NCBI GenBank assembly: GCA_947447995.1 | Contig: CANFLQ010000002.1 | Span: forward strand, 14,002-78,001 | Reading direction: 5' to 3' | DNA length: 64,000 nt | From: Bacteroidota bacterium | Lineage (GTDB): Bacteria; Bacteroidota; Bacteroidia; 2-12-FULL-35-15 | Shown: positions 1 through 64,000 of the stretch, piece by piece | Layout of the letters: every line of letters starts with the position of its first letter | Numbering within the stretch: position 1 is the stretch's first letter | Translations under genes and position numbers: made by a program | The notes under the pieces: generated by a model | Seen by the model: only the letters and a program-made list of their open reading frames with translations | The model's database searches: none | Told to the model about the DNA's origin: nothing

Positions 1-690
1 TAACAGCTACCTACACGGTTACTGGAACTGCAGGTGGTTGTACTGCTATTGCTACTGCAACAATTACAGTAAATAACTCACCACAAATTAAGGTAAATTC
101 GCCTACAATATGTATAGGACAAAGTGCTATACTTAATGCAAGCGGAGGTAACAGTTATGTTTGGTCAACTGGTACATCAGCTAGTTCTATAACCGTAAGC
201 CCACTTGCAAGTACATCATATACTGTTTCCGATAATACAGCAGGTTGTGCAGGATCTGCAACTTCAACAATAACTGTTATTTTTACGCCTACAATAACAG
301 TTAATAAACCCACAGTTTGTGGCGGTAAACAAGCTATATTAACGGCTTCGGGTAATGCTGTAAGTTATTCATGGTCGGATGGCACTATAGGTAAATCATT
401 AACAGTATCCCCATTAACTACAACTACATATACCTTAACAGGTAGTACTTTGGGGTGTATAGCAACTATAACCGCAACTGTAACTACTTCGGCTTTGCCT
501 ATTATAAAAGCAACTGATACCATAATATGCGAAGGAAGAAACGCTCTTTTAACGGCTAAGGGGGCAAATTCTTATTTATGGTCTACTGGTGATAAAAATG
601 CAACAATTTCTGTAATACCATCCAAAACTACTATATACACTGTTACTGGTTATAGTGCAGCAGGTTGTTCTGCCAATAAAGATGTAAAAG
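1..690 (+). repeat. Diverged coding tandem repeats with a period of ~207-210 bp, at least 3.5 units.
   Basis: Conserved Cys codons lie at 111-113, 318-320 and 528-530 (spacings 207 and 210 bp). The repeat unit at the protein level is C.G..A.L.ASG...Y.WS.G......V.P...T.YTVT.....GC. Confidence 0.6.
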
Positions 691-1250
691 TAACAGTTAT
701 ACCTAAACCAAAAGCTGATTTTAGTTTTTCTCCGAATCCGGCAGGAATATTAAATCCTGTAATTTCATTTATAGATAAGTCATCTTTAGGTGTAAATTAT
801 TGGAGTTGGAATTTTGGTGATGGCACAACCATCGCTTCAAGTACAGCTAACCCTGTTCATACATATCCAGCAACAGATTCTAGTTATTTAGTAAGTTTGG
901 ATGTTCAAAATAAACAATTGTGTGCTGGTACAGTTAGTTATACAGTAAAAATAAGTCCAGATTTTACATTGTATATTCCAAGTGCCTTTACACCCAACGA
1001 TGATAAAATAAACGATGTATTTGGTGCAAAAGGAGGAGGTATACTAGAGTTTCAAATGTTGCTATTTGACCGTTGGGGTAATTTAATATATACTATTGAC
1101 GATATAAATAAAACATGGGATGGTAAAGTAAATGGTAAAGCAGATTTAGTAGAACAAGATGTTTATGTTTGGAAAGTAAGGCTTAAAGACATATTAAAAA
1201 AGGAGCATAATTATATAGGAAAAGTTACAGTTATGAGAGGGGACGAGTAA
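1..1250 (+). CDS. T9SS type-B cargo protein, 5'-partial. Contains tandem ~70-aa Cys-containing Ig-like repeats, then a PKD-like region, then a CHU_C / gliding-motility-associated C-terminal sorting domain.
   Basis: The frame is open from the window start, with codon phase starting at position 3. The listed ORF at 450 has a TTG start but the upstream sequence continues the same repeat protein. The C-terminus ...YIPSAFTPNDDKINDVFGAKGG...WDGKVNGK...DVYVWKV matches the T9SS type-B CTD family. Confidence 0.7.
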   Translation, partial: TATYTVTGTAGGCTAIATATITVNNSPQIKVNSPTICIGQSAILNASGGNSYVWSTGTSASSITVSPLASTSYTVSDNTAGCAGSATSTITVIFTPTITVNKPTVCGGKQAILTASGNAVSYSWSDGTIGKSLTVSPLTTTTYTLTGSTLGCIATITATVTTSALPIIKATDTIICEGRNALLTAKGANSYLWSTGDKNATISVIPSKTTIYTVTGYSAAGCSANKDVKVTVIPKPKADFSFSPNPAGILNPVISFIDKSSLGVNYWSWNFGDGTTIASSTANPVHTYPATDSSYLVSLDVQNKQLCAGTVSYTVKISPDFTLYIPSAFTPNDDKINDVFGAKGGGILEFQMLLFDRWGNLIYTIDDINKTWDGKVNGKADLVEQDVYVWKVRLKDILKKEHNYIGKVTVMRGDE

Positions 1251-1266
1251 GTTTAGCCTACGTATA

Positions 1267-1785
1267 TTATTCAATAAACCCCTCTAAGGTGTAAACTAAA
1301 TCATTAAGTAAAACAGCTTTTTCCGACGTGATATTTTTTTGAACTTCTTTCACTTTTTTTATCGCATTATTTAGCATGTCCTTTTCAAAAGGTCCTTCCA
1401 TAGTGGACATAACTGTCATGGCTTCTAATGAAACCAAGTAATCAGCATCAAGTGCAAGTAAAATAAAAAAAGGTAAATATTTGCTAAAATTAATCTCCGA
1501 TTCCCAACAAGCAGCAACCAATTGATGCCGGTTTTTATCAGCTTTAGGGCTAGCTATTGCTAACAATAATAAATCTCCGCCTTTCTCCTTTTTTAGATTG
1601 AGCAAAGTTGCTTCTTTAAAACTTTTATTAGCAGGGTCGGTTAAAAGGTTAATAATTTTGGAAATTTTATCTTCGGTTTTGATAAGCTTTCCCTCTTCTT
1701 CTTTTTCTTCTTCTTCAACCCCAATTATTTTAGTGATGTAATTTTTTGAGTCAAAATATTTTTTAAAATCTTCGTTGTTTTCCAT
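1267..1785 (-). CDS. Hypothetical protein with a Glu/Lys-rich N-terminus, possibly HEAT-like and helical.
   Basis: 172-aa ORF with an ATG start. I do not recognise a family. Confidence 0.4.
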   Translation of the reverse strand: MENNEDFKKYFDSKNYITKIIGVEEEEKEEEGKLIKTEDKISKIINLLTDPANKSFKEATLLNLKKEKGGDLLLLAIASPKADKNRHQLVAACWESEINFSKYLPFFILLALDADYLVSLEAMTVMSTMEGPFEKDMLNNAIKKVKEVQKNITSEKAVLLNDLVYTLEGFIE

Positions 1786-1897
1786 GTTGGTTTAATTTTA
1801 CGTACAAATATCTGAAATATAATTCATACCAAAAGTATATCTATATTAGGTACACAATGGTTTATTTTGTTTATTATTTGAAGAAAATGTATCAACT

Positions 1898-3115
1898 TTA
1901 AATCTCAGTTAATACATCTTGAATATTTTTAGAGCTTGGGTAAAACGATAATATTTTTTGCAATACAGCATCAATAACTGAGTCGGGGCAAGATGCTCCG
2001 CTTGTAAGGATAATATCTATAGGGGATTTTTTAGGTAAATAATTCTCTGTTGTTAAGCGTTCCTGCCTTATAAAATGATAATGATTGATACTGTTTTTGG
2101 ATTCTATTTCTATCTCCGATGAAATAAAATAAGTTGGTAATTTATGCTCACATAATTCAACAATATGGGAAGTGTTGGAGCTGTTGTATCCTCCAACAAC
2201 AATGGCTAAATCTGCATCATTTTTTAGTAAACCATAAGTAGATTCCTGATTTTCATTGGTAGCATAACATAATGTATCTCTGGTGTCGGCAAAGTGATTT
2301 TTTAATTCGGTTGCACCATATTTTTGTATCATTATGGATTTAAAATAATCGGAAATTTCTTGAGTTTCCGTAGCCAACATGGTTGTTTGGTTAATTACAC
2401 CAACTCGTTTTAAATGAATTTGAGGGTTAAAATGATCAGAATACTTTCCTTTGAAAACTTTTTCAAATTCATCCAAAGATATTGTCCCTAAAATAAATTC
2501 GCCCAAAACACGGGATTCAATAATGTCCATTACAATTATGGATGGTGCATTTTTTTCGCTTCTCGAAAAAGTTGCTCGCGTTTCTTCATGTTTATGCTTG
2601 CCATGAATGATGATGGTATAATCATCTTCTCCTAGTTTTTCTGCTTTTTTCCAAACCCTGTCTACAAACGGACAAGTGGTATTGTATTTATGAACTTGGA
2701 TTCCCATAGCTTCCAACTCCTGTTCTATTTTTAATGTAGTACCAAATGCAGGGATTATTACAATATCATCCTTTGTAAGAGCGCTGAATGGGATAATTTG
2801 GTTGCCCGAAGTATCCATTAAAAAGGTGACACCTCTTGAAAGAAGATCTTTATTTACATCCGGATTATGGATCATTTGACTTAAAAGAAAAATACGTTTG
2901 TCAGGATTTTCTTCAATTGCTTTGTAGGAAATTTCAATTGCATTTTCAACACCATAACAAAATCCAAAATGACGGGCAATGTAAAAACGTACAGGCCCAA
3001 AATCGAGTAAAGTAGGGCTGAAATCCTTTTTACGGGGATCCGACTTTTTTTGAATTTCTTTTACTTTTGAAATTACAGGACTTTTGTAAAAATCAGGGAT
3101 GTTAAAACTCTTCAT
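1898..3115 (-). CDS. ispH: 4-hydroxy-3-methylbut-2-enyl diphosphate reductase (IspH/LytB), long form.
   Basis: Three cluster-ligand Cys contexts are present: GFCYGVENAI, NTTCPFV and DTLCYATNENQ. The HNP and VINQTT motifs are also present. At 405 aa it has an N-terminal extension of roughly 45 aa plus insertions. Confidence 0.8.
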   Translation of the reverse strand: MKSFNIPDFYKSPVISKVKEIQKKSDPRKKDFSPTLLDFGPVRFYIARHFGFCYGVENAIEISYKAIEENPDKRIFLLSQMIHNPDVNKDLLSRGVTFLMDTSGNQIIPFSALTKDDIVIIPAFGTTLKIEQELEAMGIQVHKYNTTCPFVDRVWKKAEKLGEDDYTIIIHGKHKHEETRATFSRSEKNAPSIIVMDIIESRVLGEFILGTISLDEFEKVFKGKYSDHFNPQIHLKRVGVINQTTMLATETQEISDYFKSIMIQKYGATELKNHFADTRDTLCYATNENQESTYGLLKNDADLAIVVGGYNSSNTSHIVELCEHKLPTYFISSEIEIESKNSINHYHFIRQERLTTENYLPKKSPIDIILTSGASCPDSVIDAVLQKILSFYPSSKNIQDVLTEI

Positions 3116-3295
3116 TATTATGCAATTGATAATTAAGGCAAAATTACATTTTAGTTTTTATTTCTAAAGCATTTATTTTCTTTTAAATCCCTCAAATTCC
3201 GTTGTAAAACCAACTAAGTGTTATCAACAATCAACTGTGAATGTATTTGTACATCATTTAATTCAACCTTGTTTTTATTGAGTATTTTTGTTTTG

Positions 3296-4069
3296 ATGAA
3301 AACAAAGAAACCTTTAATATTGGTAACCAACGACGATGGCATTACAGCTCCTGGTATTGCTGCATTGGTTGAAGTAATGAAAACATTGGGCGACGTTGTT
3401 GTTGTTGCACCTGACAAAGCCCAATCAGGAATGGGACATGCCATTACTATCAATTCTACATTACGGATCAATAAGTCTAAAATCTATGATGTAAAGGACG
3501 AATATAGTTGTACAGGAACTCCGGTTGATTGTGTAAAATTTGCCGTTAATAAAATAATGGATCGTAAACCTGATTTATGTGTTTCGGGGATCAATCATGG
3601 TGCTAATATGTCCATTAATGTAATTTATTCCGGAACCATGTCGGCTGCTGTTGAAGGAGCCATTGAAAGTATACCATCTATTGGTTTTTCGCTTTTAGAT
3701 TACGCTATAGATGCTAATTTTACGGCTGCTAAAAAAGTTGTAAAAACGATTGCCGAAAAGGTATTAAAGAATGGCCTTCCTTTGGGAGTTTGTTTGAATG
3801 TAAATATTCCAAAATTAAAATACGATTTGATTAAAGGCATAAAAGTATGCCGCCAGGCAAGAGCAAATTGGGTAGAGGAATTTGATGAGCGAGTTGATCC
3901 TAGCGGACAGCCTTATTTTTGGCTTACAGGTAAATTTGATAATTACGATGCCGATAAAACAGATACAGATGTTTGGGCTTTGGAAAACAATTTTGTATCG
4001 GTAGTTCCCACTCAGTTTGATATGACAGCTCATAAGTCAATTAAAGAAATAGGCAGTTGGATTGTTTAA
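3296..4069 (+). CDS. surE: 5'/3'-nucleotidase SurE.
   Basis: ILVTNDDGITAPGI...VVAPDKAQSGMGHAIT. The listed ORF starts at 3218, but the internal ATG at 3296 (MKTKKPLILVTNDDG) is the likely true start. Confidence 0.85.
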   Translation: MKTKKPLILVTNDDGITAPGIAALVEVMKTLGDVVVVAPDKAQSGMGHAITINSTLRINKSKIYDVKDEYSCTGTPVDCVKFAVNKIMDRKPDLCVSGINHGANMSINVIYSGTMSAAVEGAIESIPSIGFSLLDYAIDANFTAAKKVVKTIAEKVLKNGLPLGVCLNVNIPKLKYDLIKGIKVCRQARANWVEEFDERVDPSGQPYFWLTGKFDNYDADKTDTDVWALENNFVSVVPTQFDMTAHKSIKEIGSWIV

Positions 4070-4153
4070 AAAAGTCATTAGTATATAGTCCGTAGTAAAG
4101 TGACTATCACTAAAGGGATTATTTAATGCTACTAATTTAAAGACTAATTACGA

Positions 4154-4450
4154 ATGAATAATGTAGATTTTGATAAAATATGGATTGGGTTTATCTTGGG
4201 ATTACTTTGCCCATTGCTATCATTAACTATTTATTATCAAGTAAATTTTTCATACATGACAATAAATGAGTTTATGAGATATGTTAAACTTGCTGATACG
4301 TTTACCGCTTTAATTTCATTATCTGTTTTGGTAAATTTAGCGGTCTTTTATCCTTTTATATGGAAGGAGAAATATGCTGGTGCTCGCGGTGTTTTGGGCG
4401 CCACGTTTTTATGGTCGGCCTTAGTTGTATTCTTAAAATTTGTTGTATAA
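4154..4450 (+). CDS. Small hydrophobic membrane protein, hypothetical.
   Basis: 98 aa with 3 predicted TM stretches. It sits between surE and lpxB in an operon-like arrangement. Confidence 0.4.
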   Translation: MNNVDFDKIWIGFILGLLCPLLSLTIYYQVNFSYMTINEFMRYVKLADTFTALISLSVLVNLAVFYPFIWKEKYAGARGVLGATFLWSALVVFLKFVV

Positions 4451-4458
4451 AATAATAA

Positions 4459-5565
4459 ATGAAGTATTATATTATAGCGGGAGAAGCATCGGGCGATTTA
4501 CACGCCTCTAACTTAATAAAAGAGTTAAAGGTTTTAGATACCAATGCTCAATTTCGTTGTTGGGGTGGCGATTTGATGACAGCTCAGGGAGCAGATTTAG
4601 TAAAGCATTATCGTGATTTGGCATTTATGGGTTTTACCGAAGTATTGATGAATTTACCCACCATTTTAAATAATATTAAGTTTTGTAAAAAAGATATTTT
4701 AGAACATAAACCGGATGTATTGATTCTTGTTGATTATCCAGGCTTTAATTTGCGAATTGCGGAGTACGCAAAGACCATAGGTATTAAGGTGTTTTATTAT
4801 ATATCCCCTCAAATATGGGCATGGAAACAATCACGTGTTCATAAAATAAAAAAAGTGGTGGATAAAATGTTTGTGATATTACCTTTTGAGAAAGAGTTTT
4901 ATCAACGATTTAACTATAATGTAGATTTTGTTGGCCATCCTTTGTTGGATGCTGTAGAAAATTATGCTGGTCAATCGAATCATTTATCAGTACAAACAAA
5001 TAAGCCCATTATAGCCTTGCTGCCCGGCAGCCGAAAACAAGAAATTACTAGTATGTTACCCATTATGTTATCAATGGTAAAGCACTATAAAAATTATCAA
5101 TTTGTAATTGCTGCGGCGCCATCACAAAAAAAAGAATTTTACCAAACATTTATTGGTGATTTGGATGTTCAACTTGTTTTTGGCGAAACCTATCAATTAT
5201 TACAAAAGTCGGAAGCCGCTTTGGTAACATCAGGTACAGCAACTTTAGAAACGGCTTTATTTGGCATACCCGAAGTGGTATGTTATAAAGGGGGAGCAAT
5301 TTCCTATGCTATTGCTAAACAGTTGGTTAAGGTTAAATATATTTCTTTAGTTAATTTAATTATGGACGAAGAAATAGTAAAGGAGCTGATACAAAATGAA
5401 TTGAATGAAAATAATTTAAAGATAGAGCTGGATAAATTATTAAATACTCAATCGAGAATTAAAATGCTGGCGCAGTATACCAAATTAAAAATGAAATTAG
5501 GTGGTTCTGGAGCTTCTGGAAAAACTGCCGAATTGATGATTAGTTATTTGAATATTAAAAATTGA
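4459..5565 (+). CDS. lpxB: Lipid-A-disaccharide synthase.
   Basis: N-terminus MKYYIIAGEASGDLHASNLIKEL, a GT19 signature. Confidence 0.85.
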   Translation: MKYYIIAGEASGDLHASNLIKELKVLDTNAQFRCWGGDLMTAQGADLVKHYRDLAFMGFTEVLMNLPTILNNIKFCKKDILEHKPDVLILVDYPGFNLRIAEYAKTIGIKVFYYISPQIWAWKQSRVHKIKKVVDKMFVILPFEKEFYQRFNYNVDFVGHPLLDAVENYAGQSNHLSVQTNKPIIALLPGSRKQEITSMLPIMLSMVKHYKNYQFVIAAAPSQKKEFYQTFIGDLDVQLVFGETYQLLQKSEAALVTSGTATLETALFGIPEVVCYKGGAISYAIAKQLVKVKYISLVNLIMDEEIVKELIQNELNENNLKIELDKLLNTQSRIKMLAQYTKLKMKLGGSGASGKTAELMISYLNIKN

Positions 5566-5578
5566 ATTTTTGTGAATA

Positions 5579-6751
5579 ATGAAAAAGAGATTTTTTTTAC
5601 TACTTGTATTCACTTTTGGATTTATGTATTGTATTAATGCAGGTATTGTAACTGTAAGGATATTAACTACTACCATTGTAAATACATTTATTTTTTCGCC
5701 ATTAAGTGGTAGTTACAATGTGTATGGCGATGGGGTTTTATTAGCAGATTGTGATCCTTCCGGAATATTTCAAATGAATGTAGAAGGAGATTCTATTTTA
5801 TTAAAAACATTTGAAAAAAATATGGGAAAATTTACAAACATTAAAATATTTGCAAAAGAACCAGCGTCGGCATTTAAAATAAAATCATTAGTACCCAATG
5901 GAAATGTTCGAGCTTATGACGATAATATTGAGATTTTTTTGAGTGCAGATAAAAAGCAATTTTTATTGATTAATAAAGTGGATTTGGAAGATTATATTGC
6001 AGGAGTAGTACAATCTGAAGCAGGAAAAAATACAGGTTTTGAATATTATAAATTGCAAGCTATTTTATGTCGTACTTATTTATTGGCACATCTTGGTCGT
6101 CATATAATGGAAGGTTATGAGGTTTGTGATGATGTCCATTGTCAGGCTTATTTGAGTAGATCAAATGAAGAAATAATTGTAAAATCGGTAGTTGATACTA
6201 AAGGATTAGTTGTAGTAGACAATGATTTAAATTTAATTACGGCTGCTTTTCATTCCAATTGTGGTGGAGAAACCTGCAATTCGCAAGATGTTTGGGCCAT
6301 GCCAACCTCTTATTTAAAATCTGTTAAAGATACTTTTTGTTTGCACAAATCACAGGCGCATTGGCAGCGAGTTATTTCTGTTGAAGATTGGAAATCCTAT
6401 TTACAACTCAAATATAAAAATTCAAATTTCGATACTAATAAAACGGATGAAGGAACAAGTTTTTCTCAAGCGAATGGCAGAGCAATTTATTATACAGATA
6501 AAAATAGTAAGATCCCACTAAAAACTATTCGTGCAGATTTTAAGTTAAAATCTACTTATTTTTCAATTCGGCAAGAAGGAAACTCAATAGTTTTTGATGG
6601 AAAGGGATATGGACATGGAGTAGGATTATGTCAGGAAGGAGCTATGAATATGTGTGGTTTAAAATATACCTATAAGGACGTTCTTCATTACTATTACAAG
6701 GACGTTAACTTGGTTGATCTTTCAGCATTAAATTATTTCAGGCAAGAGTAA
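5579..6751 (+). CDS. SpoIID/LytB domain-containing protein.
   Basis: Signal peptide; region FHSNCGGETCNSQDVW...GHGVGLCQEGAMNM is typical of the SpoIID/LytB amidase-enhancer family. Confidence 0.7.
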   Translation: MKKRFFLLLVFTFGFMYCINAGIVTVRILTTTIVNTFIFSPLSGSYNVYGDGVLLADCDPSGIFQMNVEGDSILLKTFEKNMGKFTNIKIFAKEPASAFKIKSLVPNGNVRAYDDNIEIFLSADKKQFLLINKVDLEDYIAGVVQSEAGKNTGFEYYKLQAILCRTYLLAHLGRHIMEGYEVCDDVHCQAYLSRSNEEIIVKSVVDTKGLVVVDNDLNLITAAFHSNCGGETCNSQDVWAMPTSYLKSVKDTFCLHKSQAHWQRVISVEDWKSYLQLKYKNSNFDTNKTDEGTSFSQANGRAIYYTDKNSKIPLKTIRADFKLKSTYFSIRQEGNSIVFDGKGYGHGVGLCQEGAMNMCGLKYTYKDVLHYYYKDVNLVDLSALNYFRQE

Positions 6752-6794
6752 ATTAGTTTACAGCCTCGTATCTATAACTTTCTTATCTGTATAA

Positions 6795-7730
6795 ATGTTT
6801 CCATTCAAAAAAAAACATTTCCTGCTTTTTATTTTTTGGTTCATTGCAGATCATACAATAACGGCGCAATCCGAATCCTTAGTTTCCGATACAATAAAAA
6901 ATACATTTAGCCAAAAACGCTTAGGAGTGTTAATAACAACCGAAGCCATTCTGTATTCAGGTAGTTTATCTGCATTAAATGAATTATGGTATAAAGATTT
7001 TGCCCATTCCTCTTTCCATTTATTTAATGATAATAATGAGTGGCTACAAATGGATAAAATGGGGCATTGTGTTACATCGTACAGCGTTGGTAAAGTAGGA
7101 ATAGGGTTAATGAAATGGAGTGGGGTAAAGCGTAAAAAAGCAATTTGGTATGGAGGTGTATTGGGCTCCATATTTTTAAATACAGTCGAAATTTTGGATG
7201 GCTTTTCATCCGGATGGGGTTTTTCTATTGGCGATTTATCAGCAAACACAGCAGGTTCATTAATAGTAATAGCACAAGAGTTGGCTTGGGATGAACAACG
7301 AATTGTTTTAAAATATTCGTTCCAACAAAGTGAATATTTTAAATATAATCCTAATTTGTTGGGCAAAAATTTGCAGCAAAATTTAATAAAAGACTATAAC
7401 GGACAAACGTATTGGTTATCGGTAAATTTGTATGCGTTTATGAACCAGCAAACTAAATTTCCTAAATGGCTAAACCTTGCTTTGGGTTATGGTGCAAACG
7501 GAATGGTGGGTGCAAGAACTAACCCTGCAATTATGGATGCAAGCAGTAATACCATTTATTTTGATCGTTACAGACAGTTTTATCTATCATTGGATATAGA
7601 TCTTACCCGAATAAAAACTAAATCAAATTTTTTAAAAACGGTATTCAATACTATTGGATTTATCAAATTTCCAGCTCCTGCATTGGAGTTTAATAAAAAT
7701 GGTGTAAAGGTATTGTTGTTGGGTTTTTAA
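6795..7730 (+). CDS. Hypothetical secreted/periplasmic protein.
   Basis: Signal peptide MFPFKKKHFLLFIFWFIADHTITAQ. 311 aa. No family recognised with confidence. Confidence 0.5.
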   Translation: MFPFKKKHFLLFIFWFIADHTITAQSESLVSDTIKNTFSQKRLGVLITTEAILYSGSLSALNELWYKDFAHSSFHLFNDNNEWLQMDKMGHCVTSYSVGKVGIGLMKWSGVKRKKAIWYGGVLGSIFLNTVEILDGFSSGWGFSIGDLSANTAGSLIVIAQELAWDEQRIVLKYSFQQSEYFKYNPNLLGKNLQQNLIKDYNGQTYWLSVNLYAFMNQQTKFPKWLNLALGYGANGMVGARTNPAIMDASSNTIYFDRYRQFYLSLDIDLTRIKTKSNFLKTVFNTIGFIKFPAPALEFNKNGVKVLLLGF

Positions 7731-7831
7731 GAAATTGAAAGTAATAGTTTAATCTTATTTTTTTCGATTAAATTTTTTTTGTGTTTTTAGATGCGGTGTA
7801 GGACTTAATTTTTACCCCTGCCCAATAAAAA

Positions 7832-7864
7832 GTCCCGTTAAGCATTAAGCTTAACGGGACTTTT
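7832..7864. terminator. Bidirectional intrinsic terminator between convergent genes.
   Basis: Perfect 12-bp inverted repeat GTCCCGTTAAGC/GCTTAACGGGAC with a 5-nt loop. It is flanked by an A-run and a T-run. Confidence 0.7.
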
Positions 7865-7877
7865 ACTACTTTAAAAA

Positions 7878-10415
7878 CTAGTTTTCTTCTTTCTTAGCTT
7901 TACCGTTTTTTGAAGCTTTTGGCTTATTAATCTTTATTTTTATTTCTTGTTTTTCTTTGTCAAAATTAACATCAATTATATCACCTTCAGTTAATGGAGA
8001 ACTTATAATTTCCTCTGCCAATGGATCTTCAAGATATTTTTGAATAGCCCTTTTTAATGGTCTTGCTCCAAATTCAACATCGTATCCTTTGTCCGAAATA
8101 AAATCTTTCGCATCTTCAGAAATTTTAATGGTATACCCTAAACCTTTGATTCTGCCATATAAACTATCCAATTCAATGTCGATAATTTTATGAATATCAT
8201 CACGGGTTAAAGAGTTGAAGATAACTACATCATCAATACGATTTAAAAACTCAGGAGCAAAAGCTTTTTTTAAAGCACTTTCAATAACACCTTTTGTATG
8301 GTCGGTTGCCGTTTCAACCTTAGCTGAAGTTGAAAACCCTACACCTTGCCCAAAGTCTTTTAACTGGCGAGCCCCAATGTTAGAAGTCATGATGATAATG
8401 GTATTTTTAAAATCAATTTTTCTACCTAAACTATCCGTCATTTGTCCATCATCCAATGCTTGTAACAATAAGTTAAATACATCGGGATGTGCTTTTTCTA
8501 TCTCATCTAATAATACAACTGAATAAGGGCGACGACGAACTTTTTCTGTTAATTGCCCACCTTCTTCATATCCAACATAACCTGGAGGCGCACCAATTAA
8601 ACGAGATACAGCAAATTTTTCCATATATTCACTCATGTCAATACGGATTAGCGCATCATCATTATCAAATAAATATTTAGATAATATCTTCGCTAATTGT
8701 GTTTTACCTACACCTGTAGGACCAAGAAATATAAATGAACCAATTGGTTTATTCGGATCTTTTAATCCAGCACGATTACGTTGAATAGCTTTAACAACTT
8801 TTTTAACAGCATCATCCTGACCAATAACCTTACCTTGCAAAAGTTCAGCCATTTTAATCAACTTATTACCTTCGTTTTGTGCTATACGTTGAACGGGTAC
8901 ACCTGTCATCATCGCTACAACTTCAGCAACATTGTCTTCAGTAACTACCTCGCGATGCGTTTTGCTTTCCTCTTCCCATAATTTTTTAGCAGTTTCAAGC
9001 TGTTCTAAAAGTTGACGTTCTGTGTCGCGCAATCTGGCAGCTTCTTCATATTTTTGAGAACGAACAACTTTGTTCTTTTCCTCTTTAATTTCTTCCAGTT
9101 TTTTCTCAATTTCCAAAATATTTTTTGGAACATTAATGTTGATGATGTGAACACGAGAACCAGCTTCATCTAAAGCGTCAATAGCTTTATCAGGCAAATG
9201 ACGATCAGAAATGTAACGCGCTGTTAAGGTTACGCACGCTTTAATAGCTTCATCCGTATAGGTTACATTGTGATGATCTTCGTACTTCGCTTTGATATTG
9301 TTTAAAATCTCAATAGTTTCTTCTGTTGAAGTAGGCTCTATGATTACTTTTTGGAAACGTCTTTCCAAAGCACCATCTTTTTCAATATATTGACGGTATT
9401 CATCTAAAGTTGTCGCACCAATACATTGTATCTCGCCACGAGCTAGAGCTGGTTTAAACATGTTGGATGCATCTAATGAGCCTGAAGCACCACCAGCACC
9501 AATAATAGTATGAATCTCATCGATAAACAAAATTACGTCAGGAGATTTTTCCAATTCGTTCATCACCGCTTTCATACGCTCTTCAAATTGTCCGCGGTAT
9601 TTAGTACCGGCAACTAAAGAGGCTAAATCTAACGTAACAACACGTTTACCAAACAATACGCGAGAAACTTTGCGTTGAACAATACGTAGCGCTAACCCCT
9701 CTGCAATAGCTGATTTACCTACACCTGGTTCACCAATTAGCATTGGATTGTTTTTCTTTCTACGTGATAATATTTGAGAAACGCGTTCAATTTCTTTTTC
9801 GCGTCCAACAATAGGATCTAATTTTCCATCTTCGGCAGCTTTGGTCAAATCTCTTCCAAAGTTATCCAATACAGGGGTTTTTGATTTACTATCAGTAACT
9901 TTTTTAGTGCTGCTGGCACTAAATTGATCATCATCCCCTTCATCTTCAGGAGGATTCCCGGGCATTTCAGCTCTTGGTTCCGATTTAGATACTTCAAATT
10001 CTCTTTTCATAGTTTCGTAATCAATTTTAAATTTTTGTAATGATTTTGTAGCAACATTGTCTTCATCTTTTAAAATAGATAAAATTAAATGTTCGGTACC
10101 AATAATAGCACTTTTAAATAATTTGGCTTCCAAATAGGTTATTTTTAAAGCTCTTTCAGCTTGTTTCATTAAAGGGATATTTGCCAAGTTACTCACCTTG
10201 TGATTTCCTGTTCCTATTGCTTGCTCAATTATTTTGCGTAATTCCTGTAGGTCAACGTGTAAGGATTTAAGCAAACGAACCGCAGTTCCTTCGCCTTCGC
10301 GGATAATTCCTAACAATAAATGTTCGGTTCCTATATAGTCGTGCCCCAACCGTAAAGCCTCTTCGCGACTGTAGGTAATCACATCCTTAACTCTGGGTGA
10401 AAATTTAGCTTCCAT
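7878..10415 (-). CDS. clpC: ATP-dependent Clp protease ATP-binding subunit ClpC (Hsp100 AAA+ family).
   Basis: Double Clp_N repeat, two Walker A sites ([16 protein letters not shown]), a short middle region carrying a UVR-like motif ([16 protein letters not shown]) and [12 protein letters not shown]. 845 aa. Confidence 0.9.
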
Positions 10416-10550
10416 AATAATCTGTATAAAGTTAATTCTTAATCGAAATAAACTGTTTTAAGTTTACAATACATCCAAAATAAGGTGTTTATGTTAATAA
10501 GTCAAAAGTACTTAGCTAATACTATACCGATTGGATAATGGGCTTTATAT

Positions 10551-10583
10551 TTATCAACAAAATAAATGTTAATATGTTGATAA
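10551..10583. promoter_or_regulatory. Inverted repeat TTATCAACA-N15-TGTTGATAA in the clpC/gyrA divergent intergenic region.
   Basis: Read directly from sequence. 9-bp perfect arms, with an inner CAACA/TGTTG pair. Confidence 0.3.
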
Positions 10584-10757
10584 TTTGAAGGCCTAATTCA
10601 ACAGTATTTATGTTTGATTAAGTACTTTCGAACTCCTTTAAACTGCATACGTTTTTATCAAATACTGTGCAATTTTATAATTTAATGACAATCTCGCATT
10701 GTTAGTACTGACAAAAGCAGGCATATATAACAAATTTAAATACAAAAAATAGAAATT

Positions 10758-13307
10758 ATGGCAGACGGAGAAAAAATTATTCAAATTAACATCGAGCAGG
10801 AAATGAAGTCGGCTTACATTGATTATTCAATGTCGGTAATTGTTTCGCGTGCTTTACCCGATGTAAGAGATGGTTTAAAACCGGTTCACAGAAGGGTATT
10901 GTATGGTATGCTTGATTTGGGTGTTGCTTCTAATAAGCCTCATAAAAAATCGGCACGTATTGTTGGTGAGGTATTGGGTAAATACCATCCACATGGCGAT
11001 ACGTCTGTTTACGATGCAATGGTGCGTATGGCTCAGGATTGGAGTTTGCGTTATCCTTTGGTTGACGGACAAGGTAACTATGGTTCTGTTGATGGTGATA
11101 GTCCGGCAGCAATGCGTTATACCGAAGCTCGTTTGAAAAAAATGGCAGAGGAAATGCTTGGCGATATTGAAAAAGATACGGTTGATTTTCGTCCAAATTT
11201 TGATGATAGTTTAACAGAACCAACCGTTTTACCTACACGTATTCCTAATTTGTTGATTAATGGTGCTTCCGGTATTGCAGTGGGGATGGCAACCAATATG
11301 CCACCACATAATTTAACCGAGATTGTTAATGCTACTATTGCATATATCGATAACCGTGAAATTGATGTTGCGGGATTAATGCAGTATGTAAAAGCTCCGG
11401 ATTTTCCTACAGGAGGAATTATTTACGGTTACGAAGGTGTTAAAGATGCTTTTGAAACTGGTCGCGGACGTATTGTAATGCGTGCTCAAACAACTATTGA
11501 AATTACAGACGCTGGACGTGAACGTATCATTGTAAACCAAATTCCTTTTCAAATCAATAAAGCCGAAATGATTAGAAAAACGGCTGATTTGATTAATGAT
11601 AAAAAAATTGAAGGTATTTCAGATATTCGTGATGAATCGGATAGAGATGGGATGCGTATTGTTTATGAAATTAAACGCGATGCCATTACCAATGTAGTAT
11701 TAAATAATTTATTCAAATATACCGAATTACAAACATCTTTTAGTGTAAACAACATTGCTTTGGTTGGCGGCCGACCAATGATGTTGAACTTGAAAGATAT
11801 GATTGTTCATTTTGTAGCTCACCGTCATGATGTGGTTACCCGCAGAACCAAATTTGAATTACTTCAGGCGGAAAAACGTGCACATATTCTTCAAGGATAT
11901 TTAATTGCTTTAGATCATTTGGACGAAGTAATTAAGTTGATTAGAGAATCATCAACACCAAGTGAAGCGCAAGAAGGTTTAATGTCGAGATTTGGCTTGA
12001 GTGAAATTCAATCAAAAGCAATTTTGGAAATGCGTTTGCGCGTATTAACCGGACTGGAAAGAGACAAGATTAAAGCAGAATACGAAGAGTTAATGAAATT
12101 GATTGATTACTTAAAATCAATTTTAAATGATGAAACGTTAAGAATGAAAATTATTACCGACGAACTTTTAGAAATTAAAGAAAAATACGGTGATGAGCGT
12201 AAAACTCAAATTGTATACGCTTCCGGCGATTTTAAAATTGAAGATATGATTGCTAATGAAGAGATAGTAGTTACTATTTCTCACATGGGTTATATTAAGC
12301 GTACAGCTTTATCGGAATACCGCACTCAGGCTCGTGGAGGCAAAGGAGCCAAAGGTACTACCACGCGCGATGCTGATTTTATCGAACATTTATTTATAGC
12401 ATCCACACATAATTATTTATTGTTGTTTACCGAACAAGGTCGTTGTTTCTGGATGCGTGCATTTGAAGTCCCTGAAGGAACTCGTCAATCTAAAGGACGC
12501 GCTATTCAAAATCTAATTAACATACCATCTGATGATAAAGTAAAAGCATTTATTAATGTTACTAGCCTTTCGGATGAGGAATACATCAATAATAATTACA
12601 TTATTATGTGTACCAAAAATGGCATCATCAAAAAAACAACATTGGAAGCATATTCTCGTCCTCGTCAAAATGGTATCAATGCAATAACAGTGCGTGAAGG
12701 CGACACTTTATTGGAAGTATTATTAACAGATGGTAAAAATGAAATAATGCTTGCTTCAAAAGCCGGTAAAATTGTTCGTTTTAATGAAGAAAATGTTCGC
12801 CCGATGGGACGTAACGCTTCAGGTGTAAGAGGAATTAATGTTGGGGATGAAAAAGATAATGAAGTGATTGGTATGATAGCTATTTCTGATCCATTATCCA
12901 ATGTTATGGTGGTTTCTGAAAAAGGATACGGTAAACGTTCTGATATTGAAGAATACCGTGTAACTAAACGTGGAGGTAAAGGAGTTAAAACCATTAATAT
13001 TACTGAAAAAACAGGTAATTTAATTGCTATCAAAGATGTAACGGATAATGATGGATTAATGATTATTAATAAATCAGGTATTATTATTCGTTTGGCTGTT
13101 TCTGAATTGCGTGTGATTGGACGTGCTACTCAAGGTGTACGTTTAATTAATATGAAAGCTACCGATGAAATTGCTGCTGTAAGTAAAGTAGATAAGGAAG
13201 AAATTATCGATGAGGAAGCAGAAGCAAATCCGGAAAATGGCATAGAAAATGGTACTTCTGACGAAACAGGAACTGAAGGCGAAGAACCATCAAACATTAC
13301 AGAATAA
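10758..13307 (+). CDS. gyrA: DNA gyrase subunit A.
   Basis: [28 protein letters not shown] and the catalytic-Tyr region [11 protein letters not shown]-terminal beta-pinwheel repeats and an acidic tail. Confidence 0.95.
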
Positions 13308-13340
13308 TAGGTTTTAAATAAAAAACAGAAAAATAAAGTT

Positions 13341-13377
13341 CCATTCTGCTTCCCTTAGCGGGATGGAATTTTTTTAA
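13341..13377 (+). terminator. Intrinsic terminator after gyrA.
   Basis: Imperfect stem TTCCATTCTGC...GCGGGATGGAA followed by T7. Confidence 0.5.
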
Positions 13378-13394
13378 ACATTAAAAAAAACAAC

Positions 13395-14654
13395 ATGAAA
13401 AAAATAGCATTGTTATTATTGGCTACAACACCTGTTTTTTCGGTGTATTCTCAAAAATCAAAAGGATATAACGCAGTAAATTATTATAAAGATTATACAG
13501 CAACGAAGGATGTAGAATCATTAAATAAAGCCAAAGAAAATGTTGATTTGGCATCTGAACATGAAGATACAAAGGACAATGCAAAAGTTCAAATTGTAAA
13601 AGGACAGATATATTTTGCTTTGTACGAGTTAAATAAAAAAGCACAGGAAGAGTTGCTGGTGCAAAGTATCCCAGATGCAAATAAAAGGGCTTTTTCTGCA
13701 TTTCAGATTACTCCAACAGCTGATTTAGAAACAGCTTATAAAGCTTTTGAAAAAGGAAGAGCTTTGGATACAAAAGGGGAGTATAGCAATGAATTAAAAA
13801 TGGAAAGAAATATAGGGATATATTACGATAATACCGGACGTGCTAATTTGAATGCGAAAAAATTTACTAACGCATTAAATGCCTTTGAAAAAGCGTACGA
13901 AATAGGAGGCTTTTCAAAAACAGATACTACTTTGCTTTATTATTGTGCTTTGTCTGCTGAGTATTCAAATGAATTTGAAAAGGCTAAAAATTACTATCAA
14001 AAATTGATTGATACCAAACATATACCGGAAAATACGTATTCATCACTTGTAGAAGTATATCTGAATTTAAAAGATACAGTAGCAGCAATGGATGCTTTAA
14101 AAAAGGGAAGAACGGAGTTTCCTAATAATATTGGCTTGGTAATTAAGGAGGCTAATTATTTTTTAAAAACCAATAACAGTGCAAAAGCATTGAATAATAT
14201 GAACATTGCAATTAATGCAAGACCTAATGATGCTAATTTATATTTGGTAAGAGGTAATATTTATGATAACCTTGCAAACCCTAAAGATGCTATGGGTAAA
14301 GAACTTGATAAACCAAGTGATTATGAAAATAACATTAAAATGGCCGAAGCGGATTACAAAAAGGTAATTGAATTAAAACCCGATAATTTCGATGCTTTAT
14401 TTAATCTAGGTGTATTGTACAACAATCAGGGGGTTACTTTTAATAAACTAGCTGATGGTATAGTGGACAATGTAAAAAACGCAGCTATGAATGCTAAGGC
14501 AACTGCTCAATTTGAAAAAGGTATTCCTGTTTTTGAAAAAGCGTTGCAGTTAAATCCAACAGATAGAAATACAATGATTGCATTAAAACAAATATATGCA
14601 CGCTTACAAATATTGGATAAATTAAAAGCAATAAACGAGAAGTTGGGCAAATAA
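13395..14654 (+). CDS. TPR-repeat protein with a signal peptide.
   Basis: Signal peptide MKKIALLLLATTPVFSVYSQ. Multiple TPR-like helical repeats. Confidence 0.7.
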   Translation: MKKIALLLLATTPVFSVYSQKSKGYNAVNYYKDYTATKDVESLNKAKENVDLASEHEDTKDNAKVQIVKGQIYFALYELNKKAQEELLVQSIPDANKRAFSAFQITPTADLETAYKAFEKGRALDTKGEYSNELKMERNIGIYYDNTGRANLNAKKFTNALNAFEKAYEIGGFSKTDTTLLYYCALSAEYSNEFEKAKNYYQKLIDTKHIPENTYSSLVEVYLNLKDTVAAMDALKKGRTEFPNNIGLVIKEANYFLKTNNSAKALNNMNIAINARPNDANLYLVRGNIYDNLANPKDAMGKELDKPSDYENNIKMAEADYKKVIELKPDNFDALFNLGVLYNNQGVTFNKLADGIVDNVKNAAMNAKATAQFEKGIPVFEKALQLNPTDRNTMIALKQIYARLQILDKLKAINEKLGK

Positions 14655-14750
14655 TAATCCAAATGATTTATACTTATTTTTTTTGATTTATCTCAATTTA
14701 CAACATCATTTTTTTGATATCCCAACAAGTATTTTAAATTTTTGTATGAA

Positions 14751-14785
14751 GTAAAGGCTATTGAAAGTATTTCAATAGCCTTTAC
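14751..14785. other. Perfect hairpin with 16-bp arms and a 3-nt loop, no downstream U-tract.
   Basis: GTAAAGGCTATTGAAA gta TTTCAATAGCCTTTAC. It lies 96 bp after the TPR gene stop and about 70 bp before queE. Confidence 0.4.
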
Positions 14786-14855
14786 TTAAATCCCTTATAT
14801 TATTTATCTTTAAAATCAATAATTACTCACCTGTTATTTATTAAAAATATAAAAA

Positions 14856-15491
14856 TTGGAAACAAAACCATATAAAACATTATTAGAAAAAGGTTTGGAA
14901 TTACCATTAATGGAAGAGTTTTACACCATACAAGGCGAAGGATTCCATTCAGGTAAACCCGCTTATTTTATAAGAGTAGGAGGTTGCGATGTTGGTTGCC
15001 ATTGGTGCGATGTGAAAGAAAGTTGGGACGCGTCATTACATCCGCTTACGTCTGTAGATATAATCATTGAAACCACAAAACAATTTCCTGCAAAAGCCGT
15101 TGTTGTTACTGGCGGTGAACCAAGTATGTATAATTTGGAATACATTACCCAACAATTTAAAAATGCAGGTATTCAAACATTTATAGAAACTTCTGGGGCT
15201 TATTCATTAACTGGTATTTGGGATTGGGTATGTCTTTCTCCTAAAAAAACGAGTGAACCTTTACCTGAGAATTTTTTAAAAGCGAACGAATTAAAAGTGA
15301 TTGTTCATAATAAAAATGATTTTGAATGGGCGGAAAAAAATGCCATACACGTTAGTGCTGATTGTAAATTATTTCTTCAACCTGAATGGAGTAAAAGTAA
15401 AGATATTATGCCAATGATTGTAGATTATGTCATGGCGCATCCTAAGTGGAATGTATCTTTACAAACCCATAAATATATGAATATCCCATAA
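14856..15491 (+). CDS. queE: 7-carboxy-7-deazaguanine synthase QueE (radical SAM).
   Basis: FYTIQGEG...FIRVGGCDVGCHWCD (Cx3Cx2C). The ORF has a TTG start at 14856; the true start could be the ATG at 14910. Confidence 0.8.
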   Translation: METKPYKTLLEKGLELPLMEEFYTIQGEGFHSGKPAYFIRVGGCDVGCHWCDVKESWDASLHPLTSVDIIIETTKQFPAKAVVVTGGEPSMYNLEYITQQFKNAGIQTFIETSGAYSLTGIWDWVCLSPKKTSEPLPENFLKANELKVIVHNKNDFEWAEKNAIHVSADCKLFLQPEWSKSKDIMPMIVDYVMAHPKWNVSLQTHKYMNIP

Positions 15492-15511
15492 GTTTGAAAC
15501 TGGCTTAATAA

Positions 15512-17476
15512 TTGAATATTAAAATTATGAAACATATTTTTATTGCAACCTTTACTATTCTTTTCTTCTTAACTTGTAAAGCTCAATTGGCTCCAGGGCA
15601 ATATACTACCACCAATAAAAAAGCTATTTCATATTACGAAGATGGGCTCATTTATTTTCAACGTGGTGATAGTGAAAAAGCCATTGCAGAAGCCAGTAAA
15701 GCAATTGAAAAAGATGCAGAATTTGTAGAACCCCACTGCTTGCTTGCCGAAATATACCAAACTAATAAAAAGAACCAAAATGCTATTGCTGAGTATATTA
15801 AAGCTATTCAAATAAATCCAAACTTTAATAATAGCCTATTTTTTAATCTTGCTCAATTAGAAATGGTAGAAGGCAAATTTGAAGATGCTAAAAAGGATTA
15901 TGAACAATTTTTAAAAAAACAATATGTTAATCCCAATTCAAAGGATATTGCATTAAGGCAGATTGACAATTGCACGTTTGCCATTAATGCTATAAAAAAA
16001 CCTGTACCTTTTGAACCTAAAAATATGGGAGATGGTATAAACTCTATGTTCGATGAGTATTTCCCCGCTGTTACTGCTGATGCTCAAACATTTTTGTTTA
16101 CCCGTAACAACAGAACAGAAACAATTCCCATGCAAGAAGATTTTTTGATTAGTAAAAAAGAAAATAATATTTGGTCAAAAGCAGCCTTAATTGGTAATGG
16201 AATAAACACTTTCGGTAATGAAGGTGCGCCTAGTTTATCATCCGACGGACAATTATTGTTTTTTGTTGCTTGTGCCGAAATTGATGGAAGTTATGGTTCT
16301 AACAGAAAAGGTTTTGGTAGTTGTGATATTTTTTACACTCAAAAAGTGGGTAACAATTGGGCTAAACCTTACAACATGAATCCTCCAATAAGTACACAAT
16401 TTTACGAAACTCAACCATCATTTGCAGCTGATGGTAAAACGCTTTATTTTGTAAGTAATCGTCCGGGAGGAATGGGAAGTACCGACATTTATGTTTCTAC
16501 ACTTAAAGACAATGGTAGTTGGAGCATGCCTCTAAATTTAGGCAACAAAGTAAATTCAAAAGAAAAGGAAGAGTCGGTATTTATTCACCCCGATGGCAAA
16601 ACCCTTTATTTTGGTTCTGCGGGACATACAGGAATGGGAGGTTTGGATATTTATGTTTCCCGAATGGATGAAAACGGTATTTGGGGAGAGCCTGTAAATT
16701 TAGGTTACCCTATTAATACTCCAGGTGATGAAAACAGCTTAGTTGTAGGCGCTTCAGGCGATCTTGCTTATTTTGCATCTAATCGTCCAGGTGGATATGG
16801 TGGATTAGACGTATACCAATTTGATTTATATGAAGCTGCCCGTCCTGGAAAAATTACTTATGTAAAAGGTAAAGTATATGATGCCAAAACAAATAAGCCG
16901 CTTGGTGCTCACTTTGAATTGATTGACTTGGCTACAGCCAAATCAGTTATTGTTTCTGATGCCAACAGCGGTAATGGAGAGTTTTTAGTTACCCTTCCGG
17001 TAGATAAAAATTACGCACTAAATGTTACGCATCCTGGCTATTTATTTTATTCCGAAAATTTTGCTTTAAAAGAATATTCTGAAAAGACTAAACCGTTTTT
17101 AATGAATGTACCTTTATTGTCATTAGATTCGGGAAGTGTGGTGGAGCTTAAAAATGTGTTTTTTGAAACGGCTAAATTTGACCTGAAACCAGAATCAAAA
17201 GTAGAGTTAAATAAATTAGTATCTTTTTTAAATTTGAATAAAACCTTGCGTATTGAGTTAGGAGGACATACCGATAATGTAGGTGATAAAAAAATGAACC
17301 AAATACTTTCTCAAAACCGTTCTAAATCTGTTTATGACTATTTAGTTGCCAATGGTATTGAAGCCAAACGTTTAGCCTACAAAGGTTATGGAGATACTAA
17401 ACCAAAAGTAAACAATGATACCGAAGAGCACCGCGCAATAAATAGAAGAACGGAGTTTAAAGTTATTGGTAAATAA
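15512..17476 (+). CDS. OmpA-family protein with N-terminal TPR, a TolB-like beta-propeller and a C-terminal OmpA domain.
   Basis: Signal peptide, TPR region, and repeated PGG/GG.DIY motifs. C-terminus NVFFETAKFDL...GHTDNVGDKKMNQILSQNRSKSVYDYL...NRRTEFKV. Confidence 0.75.
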   Translation: MNIKIMKHIFIATFTILFFLTCKAQLAPGQYTTTNKKAISYYEDGLIYFQRGDSEKAIAEASKAIEKDAEFVEPHCLLAEIYQTNKKNQNAIAEYIKAIQINPNFNNSLFFNLAQLEMVEGKFEDAKKDYEQFLKKQYVNPNSKDIALRQIDNCTFAINAIKKPVPFEPKNMGDGINSMFDEYFPAVTADAQTFLFTRNNRTETIPMQEDFLISKKENNIWSKAALIGNGINTFGNEGAPSLSSDGQLLFFVACAEIDGSYGSNRKGFGSCDIFYTQKVGNNWAKPYNMNPPISTQFYETQPSFAADGKTLYFVSNRPGGMGSTDIYVSTLKDNGSWSMPLNLGNKVNSKEKEESVFIHPDGKTLYFGSAGHTGMGGLDIYVSRMDENGIWGEPVNLGYPINTPGDENSLVVGASGDLAYFASNRPGGYGGLDVYQFDLYEAARPGKITYVKGKVYDAKTNKPLGAHFELIDLATAKSVIVSDANSGNGEFLVTLPVDKNYALNVTHPGYLFYSENFALKEYSEKTKPFLMNVPLLSLDSGSVVELKNVFFETAKFDLKPESKVELNKLVSFLNLNKTLRIELGGHTDNVGDKKMNQILSQNRSKSVYDYLVANGIEAKRLAYKGYGDTKPKVNNDTEEHRAINRRTEFKVIGK

Positions 17477-17678
17477 ATAATGAAGTTAAGGGAATAATTT
17501 TAAATTTTAGTTTGTAGGAGTTGAATCTAAAACGCAAAAGGTTGAATTAGAAAATAGCAAACATGAATAAGAAACCTTTCTTTTCCGATTGGAAACAAGG
17601 CGGAATAAATAGAAATAGAGCTAAGTTAGATTGGAACATGCACTTTTTGGTTTTAGCAAACTCCTAAAAAATAATATT

Positions 17679-18164
17679 ATGGCACTAAAAACAACAGATT
17701 TATGCGATGCGCACCCTGATAAAGTTCAGGTGGCAGAACCAATTGGTTTTAAAGATTATGGCGGTAAAAAAGTATTTGCCGGTAAAATAGTAACCCTTAA
17801 AATGTTTGAAGCAAACCCTTTGGTTCGTAAAACATTGGAAAAAAACGGTAACGGATCCATATTAGTAGTAGATGGTGGCGCATCCATGCGTTGCGCCATG
17901 CTGGGCGACCAGCTGGGTGAACTTGCCGTAAAAAACAATTGGAGTGGCGTAATTATTTACGGTTGTGTTCGTGATTCGGCCGACCTTGCAAAATTGAATC
18001 TTGGTGTTAAAGCTTTAAACACACATCCTATGAAAAGCGCAAGAACATTGGAAGGGCAGGAGAACATTGCTGTTCGTTTTGCTGGTACCACTTTTAATCC
18101 CGGCGAATTTGTTTATTGTGATGAGGATGGAATCATCATTTCAAAGGAAGCTTTGAGTTTATAA
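17679..18164 (+). CDS. RraA family protein (RNase E regulator / 4-hydroxy-4-methyl-2-oxoglutarate aldolase-like).
   Basis: MALKTTDLCDAHPDKV...VVDGGAS.RCAMLGDQLG. The listed ORF starts at 17631; the internal ATG at 17679 is the likely start. Confidence 0.75.
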   Translation: MALKTTDLCDAHPDKVQVAEPIGFKDYGGKKVFAGKIVTLKMFEANPLVRKTLEKNGNGSILVVDGGASMRCAMLGDQLGELAVKNNWSGVIIYGCVRDSADLAKLNLGVKALNTHPMKSARTLEGQENIAVRFAGTTFNPGEFVYCDEDGIIISKEALSL

Positions 18165-18228
18165 AAAACAGCTAAACTTTTTGTAATATTTTTGAACAGT
18201 TCGGGAGGGTTTTTCTATCTTTGCGCTC

Positions 18229-19761
18229 ATGCAAGAAACAATATTAATTCTCGATTTCGGATCACAATACACACAGTTGATAGCACGCAGAGTGAGAGAG
18301 CTCAACGTATATTGCGAGATTCATCCTTTCAATAAAATTCCAGAAATTACAAATAACATAAAAGGGATTATACTGTCGGGTAGCCCTTTTTCAGTTCGTG
18401 ATCCTCAATCGCCCAACCCCAATTTATCTGTTTTTAAAGGAAAATTACCTTTGTTGGGTGTTTGTTATGGAGCTCAGTTAATGGCGCAAAAATTTGGTGG
18501 CGAAGTATTGCCTTCAAAACACCGCGAATATGGTCGAGCTAATTTATCATTTGTAAACAGAGAAAGCGAACTTTTTAAAGGTATCAGTGATAATTCGCAG
18601 GTGTGGATGAGCCATGCAGATACCATCACCAAAATACCTGATAATTACGAGATTATATCCAGTACCAAAGATGTAAAGTTTGCCGGATATAGCGTAAAAG
18701 GTGAAAAAACGTATGGAATTCAATTTCATCCGGAAGTATACCATTCTACCGAAGGCGCTATACTTTTAAAAAATTTTTGTGTAGATATTTGTGCTTGCTC
18801 ACAAAACTGGACGCCCGATTCATTTGTTGATACTACCGTAAATGACTTAAAAAAACAATTGGGTAACGATAAAGTGGTTTTAGGACTTAGCGGAGGAGTA
18901 GATTCAAGCGTTGCAGCTGTTTTATTGCACAAAGCCATCGGTAAAAATTTGTTTTGCATTTTTGTAGATAATGGTTTGTTACGTAAAAATGAATTTGAAA
19001 CTGTGTTGGATTCATACAAGCACATGGGCTTAAACGTAAAAGGTGTAAATGCAAAGGATCGTTTTTATGAAGCCCTTTCAGGATTGGTTGACCCCGAATT
19101 AAAACGCAAAGCAATTGGCAAAGTTTTTATTGATGTATTTGATGATGAATCAAAACAAATACAAAATGTAAAATGGTTGGCTCAGGGAACAATTTATCCC
19201 GATGTTATTGAGTCTGTATCTGTTAATGGCGGACCATCGGCTACCATCAAATCTCACCACAATGTAGGAGGTTTACCCGATTATATGAAATTGAAAGTGG
19301 TGGAACCTTTACGTTTATTATTTAAAGATGAAGTGCGTAGAGTGGGCAAGTCGCTACATATTGATGATGCTATTTTGGACAGACATCCATTTCCTGGTCC
19401 TGGTTTAGCTATACGTATTTTAGGAGATATTACACTTGATAAAGTACGTATATTACAAGAAGTAGATTATATATTTATTGATAATTTAAAAACATCGGGT
19501 TTATATAAGGATGTGTGGCAAGCTGGCGCCATTTTTCTTCCAGTTAATTCGGTTGGAGTTATGGGTGATGAGCGTACTTATGAAAATGCAGTGGCATTAC
19601 GTGCTGTAACGTCTACAGATGGCATGACGGCTGATTGGTGTCATTTACCGTATGATTTTTTAGGTAAAGTATCTAATGAAATTATTAATAAAGTAAAAGG
19701 CATAAATCGTGTTGTTTACGATATAAGCTCTAAACCGCCTGCTACCATTGAATGGGAATAG
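18229..19761 (+). CDS. guaA: GMP synthase (glutamine-hydrolysing).
   Basis: GATase1 N-terminus ([27 protein letters not shown]) and ATP-PPase SGGVDSSV. C-terminus PATIEWE. Confidence 0.95.
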
Positions 19762-19787
19762 AATGAATTATATTTAAAAATTGAAAA

Positions 19788-21635
19788 TTGAAAATCAAGA
19801 ACACTCTTCATTTATTACACCGACCTTCATTTAAAATTAATTGCAGGTCGCTCTTCGTATTTCGTACTTGGTATTTATTACTTTTTTTCTTACTTAATAT
19901 TCTGAGTTCCTATTCTCAGGATAAACAAACACCACAAATTAACAAAAGCAAAAAAGTGGAGACAATTTCAGGTGTTAAATACATTTTACATACTGTAGAA
20001 CAAGGACAAACACTTTACGCAATTGCAAAAGTATATGAGCGCAATTTAAGTGATATTGTTATTGATAATCCCACTGTAATTGATGGTATAAAACCCGGGC
20101 AAGTTCTTAAAATTTCGACCGAAAAACCTAAAAAAATAATACTGAGTCCAATTGCTGAAAGTGCAAATATGGCAGGCGTAAAATTACATAAAGTGGAACA
20201 AGGGCAAACCTTATATGCTTTATCAAAATTATATGGAACTTCGGTTGAAAAATTATTGGAATTAAATCCGGAATTAAAAGAAGGATTGAAAATAGGACAA
20301 ACATTAAAAGTATCTGATGCAGAATTGAAAGCAAATAAAACTACTGATTTTAAACCTTCAATACCTATTATTGAAACTAAATACCCCTCTTCAAAAGAAG
20401 TGATTAGCCCTCAGCCTAAAATTCAACAGGATTCAAAAGCTAAAGAATATGTAGCAATGGGAACTGCAAACAAACCCGAATTAAGTCCCCCTATTTCTGC
20501 AATAGAAAAATCAATGATGTATTCAGGCGCAAAAAAGGATCAATATAAAATTGCATTCTTTTTACCTTTCCATGCCGAAGAGGCAAACGCAATAGAACAA
20601 CAAAAATTAATTAGTGGAGAACAACAATTACCTAATAAAACAACTGTAGCGCTCCAGTTTTATGAAGGAGCTTTGCTAGCAATTGATTCATTAAAAAAAC
20701 TGAAATTAAATGCTAAGATTTTTGTTTACGACATTGATGATTCCGATTCATTAAACATGTTAACTCTCTTAAAAAAAACGGAGTTAGCTGAAATGGATTT
20801 AATGATAGGTCCACTTTATGGCTCAAGTTTTATGCCTATTTCAAAATTTGCAAAAGAACATAAAATCCCTATTATTTCTCCATTTACTCAAATTAACAAA
20901 ATATTATTTGACAACCCTTTTGTTTGTAAAGTTTTACCTTCTAATACTTTACAAGTAGAACAGTTAGCTCATTTTGTTGTAGACTCATTTCACACCCAAA
21001 ACATTATTCTTATTAACAATGGTAATGCTAAAGAGGTATCATTTTATAACTCATTTAAAAACACTTCAAAACTTGCTATGTTAGATAAAAAACACTCAGT
21101 GTTAGATACAGTTAAAGAAGCTAAAAACTTTCCTGTTATGCAAGGTTTATTGAGTTCTAGTAAAACAAATGTCATTATTTTACCTTCTAATAGTCAATCT
21201 TACGTAACTGAATTTATAAGTAGACTAAGTTCTTTACAGGATAAAAATAAGATTGTGCTTTTTGGACTTCAAAACTGGATAAACTATGACAATTTAGATT
21301 TTGAATATTTAAACAGTTTAGCATTGCATATTCCATCAAGTAACAATATTGATTTTCAAAATAATGCAACAAAATTTTTTGTAAATAATTATCGTGAAAA
21401 ATATAAAACAGAACCAGAGTTGTACTCCTATAACGGATTTGATATAACTTATTGCTTTCTTTCGGCTTTACAGAAATATGGTAGTGGTTTTTTGAATAAT
21501 ATTAAAGAAATTAATTATAAAGGAATTGCATCTAATTTTAATTTTATTCAATCAATTTCTAATAAAAGTGGATTTGAAAATAAATTGGTAATAATTCTGA
21601 AATATGATAAATACAAGTTGGTAAAAGCTAACTAA
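19788..21635 (+). CDS. LysM-domain protein (two LysM) with a C-terminal periplasmic substrate-binding-like domain.
   Basis: Two LysM copies, VEQGQTLYAIAKVY and VEQGQTLYALSKLYG. The C-terminal ~380 aa resembles a type-I PBP fold. The start codon is uncertain. Confidence 0.65.
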   Translation: MKIKNTLHLLHRPSFKINCRSLFVFRTWYLLLFFLLNILSSYSQDKQTPQINKSKKVETISGVKYILHTVEQGQTLYAIAKVYERNLSDIVIDNPTVIDGIKPGQVLKISTEKPKKIILSPIAESANMAGVKLHKVEQGQTLYALSKLYGTSVEKLLELNPELKEGLKIGQTLKVSDAELKANKTTDFKPSIPIIETKYPSSKEVISPQPKIQQDSKAKEYVAMGTANKPELSPPISAIEKSMMYSGAKKDQYKIAFFLPFHAEEANAIEQQKLISGEQQLPNKTTVALQFYEGALLAIDSLKKLKLNAKIFVYDIDDSDSLNMLTLLKKTELAEMDLMIGPLYGSSFMPISKFAKEHKIPIISPFTQINKILFDNPFVCKVLPSNTLQVEQLAHFVVDSFHTQNIILINNGNAKEVSFYNSFKNTSKLAMLDKKHSVLDTVKEAKNFPVMQGLLSSSKTNVIILPSNSQSYVTEFISRLSSLQDKNKIVLFGLQNWINYDNLDFEYLNSLALHIPSSNNIDFQNNATKFFVNNYREKYKTEPELYSYNGFDITYCFLSALQKYGSGFLNNIKEINYKGIASNFNFIQSISNKSGFENKLVIILKYDKYKLVKAN

Positions 21636-21638
21636 ATT

Positions 21639-22553
21639 ATGAAAGAAGAAATAACCGAATGGTTCAAATCTCTACAAGATAATATTTGCAAAGCACTTGA
21701 AAGTGAAGACGCTAGCGGATTTTCAAAATCAGAGGTGAAATTTAAAGAAGATAATTGGTTACGAGAAGAAGGTGGCGGAGGAAGAACCCGTATTTTTCAG
21801 GATGGAAATATTATTGAAAAAGGAGGCGTTAATTTTTCTGCTGTTTATGGAGATGTTCCTGTTTTTTTAAAAAACGAGGATTCTAATTCTACAACTGTAA
21901 ATTCTTCAAAAGACACTTTTTATGCTACCGGTATTTCCATTGTAATACATCCCAAAAATCCTATGTTACCTATCATTCACATGAATGTAAGGTATTTTGA
22001 AATGAGCAATGGTGTTTGGTGGTTTGGTGGAGGAATTGATCTTACACCACATTATGTTGATGAAGAAGATGCTCGGTTTTTTCATTTTTCGTTAAAAACC
22101 GCTTGCGATAAACATCAACCAAATTATTATACAGATTTTAAAAAGTGGGCCGATGACTATTTCTATATTACTCATCGTAAGGAAACCAGAGGAGTAGGAG
22201 GGATATTTTTTGATAGACTAAACTCCTCAAATAAAGAAGATTTGTTTGCATTTGTAAAAGAGGTAGGCAATTCATTTGCACCTATTTACACGCATTTAAT
22301 GGCGAAAAATAAAAATATAACTTATACAGAATTAAATAAACAATGGCAATTGATAAGAAGAGGCCGATATGTAGAGTTTAATTTGGTGTACGACAAAGGT
22401 ACTAAATTTGGTTTAGAAACAAATGGAAGAATTGAATCCATTTTAATGAGTTTGCCTTTAAATGCAAGTTGGGTTTATAATTTTGAACCCATGTCAAACA
22501 GTCGTGAAGAACAGACTTTATCTTTGCTAAAAAAAGGCATAGATTGGATATAA
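21639..22553 (+). CDS. hemF: Oxygen-dependent coproporphyrinogen III oxidase.
   Basis: EEGGGGRTRIF...GGVNFSAV.G...HPKNPM.P..H.N.RYFE typical of HemF. Starts 4 bp after the upstream stop. Confidence 0.9.
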   Translation: MKEEITEWFKSLQDNICKALESEDASGFSKSEVKFKEDNWLREEGGGGRTRIFQDGNIIEKGGVNFSAVYGDVPVFLKNEDSNSTTVNSSKDTFYATGISIVIHPKNPMLPIIHMNVRYFEMSNGVWWFGGGIDLTPHYVDEEDARFFHFSLKTACDKHQPNYYTDFKKWADDYFYITHRKETRGVGGIFFDRLNSSNKEDLFAFVKEVGNSFAPIYTHLMAKNKNITYTELNKQWQLIRRGRYVEFNLVYDKGTKFGLETNGRIESILMSLPLNASWVYNFEPMSNSREEQTLSLLKKGIDWI

Positions 22554-22572
22554 ATAATATCAACGTATTAAA

Positions 22573-24315
22573 TTAATTTCGTTCTCCAATTTGTTGACGC
22601 CACATTGCATAATATAAACCTTTTTGCCCAATTAAATCTTCGTGTTTCCCTTGCTCAATAATATTACCCTTTTCTAATACAAAAATTTTATCTGCATGCA
22701 TTATTGTACTCAACCGATGAGCAATAAGAATTGTTATTTGACTGTTATTTTTGGATAAGTCGCGAATTGTTTTACTAATTTCTTCTTCCGTTAATGAATC
22801 TAACGAAGAAGTAGCTTCATCAAAAACCAATAAAGAAGGTTGACGCAGCAAAGCTCGAGCAATTGATAAACGTTGTTTTTCGCCACCAGAAACTTTTACA
22901 CCGCCTTCTCCAATCATTGTATTAATACCATTATTAGCTCTGGCAAGTAAGTTTTGACAAGCTGATTTGTTTAATACTTCCAAACATTCATCGTCAGTTG
23001 CATTTGGGGCAACAAACAATAAATTTTCTTTGATAGTACCCGCAAATAACTGGGTATCTTGAGTTACAAATCCAATTTGCGATCGCAATTCATCTAAGCC
23101 AATTTTATGTACACTATTTTCATTGTATAAAATATCACCTTCTTGTGGTTGGTATAAACCAACTAGTAATTTTACCAAAGTAGTTTTACCCGAACCCGAA
23201 GGGCCTACAAATGCAATGGTTTCCCCTTTTACTGTTTCAAATGAAATATTTTCTAAGGCTTTATTTTTTGCTGATTTATGTTTAAATGAAACATTTTGAA
23301 ATTTTAATTTTTGTATTTCGTTTATCACAATTGGATATAATGGTTTTTTTTCTTTTGGCGTATCTAAAATGGTTTGAAAGTTTTCCAATGATGCCTCGGC
23401 TTCCCGATAAACTGTAATAATATTACCCAATTCCTGTAATGGCCCAAAAATAAAGAAGGAGTAAATTTGTAATGAAAACAGTTCACCCAAGGTCATCGTT
23501 TCCTTAAAAATTAAAAATAAAAGCAAAAATAAAATACTACTACGTAAAAGGTTTACAAACGTCCCTTGTATAAAACTAATACTTCTGATATAGCGCACTT
23601 TTTTAAGCTCTAATCCAAGTATTTTTATAGTTATACCATTAAGTCGGTTAATTTCCTGATTCGCTAATCCTAAACTTTTTACCAACTCTATATTCCGTAA
23701 AGATTCTGTAGTAGAACCAGCTAAAGAAGTTGTTTCCCCAACTATTTTTTTCTGAATTACTTTTATTCGTTTACTCAAAAGAGATGTAACAAATCCTAAA
23801 ACAGGGACAGATGCAAAATATACAACAGCAATTAACCAATGTATTTTAATGGCATAAACCATCACAAAAACAACACCAACAAGCGATGTGAATAAAATAT
23901 TAACAAAAGCAAAAATAAGTTTTTCAACATCAATTCTCACTTTTTGTAGTTTACCCAATGTTTCGCCACTTTGTTGATCTTCAAATACCTGATAAGGCAA
24001 TTCAAGTGAATGTTTAAGTCCATCGGAATAAATTTGAGCACCTAGTTTTTGAGTAATAACATTGGTATAATAATCCTGAAAATTTTTTGCAATACGAGAC
24101 ACCATTGCAAATCCCATCGACAAAAGGATTAAACTGCCAACACCTTTAATGTATTCGATTTTGGTGTAATTATGATGGTTGGATCCATAATTATCAACAA
24201 GATGCTTAAAAACTAATGGATCTAAAAGCGAGAATATTTGATTAATAGTAGCTAATATCAATGCCAGAGCTACGAATTTTTTATATTGTTTTAGATAATT
24301 AAAGAGTAGTTTCAT
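22573..24315 (-). CDS. ABC exporter with fused permease and ATPase (MsbA-like).
   Basis: 6-TM N-terminal half, Walker A GPSGSGKT, signature LSGGEKQRLSIARALL, Walker B LLVFDEATS. Confidence 0.85.
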   Translation of the reverse strand: MKLLFNYLKQYKKFVALALILATINQIFSLLDPLVFKHLVDNYGSNHHNYTKIEYIKGVGSLILLSMGFAMVSRIAKNFQDYYTNVITQKLGAQIYSDGLKHSLELPYQVFEDQQSGETLGKLQKVRIDVEKLIFAFVNILFTSLVGVVFVMVYAIKIHWLIAVVYFASVPVLGFVTSLLSKRIKVIQKKIVGETTSLAGSTTESLRNIELVKSLGLANQEINRLNGITIKILGLELKKVRYIRSISFIQGTFVNLLRSSILFLLLFLIFKETMTLGELFSLQIYSFFIFGPLQELGNIITVYREAEASLENFQTILDTPKEKKPLYPIVINEIQKLKFQNVSFKHKSAKNKALENISFETVKGETIAFVGPSGSGKTTLVKLLVGLYQPQEGDILYNENSVHKIGLDELRSQIGFVTQDTQLFAGTIKENLLFVAPNATDDECLEVLNKSACQNLLARANNGINTMIGEGGVKVSGGEKQRLSIARALLRQPSLLVFDEATSSLDSLTEEEISKTIRDLSKNNSQITILIAHRLSTIMHADKIFVLEKGNIIEQGKHEDLIGQKGLYYAMWRQQIGERN

Positions 24316-24547
24316 AAAAAAATTTTCGCAAAGGTATTAAGTAAAACAAAAGTTTTAATATTTATATTGATAATAGTTTTAAAATATATTTGTTTTTAAT
24401 TGAATATAGCATTGCAATTTTTTACTTTAGATAAAAAACACGCGTATTAATTGGTAGGAGTTTAATTATCTAGTTTATGAATATTTAATTAAAAATAAAT
24501 AATATATAAAAAAATCACCTTTTAAGATTGCTTCTTTTTAATTTCTG

Positions 24548-26086
<1,539 letters not shown>

Positions 26087-26130
26087 TGCACTAAATTAAA
26101 TTGAAAATACTTAACAAAATTTAACAAAAT

Positions 26131-26161
26131 ACCTCCTGAATATTAGGGGGTGTTTTATTTT
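26131..26161 (+). terminator. Intrinsic terminator after guaB.
   Basis: ACCTCCT-gaatatt-AGGGGGT (one G.U pair) followed by a T-rich tract. Confidence 0.5.
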
Positions 26162-26214
26162 GATACTTAGTTATAATAGTTACATTTGCTATCCTAAATT
26201 TAATAATAAAATTC

Positions 26215-28182
26215 ATGTATAGATTATCTGTTTCTAAATCAATAATACTTTCACTTGCATTATTATCGTATAATGGTACCAAAGCTCAGTCTAACAAAAA
26301 CAATGTGTTGATGACTGTTGGTAATAGTAAAATTACAGTGGAAGATTTTTTAAATGTATATCATAAAAATAATTCGACAGAAAATTTAAAGGACACAAAA
26401 TCTTTGGATGAGTATGTGAATTTATTTGTAAACTTTAAATTAAAAGTAAAAGAAGCCGAAGAGTTAGGTTTAGATACCGTAAAATCTTTTAAAGATGAGC
26501 TCTCAGGTTATCGTAAACAACTTGCTCAACCATATTTAACGGACAAAGCTGTTAATGAAAAACTGTTACAAGAAACATATACCCGATTACAAACAGATAT
26601 AAGAGCATCTCATATTTTAGTAAAATGTAATGAAAATGCCTTGCCAAAAGATACGTTAGAAGCATATAATAAAATTATGAAAATACGTACCCGTATTTTA
26701 AAAGGTGAAAATTTTAATAACGTAGCATCGGAAAAAGGAATTTCTGACGATCCATCTGCGAAGGATAATGGAGGCAATTTAGGCTATTTTACTGCACTGC
26801 AAATGGTTTACCCATTTGAAACAGCAGCTTATAATACCAAAATTGGAAATATATCTATGCCTATTCGCACACGTTTTGGTTATCACATTGTAAAAGTTAC
26901 AGATTCCAGAAAAGCGAGAGGCGAAGTTCTTACAGCACATATTATGGTTAAAACTCCTGTTAACATGAGTAAAGACGATTCATTAACAGCCAAAACAAAA
27001 ATTACTGAAATTTATAACAAACTTAAAGCAGGTGAAAAATTTGAAGACATGGCAACACAGTTTTCGGATGATAAAGCTTCGGCAAAAAAAGGAGGAGAAT
27101 TACCTTGGTTTGGAACAAATAAAATGCCTGCTGAATTTGAAGAAACTTCATTTTTATTGCAAAATAAAGGAGATTTTTCTTTACCAGTAAAAACGCAATA
27201 TGGATGGCACATAATTAAATTAATAGATAAAAAAGCTTTAGCTTCATTTAATGAAATGAAAAATGAGCTAAAAGCAAAAGTTACAAAGGATTCTAGATCA
27301 CAAGTTGGAAAAGAATCATTAATAGCAAAACTAAAATTAGAATATTCGTGTAAAGAAATCCAGAAAACTCGTGAAGATTTCTACAAAGTAGTTGATACCA
27401 CATTGTTTGACGGACGTTGGGATATTGCAAAAGCTGGTTCTTTATCAAAAACAATGTTTAATTTTAATGATAAAATATACACACAAAAAGATTTTGCAAA
27501 CTATATTAATAGCCATCAAAGTAAACGATCAAAAGCTGACATTAAAATGGTAGTTGATAATTTGTATAAACAATTTGTTGATGAATCTATTATTGCTTAT
27601 GAAGAATCAAGATTAGATATAAAATACCCCGAATTTAAGGCATTAATACAAGAATATCGTGATGGGATTTTATTATTTGAATTGACTGATAAAAAAGTAT
27701 GGTCAAAGGCTATTAAGGATACAATAGGTTCTAAAGAATATTATGAAAATAATAAAAATAATTATATGTGGAATGAACGTGCCGACGCAAGTATTTACAG
27801 TTGTGCTGATGAAAAGATAGCTAAAAAGGTTCATGATTTATTAAAAATTGGGAAAGCTGAAAAAGAAATAATTTCGGAAGTAAATAAAATTTCTCAACTA
27901 AATTTACAAGTTGAAACTCGCACCTTTAACAAAGGAGAGAATGATATGATTGATAAAAATTGGACTCCAGGAATATCTGAGATAATAGTTTCTCCTACTT
28001 CTAAGGAAAATATTGTTATTTCTGTTAACAAATTATTAAAACCAGAACCAAAATCATATATAGATTCAAAAGGAGTTGTTACTGCCGATTATCAGAATTA
28101 CCTTGAAAAAAAATGGCTTGAAGAATTAAAATTAAAATACAAAGTAACAATTGACAAAGATGTATTAGCTACTATAAAATAA
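26215..28182 (+). CDS. Peptidyl-prolyl cis-trans isomerase, SurA-like, with two parvulin domains.
   Basis: Signal peptide. Parvulin signatures GYFTALQMVYPFE...FGYHIVKV and GELPWFGTNKMPAEFE...YGWHIIKL. Confidence 0.8.
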   Translation: MYRLSVSKSIILSLALLSYNGTKAQSNKNNVLMTVGNSKITVEDFLNVYHKNNSTENLKDTKSLDEYVNLFVNFKLKVKEAEELGLDTVKSFKDELSGYRKQLAQPYLTDKAVNEKLLQETYTRLQTDIRASHILVKCNENALPKDTLEAYNKIMKIRTRILKGENFNNVASEKGISDDPSAKDNGGNLGYFTALQMVYPFETAAYNTKIGNISMPIRTRFGYHIVKVTDSRKARGEVLTAHIMVKTPVNMSKDDSLTAKTKITEIYNKLKAGEKFEDMATQFSDDKASAKKGGELPWFGTNKMPAEFEETSFLLQNKGDFSLPVKTQYGWHIIKLIDKKALASFNEMKNELKAKVTKDSRSQVGKESLIAKLKLEYSCKEIQKTREDFYKVVDTTLFDGRWDIAKAGSLSKTMFNFNDKIYTQKDFANYINSHQSKRSKADIKMVVDNLYKQFVDESIIAYEESRLDIKYPEFKALIQEYRDGILLFELTDKKVWSKAIKDTIGSKEYYENNKNNYMWNERADASIYSCADEKIAKKVHDLLKIGKAEKEIISEVNKISQLNLQVETRTFNKGENDMIDKNWTPGISEIIVSPTSKENIVISVNKLLKPEPKSYIDSKGVVTADYQNYLEKKWLEELKLKYKVTIDKDVLATIK

Positions 28183-28206
28183 CTTTTAAAAAATATATTT
28201 TAAAAA

Positions 28207-28239
28207 CTACCCTTTCAAAAATGAAAGGGTAGTTTTTTT
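28207..28239 (+). terminator. Intrinsic terminator.
   Basis: CTACCCTTTC-aaaaat-GAAAGGGTAG followed by T7. Confidence 0.7.
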
Positions 28240-28269
28240 ATCAGCAATCTTTATTAATAAATATCAAAT

Positions 28270-29154
28270 TTGAAACATTTAATAAATAAATATCATTTTT
28301 TATTCGGCTTGTTTTTTTTGTTTTTAAATTCTTGTAATACAAAAAACGAAAAGGCTTCAAAAATGCTACCTATTGCACGTGCTAATGATGGTTTTTTATA
28401 TTTGGATAATATTAAGGGAGTAATTCCTGTTGGTACCTCATCGAAAGACAGTATAGAATTAATTAAAAAATACATTGATAATTGGTTACATTCTACATTG
28501 GTGATTCAAAAAGCGGAAGATAATCTGACGGAGGAACAAAAAAATGTTGAAGCGCAGTTAAATGATTATCGCAATTCACTTATCACTTATATTTATGAAA
28601 AAGAACTGGTAAAACAAAAATTAGATACTATAATAAGTAACGAGGAAATTGAGGAGTATTACAATAATAATAAAGGTAATTTTGAGTTGAAGGATAATAT
28701 AATTAAGGTTGTTTATGTTAAAGTAAATAAAAAAGCTCCAGGTCTTAACGATCTAAAAAAGTGGTATAAATCGGATATTCAAAAGGATAAAGATCGCCTT
28801 TCAGATTATTGCCATCAATTTGCTGAAAATTTTTATTTGAATGAGGATTCTTGGTTATTATTTGATGACTTACTAAAAGAAATACCTATTCAAACATACA
28901 ATAAGGAATTGTTTTTACAGAATAATAGATATGTAGAAGTTAGTGATTCTACCAATAATTATTTTTTAAACATCAAAGGATTTAAAATTCGAAACAGTTT
29001 ATCTCCTTTAAGCTTTGAATCTACAAATATCAAAAATATTATCCTAAATAAACGTAAATTGCAACTCATTACAAAAATGAAACAAGATATTTATAATGAT
29101 GCAGTAAACACTAATAAAATTGAAATCTATAAAAATGAACTACAAAAAAAATAA
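28270..29154 (+). CDS. Hypothetical lipoprotein, possibly a chaperone-like protein in the PPIase operon.
   Basis: Lipoprotein signal ...FLFLNSC. Sits between two PPIase genes and overlaps the next gene by 35 bp. Confidence 0.5.
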   Translation: MKHLINKYHFLFGLFFLFLNSCNTKNEKASKMLPIARANDGFLYLDNIKGVIPVGTSSKDSIELIKKYIDNWLHSTLVIQKAEDNLTEEQKNVEAQLNDYRNSLITYIYEKELVKQKLDTIISNEEIEEYYNNNKGNFELKDNIIKVVYVKVNKKAPGLNDLKKWYKSDIQKDKDRLSDYCHQFAENFYLNEDSWLLFDDLLKEIPIQTYNKELFLQNNRYVEVSDSTNNYFLNIKGFKIRNSLSPLSFESTNIKNIILNKRKLQLITKMKQDIYNDAVNTNKIEIYKNELQKK

Positions 29155-30493
29155 ATTATTTCTGTTTAGTATTTTAATATTTACAGGTTTTAAGTTATTT
29201 TCTCAAGAAGTGGTAATTGATAGGGTAATTGCTGTGGTTGGAGTTAATCCAATTTTACAATCAGAGCTTGAAACACAATATCAACAAATGGTTACTGCGC
29301 AGGAAGTTATTAATGAAAATTCCCGTTGTAAATTGCTTGATGAGCTTTTATATCAAAAATTATTATTGGCTCAAGCTCAAAAAGATAGTTTGGATGTATC
29401 AGAAGCCCAGATAGAACAAGAGCTGGATAGACGTATGAACTATTACCTTCAACAATTTGGAAGTGAGGAACGTTTTACTGCATTTTATGGAAAATCGGTA
29501 GACGACTATAAGAACGATTTGAAGGACAATGTAAAAAACATATTGTTATCACAGCAAATGCAAAGCAAAATTACCAGCGATATAACCGTAACTCCCAGTG
29601 AAGTACGAACTTTTTACAATAGTATTCCGGAAGATTCTATCCCCTTTATTAATGCAGAAGTAGAAGTAGGGCAAATAGTTAAAAAACCTCAAGTTTCGAC
29701 TCAAGCAAAAAAAGAAGCGAAAGAAAAAATTGAAGGTATTCGTAAAAAAATAGTAACAGGAGAAAGTTCATTTACTGCAATGGCAGCATTGTATTCCGAA
29801 GATCCAGGATCGGCAAGTAAAGGTGGTGTTTACGAAGGTATTCAACGGGGGCAGTTTGTTCCTGAATGGGACGCTTGGGCATTCAAATTAAAACCAAATG
29901 AAATAAGCGATGTTTTTGAAACTGTTTATGGATATTTTATTGTGCAATTAATTGAACGAAGAGGTAATGAAGTAGATGCCCGCAGTTTATTAATTACTCC
30001 CAAAGTGGATGTTGATGGGATGTTAAAAGCAAAACTATCTTTGGATACTATTTATTCTCATGTTTCGTCTGATTCTATTGCTTTTAATCAAGCAGCAGCA
30101 AAATATTCTGATGATGAAGAAAGTAAAAATAATGGTGGAGTTATTTTAAATCCATATAATGGAACTACACGTTTTCAGATGGATGAATTAGGTCAAATGG
30201 ATCAAACAGTTGCATTTGCCATTGATAAATTAAAAGTAGGAGAATTTACTAAGCCAATGCCTATGACAGGGCGTGATGGAAAACAAGCTTATCGTATTGT
30301 ATATTTAAGAAATAGAACCGTTCCTCATAGAGCAAATTTAACGGACGATTATCAAAAAATGCAAGGCATAGCACTTAATAAAAAACAACAAGAAGCAATC
30401 AGTAATTGGATCAAAAAAAAATCAGTAAATACGTATGTTCATATAACTGATGATTACAAAAACTGTTCTTTTAGTCATAAATGGATAAATTGA
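29120..30493 (+). CDS. Peptidyl-prolyl cis-trans isomerase SurA-like.
   Basis: Signal peptide, SurA_N-like region, and parvulin motifs GVYEGIQRGQFVPEWD...YGYFIVQL. Confidence 0.8.
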   Translation: MKSIKMNYKKNKLFLFSILIFTGFKLFSQEVVIDRVIAVVGVNPILQSELETQYQQMVTAQEVINENSRCKLLDELLYQKLLLAQAQKDSLDVSEAQIEQELDRRMNYYLQQFGSEERFTAFYGKSVDDYKNDLKDNVKNILLSQQMQSKITSDITVTPSEVRTFYNSIPEDSIPFINAEVEVGQIVKKPQVSTQAKKEAKEKIEGIRKKIVTGESSFTAMAALYSEDPGSASKGGVYEGIQRGQFVPEWDAWAFKLKPNEISDVFETVYGYFIVQLIERRGNEVDARSLLITPKVDVDGMLKAKLSLDTIYSHVSSDSIAFNQAAAKYSDDEESKNNGGVILNPYNGTTRFQMDELGQMDQTVAFAIDKLKVGEFTKPMPMTGRDGKQAYRIVYLRNRTVPHRANLTDDYQKMQGIALNKKQQEAISNWIKKKSVNTYVHITDDYKNCSFSHKWIN

Positions 30494-30554
30494 GCCTCAG
30501 CCCTTCATCCCTTTACCTAAAGGAGCGGGGATAAAAGGATAAAAAAATAAAAAC

Positions 30555-31517
30555 ATGTATAAATCAGATGTAGAAGCCGTTGATGCCTTTGTGGGTAAAT
30601 ACAAAGAGTTAAATACTGAAATAGGAAAGGTTATTATAGGTCAAAACGATGTTGTTAAAGATGTTTTAATATCTATTTTTAGCAAAGGACATTGTTTGTT
30701 GGTGGGGGTTCCTGGCCTAGCAAAAACACTATTGGTAAATACCATTTCAGAAACGTTAGGTTTAACGTATAATCGTATTCAGTTTACTCCCGATTTGATG
30801 CCTTCGGACATTATTGGATCCGAAATTTTAGGAGAAGATCGAAATTTTAAATTTATTAAAGGACCGCTATTTGCTAATATAATTTTGGCGGATGAGATTA
30901 ACCGTACACCACCAAAAACACAAGCCGCATTGCTTGAAGCCATGCAGGAACGCAGCATAACAACAGGTGGGAAAAGATACGAACTAGGTAATCCCTTTTT
31001 TGTACTAGCAACTCAAAACCCAATAGAGCAGGAGGGAACTTATGCATTACCGGAGGCTCAGTTGGATAGGTTTATGTTTAATGTTTGGTTAGATTATCCA
31101 AACTACGAAGATGAATTAATGGTTGTAAAAAATACCACTTCTAACAAAAAAACAGAACTAAAAAAAATATTAAGCACCGAAGAAATTATTTATTTTCAGG
31201 AGTTAGTGCGTCGTATTCCTGTATCAGATAATGTGTTAGAATATGCAGTAAAATTAGCTACTAAAACCCGCCCAAATACCCATATGGCTGCTCAAATTGC
31301 CAACGATTATTTATTATGGGGTGCAGGACCAAGAGCATCACAATTTTTAGTAATTGGAGCCAAATGCCACGCATTAACAAAAGGTAAATACTCTCCTGAC
31401 ATTGAAGATGTAAAGGCTATTGCAAAGGCTATTCTTCGTCATAGAATTGTACGCAATTACAAAGCCGAAGCAGAAGGAATTACAACCGATAAAATTATTG
31501 ATGAATTGTTGAAATAG
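30555..31517 (+). CDS. MoxR-family AAA+ ATPase.
   Basis: GHCLLVGVPGLAKT, ADEINRTPPKTQAALLEAMQE, and the 320-aa size typical of MoxR. Confidence 0.9.
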   Translation: MYKSDVEAVDAFVGKYKELNTEIGKVIIGQNDVVKDVLISIFSKGHCLLVGVPGLAKTLLVNTISETLGLTYNRIQFTPDLMPSDIIGSEILGEDRNFKFIKGPLFANIILADEINRTPPKTQAALLEAMQERSITTGGKRYELGNPFFVLATQNPIEQEGTYALPEAQLDRFMFNVWLDYPNYEDELMVVKNTTSNKKTELKKILSTEEIIYFQELVRRIPVSDNVLEYAVKLATKTRPNTHMAAQIANDYLLWGAGPRASQFLVIGAKCHALTKGKYSPDIEDVKAIAKAILRHRIVRNYKAEAEGITTDKIIDELLK

Positions 31518-31529
31518 ATTGCAACTATT

Positions 31530-32018
31530 CTACTTCATATTTACAAATTGCAACGGCAATTCGTAACTTCCTTGTCGCATTAAGGAAATAACAGCCTGTA
31601 AATCGTCTATCTTTTTGGCGGTAACACGCACCTGATCGTCCATCATTTGTGCTTGCACCTTTAGTTTGGAATCTTTGATGTCTTTAATAATTGTTCTGGC
31701 AACATCCTTATCAATCCCCTCTCGTACTTTAATATCCTTACGGATCATAAAACCGGAAGCGACCTGTTCTTTGCCAAAATCTAAACACAAAGGATTCAGA
31801 TGTTGTTTAATCATTCGGCTGCGAATAACATCAATAATAGAATCCATTCGCATATCATTTTCAGTCAATACATTTATGATCATTGCTTTTTTATCCAAAG
31901 TAATTTCCGTTTTGGAACCATTAAAATCAAAGCGATTGGTAATTTCTTTGCGAGCAACATTAATTGCATTATCGAGCAATTGAGCATCTACTTTATTTAC
32001 AATATCAAATGAAGGCAT
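31530..32018 (-). CDS. yajQ: YajQ-family (UPF0234) nucleotide / c-di-GMP-binding protein.
   Basis: MPSFDIVNKVD...ELPLQFVNMK. The ORF track starts 17 codons upstream, but the ATG at 32016-32018 is the likely true start. Confidence 0.8.
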   Translation of the reverse strand: MPSFDIVNKVDAQLLDNAINVARKEITNRFDFNGSKTEITLDKKAMIINVLTENDMRMDSIIDVIRSRMIKQHLNPLCLDFGKEQVASGFMIRKDIKVREGIDKDVARTIIKDIKDSKLKVQAQMMDDQVRVTAKKIDDLQAVISLMRQGSYELPLQFVNMK

Positions 32019-32037
32019 GTGAAATGGGGAAATGATT

Positions 32038-32997
32038 TTAAAACATATAAGCGTATCGCTGATGAGCAAACTTGCTTTTTATAAAATGTATATTATGACT
32101 AAATGCAAGCATTATTTCATGAGTACCTCTACTATATGGTCTTACTTTGCTTGTAAGTATATCGTACGAATAACTAACTTGTAAACAATCCCAAAATGTT
32201 CCGCCAACTTGTAAAGCTATAGCATCTTTCATTCTTAATGAAAAACCTGCAAATACTTTATTTAGATAATGTAAACGAAGTGTATAATCAAGGCTAACGG
32301 GTACAGAAGGTACATAATTAACATAAAGTGTATTTTCTATAATAAAATTAGGATTATTAGAGTAGTTATACCCTAATGTGAAATTTCCATGAGGAACATT
32401 TTGTATGATTCCTTTTTTAGCAGTATCATTTTTAAAAAATTCACCTTTTGATTGAACCAAATGTAAAGCGCTAAAACCGAAATGAAAGCGATCATTGTAT
32501 AAATACATTCCAAAACTTGCATCAGGAATCCAATCATAACTTGTTTTAGTTTGGTCTATTGCAGGGTCTTGGGTATTATGCAATGTTATTTGGCTTCCGT
32601 CTAAAGTATATTTTGTGAAATTTCCAGCAGCTCCTATAGATAATTCAACATCTGGGAAGCGTATGTGATAAGCATAACTTGCACTTATGTCTGTTTGTTT
32701 TGAAGGTCCTATTTGATCTTTTAAAACAGATAAACCTGCACCCATCTTTCCTTTGAAAAATCTTCCATGAACACTAAATGCCATAGTACTAGGTGCTCCG
32801 TCGTATCCAACCCATTGTATACGATCATTTATTCGGACATCAATGGTTCTTTTAGTTCCTGTTATAGCAGGATTTATCATGTACATATTCGTTTTAAATT
32901 GCGTATAATAAGGCAATTGCTGCGCATACAATTGAGTACCCTTTTTATTCACAAGTAATAAAATAGCAATTAGGTATAATAATGTATACTTTTTCAA
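32038..32997 (-). CDS. T9SS type-B membrane protein, PorP/SprF family.
   Basis: Signal peptide, LPYYTQFKTNMYMINPAITG, and beta-barrel character. Lies immediately downstream of the type-B CTD cargo gene. TTG start. Confidence 0.8.
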   Translation of the reverse strand: MKKYTLLYLIAILLLVNKKGTQLYAQQLPYYTQFKTNMYMINPAITGTKRTIDVRINDRIQWVGYDGAPSTMAFSVHGRFFKGKMGAGLSVLKDQIGPSKQTDISASYAYHIRFPDVELSIGAAGNFTKYTLDGSQITLHNTQDPAIDQTKTSYDWIPDASFGMYLYNDRFHFGFSALHLVQSKGEFFKNDTAKKGIIQNVPHGNFTLGYNYSNNPNFIIENTLYVNYVPSVPVSLDYTLRLHYLNKVFAGFSLRMKDAIALQVGGTFWDCLQVSYSYDILTSKVRPYSRGTHEIMLAFSHNIHFIKSKFAHQRYAYMF

Positions 32998-33022
32998 CAG
33001 GTTATAATTTGCATTAATTTTC

Positions 33023-34108
33023 TTATCTCACTATGGTTACAGTACCATGATGTTTATTTTTACCAGTTACTCCAAGATCTATTATATAAAAATATGTAGC
33101 GGAAGGCACATCATTACCAAATGCTTTACCGTCCCAGTTATGACCATCCAATTTATTATCATACCCTTTTGTTTTATAAACTAACTTGCCGTATCTGTTA
33201 TAAATTTCTACTTCATTATTTGGAAATTTCTCAATATTTCCTATATACCATGTATCATTATTATTATCACTATTTGGAGTAAAAGTATTATAAATTACAG
33301 GCTCTTCACTTGGAATTACTACAACGGTTATTGTATCAATTCCTTTGCAATTACCTGATAAGTCGGCACCTATTACAATATAATCAGTTGTTAAAATTGG
33401 TTGAGCATTTGGTTGTTGAGTTTTAGGGTAAGTAAGTGTGTTGGTAGGACTCCAATTATATAAAAAACCGCCAGAAGCATTAAGAGTTGCTGTCTCTCCT
33501 TCATTTATTGTAATATCTGTACCTGCACTAATTGAAGGAGTAGGTATAATAATTACTGTAACTTCATTAATTTTAGGATTGCATCCTGAAGTGGTTGAAG
33601 TAAGCGTATATGTTGTTGTTATTAGGGGAGAAGCAATAGGTTGAGGTAATGAGTTATTACTTAACCCCGTTACGGGTATCCAGCTATATGAAATGTTTTT
33701 TCCTGTAATATTTTTAAATCCCCCAATTAAAGCGGTACCTCCTACACAAATACTTGTATCTGTTCCCGCATTAACATACTGTAAATAATTCATCGAAAAT
33801 TGCACACTAGAAGTGGCAACTTTACCAGAATCGTCGGTAACTTTAAGTGTGTATATAATATCCGTTGTTGGATTTAAAACAGGATTAGAGGTTGTTGTAT
33901 TTGTTAAACCAACCGATGGAGACCAAGAATAGTTGTATGGAGGGGTTCCACCTGAAGCACTTGGGTTACCACCAATTGAAAAACTTTCACTAGGACAAAC
34001 GACTCTGCCAGAACCTGCATTAGCTTTTAATTGTGCTTTTATTGAAGTAACTGTCAATAAAAAAAGCAAAAAGCTAAATTCAAACTTTGCTCTTAGTAAG
34101 TACCTCAT
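33023..34108 (-). CDS. T9SS type-B cargo protein with Ig-like Cys repeats and a CHU_C C-terminal domain.
   Basis: Signal peptide. The repeats ASGG..Y.WSP are homologous to those in the protein at 1-1250. C-terminus TFTPNSDNNNDTWYI...NRYGKLVY...WDGK. Confidence 0.75.
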   Translation of the reverse strand: MRYLLRAKFEFSFLLFLLTVTSIKAQLKANAGSGRVVCPSESFSIGGNPSASGGTPPYNYSWSPSVGLTNTTTSNPVLNPTTDIIYTLKVTDDSGKVATSSVQFSMNYLQYVNAGTDTSICVGGTALIGGFKNITGKNISYSWIPVTGLSNNSLPQPIASPLITTTYTLTSTTSGCNPKINEVTVIIIPTPSISAGTDITINEGETATLNASGGFLYNWSPTNTLTYPKTQQPNAQPILTTDYIVIGADLSGNCKGIDTITVVVIPSEEPVIYNTFTPNSDNNNDTWYIGNIEKFPNNEVEIYNRYGKLVYKTKGYDNKLDGHNWDGKAFGNDVPSATYFYIIDLGVTGKNKHHGTVTIVR

Positions 34109-34140
34109 TTATGTAAAAAATTAAATATTTTTGGCAAATG

Positions 34141-34152
34141 TATATATATATA
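34141..34152. repeat. (TA)6 dinucleotide tract.
   Basis: Sits in the divergent promoter region between the T9SS cargo gene (33023-34108, minus) and the DUF2779-like gene. Confidence 0.5.
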
Positions 34153-34213
34153 TTGTAAATGTAAAGCTTACTGAAATCAATTATACTTACCTTTATCTTA
34201 TTAAATTAAAATT

Positions 34214-35728
34214 TTGGAAAAACATATTTTAAGTAAGTCTACCTTCATTCGTGGTTTACAATGTAGTAAATCATTGTATTTGTATAAAAATTTCATTCAG
34301 TTGCGCGATAAAATATCGTTTGAACAACAAGCTGTTTTTAATAGAGGAAATAAAGTAGGTATTTTAGCTCAAAAACTTTTTCCTGGAGGTGTTGATGCAA
34401 GTAAAGTAAAACGTTCCGATTATACAGCAGCAGTTAGTAGAACAACGGAGTTAATAAAAAGTGGAGTTGAGGTAATTTATGAAGCTGCTTTTCAACATAA
34501 TAAGGTATTAGTAATTCTTGATATTTTAGTAAAAAACACACCTAATAATTTCCCTGATAAATCTCACTGGGATGATGAATGGTATGCATACGAAGTAAAA
34601 AGTTCAACTAAAATTTCACATACCTATTTATTAGATGCCTCCTTACAATATTGGGTAATTACTAATTCAGGGTTGCTATTATCGGACATGTCGCTGATAA
34701 CCATCAATAATAAGTATATCAGAAACGGAGAGGTAAAACTAAACGAGCTTTTTTCTTTTACTTCTGTTAAAAATGAAGTGATCCGCAATCAACCAAAGAT
34801 AGAGGAAAATATAAGTGTATCTAAAAAAGTATTGGAACAACTGCAAATACCTAAAATAGAAATAGGCGAACAGTGTTTTAGTCCATACTCTTGCGATTTT
34901 ATGGGAACTTGCTGGAAACTTGTTCCAGCAAATTCTATTTTTGAAATTACTGGCATGCAAAAGTCGGAACAATTTAATCTATATCATTCAGGTTATAAAA
35001 CTATTTCAGAAATCCCAGAACAAAACAATTTGGATAAAAATGTAAATATTCATGTCCAATCTTTTAAAAAAGGAAGCCCAATGATAGATACAAAAGCTAT
35101 AAGTACTTTTTTAGATAAAGCCCAATATCCTTTATTTTTTATGGATTTTGAAACTTTTATGCCTGCAGTTCCAATTTATAATAATACAAAACCCTATCAA
35201 CATATACCATTTCAATACTCCTTGCATTATAAAAAAAGCACAGATTCCAAATTAGAACATTCTTATTTTTTAGCTGAACAGGGACAAGATCCTCGAAAAC
35301 TTTTTTTGGAAAATTTGTTGAAAGATACTGAAAATATAGGCTCAATTTTGGTTTATGATGCCTTAATGGAGCGTAATGTTTTAAATGGATTAAAAAAGGA
35401 TTTTCCTGAATTTAGCCATGAAATTGATTTGAGATTAAAACGATTTGTGGATCTAATGCAACCATTTCAAGAACGAAGTTATTACCATCCATTGATGAAA
35501 AACTCCCATTCAATAAAAAATCTACTACATGCGTTAATTCCCGAACTAAGTTATACCAATTTACAAATATCGAATGGTAGTATGGCAATGGTAGCTTTTG
35601 AGCAATTGCAAACTGAAACGGATATGTTTAAAATACTGGAAACCCGCGAAAATCTTGAAAAATACTGTGAGCTGGATACCTTAGCAATGGTTAAGGTTTT
35701 TGAGATTCTGGAAAAGGAGGTAAAATAA
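34214..35728 (+). CDS. DUF2779-like multi-nuclease protein: PD-(D/E)XK-like N-terminus, a Cys cluster, and a DEDD-type exonuclease-like C-terminus.
   Basis: N-terminus LSKSTFIRGLQCSKSLYL. E.K motif YEVKSST. Cys cluster C-x5-C-x5-C (CFSPYSCDFMGTC). Exo I-like FFMDFET. Later Y..A and H....D motifs. Confidence 0.6.
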   Translation: MEKHILSKSTFIRGLQCSKSLYLYKNFIQLRDKISFEQQAVFNRGNKVGILAQKLFPGGVDASKVKRSDYTAAVSRTTELIKSGVEVIYEAAFQHNKVLVILDILVKNTPNNFPDKSHWDDEWYAYEVKSSTKISHTYLLDASLQYWVITNSGLLLSDMSLITINNKYIRNGEVKLNELFSFTSVKNEVIRNQPKIEENISVSKKVLEQLQIPKIEIGEQCFSPYSCDFMGTCWKLVPANSIFEITGMQKSEQFNLYHSGYKTISEIPEQNNLDKNVNIHVQSFKKGSPMIDTKAISTFLDKAQYPLFFMDFETFMPAVPIYNNTKPYQHIPFQYSLHYKKSTDSKLEHSYFLAEQGQDPRKLFLENLLKDTENIGSILVYDALMERNVLNGLKKDFPEFSHEIDLRLKRFVDLMQPFQERSYYHPLMKNSHSIKNLLHALIPELSYTNLQISNGSMAMVAFEQLQTETDMFKILETRENLEKYCELDTLAMVKVFEILEKEVK

Positions 35729-35729
35729 A

Positions 35730-35798
35730 TTGACGAGTTACGATTGCTGATTGACGAATATTATATCGTTAATCAATTCCTTCTTCGTAACTCGTCAA
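35730..35798. terminator. Long hairpin at a convergent gene junction; likely a bidirectional terminator.
   Basis: Perfect 14-bp arms TTGACGAGTTACGA / TCGTAACTCGTCAA separated by 41 nt. It lies between the stops of the DUF2779-like gene (35728) and ndk (35819). Confidence 0.55.
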
Positions 35799-35818
35799 TC
35801 GTAATTCTTAAATTTTTA

Positions 35819-36238
35819 TTAAAATCGCTCTAATCCTGAAAAGAAAAAATCACCTTCAATTTGTGCATTCTCATCACTGTCCGAACCATGAACGGCGTTA
35901 GCAGCAATTGATTTAGCATAAATTTTACGGATAGTTCCTTCGTCTGCTTTAGTTGGATCAGTTGCTCCAATTAATGTTCTAAAATCAGCTACTGCATTTT
36001 CTTTTTCTAAAATAACAGCAACTATTGGTCCAGACGACATATATTCAACCAATTCGCCATAAAATGGACGCGCTTTGTGCACTTCATAAAATTTGCCTGC
36101 AACTTCAGCAGAAAGTTTCATGTATTTCATTGCTACAATGCGAAAACCGCCATCGTTGATCATTTTTAAAATTCCACCAATGTATCCATTCCCAACTGCA
36201 TCGGGCTTGATCATTGTAAATGTTCTGTTTGTTGCCAT
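35819..36238 (-). CDS. ndk: Nucleoside diphosphate kinase.
   Basis: [15 protein letters not shown]...NAVHGSDS with the active-site His. 139 aa. Confidence 0.95.
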
Positions 36239-36344
36239 TCTTTTTTTTATTATTTAATTGATTTTTTTTTGTTTTAAAGCTGCATTTTAAATAGCCCCTC
36301 TAAACGCGGCTGCGAAAATAGAAAAAATAATTAAACAAATGGTA

Positions 36345-37274
36345 TTATTTTGAAGAACCGAACATATCATAAAACAATCTTACTCCAATTGAGTTTTGAA
36401 GTTTTAAGGCCGGGCTTTGTCCCATATTGATTTTTTCGAAGGTTGGATTATAAACTAATTGTATAACTGTTTTGGGATTAAAATTAATATTTACTCCCAT
36501 TCCGGTAAATACTCCAAAGCCAATTCCTATCGGTTTTTTTACAGGTACGTTTGTTGGATAATAAACAGAGTTGTTATATGCCACCAGGTCAATCTGTAAA
36601 TTATTTATTACTATGTTGTTTCTATCAAACTTAGCTAGTGTTGCGTTTAATCCTCCTTCCAGAAAGAAATTAAATTTTTCGTTATCACCAAATAAATGCT
36701 GGTACCCTAATTGAATTATTAATCTTTGTTCACCGCCTTTTATACCAAATGTTTTGATACGGTCATTCAGCTGAGTAGTACTACCCGTATTGGATAGGGG
36801 AGTTATTATAACAAAGTTGCCGGAAATGTTTAATTTAGAGGCATTTACATTCAGTAAAATTGCATTTTTTTTATCAACTGAATATTTGCCCGCTAATCCA
36901 ACAGAAAAAGCTGGAGTATATCTCATATTGGTAGGCATATCGCTTTGGTCAAAAACCCATGTTTGAGGATCAACTTTCAACTCTTGCGCTATAAGGTCGG
37001 GTTGTCCAGGGTAACCATATCCACCATTTTGAATATTTATTTTTTGGTTCATAAAACTATTTTCCCAATTGAGTTTATTGCCGTCCACATCAAATCCATA
37101 CCCATCATACATGGTTGCGGTGTATTGGTTGGCAAACAAAGTACCAATATAAAGCCCAAAAGTAAAGCCCTTGTCATTCTTGTTTGTTTTATCGAAATTG
37201 GTATCCACAGTGGTACTATCCTGAGCAAAAGTGCTGAAAGTAATTAAGAGTAAAAGTAGGAGAAAGCGATGTTT
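36345..37274 (-). CDS. Hypothetical outer-membrane beta-barrel protein.
   Basis: Signal peptide MKHRFLLLLLLITFSTFAQ (internal start). Alternating beta-strand pattern, with an aromatic residue near the C-terminus. Confidence 0.45.
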   Translation of the reverse strand, partial: KHRFLLLLLLITFSTFAQDSTTVDTNFDKTNKNDKGFTFGLYIGTLFANQYTATMYDGYGFDVDGNKLNWENSFMNQKINIQNGGYGYPGQPDLIAQELKVDPQTWVFDQSDMPTNMRYTPAFSVGLAGKYSVDKKNAILLNVNASKLNISGNFVIITPLSNTGSTTQLNDRIKTFGIKGGEQRLIIQLGYQHLFGDNEKFNFFLEGGLNATLAKFDRNNIVINNLQIDLVAYNNSVYYPTNVPVKKPIGIGFGVFTGMGVNINFNPKTVIQLVYNPTFEKINMGQSPALKLQNSIGVRLFYDMFGSSK

Positions 37275-37456
37275 CATTTTTTTAATTAGTATCATTGCCA
37301 CAAAAGTAATCTTTTTTGTATTTGCCAGCTTATATAACGAAGTTTTATCCTTTTTATTCTTCCATAATAAATAAGGAATAATGCTGTTTGCTTTTAAAAG
37401 TATTCATTCACAAATAATGTATAATTTTAGTGGCTAGTTCAAACTCCATTTTCCGA

Positions 37457-39748
37457 ATGTTCCAAAAACATAAAAAAATCAAAATAGGTATACTCATTTT
37501 TCTGGGCATTGTTTGTCTGGTACCCGTTTTGTTTTTTTTGTTGGTGTACAATGGTTTTTATGGAAAAGTGTATTCTAAGGAAGAGCTAAAGAACATCCAA
37601 AACTATCAGGCTACTGAAGTATACTCCGAAGATGGGAAAATATTGGGTAATTATTATTGGGAAAATCGTAATAGTGTTCGTTTTAAAAATGTTCCACACT
37701 TTTTAATTGAGGAACTTATTTCTACCGAAGATGCCCGTTTTTACGAACACAACGGAGTAGACTTTCAGGGCTTATTTAGGGTGTTTTTCAAAACCTTGTT
37801 AATGGGTGATAAAAAATCGGGAGGAGGAAGTACTATTAGCCAGCAGCTTTCAAAAAACCTTTTTAAGAGAAAAAAATATGGAAAGCTTACTATGCCGGTT
37901 AACAAAATTAAAGAGGCGATCCATGCCATGCGTCTTCATCAGGTTTACAATCAGGAAGAAATTTTAGTGCTGTATTTGAATACTGTTTCTATGGGAGAAG
38001 ATACCTATGGAATAAAAAATGCCTCTTTACGTTTTTTTAGTAAACCTCAGGATTCCTTATCAATGGAAGAGGGGGCGGTATTGGTAGGAATGCTCAAGAA
38101 TCCAACTGTATACAACCCAAGATTACACCCAAAAACCGCCTTGAAAAGACGAAATACTGTCCTTAACAATATGGCCGACAGAGGATACATCAGCAAAGAA
38201 AAATCTCAAAAATTAAAGGATAAGCCGTTAATTCTGCACTATAAAAATACAGGAACCTACGGCGAGATAGCTCCTTATTTTTTAAAAAATCTGGAAGGTA
38301 TCGCTTCCAAAATTATAGATTCTTTAAAAAATCCGGAAGGAGAAAACTATAGTTTATATACCGACGGACTTAAAATAACAACTACCATTAATTACAGTAT
38401 GCAGGATTATGCGCTCAAATCGGTAAACGAGCACATGAAAAACCTACAGGAATTATTTGATAAAGAATGTTCGAGAAGTAATCCTTGGAAAAACAATAAA
38501 AAATTACTTGCAGGAATGATTAAGAAATCCGACCGCTATAAAATTTTAGTAAAGGCAGGAGTCAAGGATTCGGAGATAAAACGAATTTTTAAAAACCCAG
38601 TAGAAATGGATATTTTTGATTGGGAAGGTGGTCATAAAACTACGTTATCGCCATTGGATTCCGTTATTCGAAATCTCACCATATTACAAACCGGATTTTT
38701 TGCAATGGAACCTAATACGGGGGATGTTAAAGTTTGGATAGGAGGGAACGACTACTCTTATTTTCAATACGATCACGTATTATCAAAGCGTCAAATAGGA
38801 AGCACCTTTAAACCTATTGTTTATGCAACAGCTCTGGAACAAGGGGTAAGTCCTTGCAAGTTTTACGACAATGAGCAAACTGCGTATGAAAAATATGGAG
38901 GCTGGGCTCCCGGAAATGCCAATGCAACGTACGGAGGAAGATACTCTATGAAAGGAGCTTTGATCAATTCTGTGAACGTTGTTTCAGTTGAAGTATTACT
39001 TGAAGCAGGTATCGGAAATGCTGTTCAAACAGCTCACCAACTGGGGATTAAAAGCGAAATACCTTATGTGCCTGCAATTGCACTTGGCGTAGCGGATATA
39101 AGTTTAATGGAAATGGTAAAAGCCTATTGCGCTTTTCCGAATGGAGGAAAAGCCGTAACAGCCAGAAGCATTTTAAAAATAGAGGATAGGCACGGTAAGG
39201 TAATTTGGCATGCGGCAAAATTTCCTCAAACCAAACAGGTATTAAAAAAACAAACTACTTTTTACCTTACCGAAATGTTAAAAGGGGTTATTAACGAAGG
39301 TACTGCCAGCCGATTAAGATATACCTATCATTTGAAAGGTGCAATGGCAGGTAAAACAGGAACAACTCAATCGCAAGCCGATGGTTGGTTCTTAGGATAT
39401 ACCCCTGGTTTAGTTGCCGGAGCATGGGTTGGGGCAGAAAGTCCAAGGGTGCATTTCAGATCCTCCACTTATGGACAGGGAGCGGCTGTAGCATTACCAA
39501 TATGGGGCTTGTTTATGCAAAAATGCCAAGCAGATAAGGATTTGTCGCCTTATGTAAGTGGTAACTTCCATTATGGATATAATTTGTATTCTATGCCCGA
39601 CTGTCCAAATTTTAAGGAGGATAATGTTTTTGGTAAAATGCGTAAATGGTTTACCCGCAAAATTAACAAACCTAAGGAGCCTAAAAAAGCAGAAAAAACA
39701 GAAGAAAAGAAAAAAAATAAAAAGAAATTTCGACTTTTTGGGAAATAA
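37457..39748 (+). CDS. Penicillin-binding protein 1A (bifunctional transglycosylase/transpeptidase).
   Basis: GT51 motifs EDARFYEHNGVD, GGSTISQQL and RKI.E. Transpeptidase STFKP, SVN and KTGTT. Lys-rich tail. The listed ORF has a GTG start at 37430; the ATG at 37457 is the likely start. Confidence 0.9.
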   Translation: MFQKHKKIKIGILIFLGIVCLVPVLFFLLVYNGFYGKVYSKEELKNIQNYQATEVYSEDGKILGNYYWENRNSVRFKNVPHFLIEELISTEDARFYEHNGVDFQGLFRVFFKTLLMGDKKSGGGSTISQQLSKNLFKRKKYGKLTMPVNKIKEAIHAMRLHQVYNQEEILVLYLNTVSMGEDTYGIKNASLRFFSKPQDSLSMEEGAVLVGMLKNPTVYNPRLHPKTALKRRNTVLNNMADRGYISKEKSQKLKDKPLILHYKNTGTYGEIAPYFLKNLEGIASKIIDSLKNPEGENYSLYTDGLKITTTINYSMQDYALKSVNEHMKNLQELFDKECSRSNPWKNNKKLLAGMIKKSDRYKILVKAGVKDSEIKRIFKNPVEMDIFDWEGGHKTTLSPLDSVIRNLTILQTGFFAMEPNTGDVKVWIGGNDYSYFQYDHVLSKRQIGSTFKPIVYATALEQGVSPCKFYDNEQTAYEKYGGWAPGNANATYGGRYSMKGALINSVNVVSVEVLLEAGIGNAVQTAHQLGIKSEIPYVPAIALGVADISLMEMVKAYCAFPNGGKAVTARSILKIEDRHGKVIWHAAKFPQTKQVLKKQTTFYLTEMLKGVINEGTASRLRYTYHLKGAMAGKTGTTQSQADGWFLGYTPGLVAGAWVGAESPRVHFRSSTYGQGAAVALPIWGLFMQKCQADKDLSPYVSGNFHYGYNLYSMPDCPNFKEDNVFGKMRKWFTRKINKPKEPKKAEKTEEKKKNKKKFRLFGK

Positions 39749-39778
39749 AAGACCCTTTATTGTTATTTTCAGCTATCT

Positions 39779-40930
39779 TTGCAAATCACGCTAAATCATA
39801 AAATTTTGCCAACTTTTTCCGAATTAGGTATTACCGATGAATTGATAAAAGGGCTTGTTGAAAACAACATTTTAGACCCAACAGAGATTCAAAAAAAATC
39901 TATTCCCTTTTTATTGACGGAAGGAACAGATTTTATAGGTCAGGCTCAAACCGGAACAGGAAAAACGGCCGCCTACGGATTACCTATTTTACAAACAATA
40001 GATACTTCCAGTTCAAAAATACAGGCTTTGATTTTATGTCCAACTCGTGAATTGGGTCAACAAATTGCCAAACAATTATTTCGCATTGCCCGCTATAACC
40101 CCGAACGTATTTTTACGGAAGCGGTGTATGGTGGCGCACCCATCGAACTTCAAATAAGAGCACTAAACAGGCCAACACATATTGTAGTAGCTACACCTGG
40201 TAGATTAATTGACTTGCTCGAAAAAAAGGCTATTGATCTTAGAAATATAAGAACGATTGTGTTAGATGAAGCCGATGAAATGTTGAGTATGGGTTTTAAA
40301 GATGCCATCAGCATCATTTTAAAACAAACAAACGGCTCCAGAAACACTTGGCTATTTTCGGCTACCATGCCGGATTCTATTCAGGAAATCATTAATGTTT
40401 ATATGGACGACGATGCGTTTAAAGTTCAGGTAGATATTAAAAATGTAGTAAATAGAGATATTGAACATCAATATGTTAGCTGTATTGATGTAAAGGATAA
40501 GTTTAATACATTGATGGAGTTTTTAAAGACTCAAGGCAAAGGCAGGGGCATTGTGTTTTGTAAAACAAAATCTTTGGCTCAGTCGCTGGCGAAACAACTA
40601 GCTGCCAAAAATTATTTGGCGGATGCTTTGCATGGTGATTTGCAACAACGTGATCGAGAAAAAGTAATGCGAGCCTTCAAAAATGAGAAGGTGCAGATAC
40701 TTGTTGCAACGGATATTGCCGCTAGAGGTATTGATGTAGACAACTTAACCTATGTTATTCATTATCAGTTGCCTGACCAAATAGAATATTATACACACAG
40801 AAGTGGAAGAACAGCACGGGCAGGTAAAAAAGGCTTGTCACTGAGTTTTGTAACAAGTACCGAATTAGTCCGATTAAAAACGATTGAATCTGATTTAGGC
40901 ATTTCAATTAGTAAGGTAAGAAGAAGTTAA
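39779..40930 (+). CDS. DEAD-box ATP-dependent RNA helicase.
   Basis: Q-motif region, AQTGTGKTAAYGLP, PTRELGQQ, DEADEML, SAT and HRSGRTARAGKKG. TTG start. Confidence 0.9.
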   Translation: MQITLNHKILPTFSELGITDELIKGLVENNILDPTEIQKKSIPFLLTEGTDFIGQAQTGTGKTAAYGLPILQTIDTSSSKIQALILCPTRELGQQIAKQLFRIARYNPERIFTEAVYGGAPIELQIRALNRPTHIVVATPGRLIDLLEKKAIDLRNIRTIVLDEADEMLSMGFKDAISIILKQTNGSRNTWLFSATMPDSIQEIINVYMDDDAFKVQVDIKNVVNRDIEHQYVSCIDVKDKFNTLMEFLKTQGKGRGIVFCKTKSLAQSLAKQLAAKNYLADALHGDLQQRDREKVMRAFKNEKVQILVATDIAARGIDVDNLTYVIHYQLPDQIEYYTHRSGRTARAGKKGLSLSFVTSTELVRLKTIESDLGISISKVRRS

Positions 40931-40964
40931 AATAAGACCCCAACCCCTAAAGGGGAGAATTAAT

Positions 40965-42581
40965 ATGACAATCAATAACATCGATATACAAGAAAAAAAA
41001 GTTGGAAAGGAACTTTATGGGTATCAGCAAGATGCTATTGATAAAATATTTGAAAAACTAGAATCCAACCCCGAAAAATACAACCTTCTTTATCAGTTGC
41101 CTACCGGTGGTGGAAAAACTGTAATCTTCTCTGAAATTGCAAAACGTTATATTAGGGAATCTAATAAAAAGGTATTGATTCTGACTCACCGCATCGAACT
41201 TTGCGGACAAACGTCCAATATGTTAAATGAGTTTGGGGTTAAGAACAAAGTAATCAATCAAAAGGTAAAAAACCTGCCCGACCAGGAAGATTTTATGTGT
41301 TTTGTTGCCATGGTGGAAACATTAAACAACCGTTTGCACGATGAAAAATTAGAAATGGAACAGGTTGGTTTAGTGATTATTGACGAGGCTCATTACAACT
41401 CTTTCCGTAAGTTATTTCAATTTTTTGATAAGGCAGTAATTCTTGGAGTTACAGCAACACCTTTAAGCTCCAATGTTAAACTTCCAATGAAGGATAATTA
41501 TAAGGAATTAATTGTTGGGCATTCCATAGCGTCCTTGATAGAAAAAGGATTTTTATCCAAAGCTACCACCTATAATTACGACGTAAATTTGGGTTCATTA
41601 AAGGTTGGTATTGATGGTGATTATACTGTTAGCTCGTCCGACCAGCTTTACGGAAATTACCTGATGCAGGAAAAGCTTATGACTGCTTACGAGGAAGTTT
41701 CCAAGGGTAAAAAAACCCTTATCTTTAATAATGGTATCAATACGTCGAGAGCTGTTTATATGCTTTTTGCAAATGCCGGTTATGATATCAGGCATTTGGA
41801 CAATACCAATTCTGAACAGGAAAGAAGGGATATTTTACATTGGTTTAAACATAAGCCCGATGCTATTTTAACTTCTGTGGGTATTTTAACCACCGGTTTT
41901 GATGAACCAACGGTAGAAACAATTATCTTGAACCGAGCAACCAAATCGCTTACATTATACCATCAAATGATTGGCAGAGGTTCCCGAATTCTTCCCGGCA
42001 AAAGCAGCTTTTCGGTGGTGGATTTGGGTAATAATGCGCACCGCTTCGGGCTCTGGGATTCCTATGTAAACTGGCAGGATATATTTCGTTCACCGGATTT
42101 ATATTTATTGAATCTAGCAAATGATGCGGCTATTGAACGCCAATTCAAATACAATATGCCTGCTGAAATAAGAGCCAGGTTTGCCAAATCTGAACCGCTG
42201 GAATATGATATTAAGGATGAATATAATTTGGTGACGGCTCAAGGTTTAAGACCCAAAATAGCCATTGAAAAATCCATTGAACAACATGCCAAAATTTGTT
42301 TTGAGAATAGCGATAATTTTTACGATGCAACAGAACTCAGCAAATTGTTGGAAGATGAAATAGAATATCGTGTAAAACGATTTACCTATTGTATTTGTAA
42401 AAGTACCGACAATTACATAAGATGGCTAAAGGAGGACTATGCCCGAAAATTAATTCATATCCTTGGCAGAAAGTTTTTAAGTTTGGATCAGGAGGAATCC
42501 GCTCAAAATATTCAGCCTGAGGAAGAGGTGAAAGAGAATACATCTGATCAAATCCCAAATAATCCCTTAAATAACATTTAG
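40965..42581 (+). CDS. SF2 DEAH-type helicase (ResIII-like) with a C-terminal domain of unknown function.
   Basis: PTGGGKT, IIDEAHYN, GVTATP and QMIGRGSR. The ~170-aa C-terminal extension is not recognised. Confidence 0.7.
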   Translation: MTINNIDIQEKKVGKELYGYQQDAIDKIFEKLESNPEKYNLLYQLPTGGGKTVIFSEIAKRYIRESNKKVLILTHRIELCGQTSNMLNEFGVKNKVINQKVKNLPDQEDFMCFVAMVETLNNRLHDEKLEMEQVGLVIIDEAHYNSFRKLFQFFDKAVILGVTATPLSSNVKLPMKDNYKELIVGHSIASLIEKGFLSKATTYNYDVNLGSLKVGIDGDYTVSSSDQLYGNYLMQEKLMTAYEEVSKGKKTLIFNNGINTSRAVYMLFANAGYDIRHLDNTNSEQERRDILHWFKHKPDAILTSVGILTTGFDEPTVETIILNRATKSLTLYHQMIGRGSRILPGKSSFSVVDLGNNAHRFGLWDSYVNWQDIFRSPDLYLLNLANDAAIERQFKYNMPAEIRARFAKSEPLEYDIKDEYNLVTAQGLRPKIAIEKSIEQHAKICFENSDNFYDATELSKLLEDEIEYRVKRFTYCICKSTDNYIRWLKEDYARKLIHILGRKFLSLDQEESAQNIQPEEEVKENTSDQIPNNPLNNI

Positions 42582-42635
42582 TTGTCGGACAATTACTGAA
42601 TTTACAAAACAGTCATTTGTCTTATAATTAATATT

Positions 42636-43049
42636 ATGTTAAATAGCTATACGCTGCATATCAAATACCTACAAGATGCTATTGATAACGTTGTAAAAAG
42701 TGTTGCCGGTGGTGAATATCTATACAATTTAAAACTTTATGTTGTTTCCGAAGTTCCTTTTAAAATGTTTGGGCCAAAAGTTGTTGTTTATAATTATGTG
42801 GCATCTGGAGATGTTTGGGGTGTGAAAGATGCTAACGCAAACATCAAAGGATTTAAAATGGGTGATAAAGTAGTTTTTACTTTAACTAAAGATTTGAGAA
42901 AAATGCTTTCTAAAAACTTTGAAGGAGAAACAGGAAAACAATATGGTGGAAAAGTTATCAATTTTAAAGGTGGAGAAGCTACAATTCAATTAGAAAATTC
43001 TGCTGTTGTTGATATCCCTTATGCTAACTTGACTAATTTAGGTCAATAG
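42636..43049 (+). CDS. Hypothetical protein.
   Basis: 137 aa with no recognisable motif. Followed by a strong terminator. Confidence 0.4.
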   Translation: MLNSYTLHIKYLQDAIDNVVKSVAGGEYLYNLKLYVVSEVPFKMFGPKVVVYNYVASGDVWGVKDANANIKGFKMGDKVVFTLTKDLRKMLSKNFEGETGKQYGGKVINFKGGEATIQLENSAVVDIPYANLTNLGQ

Positions 43050-43072
43050 TATTTGAATTTAAAAATTAAAAA

Positions 43073-43108
43073 AGAGGCTGTATCAAAATTTGATACAGCC
43101 TCTTTTTA
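43073..43108 (+). terminator. Intrinsic terminator.
   Basis: AGAGGCTGTATCAAAA/TTTTGATACAGCCTCT near-perfect 16-bp stem followed by T5. Confidence 0.7.
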
Positions 43109-43124
43109 TTGCTATTTTTGATTT

Positions 43125-43925
43125 ATGTTAACCAAATCACTTTCTTTAAAACCATCAGAACTAAAAGATTTTTTAGACGAAAAACATGACCAATACAATC
43201 GTTTAAATTTTATAGAATCGGATCCAATTTCTATTCCTCACCAATTTACAAAAAAGGAGGATATTGAAATAGCCGGATTTTTGGCTGCAACTATTGCCTG
43301 GGGACAACGTGTTACTATTATTAAAAATGCGAATAAATTAATTAAATTAATGGATAGCAGTCCGTTTGATTTTGTAATGAATGCTAAGGAAAAAGACTTT
43401 GATTGTTTTGCTAATTTTAAACACCGAACATTCAACGGAATAGACGCTGTATTTTTTATGAAGTCATTACAAAATATTTATAAAAAACACAATGGTTTGC
43501 AAAATGCTTTTAGCTTCTCTCCCACTCGTTCCAATAAAAAGCTGATAGACATAAAAATATCTATTTCTAATTTCAGACAAATCTTTTTTTCCATTCCTTA
43601 TCCCAATAGAACTAGCAAACATGTTTCCAATCCATCTGAAAATTCATCTTCAAAGCGATTGTGTATGTATTTACGCTGGATGGTGCGTAAGGATAATCGT
43701 AAAGTGGATTTTGGAATATGGGATGTTTCCCCTTCCATACTTATGTGCCCTTTAGATGTGCATTCTGGAAATGTAGCACGCAAACTGGGGTTGTTAAATC
43801 GTACTCAAAACGATTGGAAGGCTGTTGAAGAATTAACAAATAATCTAAAAATTTTAGATGCCAAAGATCCTGTAAAATATGATTTTGCTTTGTTCGGATT
43901 GGGAGTATTTGAAAATTTTAATTAA
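43125..43925 (+). CDS. TIGR02757 (DUF2400) family protein.
   Basis: The N-terminus LDEKHDQYNRLNFIESDPISIPHQF...IEIAGFLAATIAWGQR resembles this conserved family as I recall it. Confidence 0.55.
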   Translation: MLTKSLSLKPSELKDFLDEKHDQYNRLNFIESDPISIPHQFTKKEDIEIAGFLAATIAWGQRVTIIKNANKLIKLMDSSPFDFVMNAKEKDFDCFANFKHRTFNGIDAVFFMKSLQNIYKKHNGLQNAFSFSPTRSNKKLIDIKISISNFRQIFFSIPYPNRTSKHVSNPSENSSSKRLCMYLRWMVRKDNRKVDFGIWDVSPSILMCPLDVHSGNVARKLGLLNRTQNDWKAVEELTNNLKILDAKDPVKYDFALFGLGVFENFN

Positions 43926-43965
43926 ATTAACCAATTTCAATCATTTTAATATCAATTAATTATAT

Positions 43966-45321
43966 TTAAACGGTTGAACTAAAAATACTTGTAAGTGGTG
44001 CATTGCGAGATAACTTAGCATCAAATGCCATACAAATATTACGAATGAACGGGCGGGCAGAATCTTTCACTTTTAAATGAAGATGAGTAAGTTCTATAAG
44101 TTGATCCTTTTCCATTTCTATTAATCGGTTAAGCGCCTCATTAATCCAAGCCAATTTTTCAGTGGGTTTATCCCATGAAGTCTGGAATTTACACATAATA
44201 TTTAAAATGTGTTTCCTTACAATTAAATCTTCTTCGTTTAGCAAATGACCTTTAAAAATTGGAATTTGTCCCTTATCAATTAAGGCGTAATACTCTTCTA
44301 CCTTTTTTACATTTTGGGCATAAGCATACCAAGTATCACTTATTGAAGATACTCCTAAGCCAATCATTAATTGAGTATAACTATGTGTATACCCCATAAA
44401 ATTTCGATGCAATTTTCCATTCTCAGCTGCTTTAAAAAGCGAATCGGATTTCAAAGAAAAATGATCCATCCCAATTTCGACATAACCATTCTGCGAAAAT
44501 AAATCCTTGCCAATTTCATATAAAGCACGTTTTTCTTCATCAACCGGCAAATCGTTTTCGGTAAATTTCCGTTGTCCGGGTTTTACCCATGGAATATGTG
44601 CATAGCTATAAAAAGCTATCCTATCAGGCTTAAGCAAATTTACTTTATTGATGGTATCTACTACGCTATTGCGAGTTTGAAGCGGTAAGCCATAAATCAA
44701 ATCGAAATTGATAGAAGTATAACCAATTTTTCTAGCTGCATCTACGACTCTTTCAACACTTTCAAAAGGCTGTATCCTATTCACAATTGCCTGCACTTTT
44801 GGGTCAAAATCCTGAATTCCTAAACTCAATCTTCTAAATCCTAATTGATATAAAGTTTCTAAATGAGCATTACTAGTATTATTGGGATGGGCTTCAAAAC
44901 TAAATTCAGCATCATCACATACCACAGCTTTAGAAGTGATACCCTCGATCAATTGTTTTAAATGAATTGGAGAAAAAAAGGTAGGCGTGCCTCCACCTAA
45001 ATGAAGTTCTTTTATCTTTGGTTTTTCACCAAACACTTCCAAATACAAATCCCACTCTTTTAACAAAGCAGTAATGTAGGGTGTTTCAACAGCATGATTC
45101 ACTGTAATGCGCGTATTGCAACCGCAGTAAGTACATAAACTTTCGCAGAATGGAAGATGAATATAAATTGAAATACCATCCGTTGCATTGGTTTCTATAA
45201 ATGATTGTTTAATACTTGCTGTCCATTGATTAATTGTTGGTGGTATTTCATTCCAATACGGCACAGTGGGATAACTCGTATATCGTGGACCTGCAACATT
45301 GTATTTTTGAATTAAACTCAT
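43966..45321 (-). CDS. hemN: Oxygen-independent coproporphyrinogen III oxidase (radical SAM HemN).
   Basis: HLPFCESLCTYCGCN (Cx3Cx2CxC). The 451-aa size fits HemN rather than HemW. Confidence 0.9.
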   Translation of the reverse strand: MSLIQKYNVAGPRYTSYPTVPYWNEIPPTINQWTASIKQSFIETNATDGISIYIHLPFCESLCTYCGCNTRITVNHAVETPYITALLKEWDLYLEVFGEKPKIKELHLGGGTPTFFSPIHLKQLIEGITSKAVVCDDAEFSFEAHPNNTSNAHLETLYQLGFRRLSLGIQDFDPKVQAIVNRIQPFESVERVVDAARKIGYTSINFDLIYGLPLQTRNSVVDTINKVNLLKPDRIAFYSYAHIPWVKPGQRKFTENDLPVDEEKRALYEIGKDLFSQNGYVEIGMDHFSLKSDSLFKAAENGKLHRNFMGYTHSYTQLMIGLGVSSISDTWYAYAQNVKKVEEYYALIDKGQIPIFKGHLLNEEDLIVRKHILNIMCKFQTSWDKPTEKLAWINEALNRLIEMEKDQLIELTHLHLKVKDSARPFIRNICMAFDAKLSRNAPLTSIFSSTV

Positions 45322-45369
45322 CTAATATTTATTATTTTCACTTTAAATAAAACAAACTATTTGTTTGAT

Positions 45370-45819
45370 TTACAATAAATTATCTTCACAAAACCATTCA
45401 GCATACGATGTTTCCGTTTCCTGCAATTTTAAACGATTCAACTCAATATCCTTTGGCAATTGCATTTTTATTTGTTGAGCTATATCTATCAACATATTTT
45501 CACAGGTAGGTTGATAATTCACTAAAACCAATTTGCTAAATAAGATGTTTCCTTCCGCTAATTTTTTGTGGGGCGATTTTGCATTCAGAATGGTAGCATG
45601 ATCCAATTGTTCTATAATAGGTTTAACAATAGCTTTTATCTCATTAAAATCCATCACCATACCTTGTTTTACATGTTTTGGATCCTTAATTGGCTGACCT
45701 TTTACTGTAACAGATAAACAATAAGAATGTCCGTGTATGTTTTTACATGGACCGTCATATCCTGAAAGCGCATGTGCCATTTCAAAATGAAATTCTTTTG
45801 TAATCCTAACATTATTCAT
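45370..45819 (-). CDS. queD: 6-carboxytetrahydropterin synthase / PTPS family (QueD-like).
   Basis: FHFEMAHAL...CKNIHGHSY (C-x3-HGH zinc motif). Confidence 0.75.
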   Translation of the reverse strand: MNNVRITKEFHFEMAHALSGYDGPCKNIHGHSYCLSVTVKGQPIKDPKHVKQGMVMDFNEIKAIVKPIIEQLDHATILNAKSPHKKLAEGNILFSKLVLVNYQPTCENMLIDIAQQIKMQLPKDIELNRLKLQETETSYAEWFCEDNLL

Positions 45820-45850
45820 AGCATTGATTTTTATAATTATTTTTTACAAA

Positions 45851-46579
45851 TCATTTATGACAACACTTGTGAACCATTGGTTTTACAGTCGACATTTCTG
45901 GACTCACATAAGGTATACCTAAATTCATACCTCTTAAAATCAATAACAAAGCTGTAGTTACAATAAATATAGGCATGGCTTTATTAACCCTACTTCTAAA
46001 TTTTAAACTAATGGCATTACCAAACACCGACAATACGAACATAGCAGGTAAAGTTCCGAAACCAAACATAGCCATGAACAAAACCCCATCTAAACTATTT
46101 CCAGTGGCAATGGCACCTGCAATGCCTAAATAAACCAATCCGCAAGGCAATAAACCATTTAAAATACCAATAGAAAACAAAGTACTCATGTTTCGTTTTT
46201 TGAACAACATACTCAAGGATTGTTTTAATTTTCCAATGCCTGAATAAATAAAGCCTGTAATCTTATATCCACTAAAAACACTGTTCGGCAATAATACCAT
46301 CAGCAATATAGCTACCCCTAAAACAATGGAAGTAAGTTGCTGATAGCCAGCAATAACTACGCTTTGCCCTACCAACCCAAAAAAGCCTCCCAAAATACCG
46401 TAAGTGAACATTCGTCCGAAATTGTATATTAGTATTCCGCTGATTTTTGTGAATGCTGATTCCTGATTTAACGGTAAAGCCAAGGCTATTGGTCCGCACA
46501 TTCCAACACAGTGGAAGCTACCAATAAAACCTAACGTTATTGCCGTTAAAATAATATTCATTGTATTATGGTATAACAA
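45851..46579 (-). CDS. TauE/SafE (DsbD_2-like) family membrane protein of the cbb3 cluster.
   Basis: Polytopic membrane protein with GSFHCVGMCGPIALAL. Overlaps fixH by 14 bp. Confidence 0.7.
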   Translation of the reverse strand: MLYHNTMNIILTAITLGFIGSFHCVGMCGPIALALPLNQESAFTKISGILIYNFGRMFTYGILGGFFGLVGQSVVIAGYQQLTSIVLGVAILLMVLLPNSVFSGYKITGFIYSGIGKLKQSLSMLFKKRNMSTLFSIGILNGLLPCGLVYLGIAGAIATGNSLDGVLFMAMFGFGTLPAMFVLSVFGNAISLKFRSRVNKAMPIFIVTTALLLILRGMNLGIPYVSPEMSTVKPMVHKCCHK

Positions 46580-47012
46580 TTACCTCTTCTGAAAAATATT
46601 TTTTTTCAGTGACTGTCCAGTTGATTTGTAATTTATACATTCCTTTATATAAATTGTTTAAAGCAATGATTTTCTGTGTATTATTATTCAAATTAATGGT
46701 CGATTTAAAATCTTTAGATTTATCGGAAGGTCTAAAAAAATAGATTTCTCCTTGCACTTTTTGACCTTTAAACAGACTAGGAAATTGCAACTGAATTTCC
46801 GATGCTGAAATTGTGTGGGTGATTTTTTCGGATAAGGCATTGGCATTATTCATTTCATTTATCTTATCCTGAAATGCAAGTTCTCGTTCATAATAATCGT
46901 CGCTTACCAAATCAACTTGCTGATTAACACAAACATATACCATAACACCTATCATTAATACGAATGAACTATACAATACGGCAATTTTTGTACCCCAGCT
47001 TATGTTTATCAT
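46566..47012 (-). CDS. FixH/CcoH-family protein.
   Basis: Single N-terminal TM segment plus a periplasmic domain. Sits between ccoG and the TauE-like gene, as in cbb3 assembly clusters. Confidence 0.65.
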   Translation of the reverse strand: MINISWGTKIAVLYSSFVLMIGVMVYVCVNQQVDLVSDDYYERELAFQDKINEMNNANALSEKITHTISASEIQLQFPSLFKGQKVQGEIYFFRPSDKSKDFKSTINLNNNTQKIIALNNLYKGMYKLQINWTVTEKKYFSEEVIVIP

Positions 47013-47045
47013 AACTACAACATTTAATATTAAAACTCCTTATTC

Positions 47046-48467
47046 CTATTTTTTGGGGACCACACCTAAAAAATTGGTTTGAACGGTTTCTATTTTTTTT
47101 CCTTTAGTATACACCCCAATAGTCAGTTTTGTTTTTCTGTTTTTTATATCCTTTTTATTCAGGATGATAAAAAACTCGCCGCTTGCTACGTTTTCTTTTC
47201 CTACTTGAATTACATTTCTACCAATCATTTTAATTTTACCGGAACCAGATTCTAGGGTGAGAACTATAGGTAAATCTTTTCTTGTTTTATTTACCAGTTT
47301 AATGTTATATAAATTACTTAAACAATTATCAGGTTGTTCTTGATATAACATTCCTGGAGTCCTTAAAATACTGGTTTCCACATCTGTTCTGCTTACCAAT
47401 ACGGTTATCAAAACTCCAATTAATAAAGTAAGAACTATTGAATATGAAATAATACGGGGCGTAATTTTTAATTTTGTTTTGTTGGCAATACCATTCTCCG
47501 AATCGTAACGTATCAATCCTTTCTTTTTACCAACACTTTCCATCATGTGGTCACAAACATCGATACAAGCGGTGCAATTAACACACTCCAACTGAGTACC
47601 GTTGCGGATATCGATTCCTGTAGGACAAACTTTTACACATTGAAAACAATCGATACAATCCCCTTTTGTTACTTCTTGTTTTTTTGAATATTTTGCTCTT
47701 GGCTCACCACGTAGATAATCGTAGGCAACCAAAATTGAATTTTTATCCAACAAAACACCTTGTAATCTACCATAAGGACAAACAACTATACAAGCCTGTT
47801 CTCTGAACCAATAAAAAACGCCAAAAAATATCCCGGTAAAAATCAATAAGGAAATTAAAGTACTGATATTGTTAGCGATAGGTTCAACTATCATTTTTTC
47901 TAATTCATCAATACCTATAATATATGCTAAAAAGGTATTTGCCACCGCAAATGAAACGGCAAAAAATACGGCAATTTTTGAACCTCTTTTTCTTATTTTT
48001 TCAGCATTCCAAGGTAATTTATCTAATGCTTTTTGGTGAGTCGCATCTCCCTCTATCCAATATTCAATTTTACGGAATACCATTTCCATTAATACTGTTT
48101 GAGGACAAGCCCAACCGCAAAACACCCTACCAAATACAACCGTAAAAAGAACGATAAACACAATAAATGTTAGCATCCCCAACACAAATAAGAACAAATC
48201 CTGAGGCCAAAACACCACGCCAAACAAAATAAATTTTCGTTCAATCAGGTTGAGCAAAAAAGGAGGCTCACCGTGTATTTTCATAAACGGTAAGAAAAAA
48301 AATATGGCTAAGTAAACAATACTTAATACCGTTCTTTTATTATACAGCTTTCCTTTTGGCTTTTGCGCAAATATCCAAACTCGTTTTCCGTCTTTTACGG
48401 TTGCTATCGTATCACGAAACGATCCACTCTCCAACTCTCCATCTTTTTCCATAAAACTATTTTGCAA
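47046..48467 (-). CDS. ccoG: cbb3 oxidase accessory protein CcoG/FixG (4Fe-4S ferredoxin-type).
   Basis: TM segments plus CIDCFQCVKVCPTGIDIRNG...CVNCTACIDVCD, a double ferredoxin Cys motif. Confidence 0.85.
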   Translation of the reverse strand: MQNSFMEKDGELESGSFRDTIATVKDGKRVWIFAQKPKGKLYNKRTVLSIVYLAIFFFLPFMKIHGEPPFLLNLIERKFILFGVVFWPQDLFLFVLGMLTFIVFIVLFTVVFGRVFCGWACPQTVLMEMVFRKIEYWIEGDATHQKALDKLPWNAEKIRKRGSKIAVFFAVSFAVANTFLAYIIGIDELEKMIVEPIANNISTLISLLIFTGIFFGVFYWFREQACIVVCPYGRLQGVLLDKNSILVAYDYLRGEPRAKYSKKQEVTKGDCIDCFQCVKVCPTGIDIRNGTQLECVNCTACIDVCDHMMESVGKKKGLIRYDSENGIANKTKLKITPRIISYSIVLTLLIGVLITVLVSRTDVETSILRTPGMLYQEQPDNCLSNLYNIKLVNKTRKDLPIVLTLESGSGKIKMIGRNVIQVGKENVASGEFFIILNKKDIKNRKTKLTIGVYTKGKKIETVQTNFLGVVPKK

Positions 48468-49641
48468 CCACCTTTAAGCTATCCACCATTGGAGCAATGG
48501 CGGTACTATCTGTTTTTAATGAATCTGAAACAATTGCAGATTCAGAATAAAGTTCACCTTGAGGAGCTTTTGCGTTAACCGGATTGCTTCCTTTCAACGT
48601 TTTAATATAAGAAGCCAGTTGATGAATTTGTACAGGAGAAAAATCGGCCTGCCATGCTTTCATCCCCTTATCGGACCAACCATATTTAATTGAAGTAAAT
48701 ACATCTTTTATACTTCCTCCGTGCAACCAATACTCATCCGTTAAATTAGGACCTACTCCACCTTCGCCTAATTTACCATGGCAAGCAAAACAATTTTCTT
48801 TATAAATTGCCTCACCTTTAGTAATTTCGGCTTGGTCGGTTAACATGGTTACTGAATTTTCATTCACATTGTTAGCATTCTTTTTTTGATATTCTTCCTT
48901 TGCAATAGAGGCTGCAACAATTGATCTGTTGTATTCATCGGCTTGTAACATTTCTTTGCCAATAACATGATGGTCTAATAAATAAACAACTGCAAAAACA
49001 ATGGTCAAATAAAATCCATATTTCCACCACGGTGGCAAATCATTATCCAACTCTCTGATACCATCATAATTATGATCAAGCATAATATCACTTTCTTTTT
49101 CTATTGCAACTGAGGCGTTCATTATTTCAAAAAATGAAGGTTCCTCAACCTTTATTTCAATTTCTTTTTTGGTAAATAACTTAATACAACTTATAAGGAT
49201 GCCAATAATTAAAACTTCAAAACCAATCAGTAACAACATTAAATAAAGCAATCCGTCAGGCAAGTTTATACTATTTGTAACAGTATTTGAATCAACTGTT
49301 TGTGAAAATAATTGCTGCCCCGAAGAAACAAATATTATAAATGCTATTACCCCTATCATTTTACCGGAATTATCTTTACTTTTTTCATTTCCAATAGCGG
49401 CAACATTTTTTAATACACCTCCTAAAACAGCTATTACAATTATCAACATAACAATAACACCTAACAACACATTAAATAATGGAATTGAAAAAAGTGACAA
49501 TGAATTAATCGTTTCAACTGTTTCAGAGTTTTGAGCCATAGAACTATAACCAATCAAGATTGCTAATCCTGTTAATACATATTTAGAATAATCTCTTTTA
49601 AATGACTCTAAACGTGGAAATATATTTTTTTTCATATTCAT
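48457..49641 (-). CDS. ccoP: cbb3-type cytochrome c oxidase subunit CcoP (FixP).
   Basis: N-terminal membrane region and a C-terminal cytochrome c domain with CFACHG. Overlaps ccoG by 11 bp. Confidence 0.8.
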   Translation of the reverse strand: MNMKKNIFPRLESFKRDYSKYVLTGLAILIGYSSMAQNSETVETINSLSLFSIPLFNVLLGVIVMLIIVIAVLGGVLKNVAAIGNEKSKDNSGKMIGVIAFIIFVSSGQQLFSQTVDSNTVTNSINLPDGLLYLMLLLIGFEVLIIGILISCIKLFTKKEIEIKVEEPSFFEIMNASVAIEKESDIMLDHNYDGIRELDNDLPPWWKYGFYLTIVFAVVYLLDHHVIGKEMLQADEYNRSIVAASIAKEEYQKKNANNVNENSVTMLTDQAEITKGEAIYKENCFACHGKLGEGGVGPNLTDEYWLHGGSIKDVFTSIKYGWSDKGMKAWQADFSPVQIHQLASYIKTLKGSNPVNAKAPQGELYSESAIVSDSLKTDSTAIAPMVDSLKVVAK

Positions 49642-49726
49642 ATAATTTATATTTTTTATTGCCCATCTTGATCCGTCAGACTTTTCAATTTTATAATACT
49701 AACTCAAAAAACGGACAGACAACTGA

Positions 49727-49885
49727 TTAGTTAAGAGGAATGTTCTTCATTTCTGCAATTTTCTCCTTTTTTACCGTAACTGCCCATAAAATAAGTACAA
49801 GGAAGAAAACAAAGAAGATACCTAAAGAAATCATCGGATAGATTGATATCCCTGATATTGTTTCCAAATAATGTTTAAATTTCAT
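49727..49885 (-). CDS. ccoQ: Small membrane protein, CcoQ-like (52 aa). Below the ORF-track cutoff.
   Basis: The reverse-complement ORF reads MKFKHYLETISGISIYPMISLGIFFVFFLVLILWAVTVKKEKIAEMKNIPLN. Its stop is 12 bp after the ccoNO stop. Confidence 0.5.
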   Translation of the reverse strand: MKFKHYLETISGISIYPMISLGIFFVFFLVLILWAVTVKKEKIAEMKNIPLN

Positions 49886-49896
49886 ATCTATATATT

Positions 49897-52029
49897 TTAT
49901 TTTTTAGTAGTAAAAACTTGATTATTCGCTTTAATGTCTTTTCCTAATCGTTGTAAATAAGCTATTACCGCAATAATTTCTTTGTCGCTAGTAGTTTCTA
50001 TTCCATCTTTTTTTAGTCCGGCAGTTATCAAATCGGCTTGAACCATTAATGCTTTATTTGCAATTTTATCATACCCTTGCGGATAAGGAACACCTAATGT
50101 TATCATTGCTCTAATTTTAGGAGCTGTGCTAGATGTATCTAAATTATCATCCAACATGAATTGATATGCAGGCATAATGGAACCAGGCGACATAGTACTT
50201 GGATCTAACATGTGATTGTAATGCCATGAATCGGGATATTTTCCACCTTCTCGTGCTAAATCGGGACCGGTGCGTTTTGAACCCCACAAAAACGGATGGT
50301 CATATACAAACTCCCCTGCTTTAGAATATTCGCCATAACGCTCTGTATCAAAACGTAATGGGCGAATCATTTGAGAATGACAAGTTGAGCAACCCTCACG
50401 GATATAAATATCACGCCCTTGTAACTCGAGCGGTGTATATGGTTTTACACTTGCAATAGTCGGGATATTTGATTTTATCATAAAGGTTGGAATCATTTCA
50501 ATAGCTCCTCCTATCAAAACAACAACTAAACTAAATACCATCAATTGGATAGGTTTACGTTCAATCCAACGGTGCCAGTGTTCTCCTTCATGGCTACCTT
50601 CTATTTTTGAAAGAGCGGGAGCTTGTGCATCTTCATTTTCCAATAAATTACCTTGTTTAATTGTTTTTATCATATTGTAAATCATGATGATAAAGCCAAA
50701 TAAATACATGGCTCCACCGATTGATCTCATAATATACATCGATCTAAGCTGAGTTACTGTTTCAAGAAAATTTGGATATTTTAAGAAACCCTCAGGAGTA
50801 AATTGTTGCCACATAAAGTATTGGGTAAAACCCGCCCAATATAAAGGAATTGCATAAAACAAAATACCTAATGAACCCAACCAAAAATGCCAGTTGGCTA
50901 ATTTTTTAGAATATAAATCTGTTTGATAAATTCTTGGAATCAACCAATATAAGATACCAAAAGTTAAGAAGCCGTTCCAACCTAAAGCACCAATATGAAC
51001 GTGAGCTACTATCCAATCTGTAAAGTGAGCAATGGCATTTACTTTTTTCAATGAAAGCATAGGACCTTCAAAAGTTGCCATACCATAAGCTGTGATAGCT
51101 ACCACCATAAATTTCAACACAACACTTTCACGTACCTTATCCCATGCCCCTCTAAGTGTTAATAAGCCATTAATCATCCCACCCCAAGATGGGGCAATCA
51201 ACATGATTGAAAATACAACACCTAATGATTGAGCCCAATCTGGTAATGCAGTATATAATAAATGGTGAGGACCAGCCCAAATGTATAGAAATATTAGAGC
51301 CCAAAAATGGATAATGGATAACCTGTATGAATAAACCGGACGTTCGGCAGCTTTAGGAATAAAATAATACATCAAACCTAAATAAGGGGTTGTTAAGAAA
51401 AACGCCACCGCATTGTGCCCATACCACCATTGCACCAATGCATCCTGAACACCGGCATATACAGGGTAACTTTTAAAAAGTGATACAGGGATTTCAACAG
51501 AATTAACAACATGAAGAACTGTAACGGTTACAAATGTTGCAATGTAAAACCAAATAGCTACATATAAATGACGCTCTCTTCGTTTTAAAATAGTTCCAAA
51601 CATATTCCAACCGAATATCAACCAAGTTATAGCAATAGCAACATCTATTGGCCATTCTAACTCGGCATATTCTTTACCTGTAGTTAAACCCAGAGGTAAA
51701 GAAAGCGCACCGGCAATAATTATTAACTGCCATAACCAAAAGTGAACTTTGCTTAAAGTGTCGTTATACATACGTGCTTTACACAAACGCTGAAGGGAAT
51801 AATAAACTCCCATAAAAATACCATTCCCAACAAATGCGAAAGCTACGGCATTGGTATGTACGGGACGAATACGACCGAAGGAAGCTATAGGAATAAAATT
51901 TAAAGCAGGGAAAATCAATTCTAATGCAATGTATAAACCAACGGTCATCCCTGCCAAGCCCCAAATAATTGTAGCAATTGCAAACTGTTTAACAATTTTG
52001 TTGTCGTACGAAAACTTTTCTAATTCCAT
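49897..52029 (-). CDS. ccoN: cbb3-type cytochrome c oxidase, fused subunits CcoN and CcoO.
   Basis: Heme-copper oxidase subunit I membrane domain with His ligands. C-terminal mono-haem CcoO domain with CSTCH. 710 aa. Confidence 0.95.
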   Translation of the reverse strand: MELEKFSYDNKIVKQFAIATIIWGLAGMTVGLYIALELIFPALNFIPIASFGRIRPVHTNAVAFAFVGNGIFMGVYYSLQRLCKARMYNDTLSKVHFWLWQLIIIAGALSLPLGLTTGKEYAELEWPIDVAIAITWLIFGWNMFGTILKRRERHLYVAIWFYIATFVTVTVLHVVNSVEIPVSLFKSYPVYAGVQDALVQWWYGHNAVAFFLTTPYLGLMYYFIPKAAERPVYSYRLSIIHFWALIFLYIWAGPHHLLYTALPDWAQSLGVVFSIMLIAPSWGGMINGLLTLRGAWDKVRESVVLKFMVVAITAYGMATFEGPMLSLKKVNAIAHFTDWIVAHVHIGALGWNGFLTFGILYWLIPRIYQTDLYSKKLANWHFWLGSLGILFYAIPLYWAGFTQYFMWQQFTPEGFLKYPNFLETVTQLRSMYIMRSIGGAMYLFGFIIMIYNMIKTIKQGNLLENEDAQAPALSKIEGSHEGEHWHRWIERKPIQLMVFSLVVVLIGGAIEMIPTFMIKSNIPTIASVKPYTPLELQGRDIYIREGCSTCHSQMIRPLRFDTERYGEYSKAGEFVYDHPFLWGSKRTGPDLAREGGKYPDSWHYNHMLDPSTMSPGSIMPAYQFMLDDNLDTSSTAPKIRAMITLGVPYPQGYDKIANKALMVQADLITAGLKKDGIETTSDKEIIAVIAYLQRLGKDIKANNQVFTTKK

Positions 52030-52080
52030 AAGGTTTTACTATTTGAGATTTTTGATTTACTTTTTACCCTTTTACTTATC

Positions 52081-52239
52081 TTATTTTTTCTTTTTCACCA
52101 CTTCATCATCAAATAACATACGAACCGATGGCGTATAATCATCATCGAATTGCCCATTTTTAACACTCCAAATAAATGCTATCAAAAAACCTAAGGCGGT
52201 TATAACACTGGCTCCTATAAGTACAAACAATACGCTCAT
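52081..52239 (-). CDS. ccoS: CcoS/FixS-like cbb3 maturation protein (52 aa). Below the ORF-track cutoff.
   Basis: The reverse-complement ORF reads MSVLFVLIGASVITALGFLIAFIWSVKNGQFDDDYTPSVRMLFDDEVVKKKK. The FDD motif is typical of CcoS. Confidence 0.65.
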   Translation of the reverse strand: MSVLFVLIGASVITALGFLIAFIWSVKNGQFDDDYTPSVRMLFDDEVVKKKK

Positions 52240-52296
52240 TGAGTAGGGTTATTAAAATTTCGCAACAAAGTTATTGGTCAGGTTGGGGATAATTTA

Positions 52297-52333
52297 TGAC
52301 GCTCGTCAGTTTAAGAATATGATACAAATCATA
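52297..52333. promoter_or_regulatory. Two Crp/FNR-like palindromes in the ccoS-ccoNO / histidine-kinase divergent region: TGACG-ct-CGTCA and TATGAT-acaa-ATCATA.
   Basis: Read directly from sequence at 52297-52308 and 52318-52333. A candidate -7 box for the minus strand (CAAAGTTA, i.e. TAACTTTG) is at 52266-52273. Confidence 0.45.
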
Positions 52334-52440
52334 CTTTTTTAAAACAGTTCGGGCTATTTTTACTTTTCATATAATTTTATATCGAGCTATTTATTAACTT
52401 TAAGCCAGCAAATTTTAATTTTAAAAGGGAAACCAGTAAA

Positions 52441-53673
52441 ATGAATAGCAAAGAGGGGTTTCAGGCATTATTTGAGTTTGCAACAGAAGGCATTATTGTT
52501 TCAGATTCTAAAGGAGTAATTATTAAAGTAAACCCTGCTGCCGAAAAATTATTTGGTTATGAACATAATGAGTTAATTGGCAAAACAATTGAAACTCTTA
52601 TTCCTCAAAAATTTGCTCATCATCATAAAGGCATCCGCGAAAATTATTTAAAGCACCCAAAACCTAGATCCATGGGCTTAGGGATGGATCTTTTTGCCAA
52701 AAGAAAAGATGATTCTGAGTTTCAAGTTGAAATTAGCCTAAGTTCTTTTGATACCAGTGAAGGGAAATTTGCAATTGCTTTTATTATTGATATTACCGTT
52801 AGAAAACAACAAGGTGATATTTTAAAGAAAACCAATAACGATTTACATGAGCTTTCAGAAAAATTAAAAAATGCAAATCTTGAACTAGAAAAACGAGTTG
52901 AAGACAGAACACTTATGCTGCGTGAAGCCATTTTTGAATTAGAACAAAACAAAAAAGAAATAAGCATCGCTTTGGCTAAGGAAAAGGAACTAAATGATTT
53001 AAAGAGCAGATTTGTTTCTATGGCATCCCATGAATTTCGTACACCTTTGAGTACAATATTATCCTCTGTTGCACTTATTGCAAAATACAATACAGAGGAA
53101 ACGGAAGATAAACGACAAAAACACATTACTCGAGTAAAGTCCTCTGTAAACCATTTAACCGAGATTCTTAACGACTTATTATCATTAAGCAAACTAGAAG
53201 AAGGTATGTTGATTTGTAATCCTGTTGTATTTGACATAGTTGATTTTTCAAAAGATATTGTTCAGGATATGCAAGCGCTTTCAAAAGAAGGACAAACAAT
53301 TGTTTATGAGCATATTGGAGATGATAAAATAGTGAATTTAGATATTAAATTCTTGAAAAATATTTTTATCAATTTATTATCCAATGCCATTAAATTTTCA
53401 CCTGAATATCATCAAATTGATTTAAAAACTGAAACCTCAAAAAATGAAATAACAATAACAATAAAAGATTCAGGAATAGGAATTGAAAAAGAAGATCAAA
53501 AAAGGTTATTTGAACGCTTTTTCCGCGGACAAAATGCAACAAACATTCAAGGAACCGGATTGGGATTAAACATTGTTACCAAATATATTGAAATGATGAA
53601 AGGAACAATTGGTTTTGAAAGTGAAGTTGGAAAAGGAACAACCTTTATTATTAAACTTCCATTAATTGGTTAA
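52441..53673 (+). CDS. PAS-domain sensor histidine kinase; the PAS domain is FixL-like and possibly haem-binding.
   Basis: N-terminal PAS, coiled-coil, HisKA motif SHEFRTPL, and HATPase_c (N box NLLSNAIKFS, G boxes DSGIGI and GTGLGL). The stretch IPQKFAHHHKGIRENY...GLGMDLFAKRKDDSEF aligns without gaps to the FixL haem-PAS proximal-His region as I recall it. Confidence 0.85.
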   Translation: MNSKEGFQALFEFATEGIIVSDSKGVIIKVNPAAEKLFGYEHNELIGKTIETLIPQKFAHHHKGIRENYLKHPKPRSMGLGMDLFAKRKDDSEFQVEISLSSFDTSEGKFAIAFIIDITVRKQQGDILKKTNNDLHELSEKLKNANLELEKRVEDRTLMLREAIFELEQNKKEISIALAKEKELNDLKSRFVSMASHEFRTPLSTILSSVALIAKYNTEETEDKRQKHITRVKSSVNHLTEILNDLLSLSKLEEGMLICNPVVFDIVDFSKDIVQDMQALSKEGQTIVYEHIGDDKIVNLDIKFLKNIFINLLSNAIKFSPEYHQIDLKTETSKNEITITIKDSGIGIEKEDQKRLFERFFRGQNATNIQGTGLGLNIVTKYIEMMKGTIGFESEVGKGTTFIIKLPLIG

Positions 53674-53684
53674 CTATTTATACG

Positions 53685-54743
53685 ATGAAAACAATTTTAC
53701 TGATAGAAGATAATCCCGAAATGCGTGAGAATACAATGGAAATTCTTGAGCTGGACAAATACAAAGTAATTCCCGCAAAAAATGGTAAAGAAGGTGTTGA
53801 ATTAGCACAAAACAATAAAGTTGATTTGATAATTTGTGATATTATGATGCCTTTGTTGGATGGTTATGGTGTTTTGCATTTATTAAGTAAAAATCCTGAA
53901 ACCGCAAGTATACCTTTCATTTTTTTAACGGCAAAATCGGAGCGAATGGATTTTAGAAAAGGAATGGAAATGGGAGCCGATGACTATATCACCAAACCTT
54001 TTGATGATATGGAATTACTGAATGCTGTTGAAAGCAGAATCAAAAAAAGTGAATTATTACGTTCTGAGTTTTCCAAAAATCAGGAAGGATTCGATAATTT
54101 TTTCACAGAGATTAAAAACCTGAGCGACTTTGGTAAATTATCAAATGCAAGAACCAACCGAATTTTTAAGAAAAAACAAATAATTTTTACTGAAGGTAGT
54201 TATCCAAACGGTTTATATTTTATAAATAAAGGTAAAGTAAAAACTTTTAAAACAAATACTGATGGAAAAGAGCTAATTACCGGGTTATTTAAAGACGGTG
54301 ATTTTATTGGGTATCATGCTTTATTGGAAGAAAGTGTTTATAACGAATCTGCTGCAGCATTAGAAGAAACTGAAACCTGTTTAGTATCTAAAGACGATTT
54401 TTTTATCCTTATTTATAAAAATAATGAAGTATCAAAAAAATTCATTCAAATGCTTTCCGATAATATCGTTGAAAAAGAAAAAGCGTTATTAAATTTAGCT
54501 TATAATTCGGTACGAAAACGAGTTGCCGAAGCCTTAATGGAATTAAAATTAAAATACCATAATGAAGGTGAAAAACAATTTAGTATGCCGATTTTGCGCG
54601 AAGATTTAGCGAACATGGCAGGTACTTCGCAAGAAACAACCATTAGAACACTTGCCGATTTTAAAGACGAAAAACTAATAGATATAAATGGCGGAACAAT
54701 TACATTGTTAAATGTTGAAAAACTAAAAAAGTTGAAGAATTAA
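53685..54743 (+). CDS. Hybrid response regulator: receiver (REC) domain fused to a Crp/FNR-type cNMP-binding domain and HTH.
   Basis: REC domain (LLIEDN...DLIICDIMMP...LTAK, phosphoacceptor Asp). Effector-domain-like beta-roll (IFTEGSYPNGLYFINKGKVK). C-terminal HTH_Crp (ILREDLANMAGTSQETTIRTL). Confidence 0.85.
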   Translation: MKTILLIEDNPEMRENTMEILELDKYKVIPAKNGKEGVELAQNNKVDLIICDIMMPLLDGYGVLHLLSKNPETASIPFIFLTAKSERMDFRKGMEMGADDYITKPFDDMELLNAVESRIKKSELLRSEFSKNQEGFDNFFTEIKNLSDFGKLSNARTNRIFKKKQIIFTEGSYPNGLYFINKGKVKTFKTNTDGKELITGLFKDGDFIGYHALLEESVYNESAAALEETETCLVSKDDFFILIYKNNEVSKKFIQMLSDNIVEKEKALLNLAYNSVRKRVAEALMELKLKYHNEGEKQFSMPILREDLANMAGTSQETTIRTLADFKDEKLIDINGGTITLLNVEKLKKLKN

Positions 54744-54745
54744 CT

Positions 54746-54789
54746 ATACCAAAATTAATCTTGAAACGAATCAAGATTAATTTTGGTAT
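54746..54789. terminator. Bidirectional terminator between the convergent response-regulator and desaturase genes.
   Basis: Perfect 19-bp arms ATACCAAAATTAATCTTGA / TCAAGATTAATTTTGGTAT with a 6-nt loop. Confidence 0.75.
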
Positions 54790-54799
54790 TAAAATGTAT

Positions 54800-55864
54800 T
54801 TATTGTCCTACTTGTTTCAAATGAACTACGTGTGAACGTATTGCACTAAGTACCGTTGGAAATTCCATGTAGTTTACTCCGAATTGCTCGCAGGTTTCTT
54901 TAACTAACTGACTAATATTAGGATAATGAACGTGGCTAATACGAGGAAATAAATGGTGTTCCACCTGAAAATTTAAACCACCTGTAAACCATGAAACAAT
55001 TTTATTTTTTGTAGCAAAATCCGCCGTTGTTTCTATTTGATGAACAGCCCACTCATTTTCAATTTGATAAATATTTGTGTCAGGTAAATGAAAAGACGCC
55101 TCTTCAACAACGTGTGCCAATTGAAAAACAACAGAAATAACAAACCCCGTAACAAAAGATATTACAACATAGCCAATCAAGGTTTCCTTTATACCAATTA
55201 CATATATTGGGAGTGTTATAAATACAGCTATATATAAAACCTTACTAATCCAAAAAACAAAATGATCGGTTAATTCCATTTTTTTGAATTTATTATCACC
55301 AATTTTTCCGGAAAAATATTTTTGAAAATCCTGAACATAAACCCATAATAAATAAGTTGTACAGTATAATGGTATCCAATAAACATGTTGAAACTGGTGA
55401 TACCAATGTTTTTTTTGGTTTTCGTTTACACGAATCCAAGGCTTTATATCAATATCTTCATCCATACCTTCAATGTTAGTATACGAATGATGAAAAACAT
55501 TGTGTTTCGCTTTCCACAAAAACGCGTTACCTCCCATCGCATTTAAAGAAAATGCCATCAACTCGTTTACCCAAGGTTTTTGAGAAAAACTACCATGAGC
55601 ACCATCGTGCATTGTATTAAAACCTATGGCTGCAAGGTTTAACCCCATCAAACAACATACTAAAATAGATAGCCAAAGTGACGGCGTAAAAAAGACCAAA
55701 ACAACATAAAAAGTAATGGCCGATAACAGAAGGAGAATTGTTTTTATATATAATTTAAAATTCCCCGTTTCTCTAATATTATTAGACTTAAAATAGGTGT
55801 CAACCTTTTGTTTTAATGTTTCAAAAAACACGCTATCCTTATTATTGAAAATTACTTTTTGCAT
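54800..55864 (-). CDS. Membrane fatty-acid desaturase (acyl-lipid/CoA desaturase family).
   Basis: Three His boxes (HDGAHGS, HNVFHH, HHLFP), 4 TM segments, 354 aa. Confidence 0.85.
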   Translation of the reverse strand: MQKVIFNNKDSVFFETLKQKVDTYFKSNNIRETGNFKLYIKTILLLLSAITFYVVLVFFTPSLWLSILVCCLMGLNLAAIGFNTMHDGAHGSFSQKPWVNELMAFSLNAMGGNAFLWKAKHNVFHHSYTNIEGMDEDIDIKPWIRVNENQKKHWYHQFQHVYWIPLYCTTYLLWVYVQDFQKYFSGKIGDNKFKKMELTDHFVFWISKVLYIAVFITLPIYVIGIKETLIGYVVISFVTGFVISVVFQLAHVVEEASFHLPDTNIYQIENEWAVHQIETTADFATKNKIVSWFTGGLNFQVEHHLFPRISHVHYPNISQLVKETCEQFGVNYMEFPTVLSAIRSHVVHLKQVGQ

Positions 55865-55876
55865 CTTCAGTTTTAA

Positions 55877-55902
55877 TTAATTATCGAAGCAAAGATAATT
55901 AA
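55877..55902. promoter_or_regulatory. Inverted repeat TTAATTATC-N8-GATAATTAA in the desaturase 5' region.
   Basis: Lies 13-38 bp upstream of the desaturase start codon. The arms contain Fur-box-like GATAAT hexamers. Confidence 0.3.
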
Positions 55903-55965
55903 AAAAAGTGCGAATCATAGTTTTTTATAAATGCGAAAATGTGACTTAAATCATATTGTATAGAA

Positions 55966-56454
55966 CTATTGCTTGGGCAATTTAACTTTTACTGACCATG
56001 TAAAACCAAACTCTGCAACAACATCTCCAGCTTCATCTTTTCCCACTGTTTTTGTTTCAATCAAAATACCTTCGCCCGTTTCTTTTGCTTTTTTAATTGA
56101 GTCAGCTACCAATTTACCATTCTCGCAAGTAAAGGTTATTTTACCTACGGCTTTTTTTAAATAGGCTGCATTATTTTTAACAATAAGCATTGATACTAAG
56201 GGTTTTGAATCTTGTGTTTCATAAAGTAAAAGTATCCCTGTCGACATTTCAGCAGCCATAGAAAGCACAGCAAAATAAATAGAACGAAATGGATTCTTGT
56301 TTAGCCAACCATATTTTACAGTTGTGCTTGCCCTATTTTCATTTAACTCTTTTACTTTAATTCCGGCCAAAAAAGCCATTGGCAAACCATTGAGTAAATA
56401 AAGACTTAATAAAAAACCATTGGTCACCCTTTTTTGATATTGAATTTTATCCAT
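55966..56454 (-). CDS. Hotdog-fold / DUF4442-like protein.
   Basis: The N-terminus KRVTNGFLLSLYLLNGLPMAFLAGIKV...NPFRSIYFAVLSMAAEMSTG resembles DUF4442 thioesterase-like proteins. Assigned from memory. Confidence 0.45.
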   Translation of the reverse strand: MDKIQYQKRVTNGFLLSLYLLNGLPMAFLAGIKVKELNENRASTTVKYGWLNKNPFRSIYFAVLSMAAEMSTGILLLYETQDSKPLVSMLIVKNNAAYLKKAVGKITFTCENGKLVADSIKKAKETGEGILIETKTVGKDEAGDVVAEFGFTWSVKVKLPKQ

Positions 56455-56465
56455 TATAAATAATA

Positions 56466-57314
56466 TTAGATGGGAAATGTAATAGAAGTAATACGCATGG
56501 CTTCTTCAAATGCTATTTTGTCGATATTAGTAGAAATATTTTTTTTTTCAAAATACGACAATAAATTTTCAGTAGGCATATTGCCTGTTAATTTATCTGT
56601 TGCCATAGGACAGCCACCATAACCTTTAATGGTACTATCAAATCGCCGACAACCACTTTTGTATGCGGCATTTACTTTCTCTTCCCAGGTATCAGGTGTT
56701 GTATGCAAATGAGCTCCAATTTCAATTGTAGAAAATTCAGGTACTAATTTTGAAAAAAGAGTTGAAATAGTTGAAGGAGTTGAAATACCTATAGTATCTG
56801 ATAAAGCTATAATCTTTATTCCCATTTTTGCCAATTGCCTAGTCCATTTGATTGCTATATCAGCACTCCACTCATCTCCATAAGGATTACCGAAAGCCAT
56901 AGAAATATAAACCACCAGTTCTTTTCTATTTCTAATACATAAATCATAAATTTCCTCCACTCTGGTTAAAGATTCCAAAATAGAAGAATTGGTATTTCTT
57001 TGTTGGAAGGTTTCTGAAATGGAAAAAGGATAACCTAAATAATTGATCTCTTCAAATTCAACAGCATCCTGAGCTCCCCTAACATTAGCAATAATTGAAA
57101 GCAACTTTGATTTTGTATTGCTCAAGTCCAGCTGCTCCAAAACCTTTGCTGTATCACGCATTTGAGGAATTGTTTTTGGAGAAACAAAACTACCAAAATC
57201 AATGGTGTCAAAGCCTACTTGTAATAATGAGTTGATATACCCAACTTTTTTATCTGTTGGTATAAATTCGTGTATACCTTGCATGGCATCGCGCGGACAT
57301 TCAATTATTTTCAT
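56466..57314 (-). CDS. Hydroxymethylglutaryl-CoA lyase.
   Basis: TIM-barrel HMGL-like sequence: MKIIECPRDAMQG, IGAHLHTT, and a C-terminal Cys region. 282 aa. Confidence 0.8.
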   Translation of the reverse strand: MKIIECPRDAMQGIHEFIPTDKKVGYINSLLQVGFDTIDFGSFVSPKTIPQMRDTAKVLEQLDLSNTKSKLLSIIANVRGAQDAVEFEEINYLGYPFSISETFQQRNTNSSILESLTRVEEIYDLCIRNRKELVVYISMAFGNPYGDEWSADIAIKWTRQLAKMGIKIIALSDTIGISTPSTISTLFSKLVPEFSTIEIGAHLHTTPDTWEEKVNAAYKSGCRRFDSTIKGYGGCPMATDKLTGNMPTENLLSYFEKKNISTNIDKIAFEEAMRITSITFPI

Positions 57315-57335
57315 AAGCCTATCTCATAAAAGGGA

Positions 57336-58370
57336 TTAGAGGGTTGCCAATATTCCCTTATTTATTTGTTTTACAATGCCTGGTCCTTCATAAATAAATC
57401 CAGTATAAACTTGCACAAGACTAGCGCCCGCCTTTAGTTTTTCAATTGCATCTTCAGCAGTATAAATACCACCAACAGCAATAATTGGAAATGCCTTACC
57501 CGACTTTTCACTTAAATACCTAACAACTTCCGTTGAACGTTTAACCAATGGTTTTCCACTTAATCCTCCGGCACCAATTGCCTTTAGTTTTGAATCTGAA
57601 GTATTTAAGCCTTCTCTTGAAATAGTAGTATTGGTTGCAATTACACCATCAATTTTTGTTTCTTTAACAATATCTATAATGTCATCCAATTGTGAATCGG
57701 TTAAATCTGGAGCTATTTTTAACAGTATAGGTTTTGGATTCTTCTTTTGAGAATTAATCTCTTTCAAATGTTTTAGCAATTGAGTAAGAGGGGCTTTATC
57801 TTGCAATGCGCGAAGATTAGGTGTATTAGGAGAACTTACATTCACAGCAAAATAATCTACATAATCGAAAAGAGCTTCAAAACATTTAGAATAATCACTA
57901 ACAGCGTCTTCATTTTCAGTTATTTTATTTTTACCAATATTACCTCCGATAATAATTTTTGTTTTGCGTTTTTTTAAATGATTAACAGCTTCATCTACAC
58001 CTCCATTATTAAATCCCATTCTGTTTATCAACGCCTCATCTTTGGGTAAACGAAACATTCTAGGTTTTTCATTACCTGGTTGCGCTTTTGGGGTAAGCGT
58101 ACCTATTTCAATAAAACCAAATCCAAAATTGCCCAACTCATCAAATAATTTGGCGTCTTTATCAAAACCTGCAGCCAATCCAACAGGGTTAGGAAATGTA
58201 AGTCCAAATAATTTACGTTCCAAACGTTTATCCTTTACCACATAAATGCTTTGCACAATTAAGGTAACTCCAGGAATAGCAAAAAAAAACTTAATTATTT
58301 TAAAAACGATGTGATGAATTGTTTCTGGTTGAAAGAGAAACAAAATGGGTTTTATAATGATTTTATACAT
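57336..58370 (-). CDS. pyrD: Dihydroorotate dehydrogenase (quinone), class 2.
   Basis: [35 protein letters not shown] and GGLSG. N-terminal membrane-associated helix. Confidence 0.9.
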
Positions 58371-58523
58371 AGGGGTAATAATCTTAACACGAAATTACTA
58401 TTTATTTACCATGCTAAAAAAATAATATAGGAAAACCTTCTTACTTTATTATAACAAAATTGAAAAGAACAATAACTACTAACTAAAAACTCAAATTATT
58501 TTTTAACAACACATAATTATATT

Positions 58524-58555
58524 TTAGACTAGCCTAAATTTTATTTATATATTTG
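58524..58555 (+). promoter_or_regulatory. Candidate DtxR/MntR-type operator (TTAGACTAGCCTAAATTTT) overlapping the promoter (-7 box TATATTTG) of the DtxR-like / mntH operon.
   Basis: TTAGNNTAGCCTAA matches the left half and core of the DtxR consensus TTAGGTTAGCCTAACCTAA. The -7 motif is at 58548-58555, 19 bp before the ATG. Confidence 0.4.
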
Positions 58556-58573
58556 TCTTAAATAAATAATCCA

Positions 58574-59260
58574 ATGCAATCATTTACAGAAGAAAACTAC
58601 ATAAAAGCCATCTATAAACTAATAGAAGCTAATGGCAATACTGTTAGTACAAATTCCATTGCCGAAAAAATGAATACAAAGGCTGCCTCTGTTACAGATA
58701 TGCTAAAAAAACTGTATACAAAAAAGCTTATTAATTATAAAAAATACCAAGGTGTAACCCTTACCACTAAAGGAGAAAAAACAGCTCTTAATATTATTAG
58801 AAAGCACCGTTTATGGGAAATGTTCCTAGTAGAAAAACTTGATTTTAAATGGGATGAGGTGCATGATGTAGCCGAACAATTAGAACACATTGATTCAGAT
58901 AAACTTATTGAACAAATTGATAAATTTTTAAATTACCCAAAGGTTGATCCTCATGGAGACCCTATACCTGACGCAAAAGGAAAGTTAAATGTGACTAAAT
59001 CTCAGGTCTTATCTAAGTTCAATAAAAATGATGTATGTGTAATGACAGGTGTTGTAGATCACAGTCCTTCTTTTTTGCAATATTTAGATAAATCAGGTAT
59101 TAACTTAGGAATTGAAATCCAAATAAAAGATGTTGTGCTATTTGACCGCTCTTTACAAATAACCATTAATAAAAATACTGCCATTTTTATTAGCAATGAA
59201 GTTGCTAAAAATATTTTAGTGATTAAAAAAAACTATAAAAAAAACTCATTAAAAGTATAG
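58574..59260 (+). CDS. DtxR/MntR-family metal-dependent transcriptional regulator with a C-terminal FeoA/SH3-like domain.
   Basis: N-terminal HTH ENYIKAIYKL...NTVSTNSIAEKMNTKAASVTDMLKKL, the metal-binding and dimerisation region, and a C-terminal SH3-like domain. Confidence 0.85.
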   Translation: MQSFTEENYIKAIYKLIEANGNTVSTNSIAEKMNTKAASVTDMLKKLYTKKLINYKKYQGVTLTTKGEKTALNIIRKHRLWEMFLVEKLDFKWDEVHDVAEQLEHIDSDKLIEQIDKFLNYPKVDPHGDPIPDAKGKLNVTKSQVLSKFNKNDVCVMTGVVDHSPSFLQYLDKSGINLGIEIQIKDVVLFDRSLQITINKNTAIFISNEVAKNILVIKKNYKKNSLKV

Positions 59261-59271
59261 TTAAATATAAA

Positions 59272-61143
59272 ATGAAAACGACTAAATCATTGTCAGAAGT
59301 ACACGAAAGTGTTGATACCATAAATAAAAAAGGATTTTGGAAAAAGCTTTTTGCTTTTATAGGCCCAGCCTATTTAGTAAGTGTTGGATATATGGATCCA
59401 GGTAATTGGGCAACAGATATTGCAGGTGGTAGTCAGTTTGGGTATCAATTACTTTGGGTGCTTTTAATGAGTAATCTTATGGCTCTAATATTACAAAGCC
59501 TAAGTGCCAAGTTGGGTTTGGTACAAGGCTTAGATCTTGCACAAGCCTCCAGGGCAACTTATCCTCCAATTGTTAACCTTTTTAATTGGGTATTAGCAGA
59601 AATAGCAATTGCTGCATGTGATTTGGCCGAAGTGATAGGTATGGCAATAGGCTTGCAATTACTTTTTCATATACCACTTTTAGTAGGCGTTTCAATCACG
59701 GTGTTAGATACAATTCTTTTATTAATCCTATCACGCTATGGTATGCGTAAAATGGAAGCTTTTATTTTAGTGCTTATTGCTACCATAGGGTTAGCATTTA
59801 TAGCTGAACTGTTTTTCTCAAAACCCGATGGTGCTGCACTTGTTAAAGGTTTTATTCCTACAATTCCAAACCATTCAGCCTTATATATTGCTATTGGAAT
59901 TATTGGAGCTACGGTAATGCCTCATAATTTATATCTTCATTCATCATTGGTTCAAACACGAAAAATAGATCGCAGTGAAGCTGGAATTAAAGAAGCTATT
60001 AAATTCAATTTTATAGATACATTTATTGCACTTAATCTTGCTTTGTTTGTAAATGCAGCAATCTTAATTCTTGCAGCTGCTGTATTCTTCTCTACTGGAC
60101 ATAACGAAGTAGCTGAAATACAGGATGCCTATAAACTTCTAAGCGATATTTTAGGTAATAACCTTGCTCCCATTTTATTTGCTGTAGCACTGATTGCAGC
60201 TGGACAAAGTTCCACTCTTACAGGTACACTCTCTGGACAAATTGTAATGGAAGGCTACTTAAATCTTCGCATTCAACCTTGGTTACGCCGTATAATAACT
60301 CGTTTGATAGCAATAGTTCCTGCATTTATTGTAATTTATATTAAGGGCGAAGAAGCTACTGGAGAGTTGCTTATTTTAAGTCAGGTTTTATTGAGTTTAC
60401 AATTAGGATTTGCTGTTATACCACTTATTCATTTAACAAACGACAAGAAAAAAATGGGGCAATTTGCCAACACAATACCAGTAAAAATTGCAGCTTGGGC
60501 AATTGCCACCATTATTATCGCACTAAATGCAAATCTTGTTATAGAAACTATTTTAGGATGGATAAATAACTCAGAGAATCCCTCAATATTATATTTTATA
60601 GTTGTTCCTTTAGTCGTTATTTCAGCAATATTTTTATTGTATATCACTTTTAGTCCTATAATAAAAAAAGTAAAACTCAAAAGGAATCACGTTCCAGATG
60701 GTAAAGTTGAAACATTAGATATTTTTGGGGGAATTAAATATCATTGTATTGCCATAACCGTTGATTTTAGCAGTAGCGATAATAAAGCTATTAGTAACGC
60801 GATTGCACAAGGCGGTAATACTGCAAAATATATTTTAATTCATATTGTAGAAACAGCAGGAGCACGACTAATGGGTAATGAAATTGATGATCTAGAAACC
60901 TTATCTGATAAGAAAAACTTAGAGCAATATAAAATTGAACTTGAGAGCAAAGGTTTTACCATTAGAACTAAATTAGGATTTGGCAATCCTAAAAAAAGTA
61001 TTCCAGAAATTGTTAATGAAACCAATTGTGATTTGCTTGTAATGGGAGCTCATGGTCATAAAGCATTAAAAGATATTATTTTTGGTACTACACTTGATGC
61101 TGTACGACATAGTGTTAAAGTTCCTGTATTGATTGTAAAATAA
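59272..61143 (+). CDS. mntH: Nramp-family divalent metal transporter (MntH) fused to a C-terminal universal stress protein (USP) domain.
   Basis: [23 protein letters not shown] (Nramp signature) and 11 TM segments. The C-terminal ~150 aa, ITVDFS...[35 protein letters not shown], is a UspA-type domain. Confidence 0.85.
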
Positions 61144-61171
61144 ATTCAAAAATAAATACCTTTGTATCATT

Positions 61172-61660
61172 ATGAAGAACGAAAACAATATCAATATAAA
61201 AAACAAACGTGCATCCTTTGAGTACTCCTTTATTGATAAATATTTGGCAGGTATTCAATTAACAGGAACCGAAATAAAATCAATACGTGAAGGGAAATCT
61301 ACAATAAACGAAGCGTTTTGTGTTTTTATACTTACTAAAAGAAGTAAAGAAAATCCAATGAAACGCAATAGCGAGTTGTTTATTAGGAACATGCATATTG
61401 CCCATTATTTTAATGGCACCTATAATAATGTTGAAGAAAAAAGAGATAGAAAATTATTGCTCAATAAACGTGAACTGGAAAAACTTCAAGATAAATTAAA
61501 GGATCAAGGGTTGACAATAGTGCCAATTCGTTTATTTGTAAACGAAAAAGGATATGCCAAACTAGAAATAGCTTTAGCTAAAGGAAAAAAAATATTTGAT
61601 AAACGGGACGATATTAAAAAAAGAGATATAGAGAGGGATACAAACAGACAATTAAAATAA
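61172..61660 (+). CDS. smpB: SsrA-binding protein SmpB.
   Basis: [26 protein letters not shown]...NMHIAHY...[13 protein letters not shown]...[10 protein letters not shown]. Confidence 0.9.
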
Positions 61661-61664
61661 TTAT

Positions 61665-62555
61665 TTATTTATACCCAGCAACTAACTCTGCTAAATCATT
61701 TTGAGTTGCTTTATTAATTTTAACTAATGGTAATCTTAAGTTAGCCTGACAAATATTTAATATTTCTAAAACAGCTTTAACCCCAGCAGGGTTACCATCT
61801 GCAAATATTTTTTCAATAATATCAGTTAGTTTGTAATGCAATTTTTGAGCTTCAGAAACATTACCTAATAATATTTTTCTAATCATTTCAGAAAAATCTT
61901 TTGGATATGCATTTCCAACAACAGAAATAACCCCATCTGCACCACTAGCAATCATAGGCAATGCAAGCATATCATCACCCGATATTACTAAAAAATCTTT
62001 AGGGCGGTATTTAATAATTTTCATACATTGTTCCAAATTGCCAGAAGCCTCTTTAATGCCAATAATATTTTTAAAATCTTCTGCTAATTTTATGGTTGTT
62101 TCAGGTAAAATATTAGAAGCAGTTCTACCAGGTACATTATAAAGCATTATTGGAAGCAGGCTAGCTTCCGAAATAGCTTTGTAATGCTGATAAATCCCAC
62201 GTTGATTAGGTTTGTTATAATATGGAGAAACTGACAGAATAGCGTCAATATTATTAAAATAAGAAGATACTTTAAGCGTATCTAATATTTCTTGAGTATT
62301 ATTACCCCCCAAACCAAGCACAATAGGTACTCGTTTACCTACACACTCAATAATATGTGTTACTACAGATTGTTTTTCATCTTTATTTAAAGTAGCTGTT
62401 TCGCCTGTAGTACCAAGTGCAACAAGATATTCAACACCACCTTTAATAAGATGGTCAACAAGTTTACCAATACCCTTGTAATCTATGCTATTATTTTTAT
62501 TAAATGGAGTAATCATAGCAACTCCTGTACCTTTAAATCTACTATTTTTACTCAT
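61665..62555 (-). CDS. dapA: 4-hydroxy-tetrahydrodipicolinate synthase.
   Basis: GTGVAMITPF...GVEYLVALGTTGE and a Schiff-base Lys region. 296 aa. Confidence 0.9.
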   Translation of the reverse strand: MSKNSRFKGTGVAMITPFNKNNSIDYKGIGKLVDHLIKGGVEYLVALGTTGETATLNKDEKQSVVTHIIECVGKRVPIVLGLGGNNTQEILDTLKVSSYFNNIDAILSVSPYYNKPNQRGIYQHYKAISEASLLPIMLYNVPGRTASNILPETTIKLAEDFKNIIGIKEASGNLEQCMKIIKYRPKDFLVISGDDMLALPMIASGADGVISVVGNAYPKDFSEMIRKILLGNVSEAQKLHYKLTDIIEKIFADGNPAGVKAVLEILNICQANLRLPLVKINKATQNDLAELVAGYK

Positions 62556-62742
62556 CTAAAAAAACATTCTTCAAATTTATATTATTTTCTTTTATATATT
62601 AAAATCGAATTCTAAAATATTACTACAAACAGTTACAAAATTTTAGTAAAACTCCCTAAGAGCCAATACAGAGGATAAAGGTAAAATTTAATAATTATAA
62701 TTCAAAATTAATTTGTTACTGTTCATTATTTTTAATAAAAAA

Positions 62743-62771
62743 ATCCGCCCTTTCGTTTGGAAAGGGCGGAT
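62743..62771. terminator. Bidirectional intrinsic terminator.
   Basis: ATCCGCCCTTTC-gtttg-GAAAGGGCGGAT, flanked by A8 and T7. Confidence 0.8.
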
Positions 62772-62791
62772 TTTTTTATTAAAAATAATGA

Positions 62792-63550
62792 TTAATGAAC
62801 AGCTTTTATCTCTACTCTTCTATTCATAGCTTTACCTTCTTCTGTTTCATTAGAACCTATAGGTTTTGTTTCGCCATAACCAGTTACAGAGGTAATTCTA
62901 GCTGCTGGTATTCCTTTAGATATAAAATACTCTCTAATTGTTTTTGCTCTTCTTTTAGATAATGCCAAATTATATTCATCCGAACCAACAGCATCAGTAT
63001 ATCCTTCAATTATAAAATTCAAATTGATATATGAAGTTAAAATTTTCAATATATCATCTAATGGTTTATAAGAGTCTTCAGTTAATGTAGCACTATTAGT
63101 ATGAAAAAACACTTGCTTAGCAAAAGTTTTAATTTCTTTAGCCTCTTCTAAAGCAAACTCCTTTACAGGAGGTTTAGCTGCCTCCGCTGCTGCTGCTGCT
63201 AAAGCAGCAGCTTTTAAAGCCATCCTAACTTTGGTTAAAGAATCTCTTTTCTCTAATTCATAAATGTATTTAGATAAAGTAATTGCTTCTTTATCAGAAT
63301 AATCATGAGTAGAATCTTTTCCAATAACATCAATTAATAATTTAGGATCAGAAATACTAGCAACATCTTTCAACCCAAAACCATTAGGTTCTGTTGCATT
63401 AGCTAGTGAATCTTTTTTCTCTAGCTCATATACTTGGTTAGACAACTTCATTAACTCTTTTTCATTAAATCGATTAAGAGTATCGCATTGTGAATAACCT
63501 ACCAACGAAATGTTGCATAGAAACACAATTAACAAACTTATATTTTTCAT
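62792..63550 (-). CDS. OmpA-family lipoprotein / peptidoglycan-associated protein.
   Basis: Signal peptide plus Cys, an internally duplicated YELEK(K/R)DSL segment, an Ala-rich linker, and the C-terminal OmpA domain GYTDAVGSDEYNLALSKRRAKTI...NRRVEIK. Confidence 0.8.
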   Translation of the reverse strand: MKNISLLIVFLCNISLVGYSQCDTLNRFNEKELMKLSNQVYELEKKDSLANATEPNGFGLKDVASISDPKLLIDVIGKDSTHDYSDKEAITLSKYIYELEKRDSLTKVRMALKAAALAAAAAEAAKPPVKEFALEEAKEIKTFAKQVFFHTNSATLTEDSYKPLDDILKILTSYINLNFIIEGYTDAVGSDEYNLALSKRRAKTIREYFISKGIPAARITSVTGYGETKPIGSNETEEGKAMNRRVEIKAVH

Positions 63551-63601
63551 TTTAATATTATATTTAAAGATTTATACATGAGGCATTTTAATACAAAAAA
63601 C

Positions 63602-64000
63602 TTATTTATTAATATGTTCACGTAAGTGAATTAAAGCATCTTCAGCTTCTTTGCTTCGTTTATATAAACATGGTTTAGGTGTAGACTCTTCGTCTCCACT
63701 ACATTTACCACCAATATTAAATACCAAACCTATTGAGTGCTGGTAATAATTTGATCCACCAATTTTAGATTTAAATAAAGGTAATTTAGCTAAGGTTTGA
63801 AGATTTATTCCAAACTTTTTAGTTATCCAAAAATTAGCTCCGCCACCTAAGTTAAAATTAATAAACTGATCTTTACCCGATTTATCACTATAAGTATAAC
63901 CTCCTCCTGTTAAAAGGTAAGGGTCAAACCATTTAGTATCACCTATTAATGTATTTAAATCATATTTTAAATGAGCATCTAATGCTGCAAAAGTATGAGG
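63602..64000 (-). CDS. Outer-membrane beta-barrel-like protein. C-terminal part only; the gene continues beyond the window.
   Basis: Open minus-strand frame to the window edge ending ...RSKEAEDALIHLREHINK, with the stop at 63602-63604. Gly/aromatic-rich beta-strand pattern. Confidence 0.4.
   Translation of the reverse strand, partial: PHTFAALDAHLKYDLNTLIGDTKWFDPYLLTGGGYTYSDKSGKDQFINFNLGGGANFWITKKFGINLQTLAKLPLFKSKIGGSNYYQHSIGLVFNIGGKCSGDEESTPKPCLYKRSKEAEDALIHLREHINK

Follow-up and report, generated by a model that had tools for sequence, protein, structure and literature searches.

The stretch of DNA analysed here, hereafter the window, is 64 kb of a Bacteroidota genome. It carries a cbb3 oxidase/hemN block (ccoS, a fused ccoNO, ccoP, ccoG, fixH, a QueD-like PTPS gene and hemN) that diverges from a sensor kinase and a fusion response regulator. 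The genes, together with a hairpin behind the regulator, are as follows.

43966-45321, minus strand: hemN, oxygen-independent coproporphyrinogen III oxidase (TIGR00538 439 bits, cut-off 325; Radical_SAM)
45370-45819, minus strand: QueD-like PTPS gene (PF01242; TIGR03367 90.3 bits, cut-off 89.25)
45851-46579, minus strand: DsbD_2-family membrane protein (Pfam PF13386)
46566-47012, minus strand: FixH (Pfam PF05751)
47046-48467, minus strand: ccoG (TIGR02745 409 bits)
48457-49641, minus strand: ccoP (FixP_N and Cytochrome_CBB3)
49727-49885, minus strand: 52-aa ORF in a CcoQ-like position
49897-52029, minus strand: fused ccoNO (NF011053 1284 bits; COX1 and FixO)
52081-52239, minus strand: ccoS (FixS/TIGR00847)
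52441-53673, plus strand: soluble sensor histidine kinase, 410 aa (PAS, HisKA and HATPase_c)
53685-54743, plus strand: fusion response regulator, 352 aa (Response_reg, cNMP_binding and HTH_Crp_2)
54746-54789, strandless: perfect 19-bp hairpin from a terminator scan (-22.8 kcal/mol, z = -8.3)

An ORF check returned the kinase and regulator reading frames, separated by 11 nt, exactly as the first-pass annotation had placed them, and Pfam and family-profile matches confirmed that the pair stands head-to-head with the cco...hemN block. The names given earlier to the cco genes, fixH, queD and hemN stood. The name 'tauE' for 45851-46579 was dropped, as Pfam scores this gene as DsbD_2, and the 'ccoQ' ORF had no family match in Pfam and TIGR profile searches, though tblastn shows it to be conserved in other loci. 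HemN is the last gene of the same-strand cluster; ccoS and ccoNO are the first genes of the proposed target operon. At the other end, the hairpin is predicted to be a bidirectional terminator between the convergent regulator and desaturase genes, closing the two-gene operon.

Pfam architectures of both proteins agreed with those predicted beforehand. The kinase, matching PAS/PAS_9/PAS_4, HisKA and HATPase_c, is built in the order PAS (about residues 1-120), coiled coil, HisKA and HATPase_c (residues 301-408), and no transmembrane segment was found in it (Kyte-Doolittle maximum 1.25). The regulator consists of Response_reg (residues 4-116, E = 1.7e-28), cNMP_binding (160-243; PF00027, 3e-19) and HTH_Crp_2 (278-350; PF13545, 1.6e-17). 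The residues that matter below are encoded at these positions.

52624-52626: kinase His62
52672-52674: kinase Met78
52684-52686: kinase Met82
53029-53031: kinase His197, in HisKA
53838-53840, plus strand: regulator phospho-acceptor Asp52, accompanied in the receiver (REC) by Asp9, Thr82 and Lys104

Kinase His197 sits in SHEFRTP and the N and G boxes are intact, while the receiver residues D9, D52, T82 and K104 do not vary across 44 homologues.

Searches with the PAS domain placed haem-PAS proteins alone at the top, whether by sequence, profile or fold. With phmmer against the PDB, the top 14 matches were all haem-PAS (2.7e-14 to 7e-11) and the next match followed at 7.5e-4. Residues 9-119 aligned with RmFixL (1d06, E = 2.7e-14), and the gap-free alignment to the FixL haem pocket that had been claimed from the letters alone was borne out. 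The best PAS matches in a family-profile search were FG214 (10jx, 1e-18), DosP (5e-17) and RmFixL (8e-17), and an AF2 model of the domain (pLDDT 89) retrieved FixL 8js5, FG214 10jx, 1d06 and EcDOS as its top Foldseek matches, the best being FixL 8js5 (E = 4.9e-12, TM 0.84). His62, the last residue of the HHH triplet, takes the place of the proximal His and aligns ungapped with Rm His194 and Bj His200. It is invariant, along with Arg76, Met78 and Gly79, in 33/33 close homologues and is kept in 62 of 72 partner kinases.

The distal side of the pocket is different from that of FixL. As the first-pass annotation had noted, the distal Arg positions are occupied by Asn and Met (Bj Arg206 by Asn68, Bj Arg220 by Met82); since these two arginines read out bound O2, oxygen sensing of the FixL kind is not assured. 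Position 82, where Met82 was called mostly conserved, is Arg or Lys in many orthologous kinases. Set against FG214, His62 corresponds to the proximal His156 and Met78 to Met172, a haem ligand in the reduced FG214 crystal, whereas FG214 His175 is replaced by Gly81. To judge from these residues, the pocket looks more like that of FG214/DosP (invariant Met78, RxMG loop) than that of FixL. This refines the first reading, in that Met78, and not Met82 only, is a candidate distal ligand and the better conserved of the two. The kinase is a probable haem-based sensor, and with a hexacoordinate His/Met haem it may report redox state or another gas.

The Crp module of the regulator matched 2gau (1.9e-21), FNR (1e-16), CRP (1e-14) and CooA (5e-8) in the PDB. 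There are only two Cys in the whole protein, C51 (in REC) and C232, and the regulator therefore lacks an FNR-type Cys cluster, as had been claimed. The cAMP-contacting residues of CRP (Glu72, Arg82, Ser83) are not kept either: Glu72 is replaced by Tyr210, and the Arg82 position is an acidic residue in a conserved Y-x-[ED]-S-A motif, in an alignment that is approximate near a gap. In the recognition helix (E317, I320, R321), E317 and R321 align with FNR E209 and R213, and Ile320 replaces FNR Ser212. An AF2 model of the full regulator gave confident domains and a long C-helix (247-291) followed by the HTH; since the linker of about 30 residues (124-155) and the domain orientation are of low confidence (pLDDT 73, pTM 0.38), REC control of the Crp module is unreadable from it.

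The fusion regulator is not rare. It belongs to a very large family of about 1,900 clusters at 50% identity (E ≤ 1e-30), already catalogued in databases under generic names, and the best 150 clusters are nearly all full length. The kinase-regulator pair is widespread in Bacteroidota. We sampled linkage in the best 80 of 595 genome loci, ranked by similarity to the regulator and covering 21 kb per genome; almost all are labelled Bacteroidota. Among these 80, a kinase lies directly upstream of the fusion regulator in 76. The expected linkage with cco or hemN was seen inside the fetched flanks in 39 of the 80, counts that do not represent independent events since the genomes are related and were picked by regulator similarity. 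Among the 42 loci whose flanks reach 9 kb or more on each side, 23 showed the linkage, in several gene orders, and cco and hemN were absent within 10 kb in about half of these full-flank loci. The 64-kb window has no second Crp-type gene, and in 79 of the 80 loci none was found within 10 kb either. In six loci the same fusion regulator is paired with a true FixL-type haem PAS kinase, complete in its FixL motif, and the kinase of locus L054 matched the RmFixL haem domain at E = 4e-33.

Between the divergent operons lie two palindromes and two promoter elements.

52266-52273, minus strand: sigma-A -7 box TAACTTTG of the ccoS promoter, matching TAnnTTTG, with a predicted start near 52261
52297-52308, strandless: Box A, TGACGCTCGTCA, centred at -41.5 for ccoS and about -64.5 for the kinase promoter
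52320-52331, strandless: Box B, TGATACAAATCA, centred at about -64.5 for ccoS and -41.5 for the putative kinase promoter
52355-52362, plus strand: putative -7 box TATTTTTA of the kinase-regulator operon, with a predicted start near 52367

Box A and Box B are the sole tandem pair within the window. However, TGAT-N4-ATCA and TGAC-N4-GTCA do not occur beyond chance within these 64 kb alone. A comparative approach was therefore required, and the significance of the palindromes rests on conservation in other genomes rather than on window statistics. Across loci, the intergenic palindromes singled out by the first reading turned out to belong to a family of conserved boxes, TGAY-N4-RTCA, whose position relative to the promoter is fixed; the boxes precede ccoS, hemN and the kinase operon, usually as a tandem pair 22 bp apart. 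Of 30 loci, 28 have TGA-N6-TCA ahead of ccoS (shuffled sequences: mean 2.7, maximum 9). Consecutive boxes follow each other at 22 bp in 19 of 28 intervals, compared with 23 bp between Box A and Box B. In 34 of 37 pairs the distance from box to TAnnTTTG is exactly 23 or 45 nt. As the Bacteroidota -7 box covers -12 to -5 (PMC9723704), the boxes are centred at -41.5 and -63.5. In the window, TAACTTTG lies downstream of the nearer box at a distance of exactly 23 nt, a value shared by 14 other loci, and TATTTTTA, with one mismatch to TAnnTTTG, follows Box B by 23 nt; kinase-side distances in other loci cluster at 22-24 and 44-47 nt.

The same box also precedes the kinase operon in 15 of 28 loci without nearby cco/hemN (shuffles: mean 2.7, maximum 9), a signature of autoregulation that ties the box to the fusion regulator. 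The base flanking the box core is A or C, not the T of the FNR box, which would fit the replacement of FNR Ser212 by Ile320 if this residue sets the base preference. The fusion regulator is the putative binder of the TGAY-N4-RTCA boxes. Other candidate sites were set aside. The canonical FNR/FixK box TTGA-N6-TCAA has two matches in the window, no more than chance, and the match at 54761-54774 is the apex of the terminator hairpin and not a regulatory box. Scanning for promoters of the E. coli sigma-70 type gave no useful information on a Bacteroidota genome, and the TAnnTTTG -7 box was used in its place. A box upstream of the fatty-acid desaturase gene was left out of the regulon: it stands alone, its spacing is slightly different (44 nt), and the desaturase gene is not conserved next to the pair elsewhere.

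In rhizobia and Caulobacter, a FixL haem-PAS kinase acts on FixJ, a REC-LuxR protein, which acts through the Crp/FNR-type FixK on fixNOQP, fixGHIS and hemN. The system described here resembles that cascade in its haem-PAS-type histidine kinase as sensor, a Crp/FNR-type protein as its presumed final activator, its proposed targets (cbb3 oxidase, assembly genes and hemN) and the TGA-N6-TCA core of its boxes, and the kinases of some Bacteroidota loci are about 55% identical to the RmFixL haem domain, as counted by eye in a printed alignment. However, neither a FixJ-type (LuxR/GerE) regulator nor a separate fixK is present in the 64-kb window; with the receiver fused directly to the Crp/FNR module, there is one tier instead of two. 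The window kinase also differs from FixL in having no distal Arg, a single PAS domain and no membrane anchor. In the hFixL-FxkR-FixK circuit the OmpR-type FxkR induces a separate fixK, whereas here no such intermediate gene would be needed. That circuit, from Rhizobium etli and R. leguminosarum, illustrates that FixJ is replaceable by another regulator class in the same oxygen circuit (PMC7888657).

The C-terminal 220 residues of the regulator are homologous to FNR (E. coli; Aliivibrio fischeri 5cvr; E = 1e-16), with the E and R of the recognition helix kept, a putative site at -41.5 as at class II FNR promoters and a proposed regulon of the same kind. In contrast to FNR, there is no N-terminal Cys cluster, a receiver stands in place of the Fe-S sensory extension, and the boxes show no preference for the outer T of TTGAT. 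FG214 of Fimbriimonas ginsengisoli, the closest solved PAS by profile, shares the motif H-x3-R-x2-Y-x3-P-x2-R-x-M-G, with a proximal His and a Met able to ligate haem, but it works as a one-component protein of HTH-PAS build and has a distal His175. DosP/EcDOS controls a c-di-GMP phosphodiesterase, and neither it nor FG214 is a histidine kinase with a Crp-type partner. CooA uses the same Crp/FNR scaffold as a gas- or redox-responsive activator; however, its haem sits in its own beta-barrel domain, whereas here a separate kinase would sense and phosphorylation would relay the signal.

The 'compressed FixLJ-FixK' reading of the first-pass annotation is supported computationally by the domain architectures and catalytic residues, the haem-PAS homology, the linkage, the box family with its geometry and the FixL-type partners, and each computational check put forward with that reading had the predicted outcome. 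We consider it reasonably likely that the pair works as a two-component system which switches the cbb3 oxidase/HemN regulon in response to low oxygen (or redox state). In the circuit that we infer, from haem binding and the nature and sign of the signal through phosphotransfer to box binding and oligomeric mechanism, the cytoplasmic PAS domain would bind one haem b with His62 as proximal ligand and the FG-loop residues Met78 (invariant) or Met82 as candidate sixth ligands. A drop in O2, or haem reduction, would trigger autophosphorylation on His197, and the phosphoryl group would pass to Asp52 of the adjacent regulator, a presumed Crp/FNR-type activator whose N-terminal receiver replaces the usual input (the Fe-S cluster of FNR, or cAMP). 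Phosphorylation would lead to dimerisation, and two dimers would bind the tandem TGAY-N4-RTCA boxes at -63.5 and -41.5 cooperatively, the one at -41.5 activating sigma-A RNA polymerase in class II fashion. The targets would be ccoS-ccoNO-(Q)-P-G-fixH-...-hemN, and the same two boxes, read in the opposite direction, would drive the kinase-regulator operon itself. With receiver and activator on a single polypeptide, one protein would do the jobs of both FixJ and FixK.

The wiring may be as proposed and the signal different. A hexacoordinate haem, with His62 and Met78 or Met82 as ligands, could work by displacement of a ligand, in the manner of DosP, RcoM or FG214, and report redox, CO or NO instead of FixL-like O2 occupancy. 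The absence of the FixL distal Arg from the window kinase speaks for this, as does the best profile match, FG214, whose haem switches between His-His and His-Met with redox state and whose Met172 is aligned with the invariant Met78. We nevertheless regard it as rather unlikely: a high-affinity oxidase together with an O2-independent HemN makes up the classic regulon of low O2, Arg or Lys stands at position 82 in many of the orthologous kinases, and six loci combine the same regulator with a true FixL-type PAS. Moreover, DosP uses this His/Met chemistry and senses O2. It is distinctly improbable that the PAS domain carries no haem and instead binds another ligand or merely dimerises, answering another signal while the cco/hemN link stays. 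Cofactor exchange is easy among PAS domains, identity to solved haem-PAS domains is only 22-30% and LOV domains come close behind in the Foldseek list, but the sequence search leaves a sharp E-value gap between haem-PAS and all other PAS domains, His62, Arg76 and Met78 are invariant at haem-ligand and propionate positions, and the LOV flavin-binding Cys motif is absent, the single Cys of the kinase being residue 259.

A last alternative concerns the DNA end of the circuit. Bacteroidota genomes usually carry several Crp/FNR paralogues, and an unlinked one, for example an Fe-S FNR, might read the boxes while the pair controls something else, its adjacency to cco being coincidental or a matter of loose co-regulation. 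Many Crp/FNR sites share TGA-N6-TCA as a generic core, and the comparison covered only 21 kb per genome. Against this stand the linkage of the pair with cco/hemN in about half of the loci and in various gene orders, the boxes ahead of the pair's own operon even where cco is not nearby, the 79 of 80 loci in which no other Crp-type gene was found within 10 kb, and the A/C flank, which fits Ile320 in place of FNR Ser212 if the supposed link to base preference is right. We give this alternative very little weight.

The kinase-regulator pair probably switches on the low-oxygen respiration genes. In Flavobacterium psychrophilum, oxygen limitation strongly induces the cbb3 operon and hemN, and the regulator is not named (PMC9723704, including its supplement). 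The papers searched describe neither what the fusion does nor a REC-Crp regulator controlling cbb3, although the architecture may stand in Galperin's response-regulator censuses; the fusion is outside the coverage of the CRP/FNR meta-regulon paper (PMC8510549). The pair is a specific candidate regulator for the strong induction of cbb3 and HemN under oxygen limitation in aerobic Bacteroidota (Flavobacteriia, Chitinophagia, Cytophagia and Sphingobacteriia), and it is conserved across these groups.

To conclude, we put at about even odds the broader proposal that REC-Crp/FNR fusions are a functionally uncharacterised major class of response regulators which, with a haem-PAS kinase, form the master hypoxia switch of aerobic Bacteroidota, replacing FNR and FixLJ-FixK through phosphorylation-driven cooperative binding of two dimers at -63.5/-41.5 of sigma-A promoters that have only a -7 box. 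The rigid promoter geometry would offer a ready system for class II activation with the unusual Bacteroidota sigma-A, and its tandem boxes 22 bp apart, the nearer centred at -41.5 from a Bacteroidota -7 box, would amount to a sequence rule by which members of the hypoxia regulon could be predicted from Bacteroidota genomes and MAGs. In evolutionary terms, the solution would be one in which the FNR scaffold was kept, its oxygen-labile Fe-S input was swapped for a receiver fed by a haem sensor, and the two-tier FixLJ-FixK cascade was reduced to one step.

The PAS kinase ORF is followed after 11 nt by the ORF of the fusion regulator, as the first-pass annotation had described, and both the Pfam architectures and the ORF coordinates agree with that description. 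The genes of this region that bear on the argument are as follows.

Genes and operon end in the window
45370-45819: QueD-like 6-pyruvoyl-tetrahydropterin-synthase-family gene
49727-49885, minus strand: 52-aa ORF between ccoNO and ccoP
52441-53673, plus strand: sensor histidine kinase, 410 aa; Pfam PAS/PAS_9/PAS_4 (aa 7-122), HisKA (188-255), HATPase_c (301-408)
53685-54743, plus strand: fusion response regulator, 352 aa; Pfam Response_reg (4-116), cNMP_binding (160-243), HTH_Crp_2 (278-350)
54746-54789: perfect 19-bp hairpin (-22.8 kcal/mol, z = -8.3) where the regulator and desaturase genes converge
54800-55864, minus strand: fatty-acid desaturase gene (PF00487)

The kinase lacks a hydrophobic segment (maximum Kyte-Doolittle score 1.25) and is therefore cytoplasmic, with its phospho-acceptor His197 lying within SHEFRTP. 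The hairpin looks like a bidirectional terminator that closes a two-gene operon; its apex holds the sole TTGA-N6-TCAA match in the vicinity, a sequence that might be misread as an FNR box. A 201-bp intergenic region is common to the pair and to a divergent block comprising ccoS, a fused ccoNO, the 52-aa ORF, ccoP, ccoG, fixH, a DsbD_2-family membrane protein, the QueD-like gene and hemN (TIGR00538, 439 bits). The head-to-head arrangement thus stands as first described, except that the supposed 'tauE' belongs to the DsbD_2 family. In this cluster (43966-52239), which has ccoS, ccoG and fixH, ccoN and ccoO form a single 710-aa protein and a ccoI/fixI copper P-type ATPase gene is absent. The 52-aa ORF had no match in Pfam or NCBIfam, but about 20 other loci encode a counterpart with 43-69% identity, and it is probably a CcoQ-like small subunit. 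The QueD-like gene travels with hemN/cco in the window and several loci, adjoining hemN here and, for example, in the homologous loci L001, L012 and L059; in L001 queD and hemN together are divergent from the kinase and regulator genes. Contigs of freshwater Bacteroidota MAGs match the window. In L081, a locus of the same organism, positions 10483-13052 (3' of the window region) encode a DtxR-type iron-dependent repressor that carries a FeoA domain and then an Nramp-Usp fusion transporter, a metal-uptake pair within a few kb of the oxygen circuit.

The receiver of the regulator carries the complete D9/D52/T82/K104 set, which is invariant in 44 homologues. The last 220 residues of the protein form a normal Crp/FNR module, matching 2gau (1.9e-21), Thermus 4ev0 (1e-19), FNR (1e-16) and CRP (1e-14), and in an AF2 model of the entire regulator the domains are confident, with an undefined stretch of some 30 residues linking them. 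The cAMP contacts of CRP are not kept (Glu72 is replaced by Tyr210, and the Arg82 position is acidic). There are only two cysteines, C51 and C232, and therefore no FNR-type cluster, as had been claimed from the sequence. The recognition helix, ETTIR where FNR has ETISR, keeps E317 and R321 and has Ile320 in place of FNR Ser212.

When kinase residues 1-130 were compared with all PDB sequences, the top 14 matches were all haem-PAS domains, as the first-pass annotation had expected, led by RmFixL (2.7e-14), 10jx (2.8e-12), DosP (7e-12), BjFixL (9e-12) and EcDOS (2e-11); the next match came at 7.5e-4. A profile of 33 homologues ranked 10jx (1e-18) ahead of DosP (5e-17) and RmFixL (8e-17), while the fold of the AF2 model (pLDDT 89) matched, in order, FixL 8js5, 10jx, 1d06 and EcDOS 1vb6, with LOV domains only after these. 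The 10jx structure comes from FG214, whose haem-binding PAS domain has, according to a 2026 preprint, His156 as proximal ligand, His175 as ferric distal ligand and Met172 as a haem ligand in the dithionite-reduced crystal (10.64898/2026.03.15.711900). The pocket residues align as follows.

Haem-pocket positions of the window PAS domain
His62: aligned with FG214 His156 and RmFixL His194
Asn68: aligned with BjFixL Arg206
Arg76: aligned with BjFixL His214
Met78: aligned with FG214 Met172
Gly81: aligned with FG214 His175
Met82: aligned with BjFixL Arg220

His62, Pro73, Arg76, Met78 and Gly79 are kept in 33/33 homologues and Met82 in 28/33. The proposed alignment to the FixL haem pocket therefore held: it is gap-free against RmFixL over residues 9-119 and places His62 as the proximal histidine, and the two FixL distal arginines are indeed replaced by Asn and Met. 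The predicted pocket, however, belongs with those of FG214 and DosP and not with that of FixL. Homology makes haem binding by this domain a strong inference.

The intergenic region contains two TGA-N6-TCA palindromes, boxes A and B, which are the sole tandem pair in the 64 kb.

Control elements in the window
52273-52266, minus strand: TAACTTTG, -7 box of the ccoS promoter, predicted start near 52261
52297-52308: box A, ending 23 nt before TAACTTTG
52320-52331: box B, ending 23 nt before TATTTTTA
52355-52362: TATTTTTA, putative kinase-operon -7 box with one mismatch to consensus, predicted start near 52367
55942-55953: gTGACTTAAATCAtatt, a single good box 78 bp 5' of the desaturase gene

These spacings centre box A at -41.5 of the ccoS promoter and box B at -41.5 of the putative kinase promoter, so that each is promoter-proximal for one operon and distal for the other; such shared roles may explain the spacing of 23 bp here versus the usual 22 bp. 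The first-pass annotation had pointed to intergenic palindromes as regulator targets, and they proved to belong to a conserved box family. The core TGA-N6-TCA lies 5' of ccoS in 28/30 loci (shuffles: mean 2.7, maximum 9), 5' of hemN in 8/12 (1.1 expected) and 5' of the kinase gene in 35/62 (5.5 expected). Palindromes enumerated over the 300 bp 5' of ccoS included TGAT-N4-ATCA in 12/30 loci and TGAC-N4-GTCA in 5/30 (0.2 expected for each). Consecutive boxes are spaced by 22 bp in 19 of 28 intervals 5' of ccoS and in 15 intervals 5' of the kinase gene. Measured from box end to the -7 box TAnnTTTG, the gap is exactly 23 nt in 15 cases and exactly 45 nt in 19, and only three cases differ. The Bacteroidota sigma-A -7 box occupies -12 to -5 (PMC9723704), which puts the box centres at -41.5 and -63.5. 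The former is the class II position of Crp/FNR activators. The distal box is nearer consensus (ACMTGAY-N4-ATCATAT) whereas the proximal box is often degenerate, which suggests cooperative loading.

Comparative genomics usually ties a box to its regulator through autoregulatory sites. The same box occurs 5' of the kinase operon in 15/28 loci without nearby cco/hemN (shuffles: mean 2.7, maximum 9), and only in the window are the kinase and ccoS upstream regions the same DNA. No second Crp-type gene was found in the 64-kb window, nor within 10 kb in 79/80 loci. The box gTGACTTAAATCAtatt sits 44 nt before a -7 box, TATCTTTG, upstream of the desaturase gene. Since desaturases require O2, this enzyme may be an extra regulon member; its gene is not a conserved neighbour of the pair in other loci.

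When 1.84 billion representatives were searched exhaustively with HMMER, 1,928 clusters (50% identity) matched the fusion at E<=1e-30. Each of the best 150 matched in one stretch, nearly all at full length (about 340-380 aa) and with identity down to 35%; roughly eight were shorter and apparently truncated. More than 120 full-length relatives share at least 65% identity, and databases file them under generic titles, for example 'response regulator' or 'CRP-like cAMP-binding protein/CheY-like'. Among contigs sampled at one genome per species, 595 stretches code for a relative, and the best 80 bear Bacteroidota labels almost throughout (Chitinophagales, Cytophagales, Sphingobacteriales, Flavobacteriales, Saprospirales), the others being one labelled as an uncultured bacterium and one with an evidently misassigned Bifidobacterium label. 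The loci include a MAG labelled Chitinophaga pinensis (L040) and another labelled Chryseobacterium gleum (L015).

A kinase homologue lies directly 5' of the regulator in 76 of these 80 loci. As had been anticipated, the pair is linked to cco/hemN elsewhere: among these phylogenetically related loci, selected via the regulator and covering 21 kb per genome, ccoNO/ccoG or hemN lies inside the fetched flank in 39/80, and in 23/42 of those with flanks of 9 kb or more on each side, against a chance expectation below 1% (an ~8-kb cluster in a 4-6 Mb genome). The cco genes may precede the pair on the same strand, follow it on the opposite one or be divergent from it, and their linkage has therefore survived rearrangement. 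Most partner kinases carry the window-type PAS, six have a genuine FixL-type PAS (L021, L030, L036, L039, L054, L080), and a few have other PAS sets or are REC-HisKA kinases. The L054 kinase matches the RmFixL haem domain at 4.2e-33, including the IIGxGREV distal-Arg loop. In four Adhaeribacter and Pontibacter loci (L018, L020, L048, L055; about 6700-10000) the partner is a PAS-less REC-HisKA-HATPase with a second histidine kinase ~1 kb 5' of it, which suggests a phosphorelay variant of the circuit.

Taken one by one, the domains of the pair are ordinary representatives of known families, and the REC-Crp architecture is abundant in databases; for the combination and its role, no description was found in a literature search that did not reach response-regulator census papers. 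We propose that the haem-PAS kinase would sense low O2 or reducing conditions and phosphorylate Asp52 of the regulator, whose receiver-driven dimerisation would stand in for the Fe-S-dependent dimerisation of FNR. Bound to the tandem boxes, two regulator dimers would then activate ccoS-ccoNO...hemN together with the pair's own operon. This mechanism agrees with measurements in Flavobacterium psychrophilum, where hypoxia induces the cbb3 operon and hemN together; the study names no regulator (PMC9723704). The pair does not belong to the FixLJ-FixK system, because its regulator is not FixJ, a fixK gene is absent and the distal arginines of FixL are missing from its PAS domain; functionally, however, the proposed circuit would resemble that cascade collapsed into a single tier.

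Follow-up and report, generated by a model that had tools for sequence, protein, structure and literature searches.

Two palindromes lie between the divergent ccoS and histidine kinase genes of the window, the whole 64,000-nucleotide stretch of DNA that was analyzed. They are probably the tandem operator of the adjacent REC-Crp response regulator, which would be the output of a low-oxygen switch headed by a FixL-like kinase. Comparison with related loci confirms the palindromes as real, evolutionarily conserved sites of predicted Crp/FNR type, and the pair appears to be a rigid module, with a center-to-center distance of 22 bp in most genomes and of 23 bp in the window. Low-oxygen sensing is poorly understood in the aerobic Bacteroidota, which are abundant degraders in soil, lakes, and the ocean and include fish pathogens. 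The locus offers a candidate pair of sensor kinase and regulator, an exact operator-promoter architecture, and a predicted regulon.

The Two Boxes and Their Neighborhood

The features of the locus are collected in Table 1. The names given to the neighboring genes in the initial annotation (ccoS, the histidine kinase, and the REC-Crp regulator) are borne out by Pfam. The genes 3' of ccoS, from ccoNO to hemN (43966-52029, minus strand), are co-directional and tightly spaced as judged from the spacing of the ORFs, and a hairpin search found no convincing internal terminator in this run. We infer that the genes from ccoS to hemN form a single operon, and those at 43966-52029 are probable targets of the promoter on the ccoS side; a TGA-N6-TCA box 5' of hemN is absent within the window. 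The hairpin at 54746-54789 is probably a bidirectional terminator, at which the kinase/regulator transcript is likely to stop. A TTGA-N6-TCAA sequence at 54762, considered as a third operator, was rejected because it is the apex of this hairpin. A second hairpin, with a perfect 18-bp stem and T-runs on both sides, lies at 43069-43107, just 5' of a plus strand ORF (43125-43925), and it also looks like a bidirectional terminator. The CcoP protein is 394 residues long and has an extension of ~180 residues at the N terminus, ahead of the FixP_N domain, which is unusually long among subunit III proteins of cbb3 oxidases.

Table 1. Features of the ccoS/histidine kinase locus, in coordinates of the window
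Feature	Position	Strand	Remarks
Box A, TGACGCTCGTCA	52297-52308		core TGA-N6-TCA; proximal to ccoS, distal to the kinase promoter
Box B, TATGATACAAATCATA	52318-52333		core TGATACAAATCA at 52320-52331; proximal to the kinase promoter, distal to ccoS
Bacteroidota sigma-A -7 box of the ccoS promoter, CAAAGTTA	52266-52273	-	reads TAACTTTG on the minus strand
Putative -7 box of the kinase/regulator promoter, TATTTTTA	52355-52362	+	5 of 6 consensus positions
ccoS (FixS)	52081-52239	-	Pfam PF03597, E 3.6e-22; leads the cbb3 oxidase operon
ccoNO (fused)	49897-52029	-	Pfam
ccoQ-like ORF, 52 aa	49727-49885	-	ORF listing
ccoP	48457-49641	-	Pfam
ccoG	47046-48467	-	Pfam
fixH	46566-47012	-	Pfam
DsbD_2 protein	45851-46579	-	Pfam
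ORF, 149 aa	45370-45819	-	ORF listing
Radical-SAM hemN-like gene	43966-45321	-	Pfam
PAS-HisKA-HATPase histidine kinase	52441-53673	+	Pfam; divergent from ccoS
REC-cNMP-HTH_Crp response regulator	53685-54743	+	Pfam
Hairpin, 19-bp stem	54746-54789		between the convergent regulator and desaturase genes

The initial annotation had placed two Crp/FNR-type palindromes between ccoS and the kinase gene, and both are present at the positions given. Each is a copy of the motif TGA-N6-TCA (TGAY-N4-RTCA), the distance between their centers is 23 bp, and the bases at the edges of the cores read ATGA/CTGA in box A and ATGA/ATGA in box B. The sequence at 52318-52333 had been described as an FNR/FixK box. It does match TTGAT-N4-ATCAA at 4 of 5 positions in each half-site, but because the first T of the TTGAT half-site is unconserved, it is not a canonical one. 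The sequence at 52297-52308, described as a second and tighter palindrome, is correctly positioned but is not of another kind, both boxes being TGAY-N4-RTCA. The boxes are therefore of the Crp/FNR type and are not canonical FNR/FixK boxes.

Within the window, the evidence for the pair is modest. TGACGNNCGTCA occurs once as compared with 0.00 expected from 100 shuffles, whereas TGATNNNNATCA occurs twice as compared with 2.0 expected and is not significant taken singly. Single TGA-N6-TCA cores are at chance level (18 as compared with 18.2 expected from a Markov model), and a pair of cores separated by 22 or 23 bp appeared anywhere in 64 kb in 19 of 2000 Markov simulations (~1%). No second pair at either distance is found elsewhere in the 64-kb window. 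A weight matrix was built from other genomes without use of the window, with a family consensus of TGAY-N4-RTCA from 87 oriented pairs, and it ranks box A first and box B third within the 64 kb. The matches that rank second and fifth fall inside ORFs. High-scoring boxes at 19632 and 41381, which are inside long ORFs, were treated as chance occurrences.

Spacing and Promoter Geometry in Related Loci

Two groups of loci, 164 in all and each carrying the regulator, were used for comparison. Set 1 consists of 80 genome loci that were picked solely for encoding a homolog of the regulator (46-65% identity) and that come from Chitinophagales, Cytophagales, Sphingobacteriales, Flavobacteriales, and unclassified Bacteroidia. 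Set 2 consists of 84 independent loci from metagenomes and exact-protein look-ups; the metagenome homologs are at most 67% identical to the regulator, and the closer relatives came from the look-ups. In set 1, 67 pairs of TGA-N6-TCA cores are separated by exactly 22 bp, and at most four are found at any other distance up to 60 bp. The corresponding numbers for set 2 are 53 pairs at 22 bp, eight at 23 bp, and at most two elsewhere. The 23-bp class, to which the window belongs, is thus a minority that accounts for 3 of the 70 pairs at 22 or 23 bp in set 1 and for 8 of 61 in set 2. Almost all of the pairs are intergenic and lie 40-150 bp 5' of a gene. Their density around the regulator loci is 7.3 per 100 kb overall as compared with a chance expectation of about 0.016, a difference of several hundredfold, and it peaks at the kinase promoter and just 3' of the regulator gene.

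The pairs also have a fixed relation to the -7 box. Of 79 orientations, 50 have a match to TAnnTTTG (at least five of six positions) that begins exactly 35 nt from the first T of the proximal box, and each of the other offsets from 25 to 45 accounts for at most four. In the transcription-start map of Flavobacterium psychrophilum, TAnnTTTG is located at -12 to -5 (PMC9723704), so that the proximal box would extend from -47 to -36 and be centered at -41.5; at the usual spacing of 22 bp, the center of the distal box would be at -63.5. The segment that separates the -7 box from the proximal box contains no conserved base, indicating that the promoters have no -33 element.

The same geometry is present on both strands of the window. 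On the minus strand, TAACTTTG (52273 to 52266) begins exactly 35 nt past the first T of box A (52308 to 52297), and transcription on the ccoS side would begin near 52261, with the ccoS ATG 22 nt farther on and the centers of box A and box B at about -41.5 and -64.5, respectively. The -7 box that was noted at 52266-52273 in the initial annotation is conserved in related loci, where CAAA..TA is invariant, and the position of ~42 bp upstream of the start that was given for 52297-52308 agrees with a center at -41.5 if the -7 box is at -12 to -5 as in Flavobacterium (PMC9723704). On the plus strand, TATTTTTA begins exactly 35 nt past the start of the core of box B; transcription on the kinase side would start near 52367, and here it is box B that would be centered at about -41.5 and box A at about -64.5. 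The counterpart of TATTTTTA is an aligned TAnnTTTA in locus L169 and is displaced by 1 nt in L170, and the chance of a five-of-six match in AT-rich DNA is estimated to be ~1% at a given position. The evidence for this putative -7 box is weaker than that for the ccoS side. The arrangement fits a bidirectional module that would serve both of the divergent promoters, and comparable bidirectional cases are found in L003, L039, and L074. The initial annotation had offered activation of cco or autoregulation as alternative roles. Both promoters are suitably placed, and because the 35-nt distance to a -7 box is found on each strand, both roles are probable and the choice between them is probably to be dropped.

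In the orthologous promoter regions, where a lack of conservation would have spoken against the initial annotation, the boxes are kept both 5' of ccoS and, in many loci, 5' of the kinase gene. The regions upstream of ccoS contain the module in 16-17 of 23 loci (L014 also has both boxes). Anchored on the -7 box, it has the form [TGAYnnnnRTCA]-10-[TGAnnnnnnTCA]-23-[TAnnTTTG] in 16 of the 23, and it is absent in six, in some of which ccoS is inside a longer operon. Upstream of the kinase gene, the module reaches a score of 14 of 18 or higher in about 44 of 123 regions (approximately one-third), with 17 of 18 in the window, and the kinase promoter carries it in many loci irrespective of whether cco is near. 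The intergenic region of the window was also aligned with those of L165, L169, L170, L163, and L161. L165 is from the same species and is identical to the window in this region, and the regulators of the other four are 77-83% identical to that of the window. The six loci share a mean identity of 55%, against which the -7 box and both palindromes stand out as invariant blocks, with TATGA....TCAG invariant in box A and TGAT..A.ATCA invariant in box B. The boxes of L169 are separated by 22 bp, indicating that the 23-bp distance in the window is the result of a lineage-specific 1-bp insertion. In L015 (Chitinophagaceae), a long degenerate tandem repeat (cattcaccacattcatcacatt...) is located about 90-250 nt 5' of ccoS, directly upstream of the tandem boxes.

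The Regulator, the Kinase, and Alternative Explanations

The regulator comprises an N-terminal receiver (REC) domain (Response_reg, E 1.7e-28) and a Crp-type DNA-binding domain (HTH_Crp_2, E 1.6e-17; both Pfam) and so is neither an Fe-S FNR nor a stand-alone protein of the FixK type. Receiver residues E8, D9, D52, T82, and K104 are invariant in 18 diverse homologs. The C-terminal half aligns with the structures of FNR and CRP, and the recognition helix, SQETTIRTL, aligns with that of FNR such that Glu317 corresponds to FNR Glu209 and Arg321 to FNR Arg213. Both residues are invariant in 163 of 163 homologs, and the position of FNR Ser212 is occupied by Ile in 150 of the 163. Neither the regulator nor the kinase reaches the cut-off of any NCBIfam model; the Fnr model gives 82.9 bits with the regulator as compared with a cut-off of 228, and the CRP model is also below its cut-off. 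Covariation of helix residues 316 and 320 with the base that flanks TGA was looked for, and none was found. In the largest group of homologs (Thr316/Ile320, 122 loci), TGA is preceded by A in 175 cases, by C in 129, by T in 75, and by G in 25. The regulator is proposed as the protein that binds boxes A and B from their co-localization and from the generic Glu/Arg recognition helix.

The kinase gene is directly 5' of the regulator gene in most loci. The kinase is cytoplasmic and has a PAS domain similar to those of FixL and DosP. Among solved structures, the best match to this domain is FixL (1d06, E 3e-14). Of the 15 matches, 14 have E values of 8e-11 or better and are FixL or DosP/YddU (EcDOS) chains, apart from a single unnamed multi-sensor kinase; the remaining match, to a sensor protein that is also unnamed (2r78), is weak (E 8e-4). 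His62 of the kinase aligns with the histidine that is the proximal heme ligand of FixL (...RHEH-DGY...) and is kept in 125 of 131 homologs, whereas the neighboring positions vary. The kinase is thus likely to be a heme-PAS sensor of the FixL/DosP type, as predicted from its sequence. Because the residue aligned with the oxygen-contacting Arg220 of FixL varies (Arg, Met, or Leu), the kinase could respond to NO, to CO, or to a redox signal instead of to O2. Low oxygen is the most likely upstream signal. In a transcriptome study of F. psychrophilum, both the cbb3 operon and hemN are strongly induced when oxygen is limiting (PMC9723704); that report names no regulator, and the terms Fnr and Crp are absent from its main and supplementary text. 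In L161 (3313-4964), L162 (3329-4980), and L168 (302-1953), whose regulators are 81-85% identical to that of the window, two extra genes are present between the PAS kinase and the REC-Crp regulator. They encode a stand-alone receiver of 149 residues and a REC-HisKA-HATPase hybrid of ~400 residues, which suggests a multi-step phosphorelay variant of the pathway.

In the proposed mechanism, low oxygen would activate the heme-PAS kinase, which would phosphorylate Asp52 of the REC-Crp regulator. Each TGA-N6-TCA box would be occupied by one Crp-type dimer, and the two dimers on the abutting boxes would lie on the same face of the helix, with about two turns between them. The dimer on the proximal box, at the -41.5 position of class II Crp/FNR activators, would recruit RNA polymerase and activate a promoter that has the Bacteroidota -7 box TAnnTTTG without a -33 element. 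Box A would serve the ccoS-ccoNOQP-ccoGH...hemN operon on the minus strand, and box B would serve the kinase/regulator operon on the plus strand and so bring about positive autoregulation. A single-step pathway of this kind would do what FixL-FixJ-FixK does in two. We infer activation, as opposed to repression, and cooperation of the two dimers, and the fixed 22-bp abutment suggests that they may form a tetramer that is either pre-formed or induced by phosphorylation.

The alternative that survives best is that the boxes are bound by another, stand-alone Crp/FNR protein that is encoded elsewhere and that the REC-Crp regulator acts at other sites or indirectly, as FixJ does through FixK. We regard this as unlikely, although it has some points in its favor: the TGA-N6-TCA core is generic and shared by the sites of many Crp/FNR proteins, the Glu and Arg of the helix are unspecific, the covariation of helix and motif was not found, Bacteroidota genomes usually encode several Crp/FNR paralogs, and a stand-alone Crp-like gene is located close by in one locus, L026. 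It does not account for the presence of the module at the promoter of the regulator operon and past the stop codon of the regulator gene in many unrelated genomes or for a pair density around this gene that is several hundred times that expected by chance. In addition, no other gene of the Crp family is consistently close to the regulator gene.

Considerably less probable is a role of the bound regulator in repression or anti-activation, in which occupancy of -36 to -70 would block the polymerase or an upstream element until it is relieved by the signal. Some Crp/FNR proteins do repress from sites that overlap promoters, but the sites of repressors are usually found over the -7 box or the transcription start, and a rigid placement, predicted to be at -41.5, in dozens of promoters that have no -33 element is a signature of class II activation. 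The targets are also of an inducible and not a constitutive kind, cbb3 oxidase being induced by oxygen limitation in a flavobacterium (PMC9723704).

It is scarcely credible that the palindromes are chance occurrences in AT-rich intergenic DNA, or DNA or RNA hairpins that have no protein partner, because, although TGATNNNNATCA is at its chance rate and the region folds slightly better than shuffled sequences (z = -2.0, -8.7 kcal/mol), the cores are kept but the six bases in the middle vary, stem covariation is absent, the 22-bp spacing and the 35-nt offset of the -7 box are exact in loci from across the phylum, a hairpin in box A would have a loop of only 2 nt, and the boxes are 5' of both predicted transcription starts. 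A reading of the region as a non-coding RNA or hairpin was rejected in view of the lack of an Rfam match, the weak folding, and a conservation pattern that is not stem-like.

Candidate Regulon and Relation to Known Systems

Genes 3' of the modules were collected from two independent sets. Those connected with respiration and regulation encode the PAS kinase, FixS, COX1/FixO, FixG, and a P-type ATPase of the CcoI type, and those connected with stress and metabolism encode Usp, HSP20, DoxX, YceI, BON, 2-hydroxyacid dehydrogenase, Pyridox_ox_2, ScdA_N, hemerythrin, and thioredoxin. Taken together, they look like a regulon of the hypoxia or dormancy type. In set 1, cco or hemN genes are present within 8 kb in about 30 of the 80 loci, with varying arrangements. 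In Sphingobacteriales, the module often begins directly past the stop codon of the regulator gene, ahead of the next gene. In L047, L053, L056, L059, L062, L064, L066, and L070, for example, it starts (near 9040) 2 nt before the end of the regulator gene, has a near-identical distal box, AACTGAYNAANRTCAT, and drives either a gene of ~340 codons that is similar to 2-hydroxyacid dehydrogenases or one that encodes ~150 residues.

With respect to known systems, the REC-Crp pathway is similar to FixL-FixJ-FixK2 of rhizobia in that a predicted heme-PAS histidine kinase heads it and in the proposed logic of low-oxygen induction. It differs from the rhizobial pathway in that one response regulator carries the Crp-type DNA-binding domain and there is no separate FixJ and FixK. 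The boxes have the TGA-N6-TCA core of the FixK boxes (TTGA-N6-TCAA) that precede fixNOQP and hemN in rhizobia and, like them, are located before a cbb3 operon. In contrast to FixK boxes, those in the Bacteroidota loci form a tandem pair that appears to be obligatory, at 22-23 bp, the base before TGA is A or C and not T, and the promoter has the Bacteroidota -7 box TAnnTTTG. The class II promoters of FNR and ANR in Proteobacteria, including those with ANR boxes at cco, share the TGAT-N4-ATCA sequence, and the Bacteroidota sites would resemble theirs in being centered at -41.5, a position that is deduced here from the -7 box. In both cases the Glu and Arg of the recognition helix are conserved and cbb3 oxidase is a target, in the Bacteroidota loci a probable one. 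However, FNR and ANR have an N-terminal [4Fe-4S] cluster in place of the phospho-accepting REC domain and bind single as opposed to tandem sites, and FNR Ser212 is mostly Ile in the Bacteroidota regulators.

The proposed arrangement also resembles that of class III CRP promoters, each of which binds two dimers of the Crp family, the one downstream at about -41.5. In the CRP tandems that are known, the separation is usually 30-50 bp or more and is variable, whereas the boxes in Bacteroidota abut at a fixed 22 bp. In Mycobacterium tuberculosis, the heme kinases DosS and DosT and the regulator DosR control Usp, HSP20 alpha-crystallin, and genes of the pyridoxamine-phosphate-oxidase family, with positive autoregulation. 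A putative heme kinase, a response regulator, and probable positive autoregulation are features of the Bacteroidota loci as well, and Usp, HSP20, and pyridoxamine-phosphate-oxidase-family genes are likewise found 3' of the modules, but the output domain of DosR is of the LuxR/NarL type and its motif is different, the sensing domains of DosS and DosT are GAF and not PAS domains, and cbb3 oxidase is not a target of DosR. The features that appear to be new are a FixL-like kinase whose proposed output is a REC-Crp protein, a tandem operator with a rigid spacing of 22 bp, and the link between this operator and the -7 promoter of Bacteroidota. A search of full-text literature, with most subscription journals outside its range, found no description of a REC-Crp regulator or FixL-like kinase that controls cco in Bacteroidota.

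If the tandem-operator reading is correct, the locus is a clear case of a Crp/FNR fold that has been taken over by two-component signaling, and it shows how an activator works with the -7/-33 type of promoter in Bacteroidota. A broader reading would combine a hypoxia switch shared by Bacteroidota, an obligate pair of dimers, a new class of promoter, and a phylum-wide regulon, and on this combination our judgment is evenly divided. Were it to hold, the aerobic Bacteroidota would share a master hypoxia switch that consists of a FixL-like heme-PAS kinase and its direct phosphorylation target, an FNR-like protein with a receiver domain in place of the Fe-S sensor. The latter protein would act only as a pair of dimers, on boxes that are exactly 22 bp apart with the proximal one at -41.5, and so define a new, rigid class of promoter for the unusual Bacteroidota sigma-A. 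The phylum-wide regulon would consist of cbb3 oxidase, hemN, Usp, HSP20, DoxX, and fermentative dehydrogenases.

Two further sites have a possible connection with oxygen. The match that ranks fourth with the weight matrix in the window is a lone TGACTTAAATCA box at 55942-55953, which is intergenic and lies 78 nt 5' of the ATG of the desaturase gene (55864, minus strand). A -7 box, TATCTTTG, is located 56 nt from its start, a position similar to that of a distal box but 1 nt off and without a proximal partner. The site may belong to the regulon in a weak or degenerate form, and an oxygen-requiring fatty-acid desaturase is plausible as a target. In L170, a truncated-globin gene (1371-1739, PF01152) is located between the tandem boxes and the kinase gene, where it would head the autoregulated operon and be another oxygen-related member of the regulon.

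Follow-up and report, generated by a model that had tools for sequence, protein, structure and literature searches.

The two adjacent genes described here, from an uncultured Bacteroidota bacterium of low GC content, most likely constitute an operon for manganese homeostasis. The explanation that best accounts for our results, to which we assign a probability of roughly three in four, is that the operon is autorepressed in an Mn(II)-dependent manner and that a USP domain fused to the transporter adds a post-translational, nucleotide-based control. A preliminary description of this DNA had proposed a DtxR-family regulator with its own operator, followed by an Nramp-USP transporter, and this core reading is upheld by the domain assignments and by a conserved dyad. 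The operon is an ordinary one, and both its fusion type and its operator type have already been described.

Results

Organization of the locus

The features of the locus are compiled in Table 1. The window, i.e., the whole stretch of 64,000 nucleotides that was analysed, has a GC content of 32.8%. Since only 11 nt separate the stop codon of the regulator gene from the start of the transporter gene, both genes are presumably co-transcribed, and the succession of a regulator, its own operator and a co-transcribed transporter implies metal-dependent autoregulation. No Rfam match, to a Mn riboswitch or to any other RNA, was obtained across the whole window.

Table 1. Features of the regulator-transporter locus and their positions in the window.
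Feature	Position	Strand	Details and basis
Operator, imperfect 16-bp dyad TTTAGACTAGCCTAAA	58523..58538	.	Conservation upstream of related loci
-7 promoter box TATATTTG (TAnnTTTG, Bacteroidota type)	58548..58555	+	Sequence; 18 nt upstream of ATG
DtxR/MntR-family metalloregulator gene	58574..59260	+	228 aa; ORF and Pfam
Nramp (MntH, MCaU subgroup) transporter gene	59272..61143	+	623 aa; Pfam and NCBIfam
TM1 metal-site motif D42-P-G-N45	59395..59406	+	Sequence; invariant in 48 homologs
TM6 metal-site motif M216-P-H218, preceded by A213	59917..59925	+	Sequence; invariant in 48 homologs
12th transmembrane helix, ~residues 437-472	60580..60687	+	AF2 secondary structure and hydropathy
USP domain, residues 490-623	60739..61140	+	Pfam, sequence and fold matches
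ATP-type nucleotide loop G592-x2-G595-x9-G605-T606	61045..61089	+	Sequence; begins G592-A-H-G595

The regulator resembles manganese sensors

Three domains were recognized by Pfam in the regulator: a winged-helix domain (PF01325, Fe_dep_repress, residues 5-61, E=1.2e-15, above the cut-off), a dimerisation and metal-binding domain (PF02742, Fe_dep_repr_C, E=7.7e-32) and a C-terminal FeoA/SH3-like domain (PF04023, residues 146-216, E=1.1e-9). Mn sensors take the first five places among its solved relatives, namely Mtb MntR (5zr4, 8e-39), SloR, ScaR, DR2539 (2e-29) and MtsR, with IdeR and DtxR 20 orders of magnitude behind. The top NCBIfam match is the Thermus-type MntR, far ahead of DtxR; with 147 bits against the cut-off of 350 of this model (NF047407), the protein is a relative and no equivalog. 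These comparisons point to a three-domain DtxR/MntR sensor of the ScaR/SloR/Rv2788/DR2539 type, presumably responding to manganese.

The metal-ligand positions of the regulator are N8, H78, E82, H97, E101, E104 and H105. All but N8 are invariant in 62 orthologs and correspond to H79, E83, H98, C102, E105 and H106 of DtxR, with Glu, as in the Mn type, at the Cys102 position; Glu101 is the counterpart of both DtxR Cys102 and Glu99 of the Mn sensor BsMntR (residue equivalences between DtxR and BsMntR as listed in PMC4805248). At the N-terminal ligand position (Met10 in DtxR, Asp8 in MntR), 61 of the 62 orthologs carry Asn8 instead of the expected acidic ligand, which is Asp8 in BsMntR and an Asp before Tyr in SloR, ScaR, DR2539 and Rv2788. 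Judged by sequence, Asn8 is a conservative change, yet it is not the residue of the family, and at this position the regulator departs from what membership calls for. Matching neither the DtxR nor the MntR paradigm, this residue was counted against the Mn-sensor reading.

These residues bear on a different assignment, in which the regulator would sense iron, as DtxR and IdeR do, and the operon would serve mainly for Fe2+ uptake, repressed by iron. Such an assignment is quite improbable given the invariant Glu101 in place of DtxR Cys102, the five Mn sensors that outrank IdeR and DtxR, and the NCBIfam ranking; on its side are the residue at position 8, which is shared neither with Mn sensors (Asp) nor with Fe sensors (Met), the name 'iron transporter' given to one homolog in the database, and the established ability of Nramp transporters to carry Fe2+ besides Mn2+. 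In addition, DR2539 has been reported as dually Mn- and Fe-dependent (PMC3327659).

A conserved operator dyad precedes the regulator gene

The dyad upstream of the regulator gene has the symmetric frame TTTAG-N6-CTAAA, with TTAG-N6-CTAA as its core and TTTTAGAC-TA-GTCTAAAA as the family consensus. In 51 of 73 related loci, the exact frame was found no more than 150 nt ahead of whichever gene comes first in the pair, and 13 further matches occur elsewhere in 527 kb. Counting either the core or, further upstream, the exact 16-mer, the site is present in all 59 loci with an adjacent dtxR gene vs 5 of the 14 without it (Fisher p=2e-8, a value inflated by the phylogenetic relatedness of the loci). 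It precedes the first gene in either gene order (dtxR-nramp in 52 loci, nramp-dtxR in 11). The operator is therefore conserved phylum-wide in Bacteroidota, where it co-occurs with the regulator, and the comparison with orthologs bears out the existence of the site first suspected in a single genome. Several loci with no dtxR gene in the 3-kb flanks (e.g., L004, L007, L014, L017, L019 and L025) also lack the site, and there the regulator may be missing or encoded elsewhere.

Within the window alone, the frame occurs twice against 0.29 expected matches, which is weak evidence by itself. The second occurrence (63137..63152) falls within an OmpA-like ORF and lacks palindromic inner bases, so it was treated as a chance match. 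Apparent sites located ~641 nt into dtxR in several loci were also discarded as operators, as they correspond to conserved coding sequence (the ISNEVAKNI region).

The string TTAGACTAGCCTAAATTTT, on which the preliminary description based its operator, is present at 58524..58542 and does mark a real conserved site; what did not stand is its identification with the 19-bp DtxR operator, as it agrees with that consensus at only 13 of 19 positions, a chance level given that the window contains 21 19-mers scoring 13/19 or better. That alignment was also shifted by 2.5 bp from the true axis of symmetry; the conserved dyad is even-centred and 16 bp long vs the odd-centred 9+1+9 arrangement of the classic 19-bp DtxR/IdeR site. 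The TAGCCTAA centre that had been taken as a consensus feature is a local variant, most orthologs having TAGTCTAA, TAATCTAA or AAATCTAA. In the literature searched, covering PgMntR, Riemerella and Flavobacterium, we found no experimentally defined Bacteroidota operator; the PgMntR paper shows promoter binding and defines no motif.

Promoter geometry and the sign of regulation

TAnnTTTG is the Bacteroidetes promoter consensus. The only such box at this promoter, TATATTTG, starts 9 nt past the end of the dyad, which covers the -33/spacer region; thus the operator does not overlap the -7 box, as had been proposed, and the candidate TAAATTTT within the earlier string ends in T instead of G, hence is no TAnnTTTG. 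Across related loci, TAnnTTTG begins either 19-25 or 43-48 nt after the operator start, with a value of 25 in the window. In the window, as at 19 further sites, only 3-9 nt separate the dyad from the -7 box, so that a bound dimer must clash with the polymerase. About half of the related loci have their operator 27-32 nt ahead of the -7 box, immediately upstream of -33, which makes activation also conceivable.

We therefore considered that the dyad could be an activator site, or be bound by another protein, the adjacent DtxR-like protein being no repressor there. The 43-48 nt spacing class places the dyad at a typical activator position, the site is found in five loci that lack a neighbouring dtxR gene, and the conclusion of the DR2539 preprint speaks of 'activating' target genes (bioRxiv 10.1101/2024.02.12.579695). 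Set against the clash expected from the 3-9 nt spacing, the strict co-occurrence of site and regulator (59/59) and the agreement of half-sites and recognition helix (A38-S-V-T-D-M-L-K-K-L) with the solved DR2539-DNA complex, these points leave such an alternative very improbable; moreover, in known systems the uptake genes controlled by this family are repressed by the holo-regulator, as is well established (see also PMC3327659).

The transporter belongs to a common Nramp-USP fusion

The Nramp domain of the transporter spans residues 46-401 (Pfam, E=5e-136, 454 bits), and the protein scores 602 bits against the NCBIfam MntH subfamily model (cut-off 430), which ends at residue 428. Foldseek matched its model to ScaDMT, EcoDMT and DraNramp at E~1e-16. 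The motifs D42-P-G-N45 and A213..M216-P-H218 make up the Nramp site in its canonical Mn2+/Fe2+ form, which differs from the Mg (NRMT) and Al (NRAT) variants. The low-confidence full-length AF2 model (pLDDT 54.6), which was used only for helix counting and coarse fold search, displays 12 long helices, the last at residues 437-472; its poor quality is attributed to a shallow alignment (at least 76% identity). Hydropathy also peaks at 434-467, past the end of the MntH profile, and a 12th helix places the C-terminus in the cytoplasm.

The fusion had been called uncommon; instead, the best 120 of 8000 scored homologs all carry Nramp plus Usp. Relatives of the transporter are encoded in 555 stretches of a species-level genome collection, and the 80 loci that were kept all matched through the C-terminal end and all derive from Bacteroidota or allied MAGs. 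The Nramp-USP fusion is thus the standard Bacteroidota form, and it has already been named MCaU, a subgroup of MntH C, by Cellier (2022; PMC9606685). Experiments on this transporter or on any MCaU member were not found in the literature searched.

The USP domain carries an ATP-type loop

The proposed C-terminal USP domain was confirmed by Pfam (Usp, E=4.8e-22, full profile coverage) and by a separate AF2 model of the domain (pLDDT 83.4, pTM 0.80), whose top 50 Foldseek matches in the PDB are all USPs (TM 0.6-0.78). Its best sequence match in the PDB is the ATP-binding protein MJ0577 (1e-9), and USPs with bound cAMP, ATP or AMP are among its best fold matches. The ATP-binding motif suggested as a check is present: the loop is invariant in 48 homologs and, together with D498, in 120 close homologs, and is retained intact by 68 of the 74 readable Bacteroidota orthologs, the remaining six having a substituted motif (A-x2-G or G-[EQA]). 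The domain therefore appears to be of the nucleotide-binding (ATP) type.

Many USPs (UspA class) bind no ATP, as is well established, and the domain could be only a structural or dimerisation module, or a protein docking site, with no ligand and no nucleotide-dependent control of transport. The six substituted orthologs would fit such a role, as would the poorly modelled loop, the lowest-confidence part of the model (pLDDT <50 at model residues 119-126). Nevertheless, the conservation of the loop and of D498, the match to MJ0577 and the nucleotide-bound USPs among the best fold matches lead us to regard a ligand-free domain as unlikely.

Discussion

Proposed mechanism

For metal specificity and the sign of regulation, as for co-transcription, nucleotide binding and the effect on transport, the mechanism is one that we infer from sequence. 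A single dimer of the Mn2+-loaded regulator, possibly also of the Fe2+-loaded form, would bind the dyad; lying over the -33/spacer region, it would obstruct RNA polymerase and silence the regulator and transporter genes alike, with negative autoregulation as the outcome. When Mn drops, the apo-regulator would leave the DNA and the operon would be transcribed, its second product being presumably a proton-coupled Mn2+/Fe2+ importer of the Nramp family. The 12th helix would carry the USP domain into the cytoplasm where, given its complete ATP-type loop, it most likely binds an adenine nucleotide. USPs usually dimerise, as this domain probably also does, and the domain would add a post-translational layer of control over transport.

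A more specific proposal, which we put forward tentatively and rate somewhat below an even chance, is that the fused USP domain senses nucleotides in the cytoplasm and thereby gates or dimerises the Nramp carrier. Its ligand could be ATP, Mn-ATP or a second messenger (cAMP or c-di-AMP, for instance), and a change in energy charge, messenger or cytosolic Mn-ATP would shut Mn import post-translationally, as a fast brake atop the slow transcriptional repression. Such a sensor would be akin to the c-di-AMP control of KimA and to the nucleotide-binding C-terminal domains of cation-chloride cotransporters; if the proposal is true, the Nramp-USP carrier would be the first ligand-gated Nramp.

Significance

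The locus by itself overturns nothing. Its operator, TTTAG-N6-CTAAA, provides a clean phylum-wide site for the Bacteroidota Mn regulator, which is usable for the annotation of other genomes and could serve to map Mn regulons in Flavobacteriia, Cytophagia, Chitinophagia and their relatives, where metal regulation is poorly studied. USP-fused Nramp carriers are abundant, as judged from the 8000 scored homologs in the protein collection and the 555 related stretches in the genome collection, and no tested function for their extra domain was found in the literature searched; they would constitute a convenient model for how USP domains control transporters.

Comparison with known systems

With the MCaU subgroup, the transporter shares 12 membrane helices, the C-terminal USP-like fusion and a Bacteroidota host, and nothing sets it apart. 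The regulator and the operator are not treated in the available text of PMC9606685. An origin of MCaU by transfer from a eukaryotic Nramp has been proposed, and members of the subgroup would be expected to branch beside the eukaryotic prototype Nramp (pN-II).

A nucleotide-binding USP fold is also tied to transporter control in TeaD of the TeaABC TRAP transporter (PDB 3hgm) and in KdpD (USP domain, PDB 7ji4), both found among the sequence and fold matches of our USP domain. TeaD is a separate protein and KdpD a kinase controlling expression, whereas here the USP domain is covalently fused to the carrier. The c-di-AMP-regulated K+ importer KimA and NKCC/KCC combine, as here, a LeuT-fold core and 12 helices with a cytoplasmic nucleotide-binding or dimerising domain. 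They belong to other transporter families with other substrates, and their whole-length Foldseek matches (E~5e-7, rmsd 16-18 A, ~12% identity, obtained with the model of pLDDT 54.6) constitute an analogy only.

Corynebacterium DtxR and Mycobacterium IdeR, which recognize the 19-bp operator TTAGGTTAGCCTAACCTAA, belong to the same protein family as the regulator. Their site is bound by two dimers and the 16-bp, even-centred operator described here would be bound by one; the window matches TTAGGTTAGCCTAACCTAA at the chance level given above, and Cys replaces the Glu of the metal site. The 14-bp core TTAG-N6-CTAA is presumably the share of one dimer in the DtxR/IdeR 19-mer, and one related locus (L041) carries the exact TTAGGTTAGCCTAA.

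DR2539 of Deinococcus radiodurans is a Mn sensor of the DtxR family, reported to respond to Fe as well, with an operator on the Nramp gene dr1709 (mntH) (PMC3327659). Its structures (PDB 8pvt, 8pvz and 8pw0) and the binding of a single dimer, with metal required, to ATTTTAGTCGCGCCTAAAAT on its Nramp gene have been described (bioRxiv 10.1101/2024.02.12.579695). This crystallographically defined operator is identical to the window sequence ATTTTAGACTAGCCTAAATT at 16 of 20 positions, and both sites share the TTTAG-N6-CTAAA frame, the half-sites and their spacing, and a location in the promoter of an Nramp gene. The two proteins are alike in their three-domain architecture, in their sequence (E=2e-29) and in their nearly identical recognition helices (AASVTDMLKKL here, PASVTGMLRKL in DR2539), differing by Asn for Asp at the N-terminal ligand position and by Asp42 for Gly43 in the recognition helix. 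In contrast to the DR2539 target, the transporter described here has a 12th helix and a USP domain, and its promoter is of the Bacteroidota -33/-7 type. By its frame and half-sites, the window operator is of the DR2539 type; unlike in Deinococcus, regulator and transporter genes are adjacent and presumably co-transcribed here, which would result in autoregulation.

Gene organization and the transporter

The regulator (dtxR) and transporter (nramp) genes, whose features are collected in the table below, are separated by 11 nt in a window of 32.8% GC, and the nearest relatives are uncultured Bacteroidota MAGs. A TACCTTTG box is found within the 28-nt gap 3' of the nramp stop codon, before smpB. 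The encoded SmpB carries an insert of ~12 aa relative to the SmpB adjoining the same transporter in L004, one of 80 related loci (L001-L080) from a species-level genome collection, and an Rfam scan detected no tmRNA or other Rfam family in the window.

Features of the dtxR-nramp locus (window coordinates)
Feature	Position	Strand	Remarks
pyrD	57336..58370	minus	Left neighbour of the gene pair
Operator dyad, TTTAGACTAGCCTAAA	58523..58538		Conserved 16-bp element upstream of the regulator
TAnnTTTG -7 box, TATATTTG	58548..58555		9 nt after the dyad, 18 nt before ATG; sole such box
Regulator ORF	58574..59260	plus	228 aa; ORF and Pfam domains
Nramp-USP transporter ORF	59272..61143	plus	623 aa; ORF and Pfam/NCBIfam
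smpB	61172..61660		Right neighbour of the gene pair

As the preliminary description had proposed, the transporter comprises a complete Nramp core (residues 46-401; Pfam, E=5e-136) followed by a C-terminal Usp domain (residues 490-623, whole Pfam profile covered, E=5e-22), and it passes the NCBIfam MntH subfamily model (602 bits; cut-off 430). Metal-site motifs distinguish Nramp carriers of Mn2+/Fe2+ from those of Mg2+ or Al3+; since the canonical motifs, D42-P-G-N45 and A213..M216-P-H218, are invariant across 48 homologs, Mn2+/Fe2+ is the expected substrate. An extra hydrophobic helix (~residues 437-472) lies past the end of the MntH profile at residue 428; a total of 12 helices, together with the N-in topology known for Nramps, would place the C-terminus, and hence the USP domain, in the cytoplasm. 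Although AF2 gave a poor model of the full-length protein (pLDDT 54.6), this model matches solved Nramp structures (E~1e-16) and, more weakly over its whole length, KimA and cation-chloride cotransporters, LeuT-fold carriers in which a C-terminal regulatory domain faces the cytoplasm.

When modelled alone, the C-terminal domain gives a good model (pLDDT 83.4, pTM 0.80) and does adopt a USP fold, the opposite of the outcome named beforehand as refuting the proposal; its 50 best PDB fold matches are all USPs, including cAMP-bound MSMEG_3811, ATP-bound MJ0577, AMP-bound forms, TeaD and the c-di-AMP-bound KdpD USP; MJ0577 is also the best solved sequence match (1e-9). The ATP-binding motif G-x2-G-x9-G-(S/T), which had been suggested as a check, is present in the loop from G592-A-H-G595 to G605-T606; this motif and D498 are invariant in 120 close homologs, and across the phylum 68 of the 74 readable orthologs keep the motif intact. 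Sequence and model together mark the domain as a USP of the nucleotide-binding class, predicted to bind a nucleotide.

The fusion, initially regarded as uncommon, proved widespread: Nramp and Usp domains are carried by all of the best 120 of 8000 scored homologs, 555 stretches of the species-level collection encode relatives, and the match includes the C-terminal end in every one of the 80 loci kept. Cellier (2022; PMC9606685) already describes an MntH subgroup, MCaU, with 12 TMS and frequently a C-terminal USP-like peptide, found mainly in Flavobacteriales, Sphingobacteriales, Chitinophagales and Cytophagales. This USP-fused class is abundant, yet the literature searched yielded no functional study of an Nramp-USP fusion.

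The regulator

The regulator contains the three domains of long DtxR/MntR regulators (Fe_dep_repress, E=1e-15; Fe_dep_repr_C, E=8e-32; FeoA, E=1e-9). Its nearest solved proteins are all Mn-responsive, namely Mycobacterium tuberculosis MntR (5zr4, 8e-39), SloR, ScaR, DR2539 (2e-29) and MtsR, and IdeR and DtxR match at about 1e-17 to 1e-12. Following the residue equivalences tabulated in PMC4805248, the ligand positions H78, E82, H97, E101, E104 and H105 are invariant among 62 orthologs, with Glu101 at the position of DtxR Cys102, as in Mn sensors. The N-terminal ligand position (DtxR Met10, BsMntR Asp8) is occupied by Asn8 (window 58595-58597), and by Asn in 61 of the 62 Bacteroidota orthologs, in contrast to Asp in Mn sensors and Met in Fe sensors.

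Seven close transporter relatives (L004, L007, L014, L015, L017, L019 and L025; 73-78% identity) lack both a dtxR gene within 3 kb and the operator described below, the one exception being a core-only TTAG-N6-CTAA match in L015. The L004 transporter gene comes after that of a large secreted-repeat protein.

Operator and promoter geometry

Across the 80 related loci, the shared upstream element is a 16-bp dyad, TTTAG-N6-CTAAA, with the consensus TTTTAGAC-TA-GTCTAAAA. The exact dyad occurs within 150 nt upstream of the pair's first gene in 51 of 73 loci, against 13 matches elsewhere in 527 kb, 6 of which are the same operator ahead of a fabH-like gene heading the operon in Hymenobacteraceae. It accompanies the first gene in both orders, dtxR-nramp (52 loci) and nramp-dtxR (11 loci). 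Comparison upstream of mntH orthologs, as previously recommended, found the dyad in 59/59 loci where the regulator is adjacent, versus 5/14 where it is not (Fisher p=2e-8, ignoring the relatedness of the loci).

The resemblance to the DtxR consensus TTAGGTTAGCCTAACCTAA on which the site was originally proposed is at chance level (13/19, equalled by 21 19-mers in the window), and its DtxR-like 'GCC' centre is a local variant; despite this, the comparative data show that the site is real. Conservation is stronger in the left half than in the right: in the site position matrix, A and C of the left TTTAGAC reach 49/52 and 39/52, and T and G at the mirror positions 31/52 and 22/52. The operator appears to be functionally asymmetric. 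A second TTTAG-N6-CTAAA match in the window, TTTAGCCTCTTCTAAA (63137-63152), falls within an OmpA-like ORF of the opposite strand and was judged to be due to chance.

The dyad had also been thought to overlap the -7 box; since the sole TAnnTTTG box begins further on, the dyad instead covers the -33/spacer region. Among the upstream regions of L001-L080, the distance from operator start to -7 box start falls in two classes, 19-25 nt (25 in the window) and 43-48 nt, the latter placing the operator just upstream of -33. Both classes occur among close relatives of the window (L001 short; L002, L003 and L013 long). Repression is compatible with both spacings; the longer one leaves room for activation, which is nevertheless unlikely because the operon is an uptake operon.

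Members of the Hymenobacteraceae (Adhaeribacter, Pontibacter) carry, upstream of dtxR-nramp, a gene whose 332-aa product was recognised by eye as FabH-like (L041, 1021-2080; L042, L044, L047, L051 and L053). Because the operator and a TAnnTTTG-like box there precede this gene and not dtxR, a three-gene Mn-regulated operon including a lipid-synthesis-type enzyme is suggested. In L047 and L051, the stretch separating the fabH-like gene from dtxR, ~100 nt upstream of the latter, is filled with tandem AACAATT(A) heptamer-like repeats.

Proposed regulation and comparison with known systems

Most likely, the regulator, presumably loaded with Mn, would bind the dyad and repress its own gene and the putatively co-transcribed transporter gene, and would be released when Mn is low. 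The USP domain would most likely confer nucleotide-dependent control of the carrier, or mediate its dimerisation. The analysis establishes the anatomy of the locus, its conservation and the families to which its products belong; which metal is sensed, the direction of control, co-transcription and ligand binding are inferred.

DR2539/dr1709 of Deinococcus radiodurans is the closest known system. A crystal structure and EMSA (bioRxiv 10.1101/2024.02.12.579695) show strictly metal-dependent binding of DR2539, a Mn sensor, as one dimer to ATTTTAGTCGCGCCTAAAAT in the promoter of its Nramp gene dr1709. Window positions 58521..58540, ATTTTAGACTAGCCTAAATT, are identical to that site at 16/20 positions, in the same TTTAG-N6-CTAAA frame, and the recognition helices are AASVTDMLKKL in the window regulator and PASVTGMLRKL in DR2539. 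The analysis defines an operator that holds across the phylum and ties it to a solved protein-DNA complex. The locus is an ordinary, well-conserved operon of known kind, most likely for Mn homeostasis.
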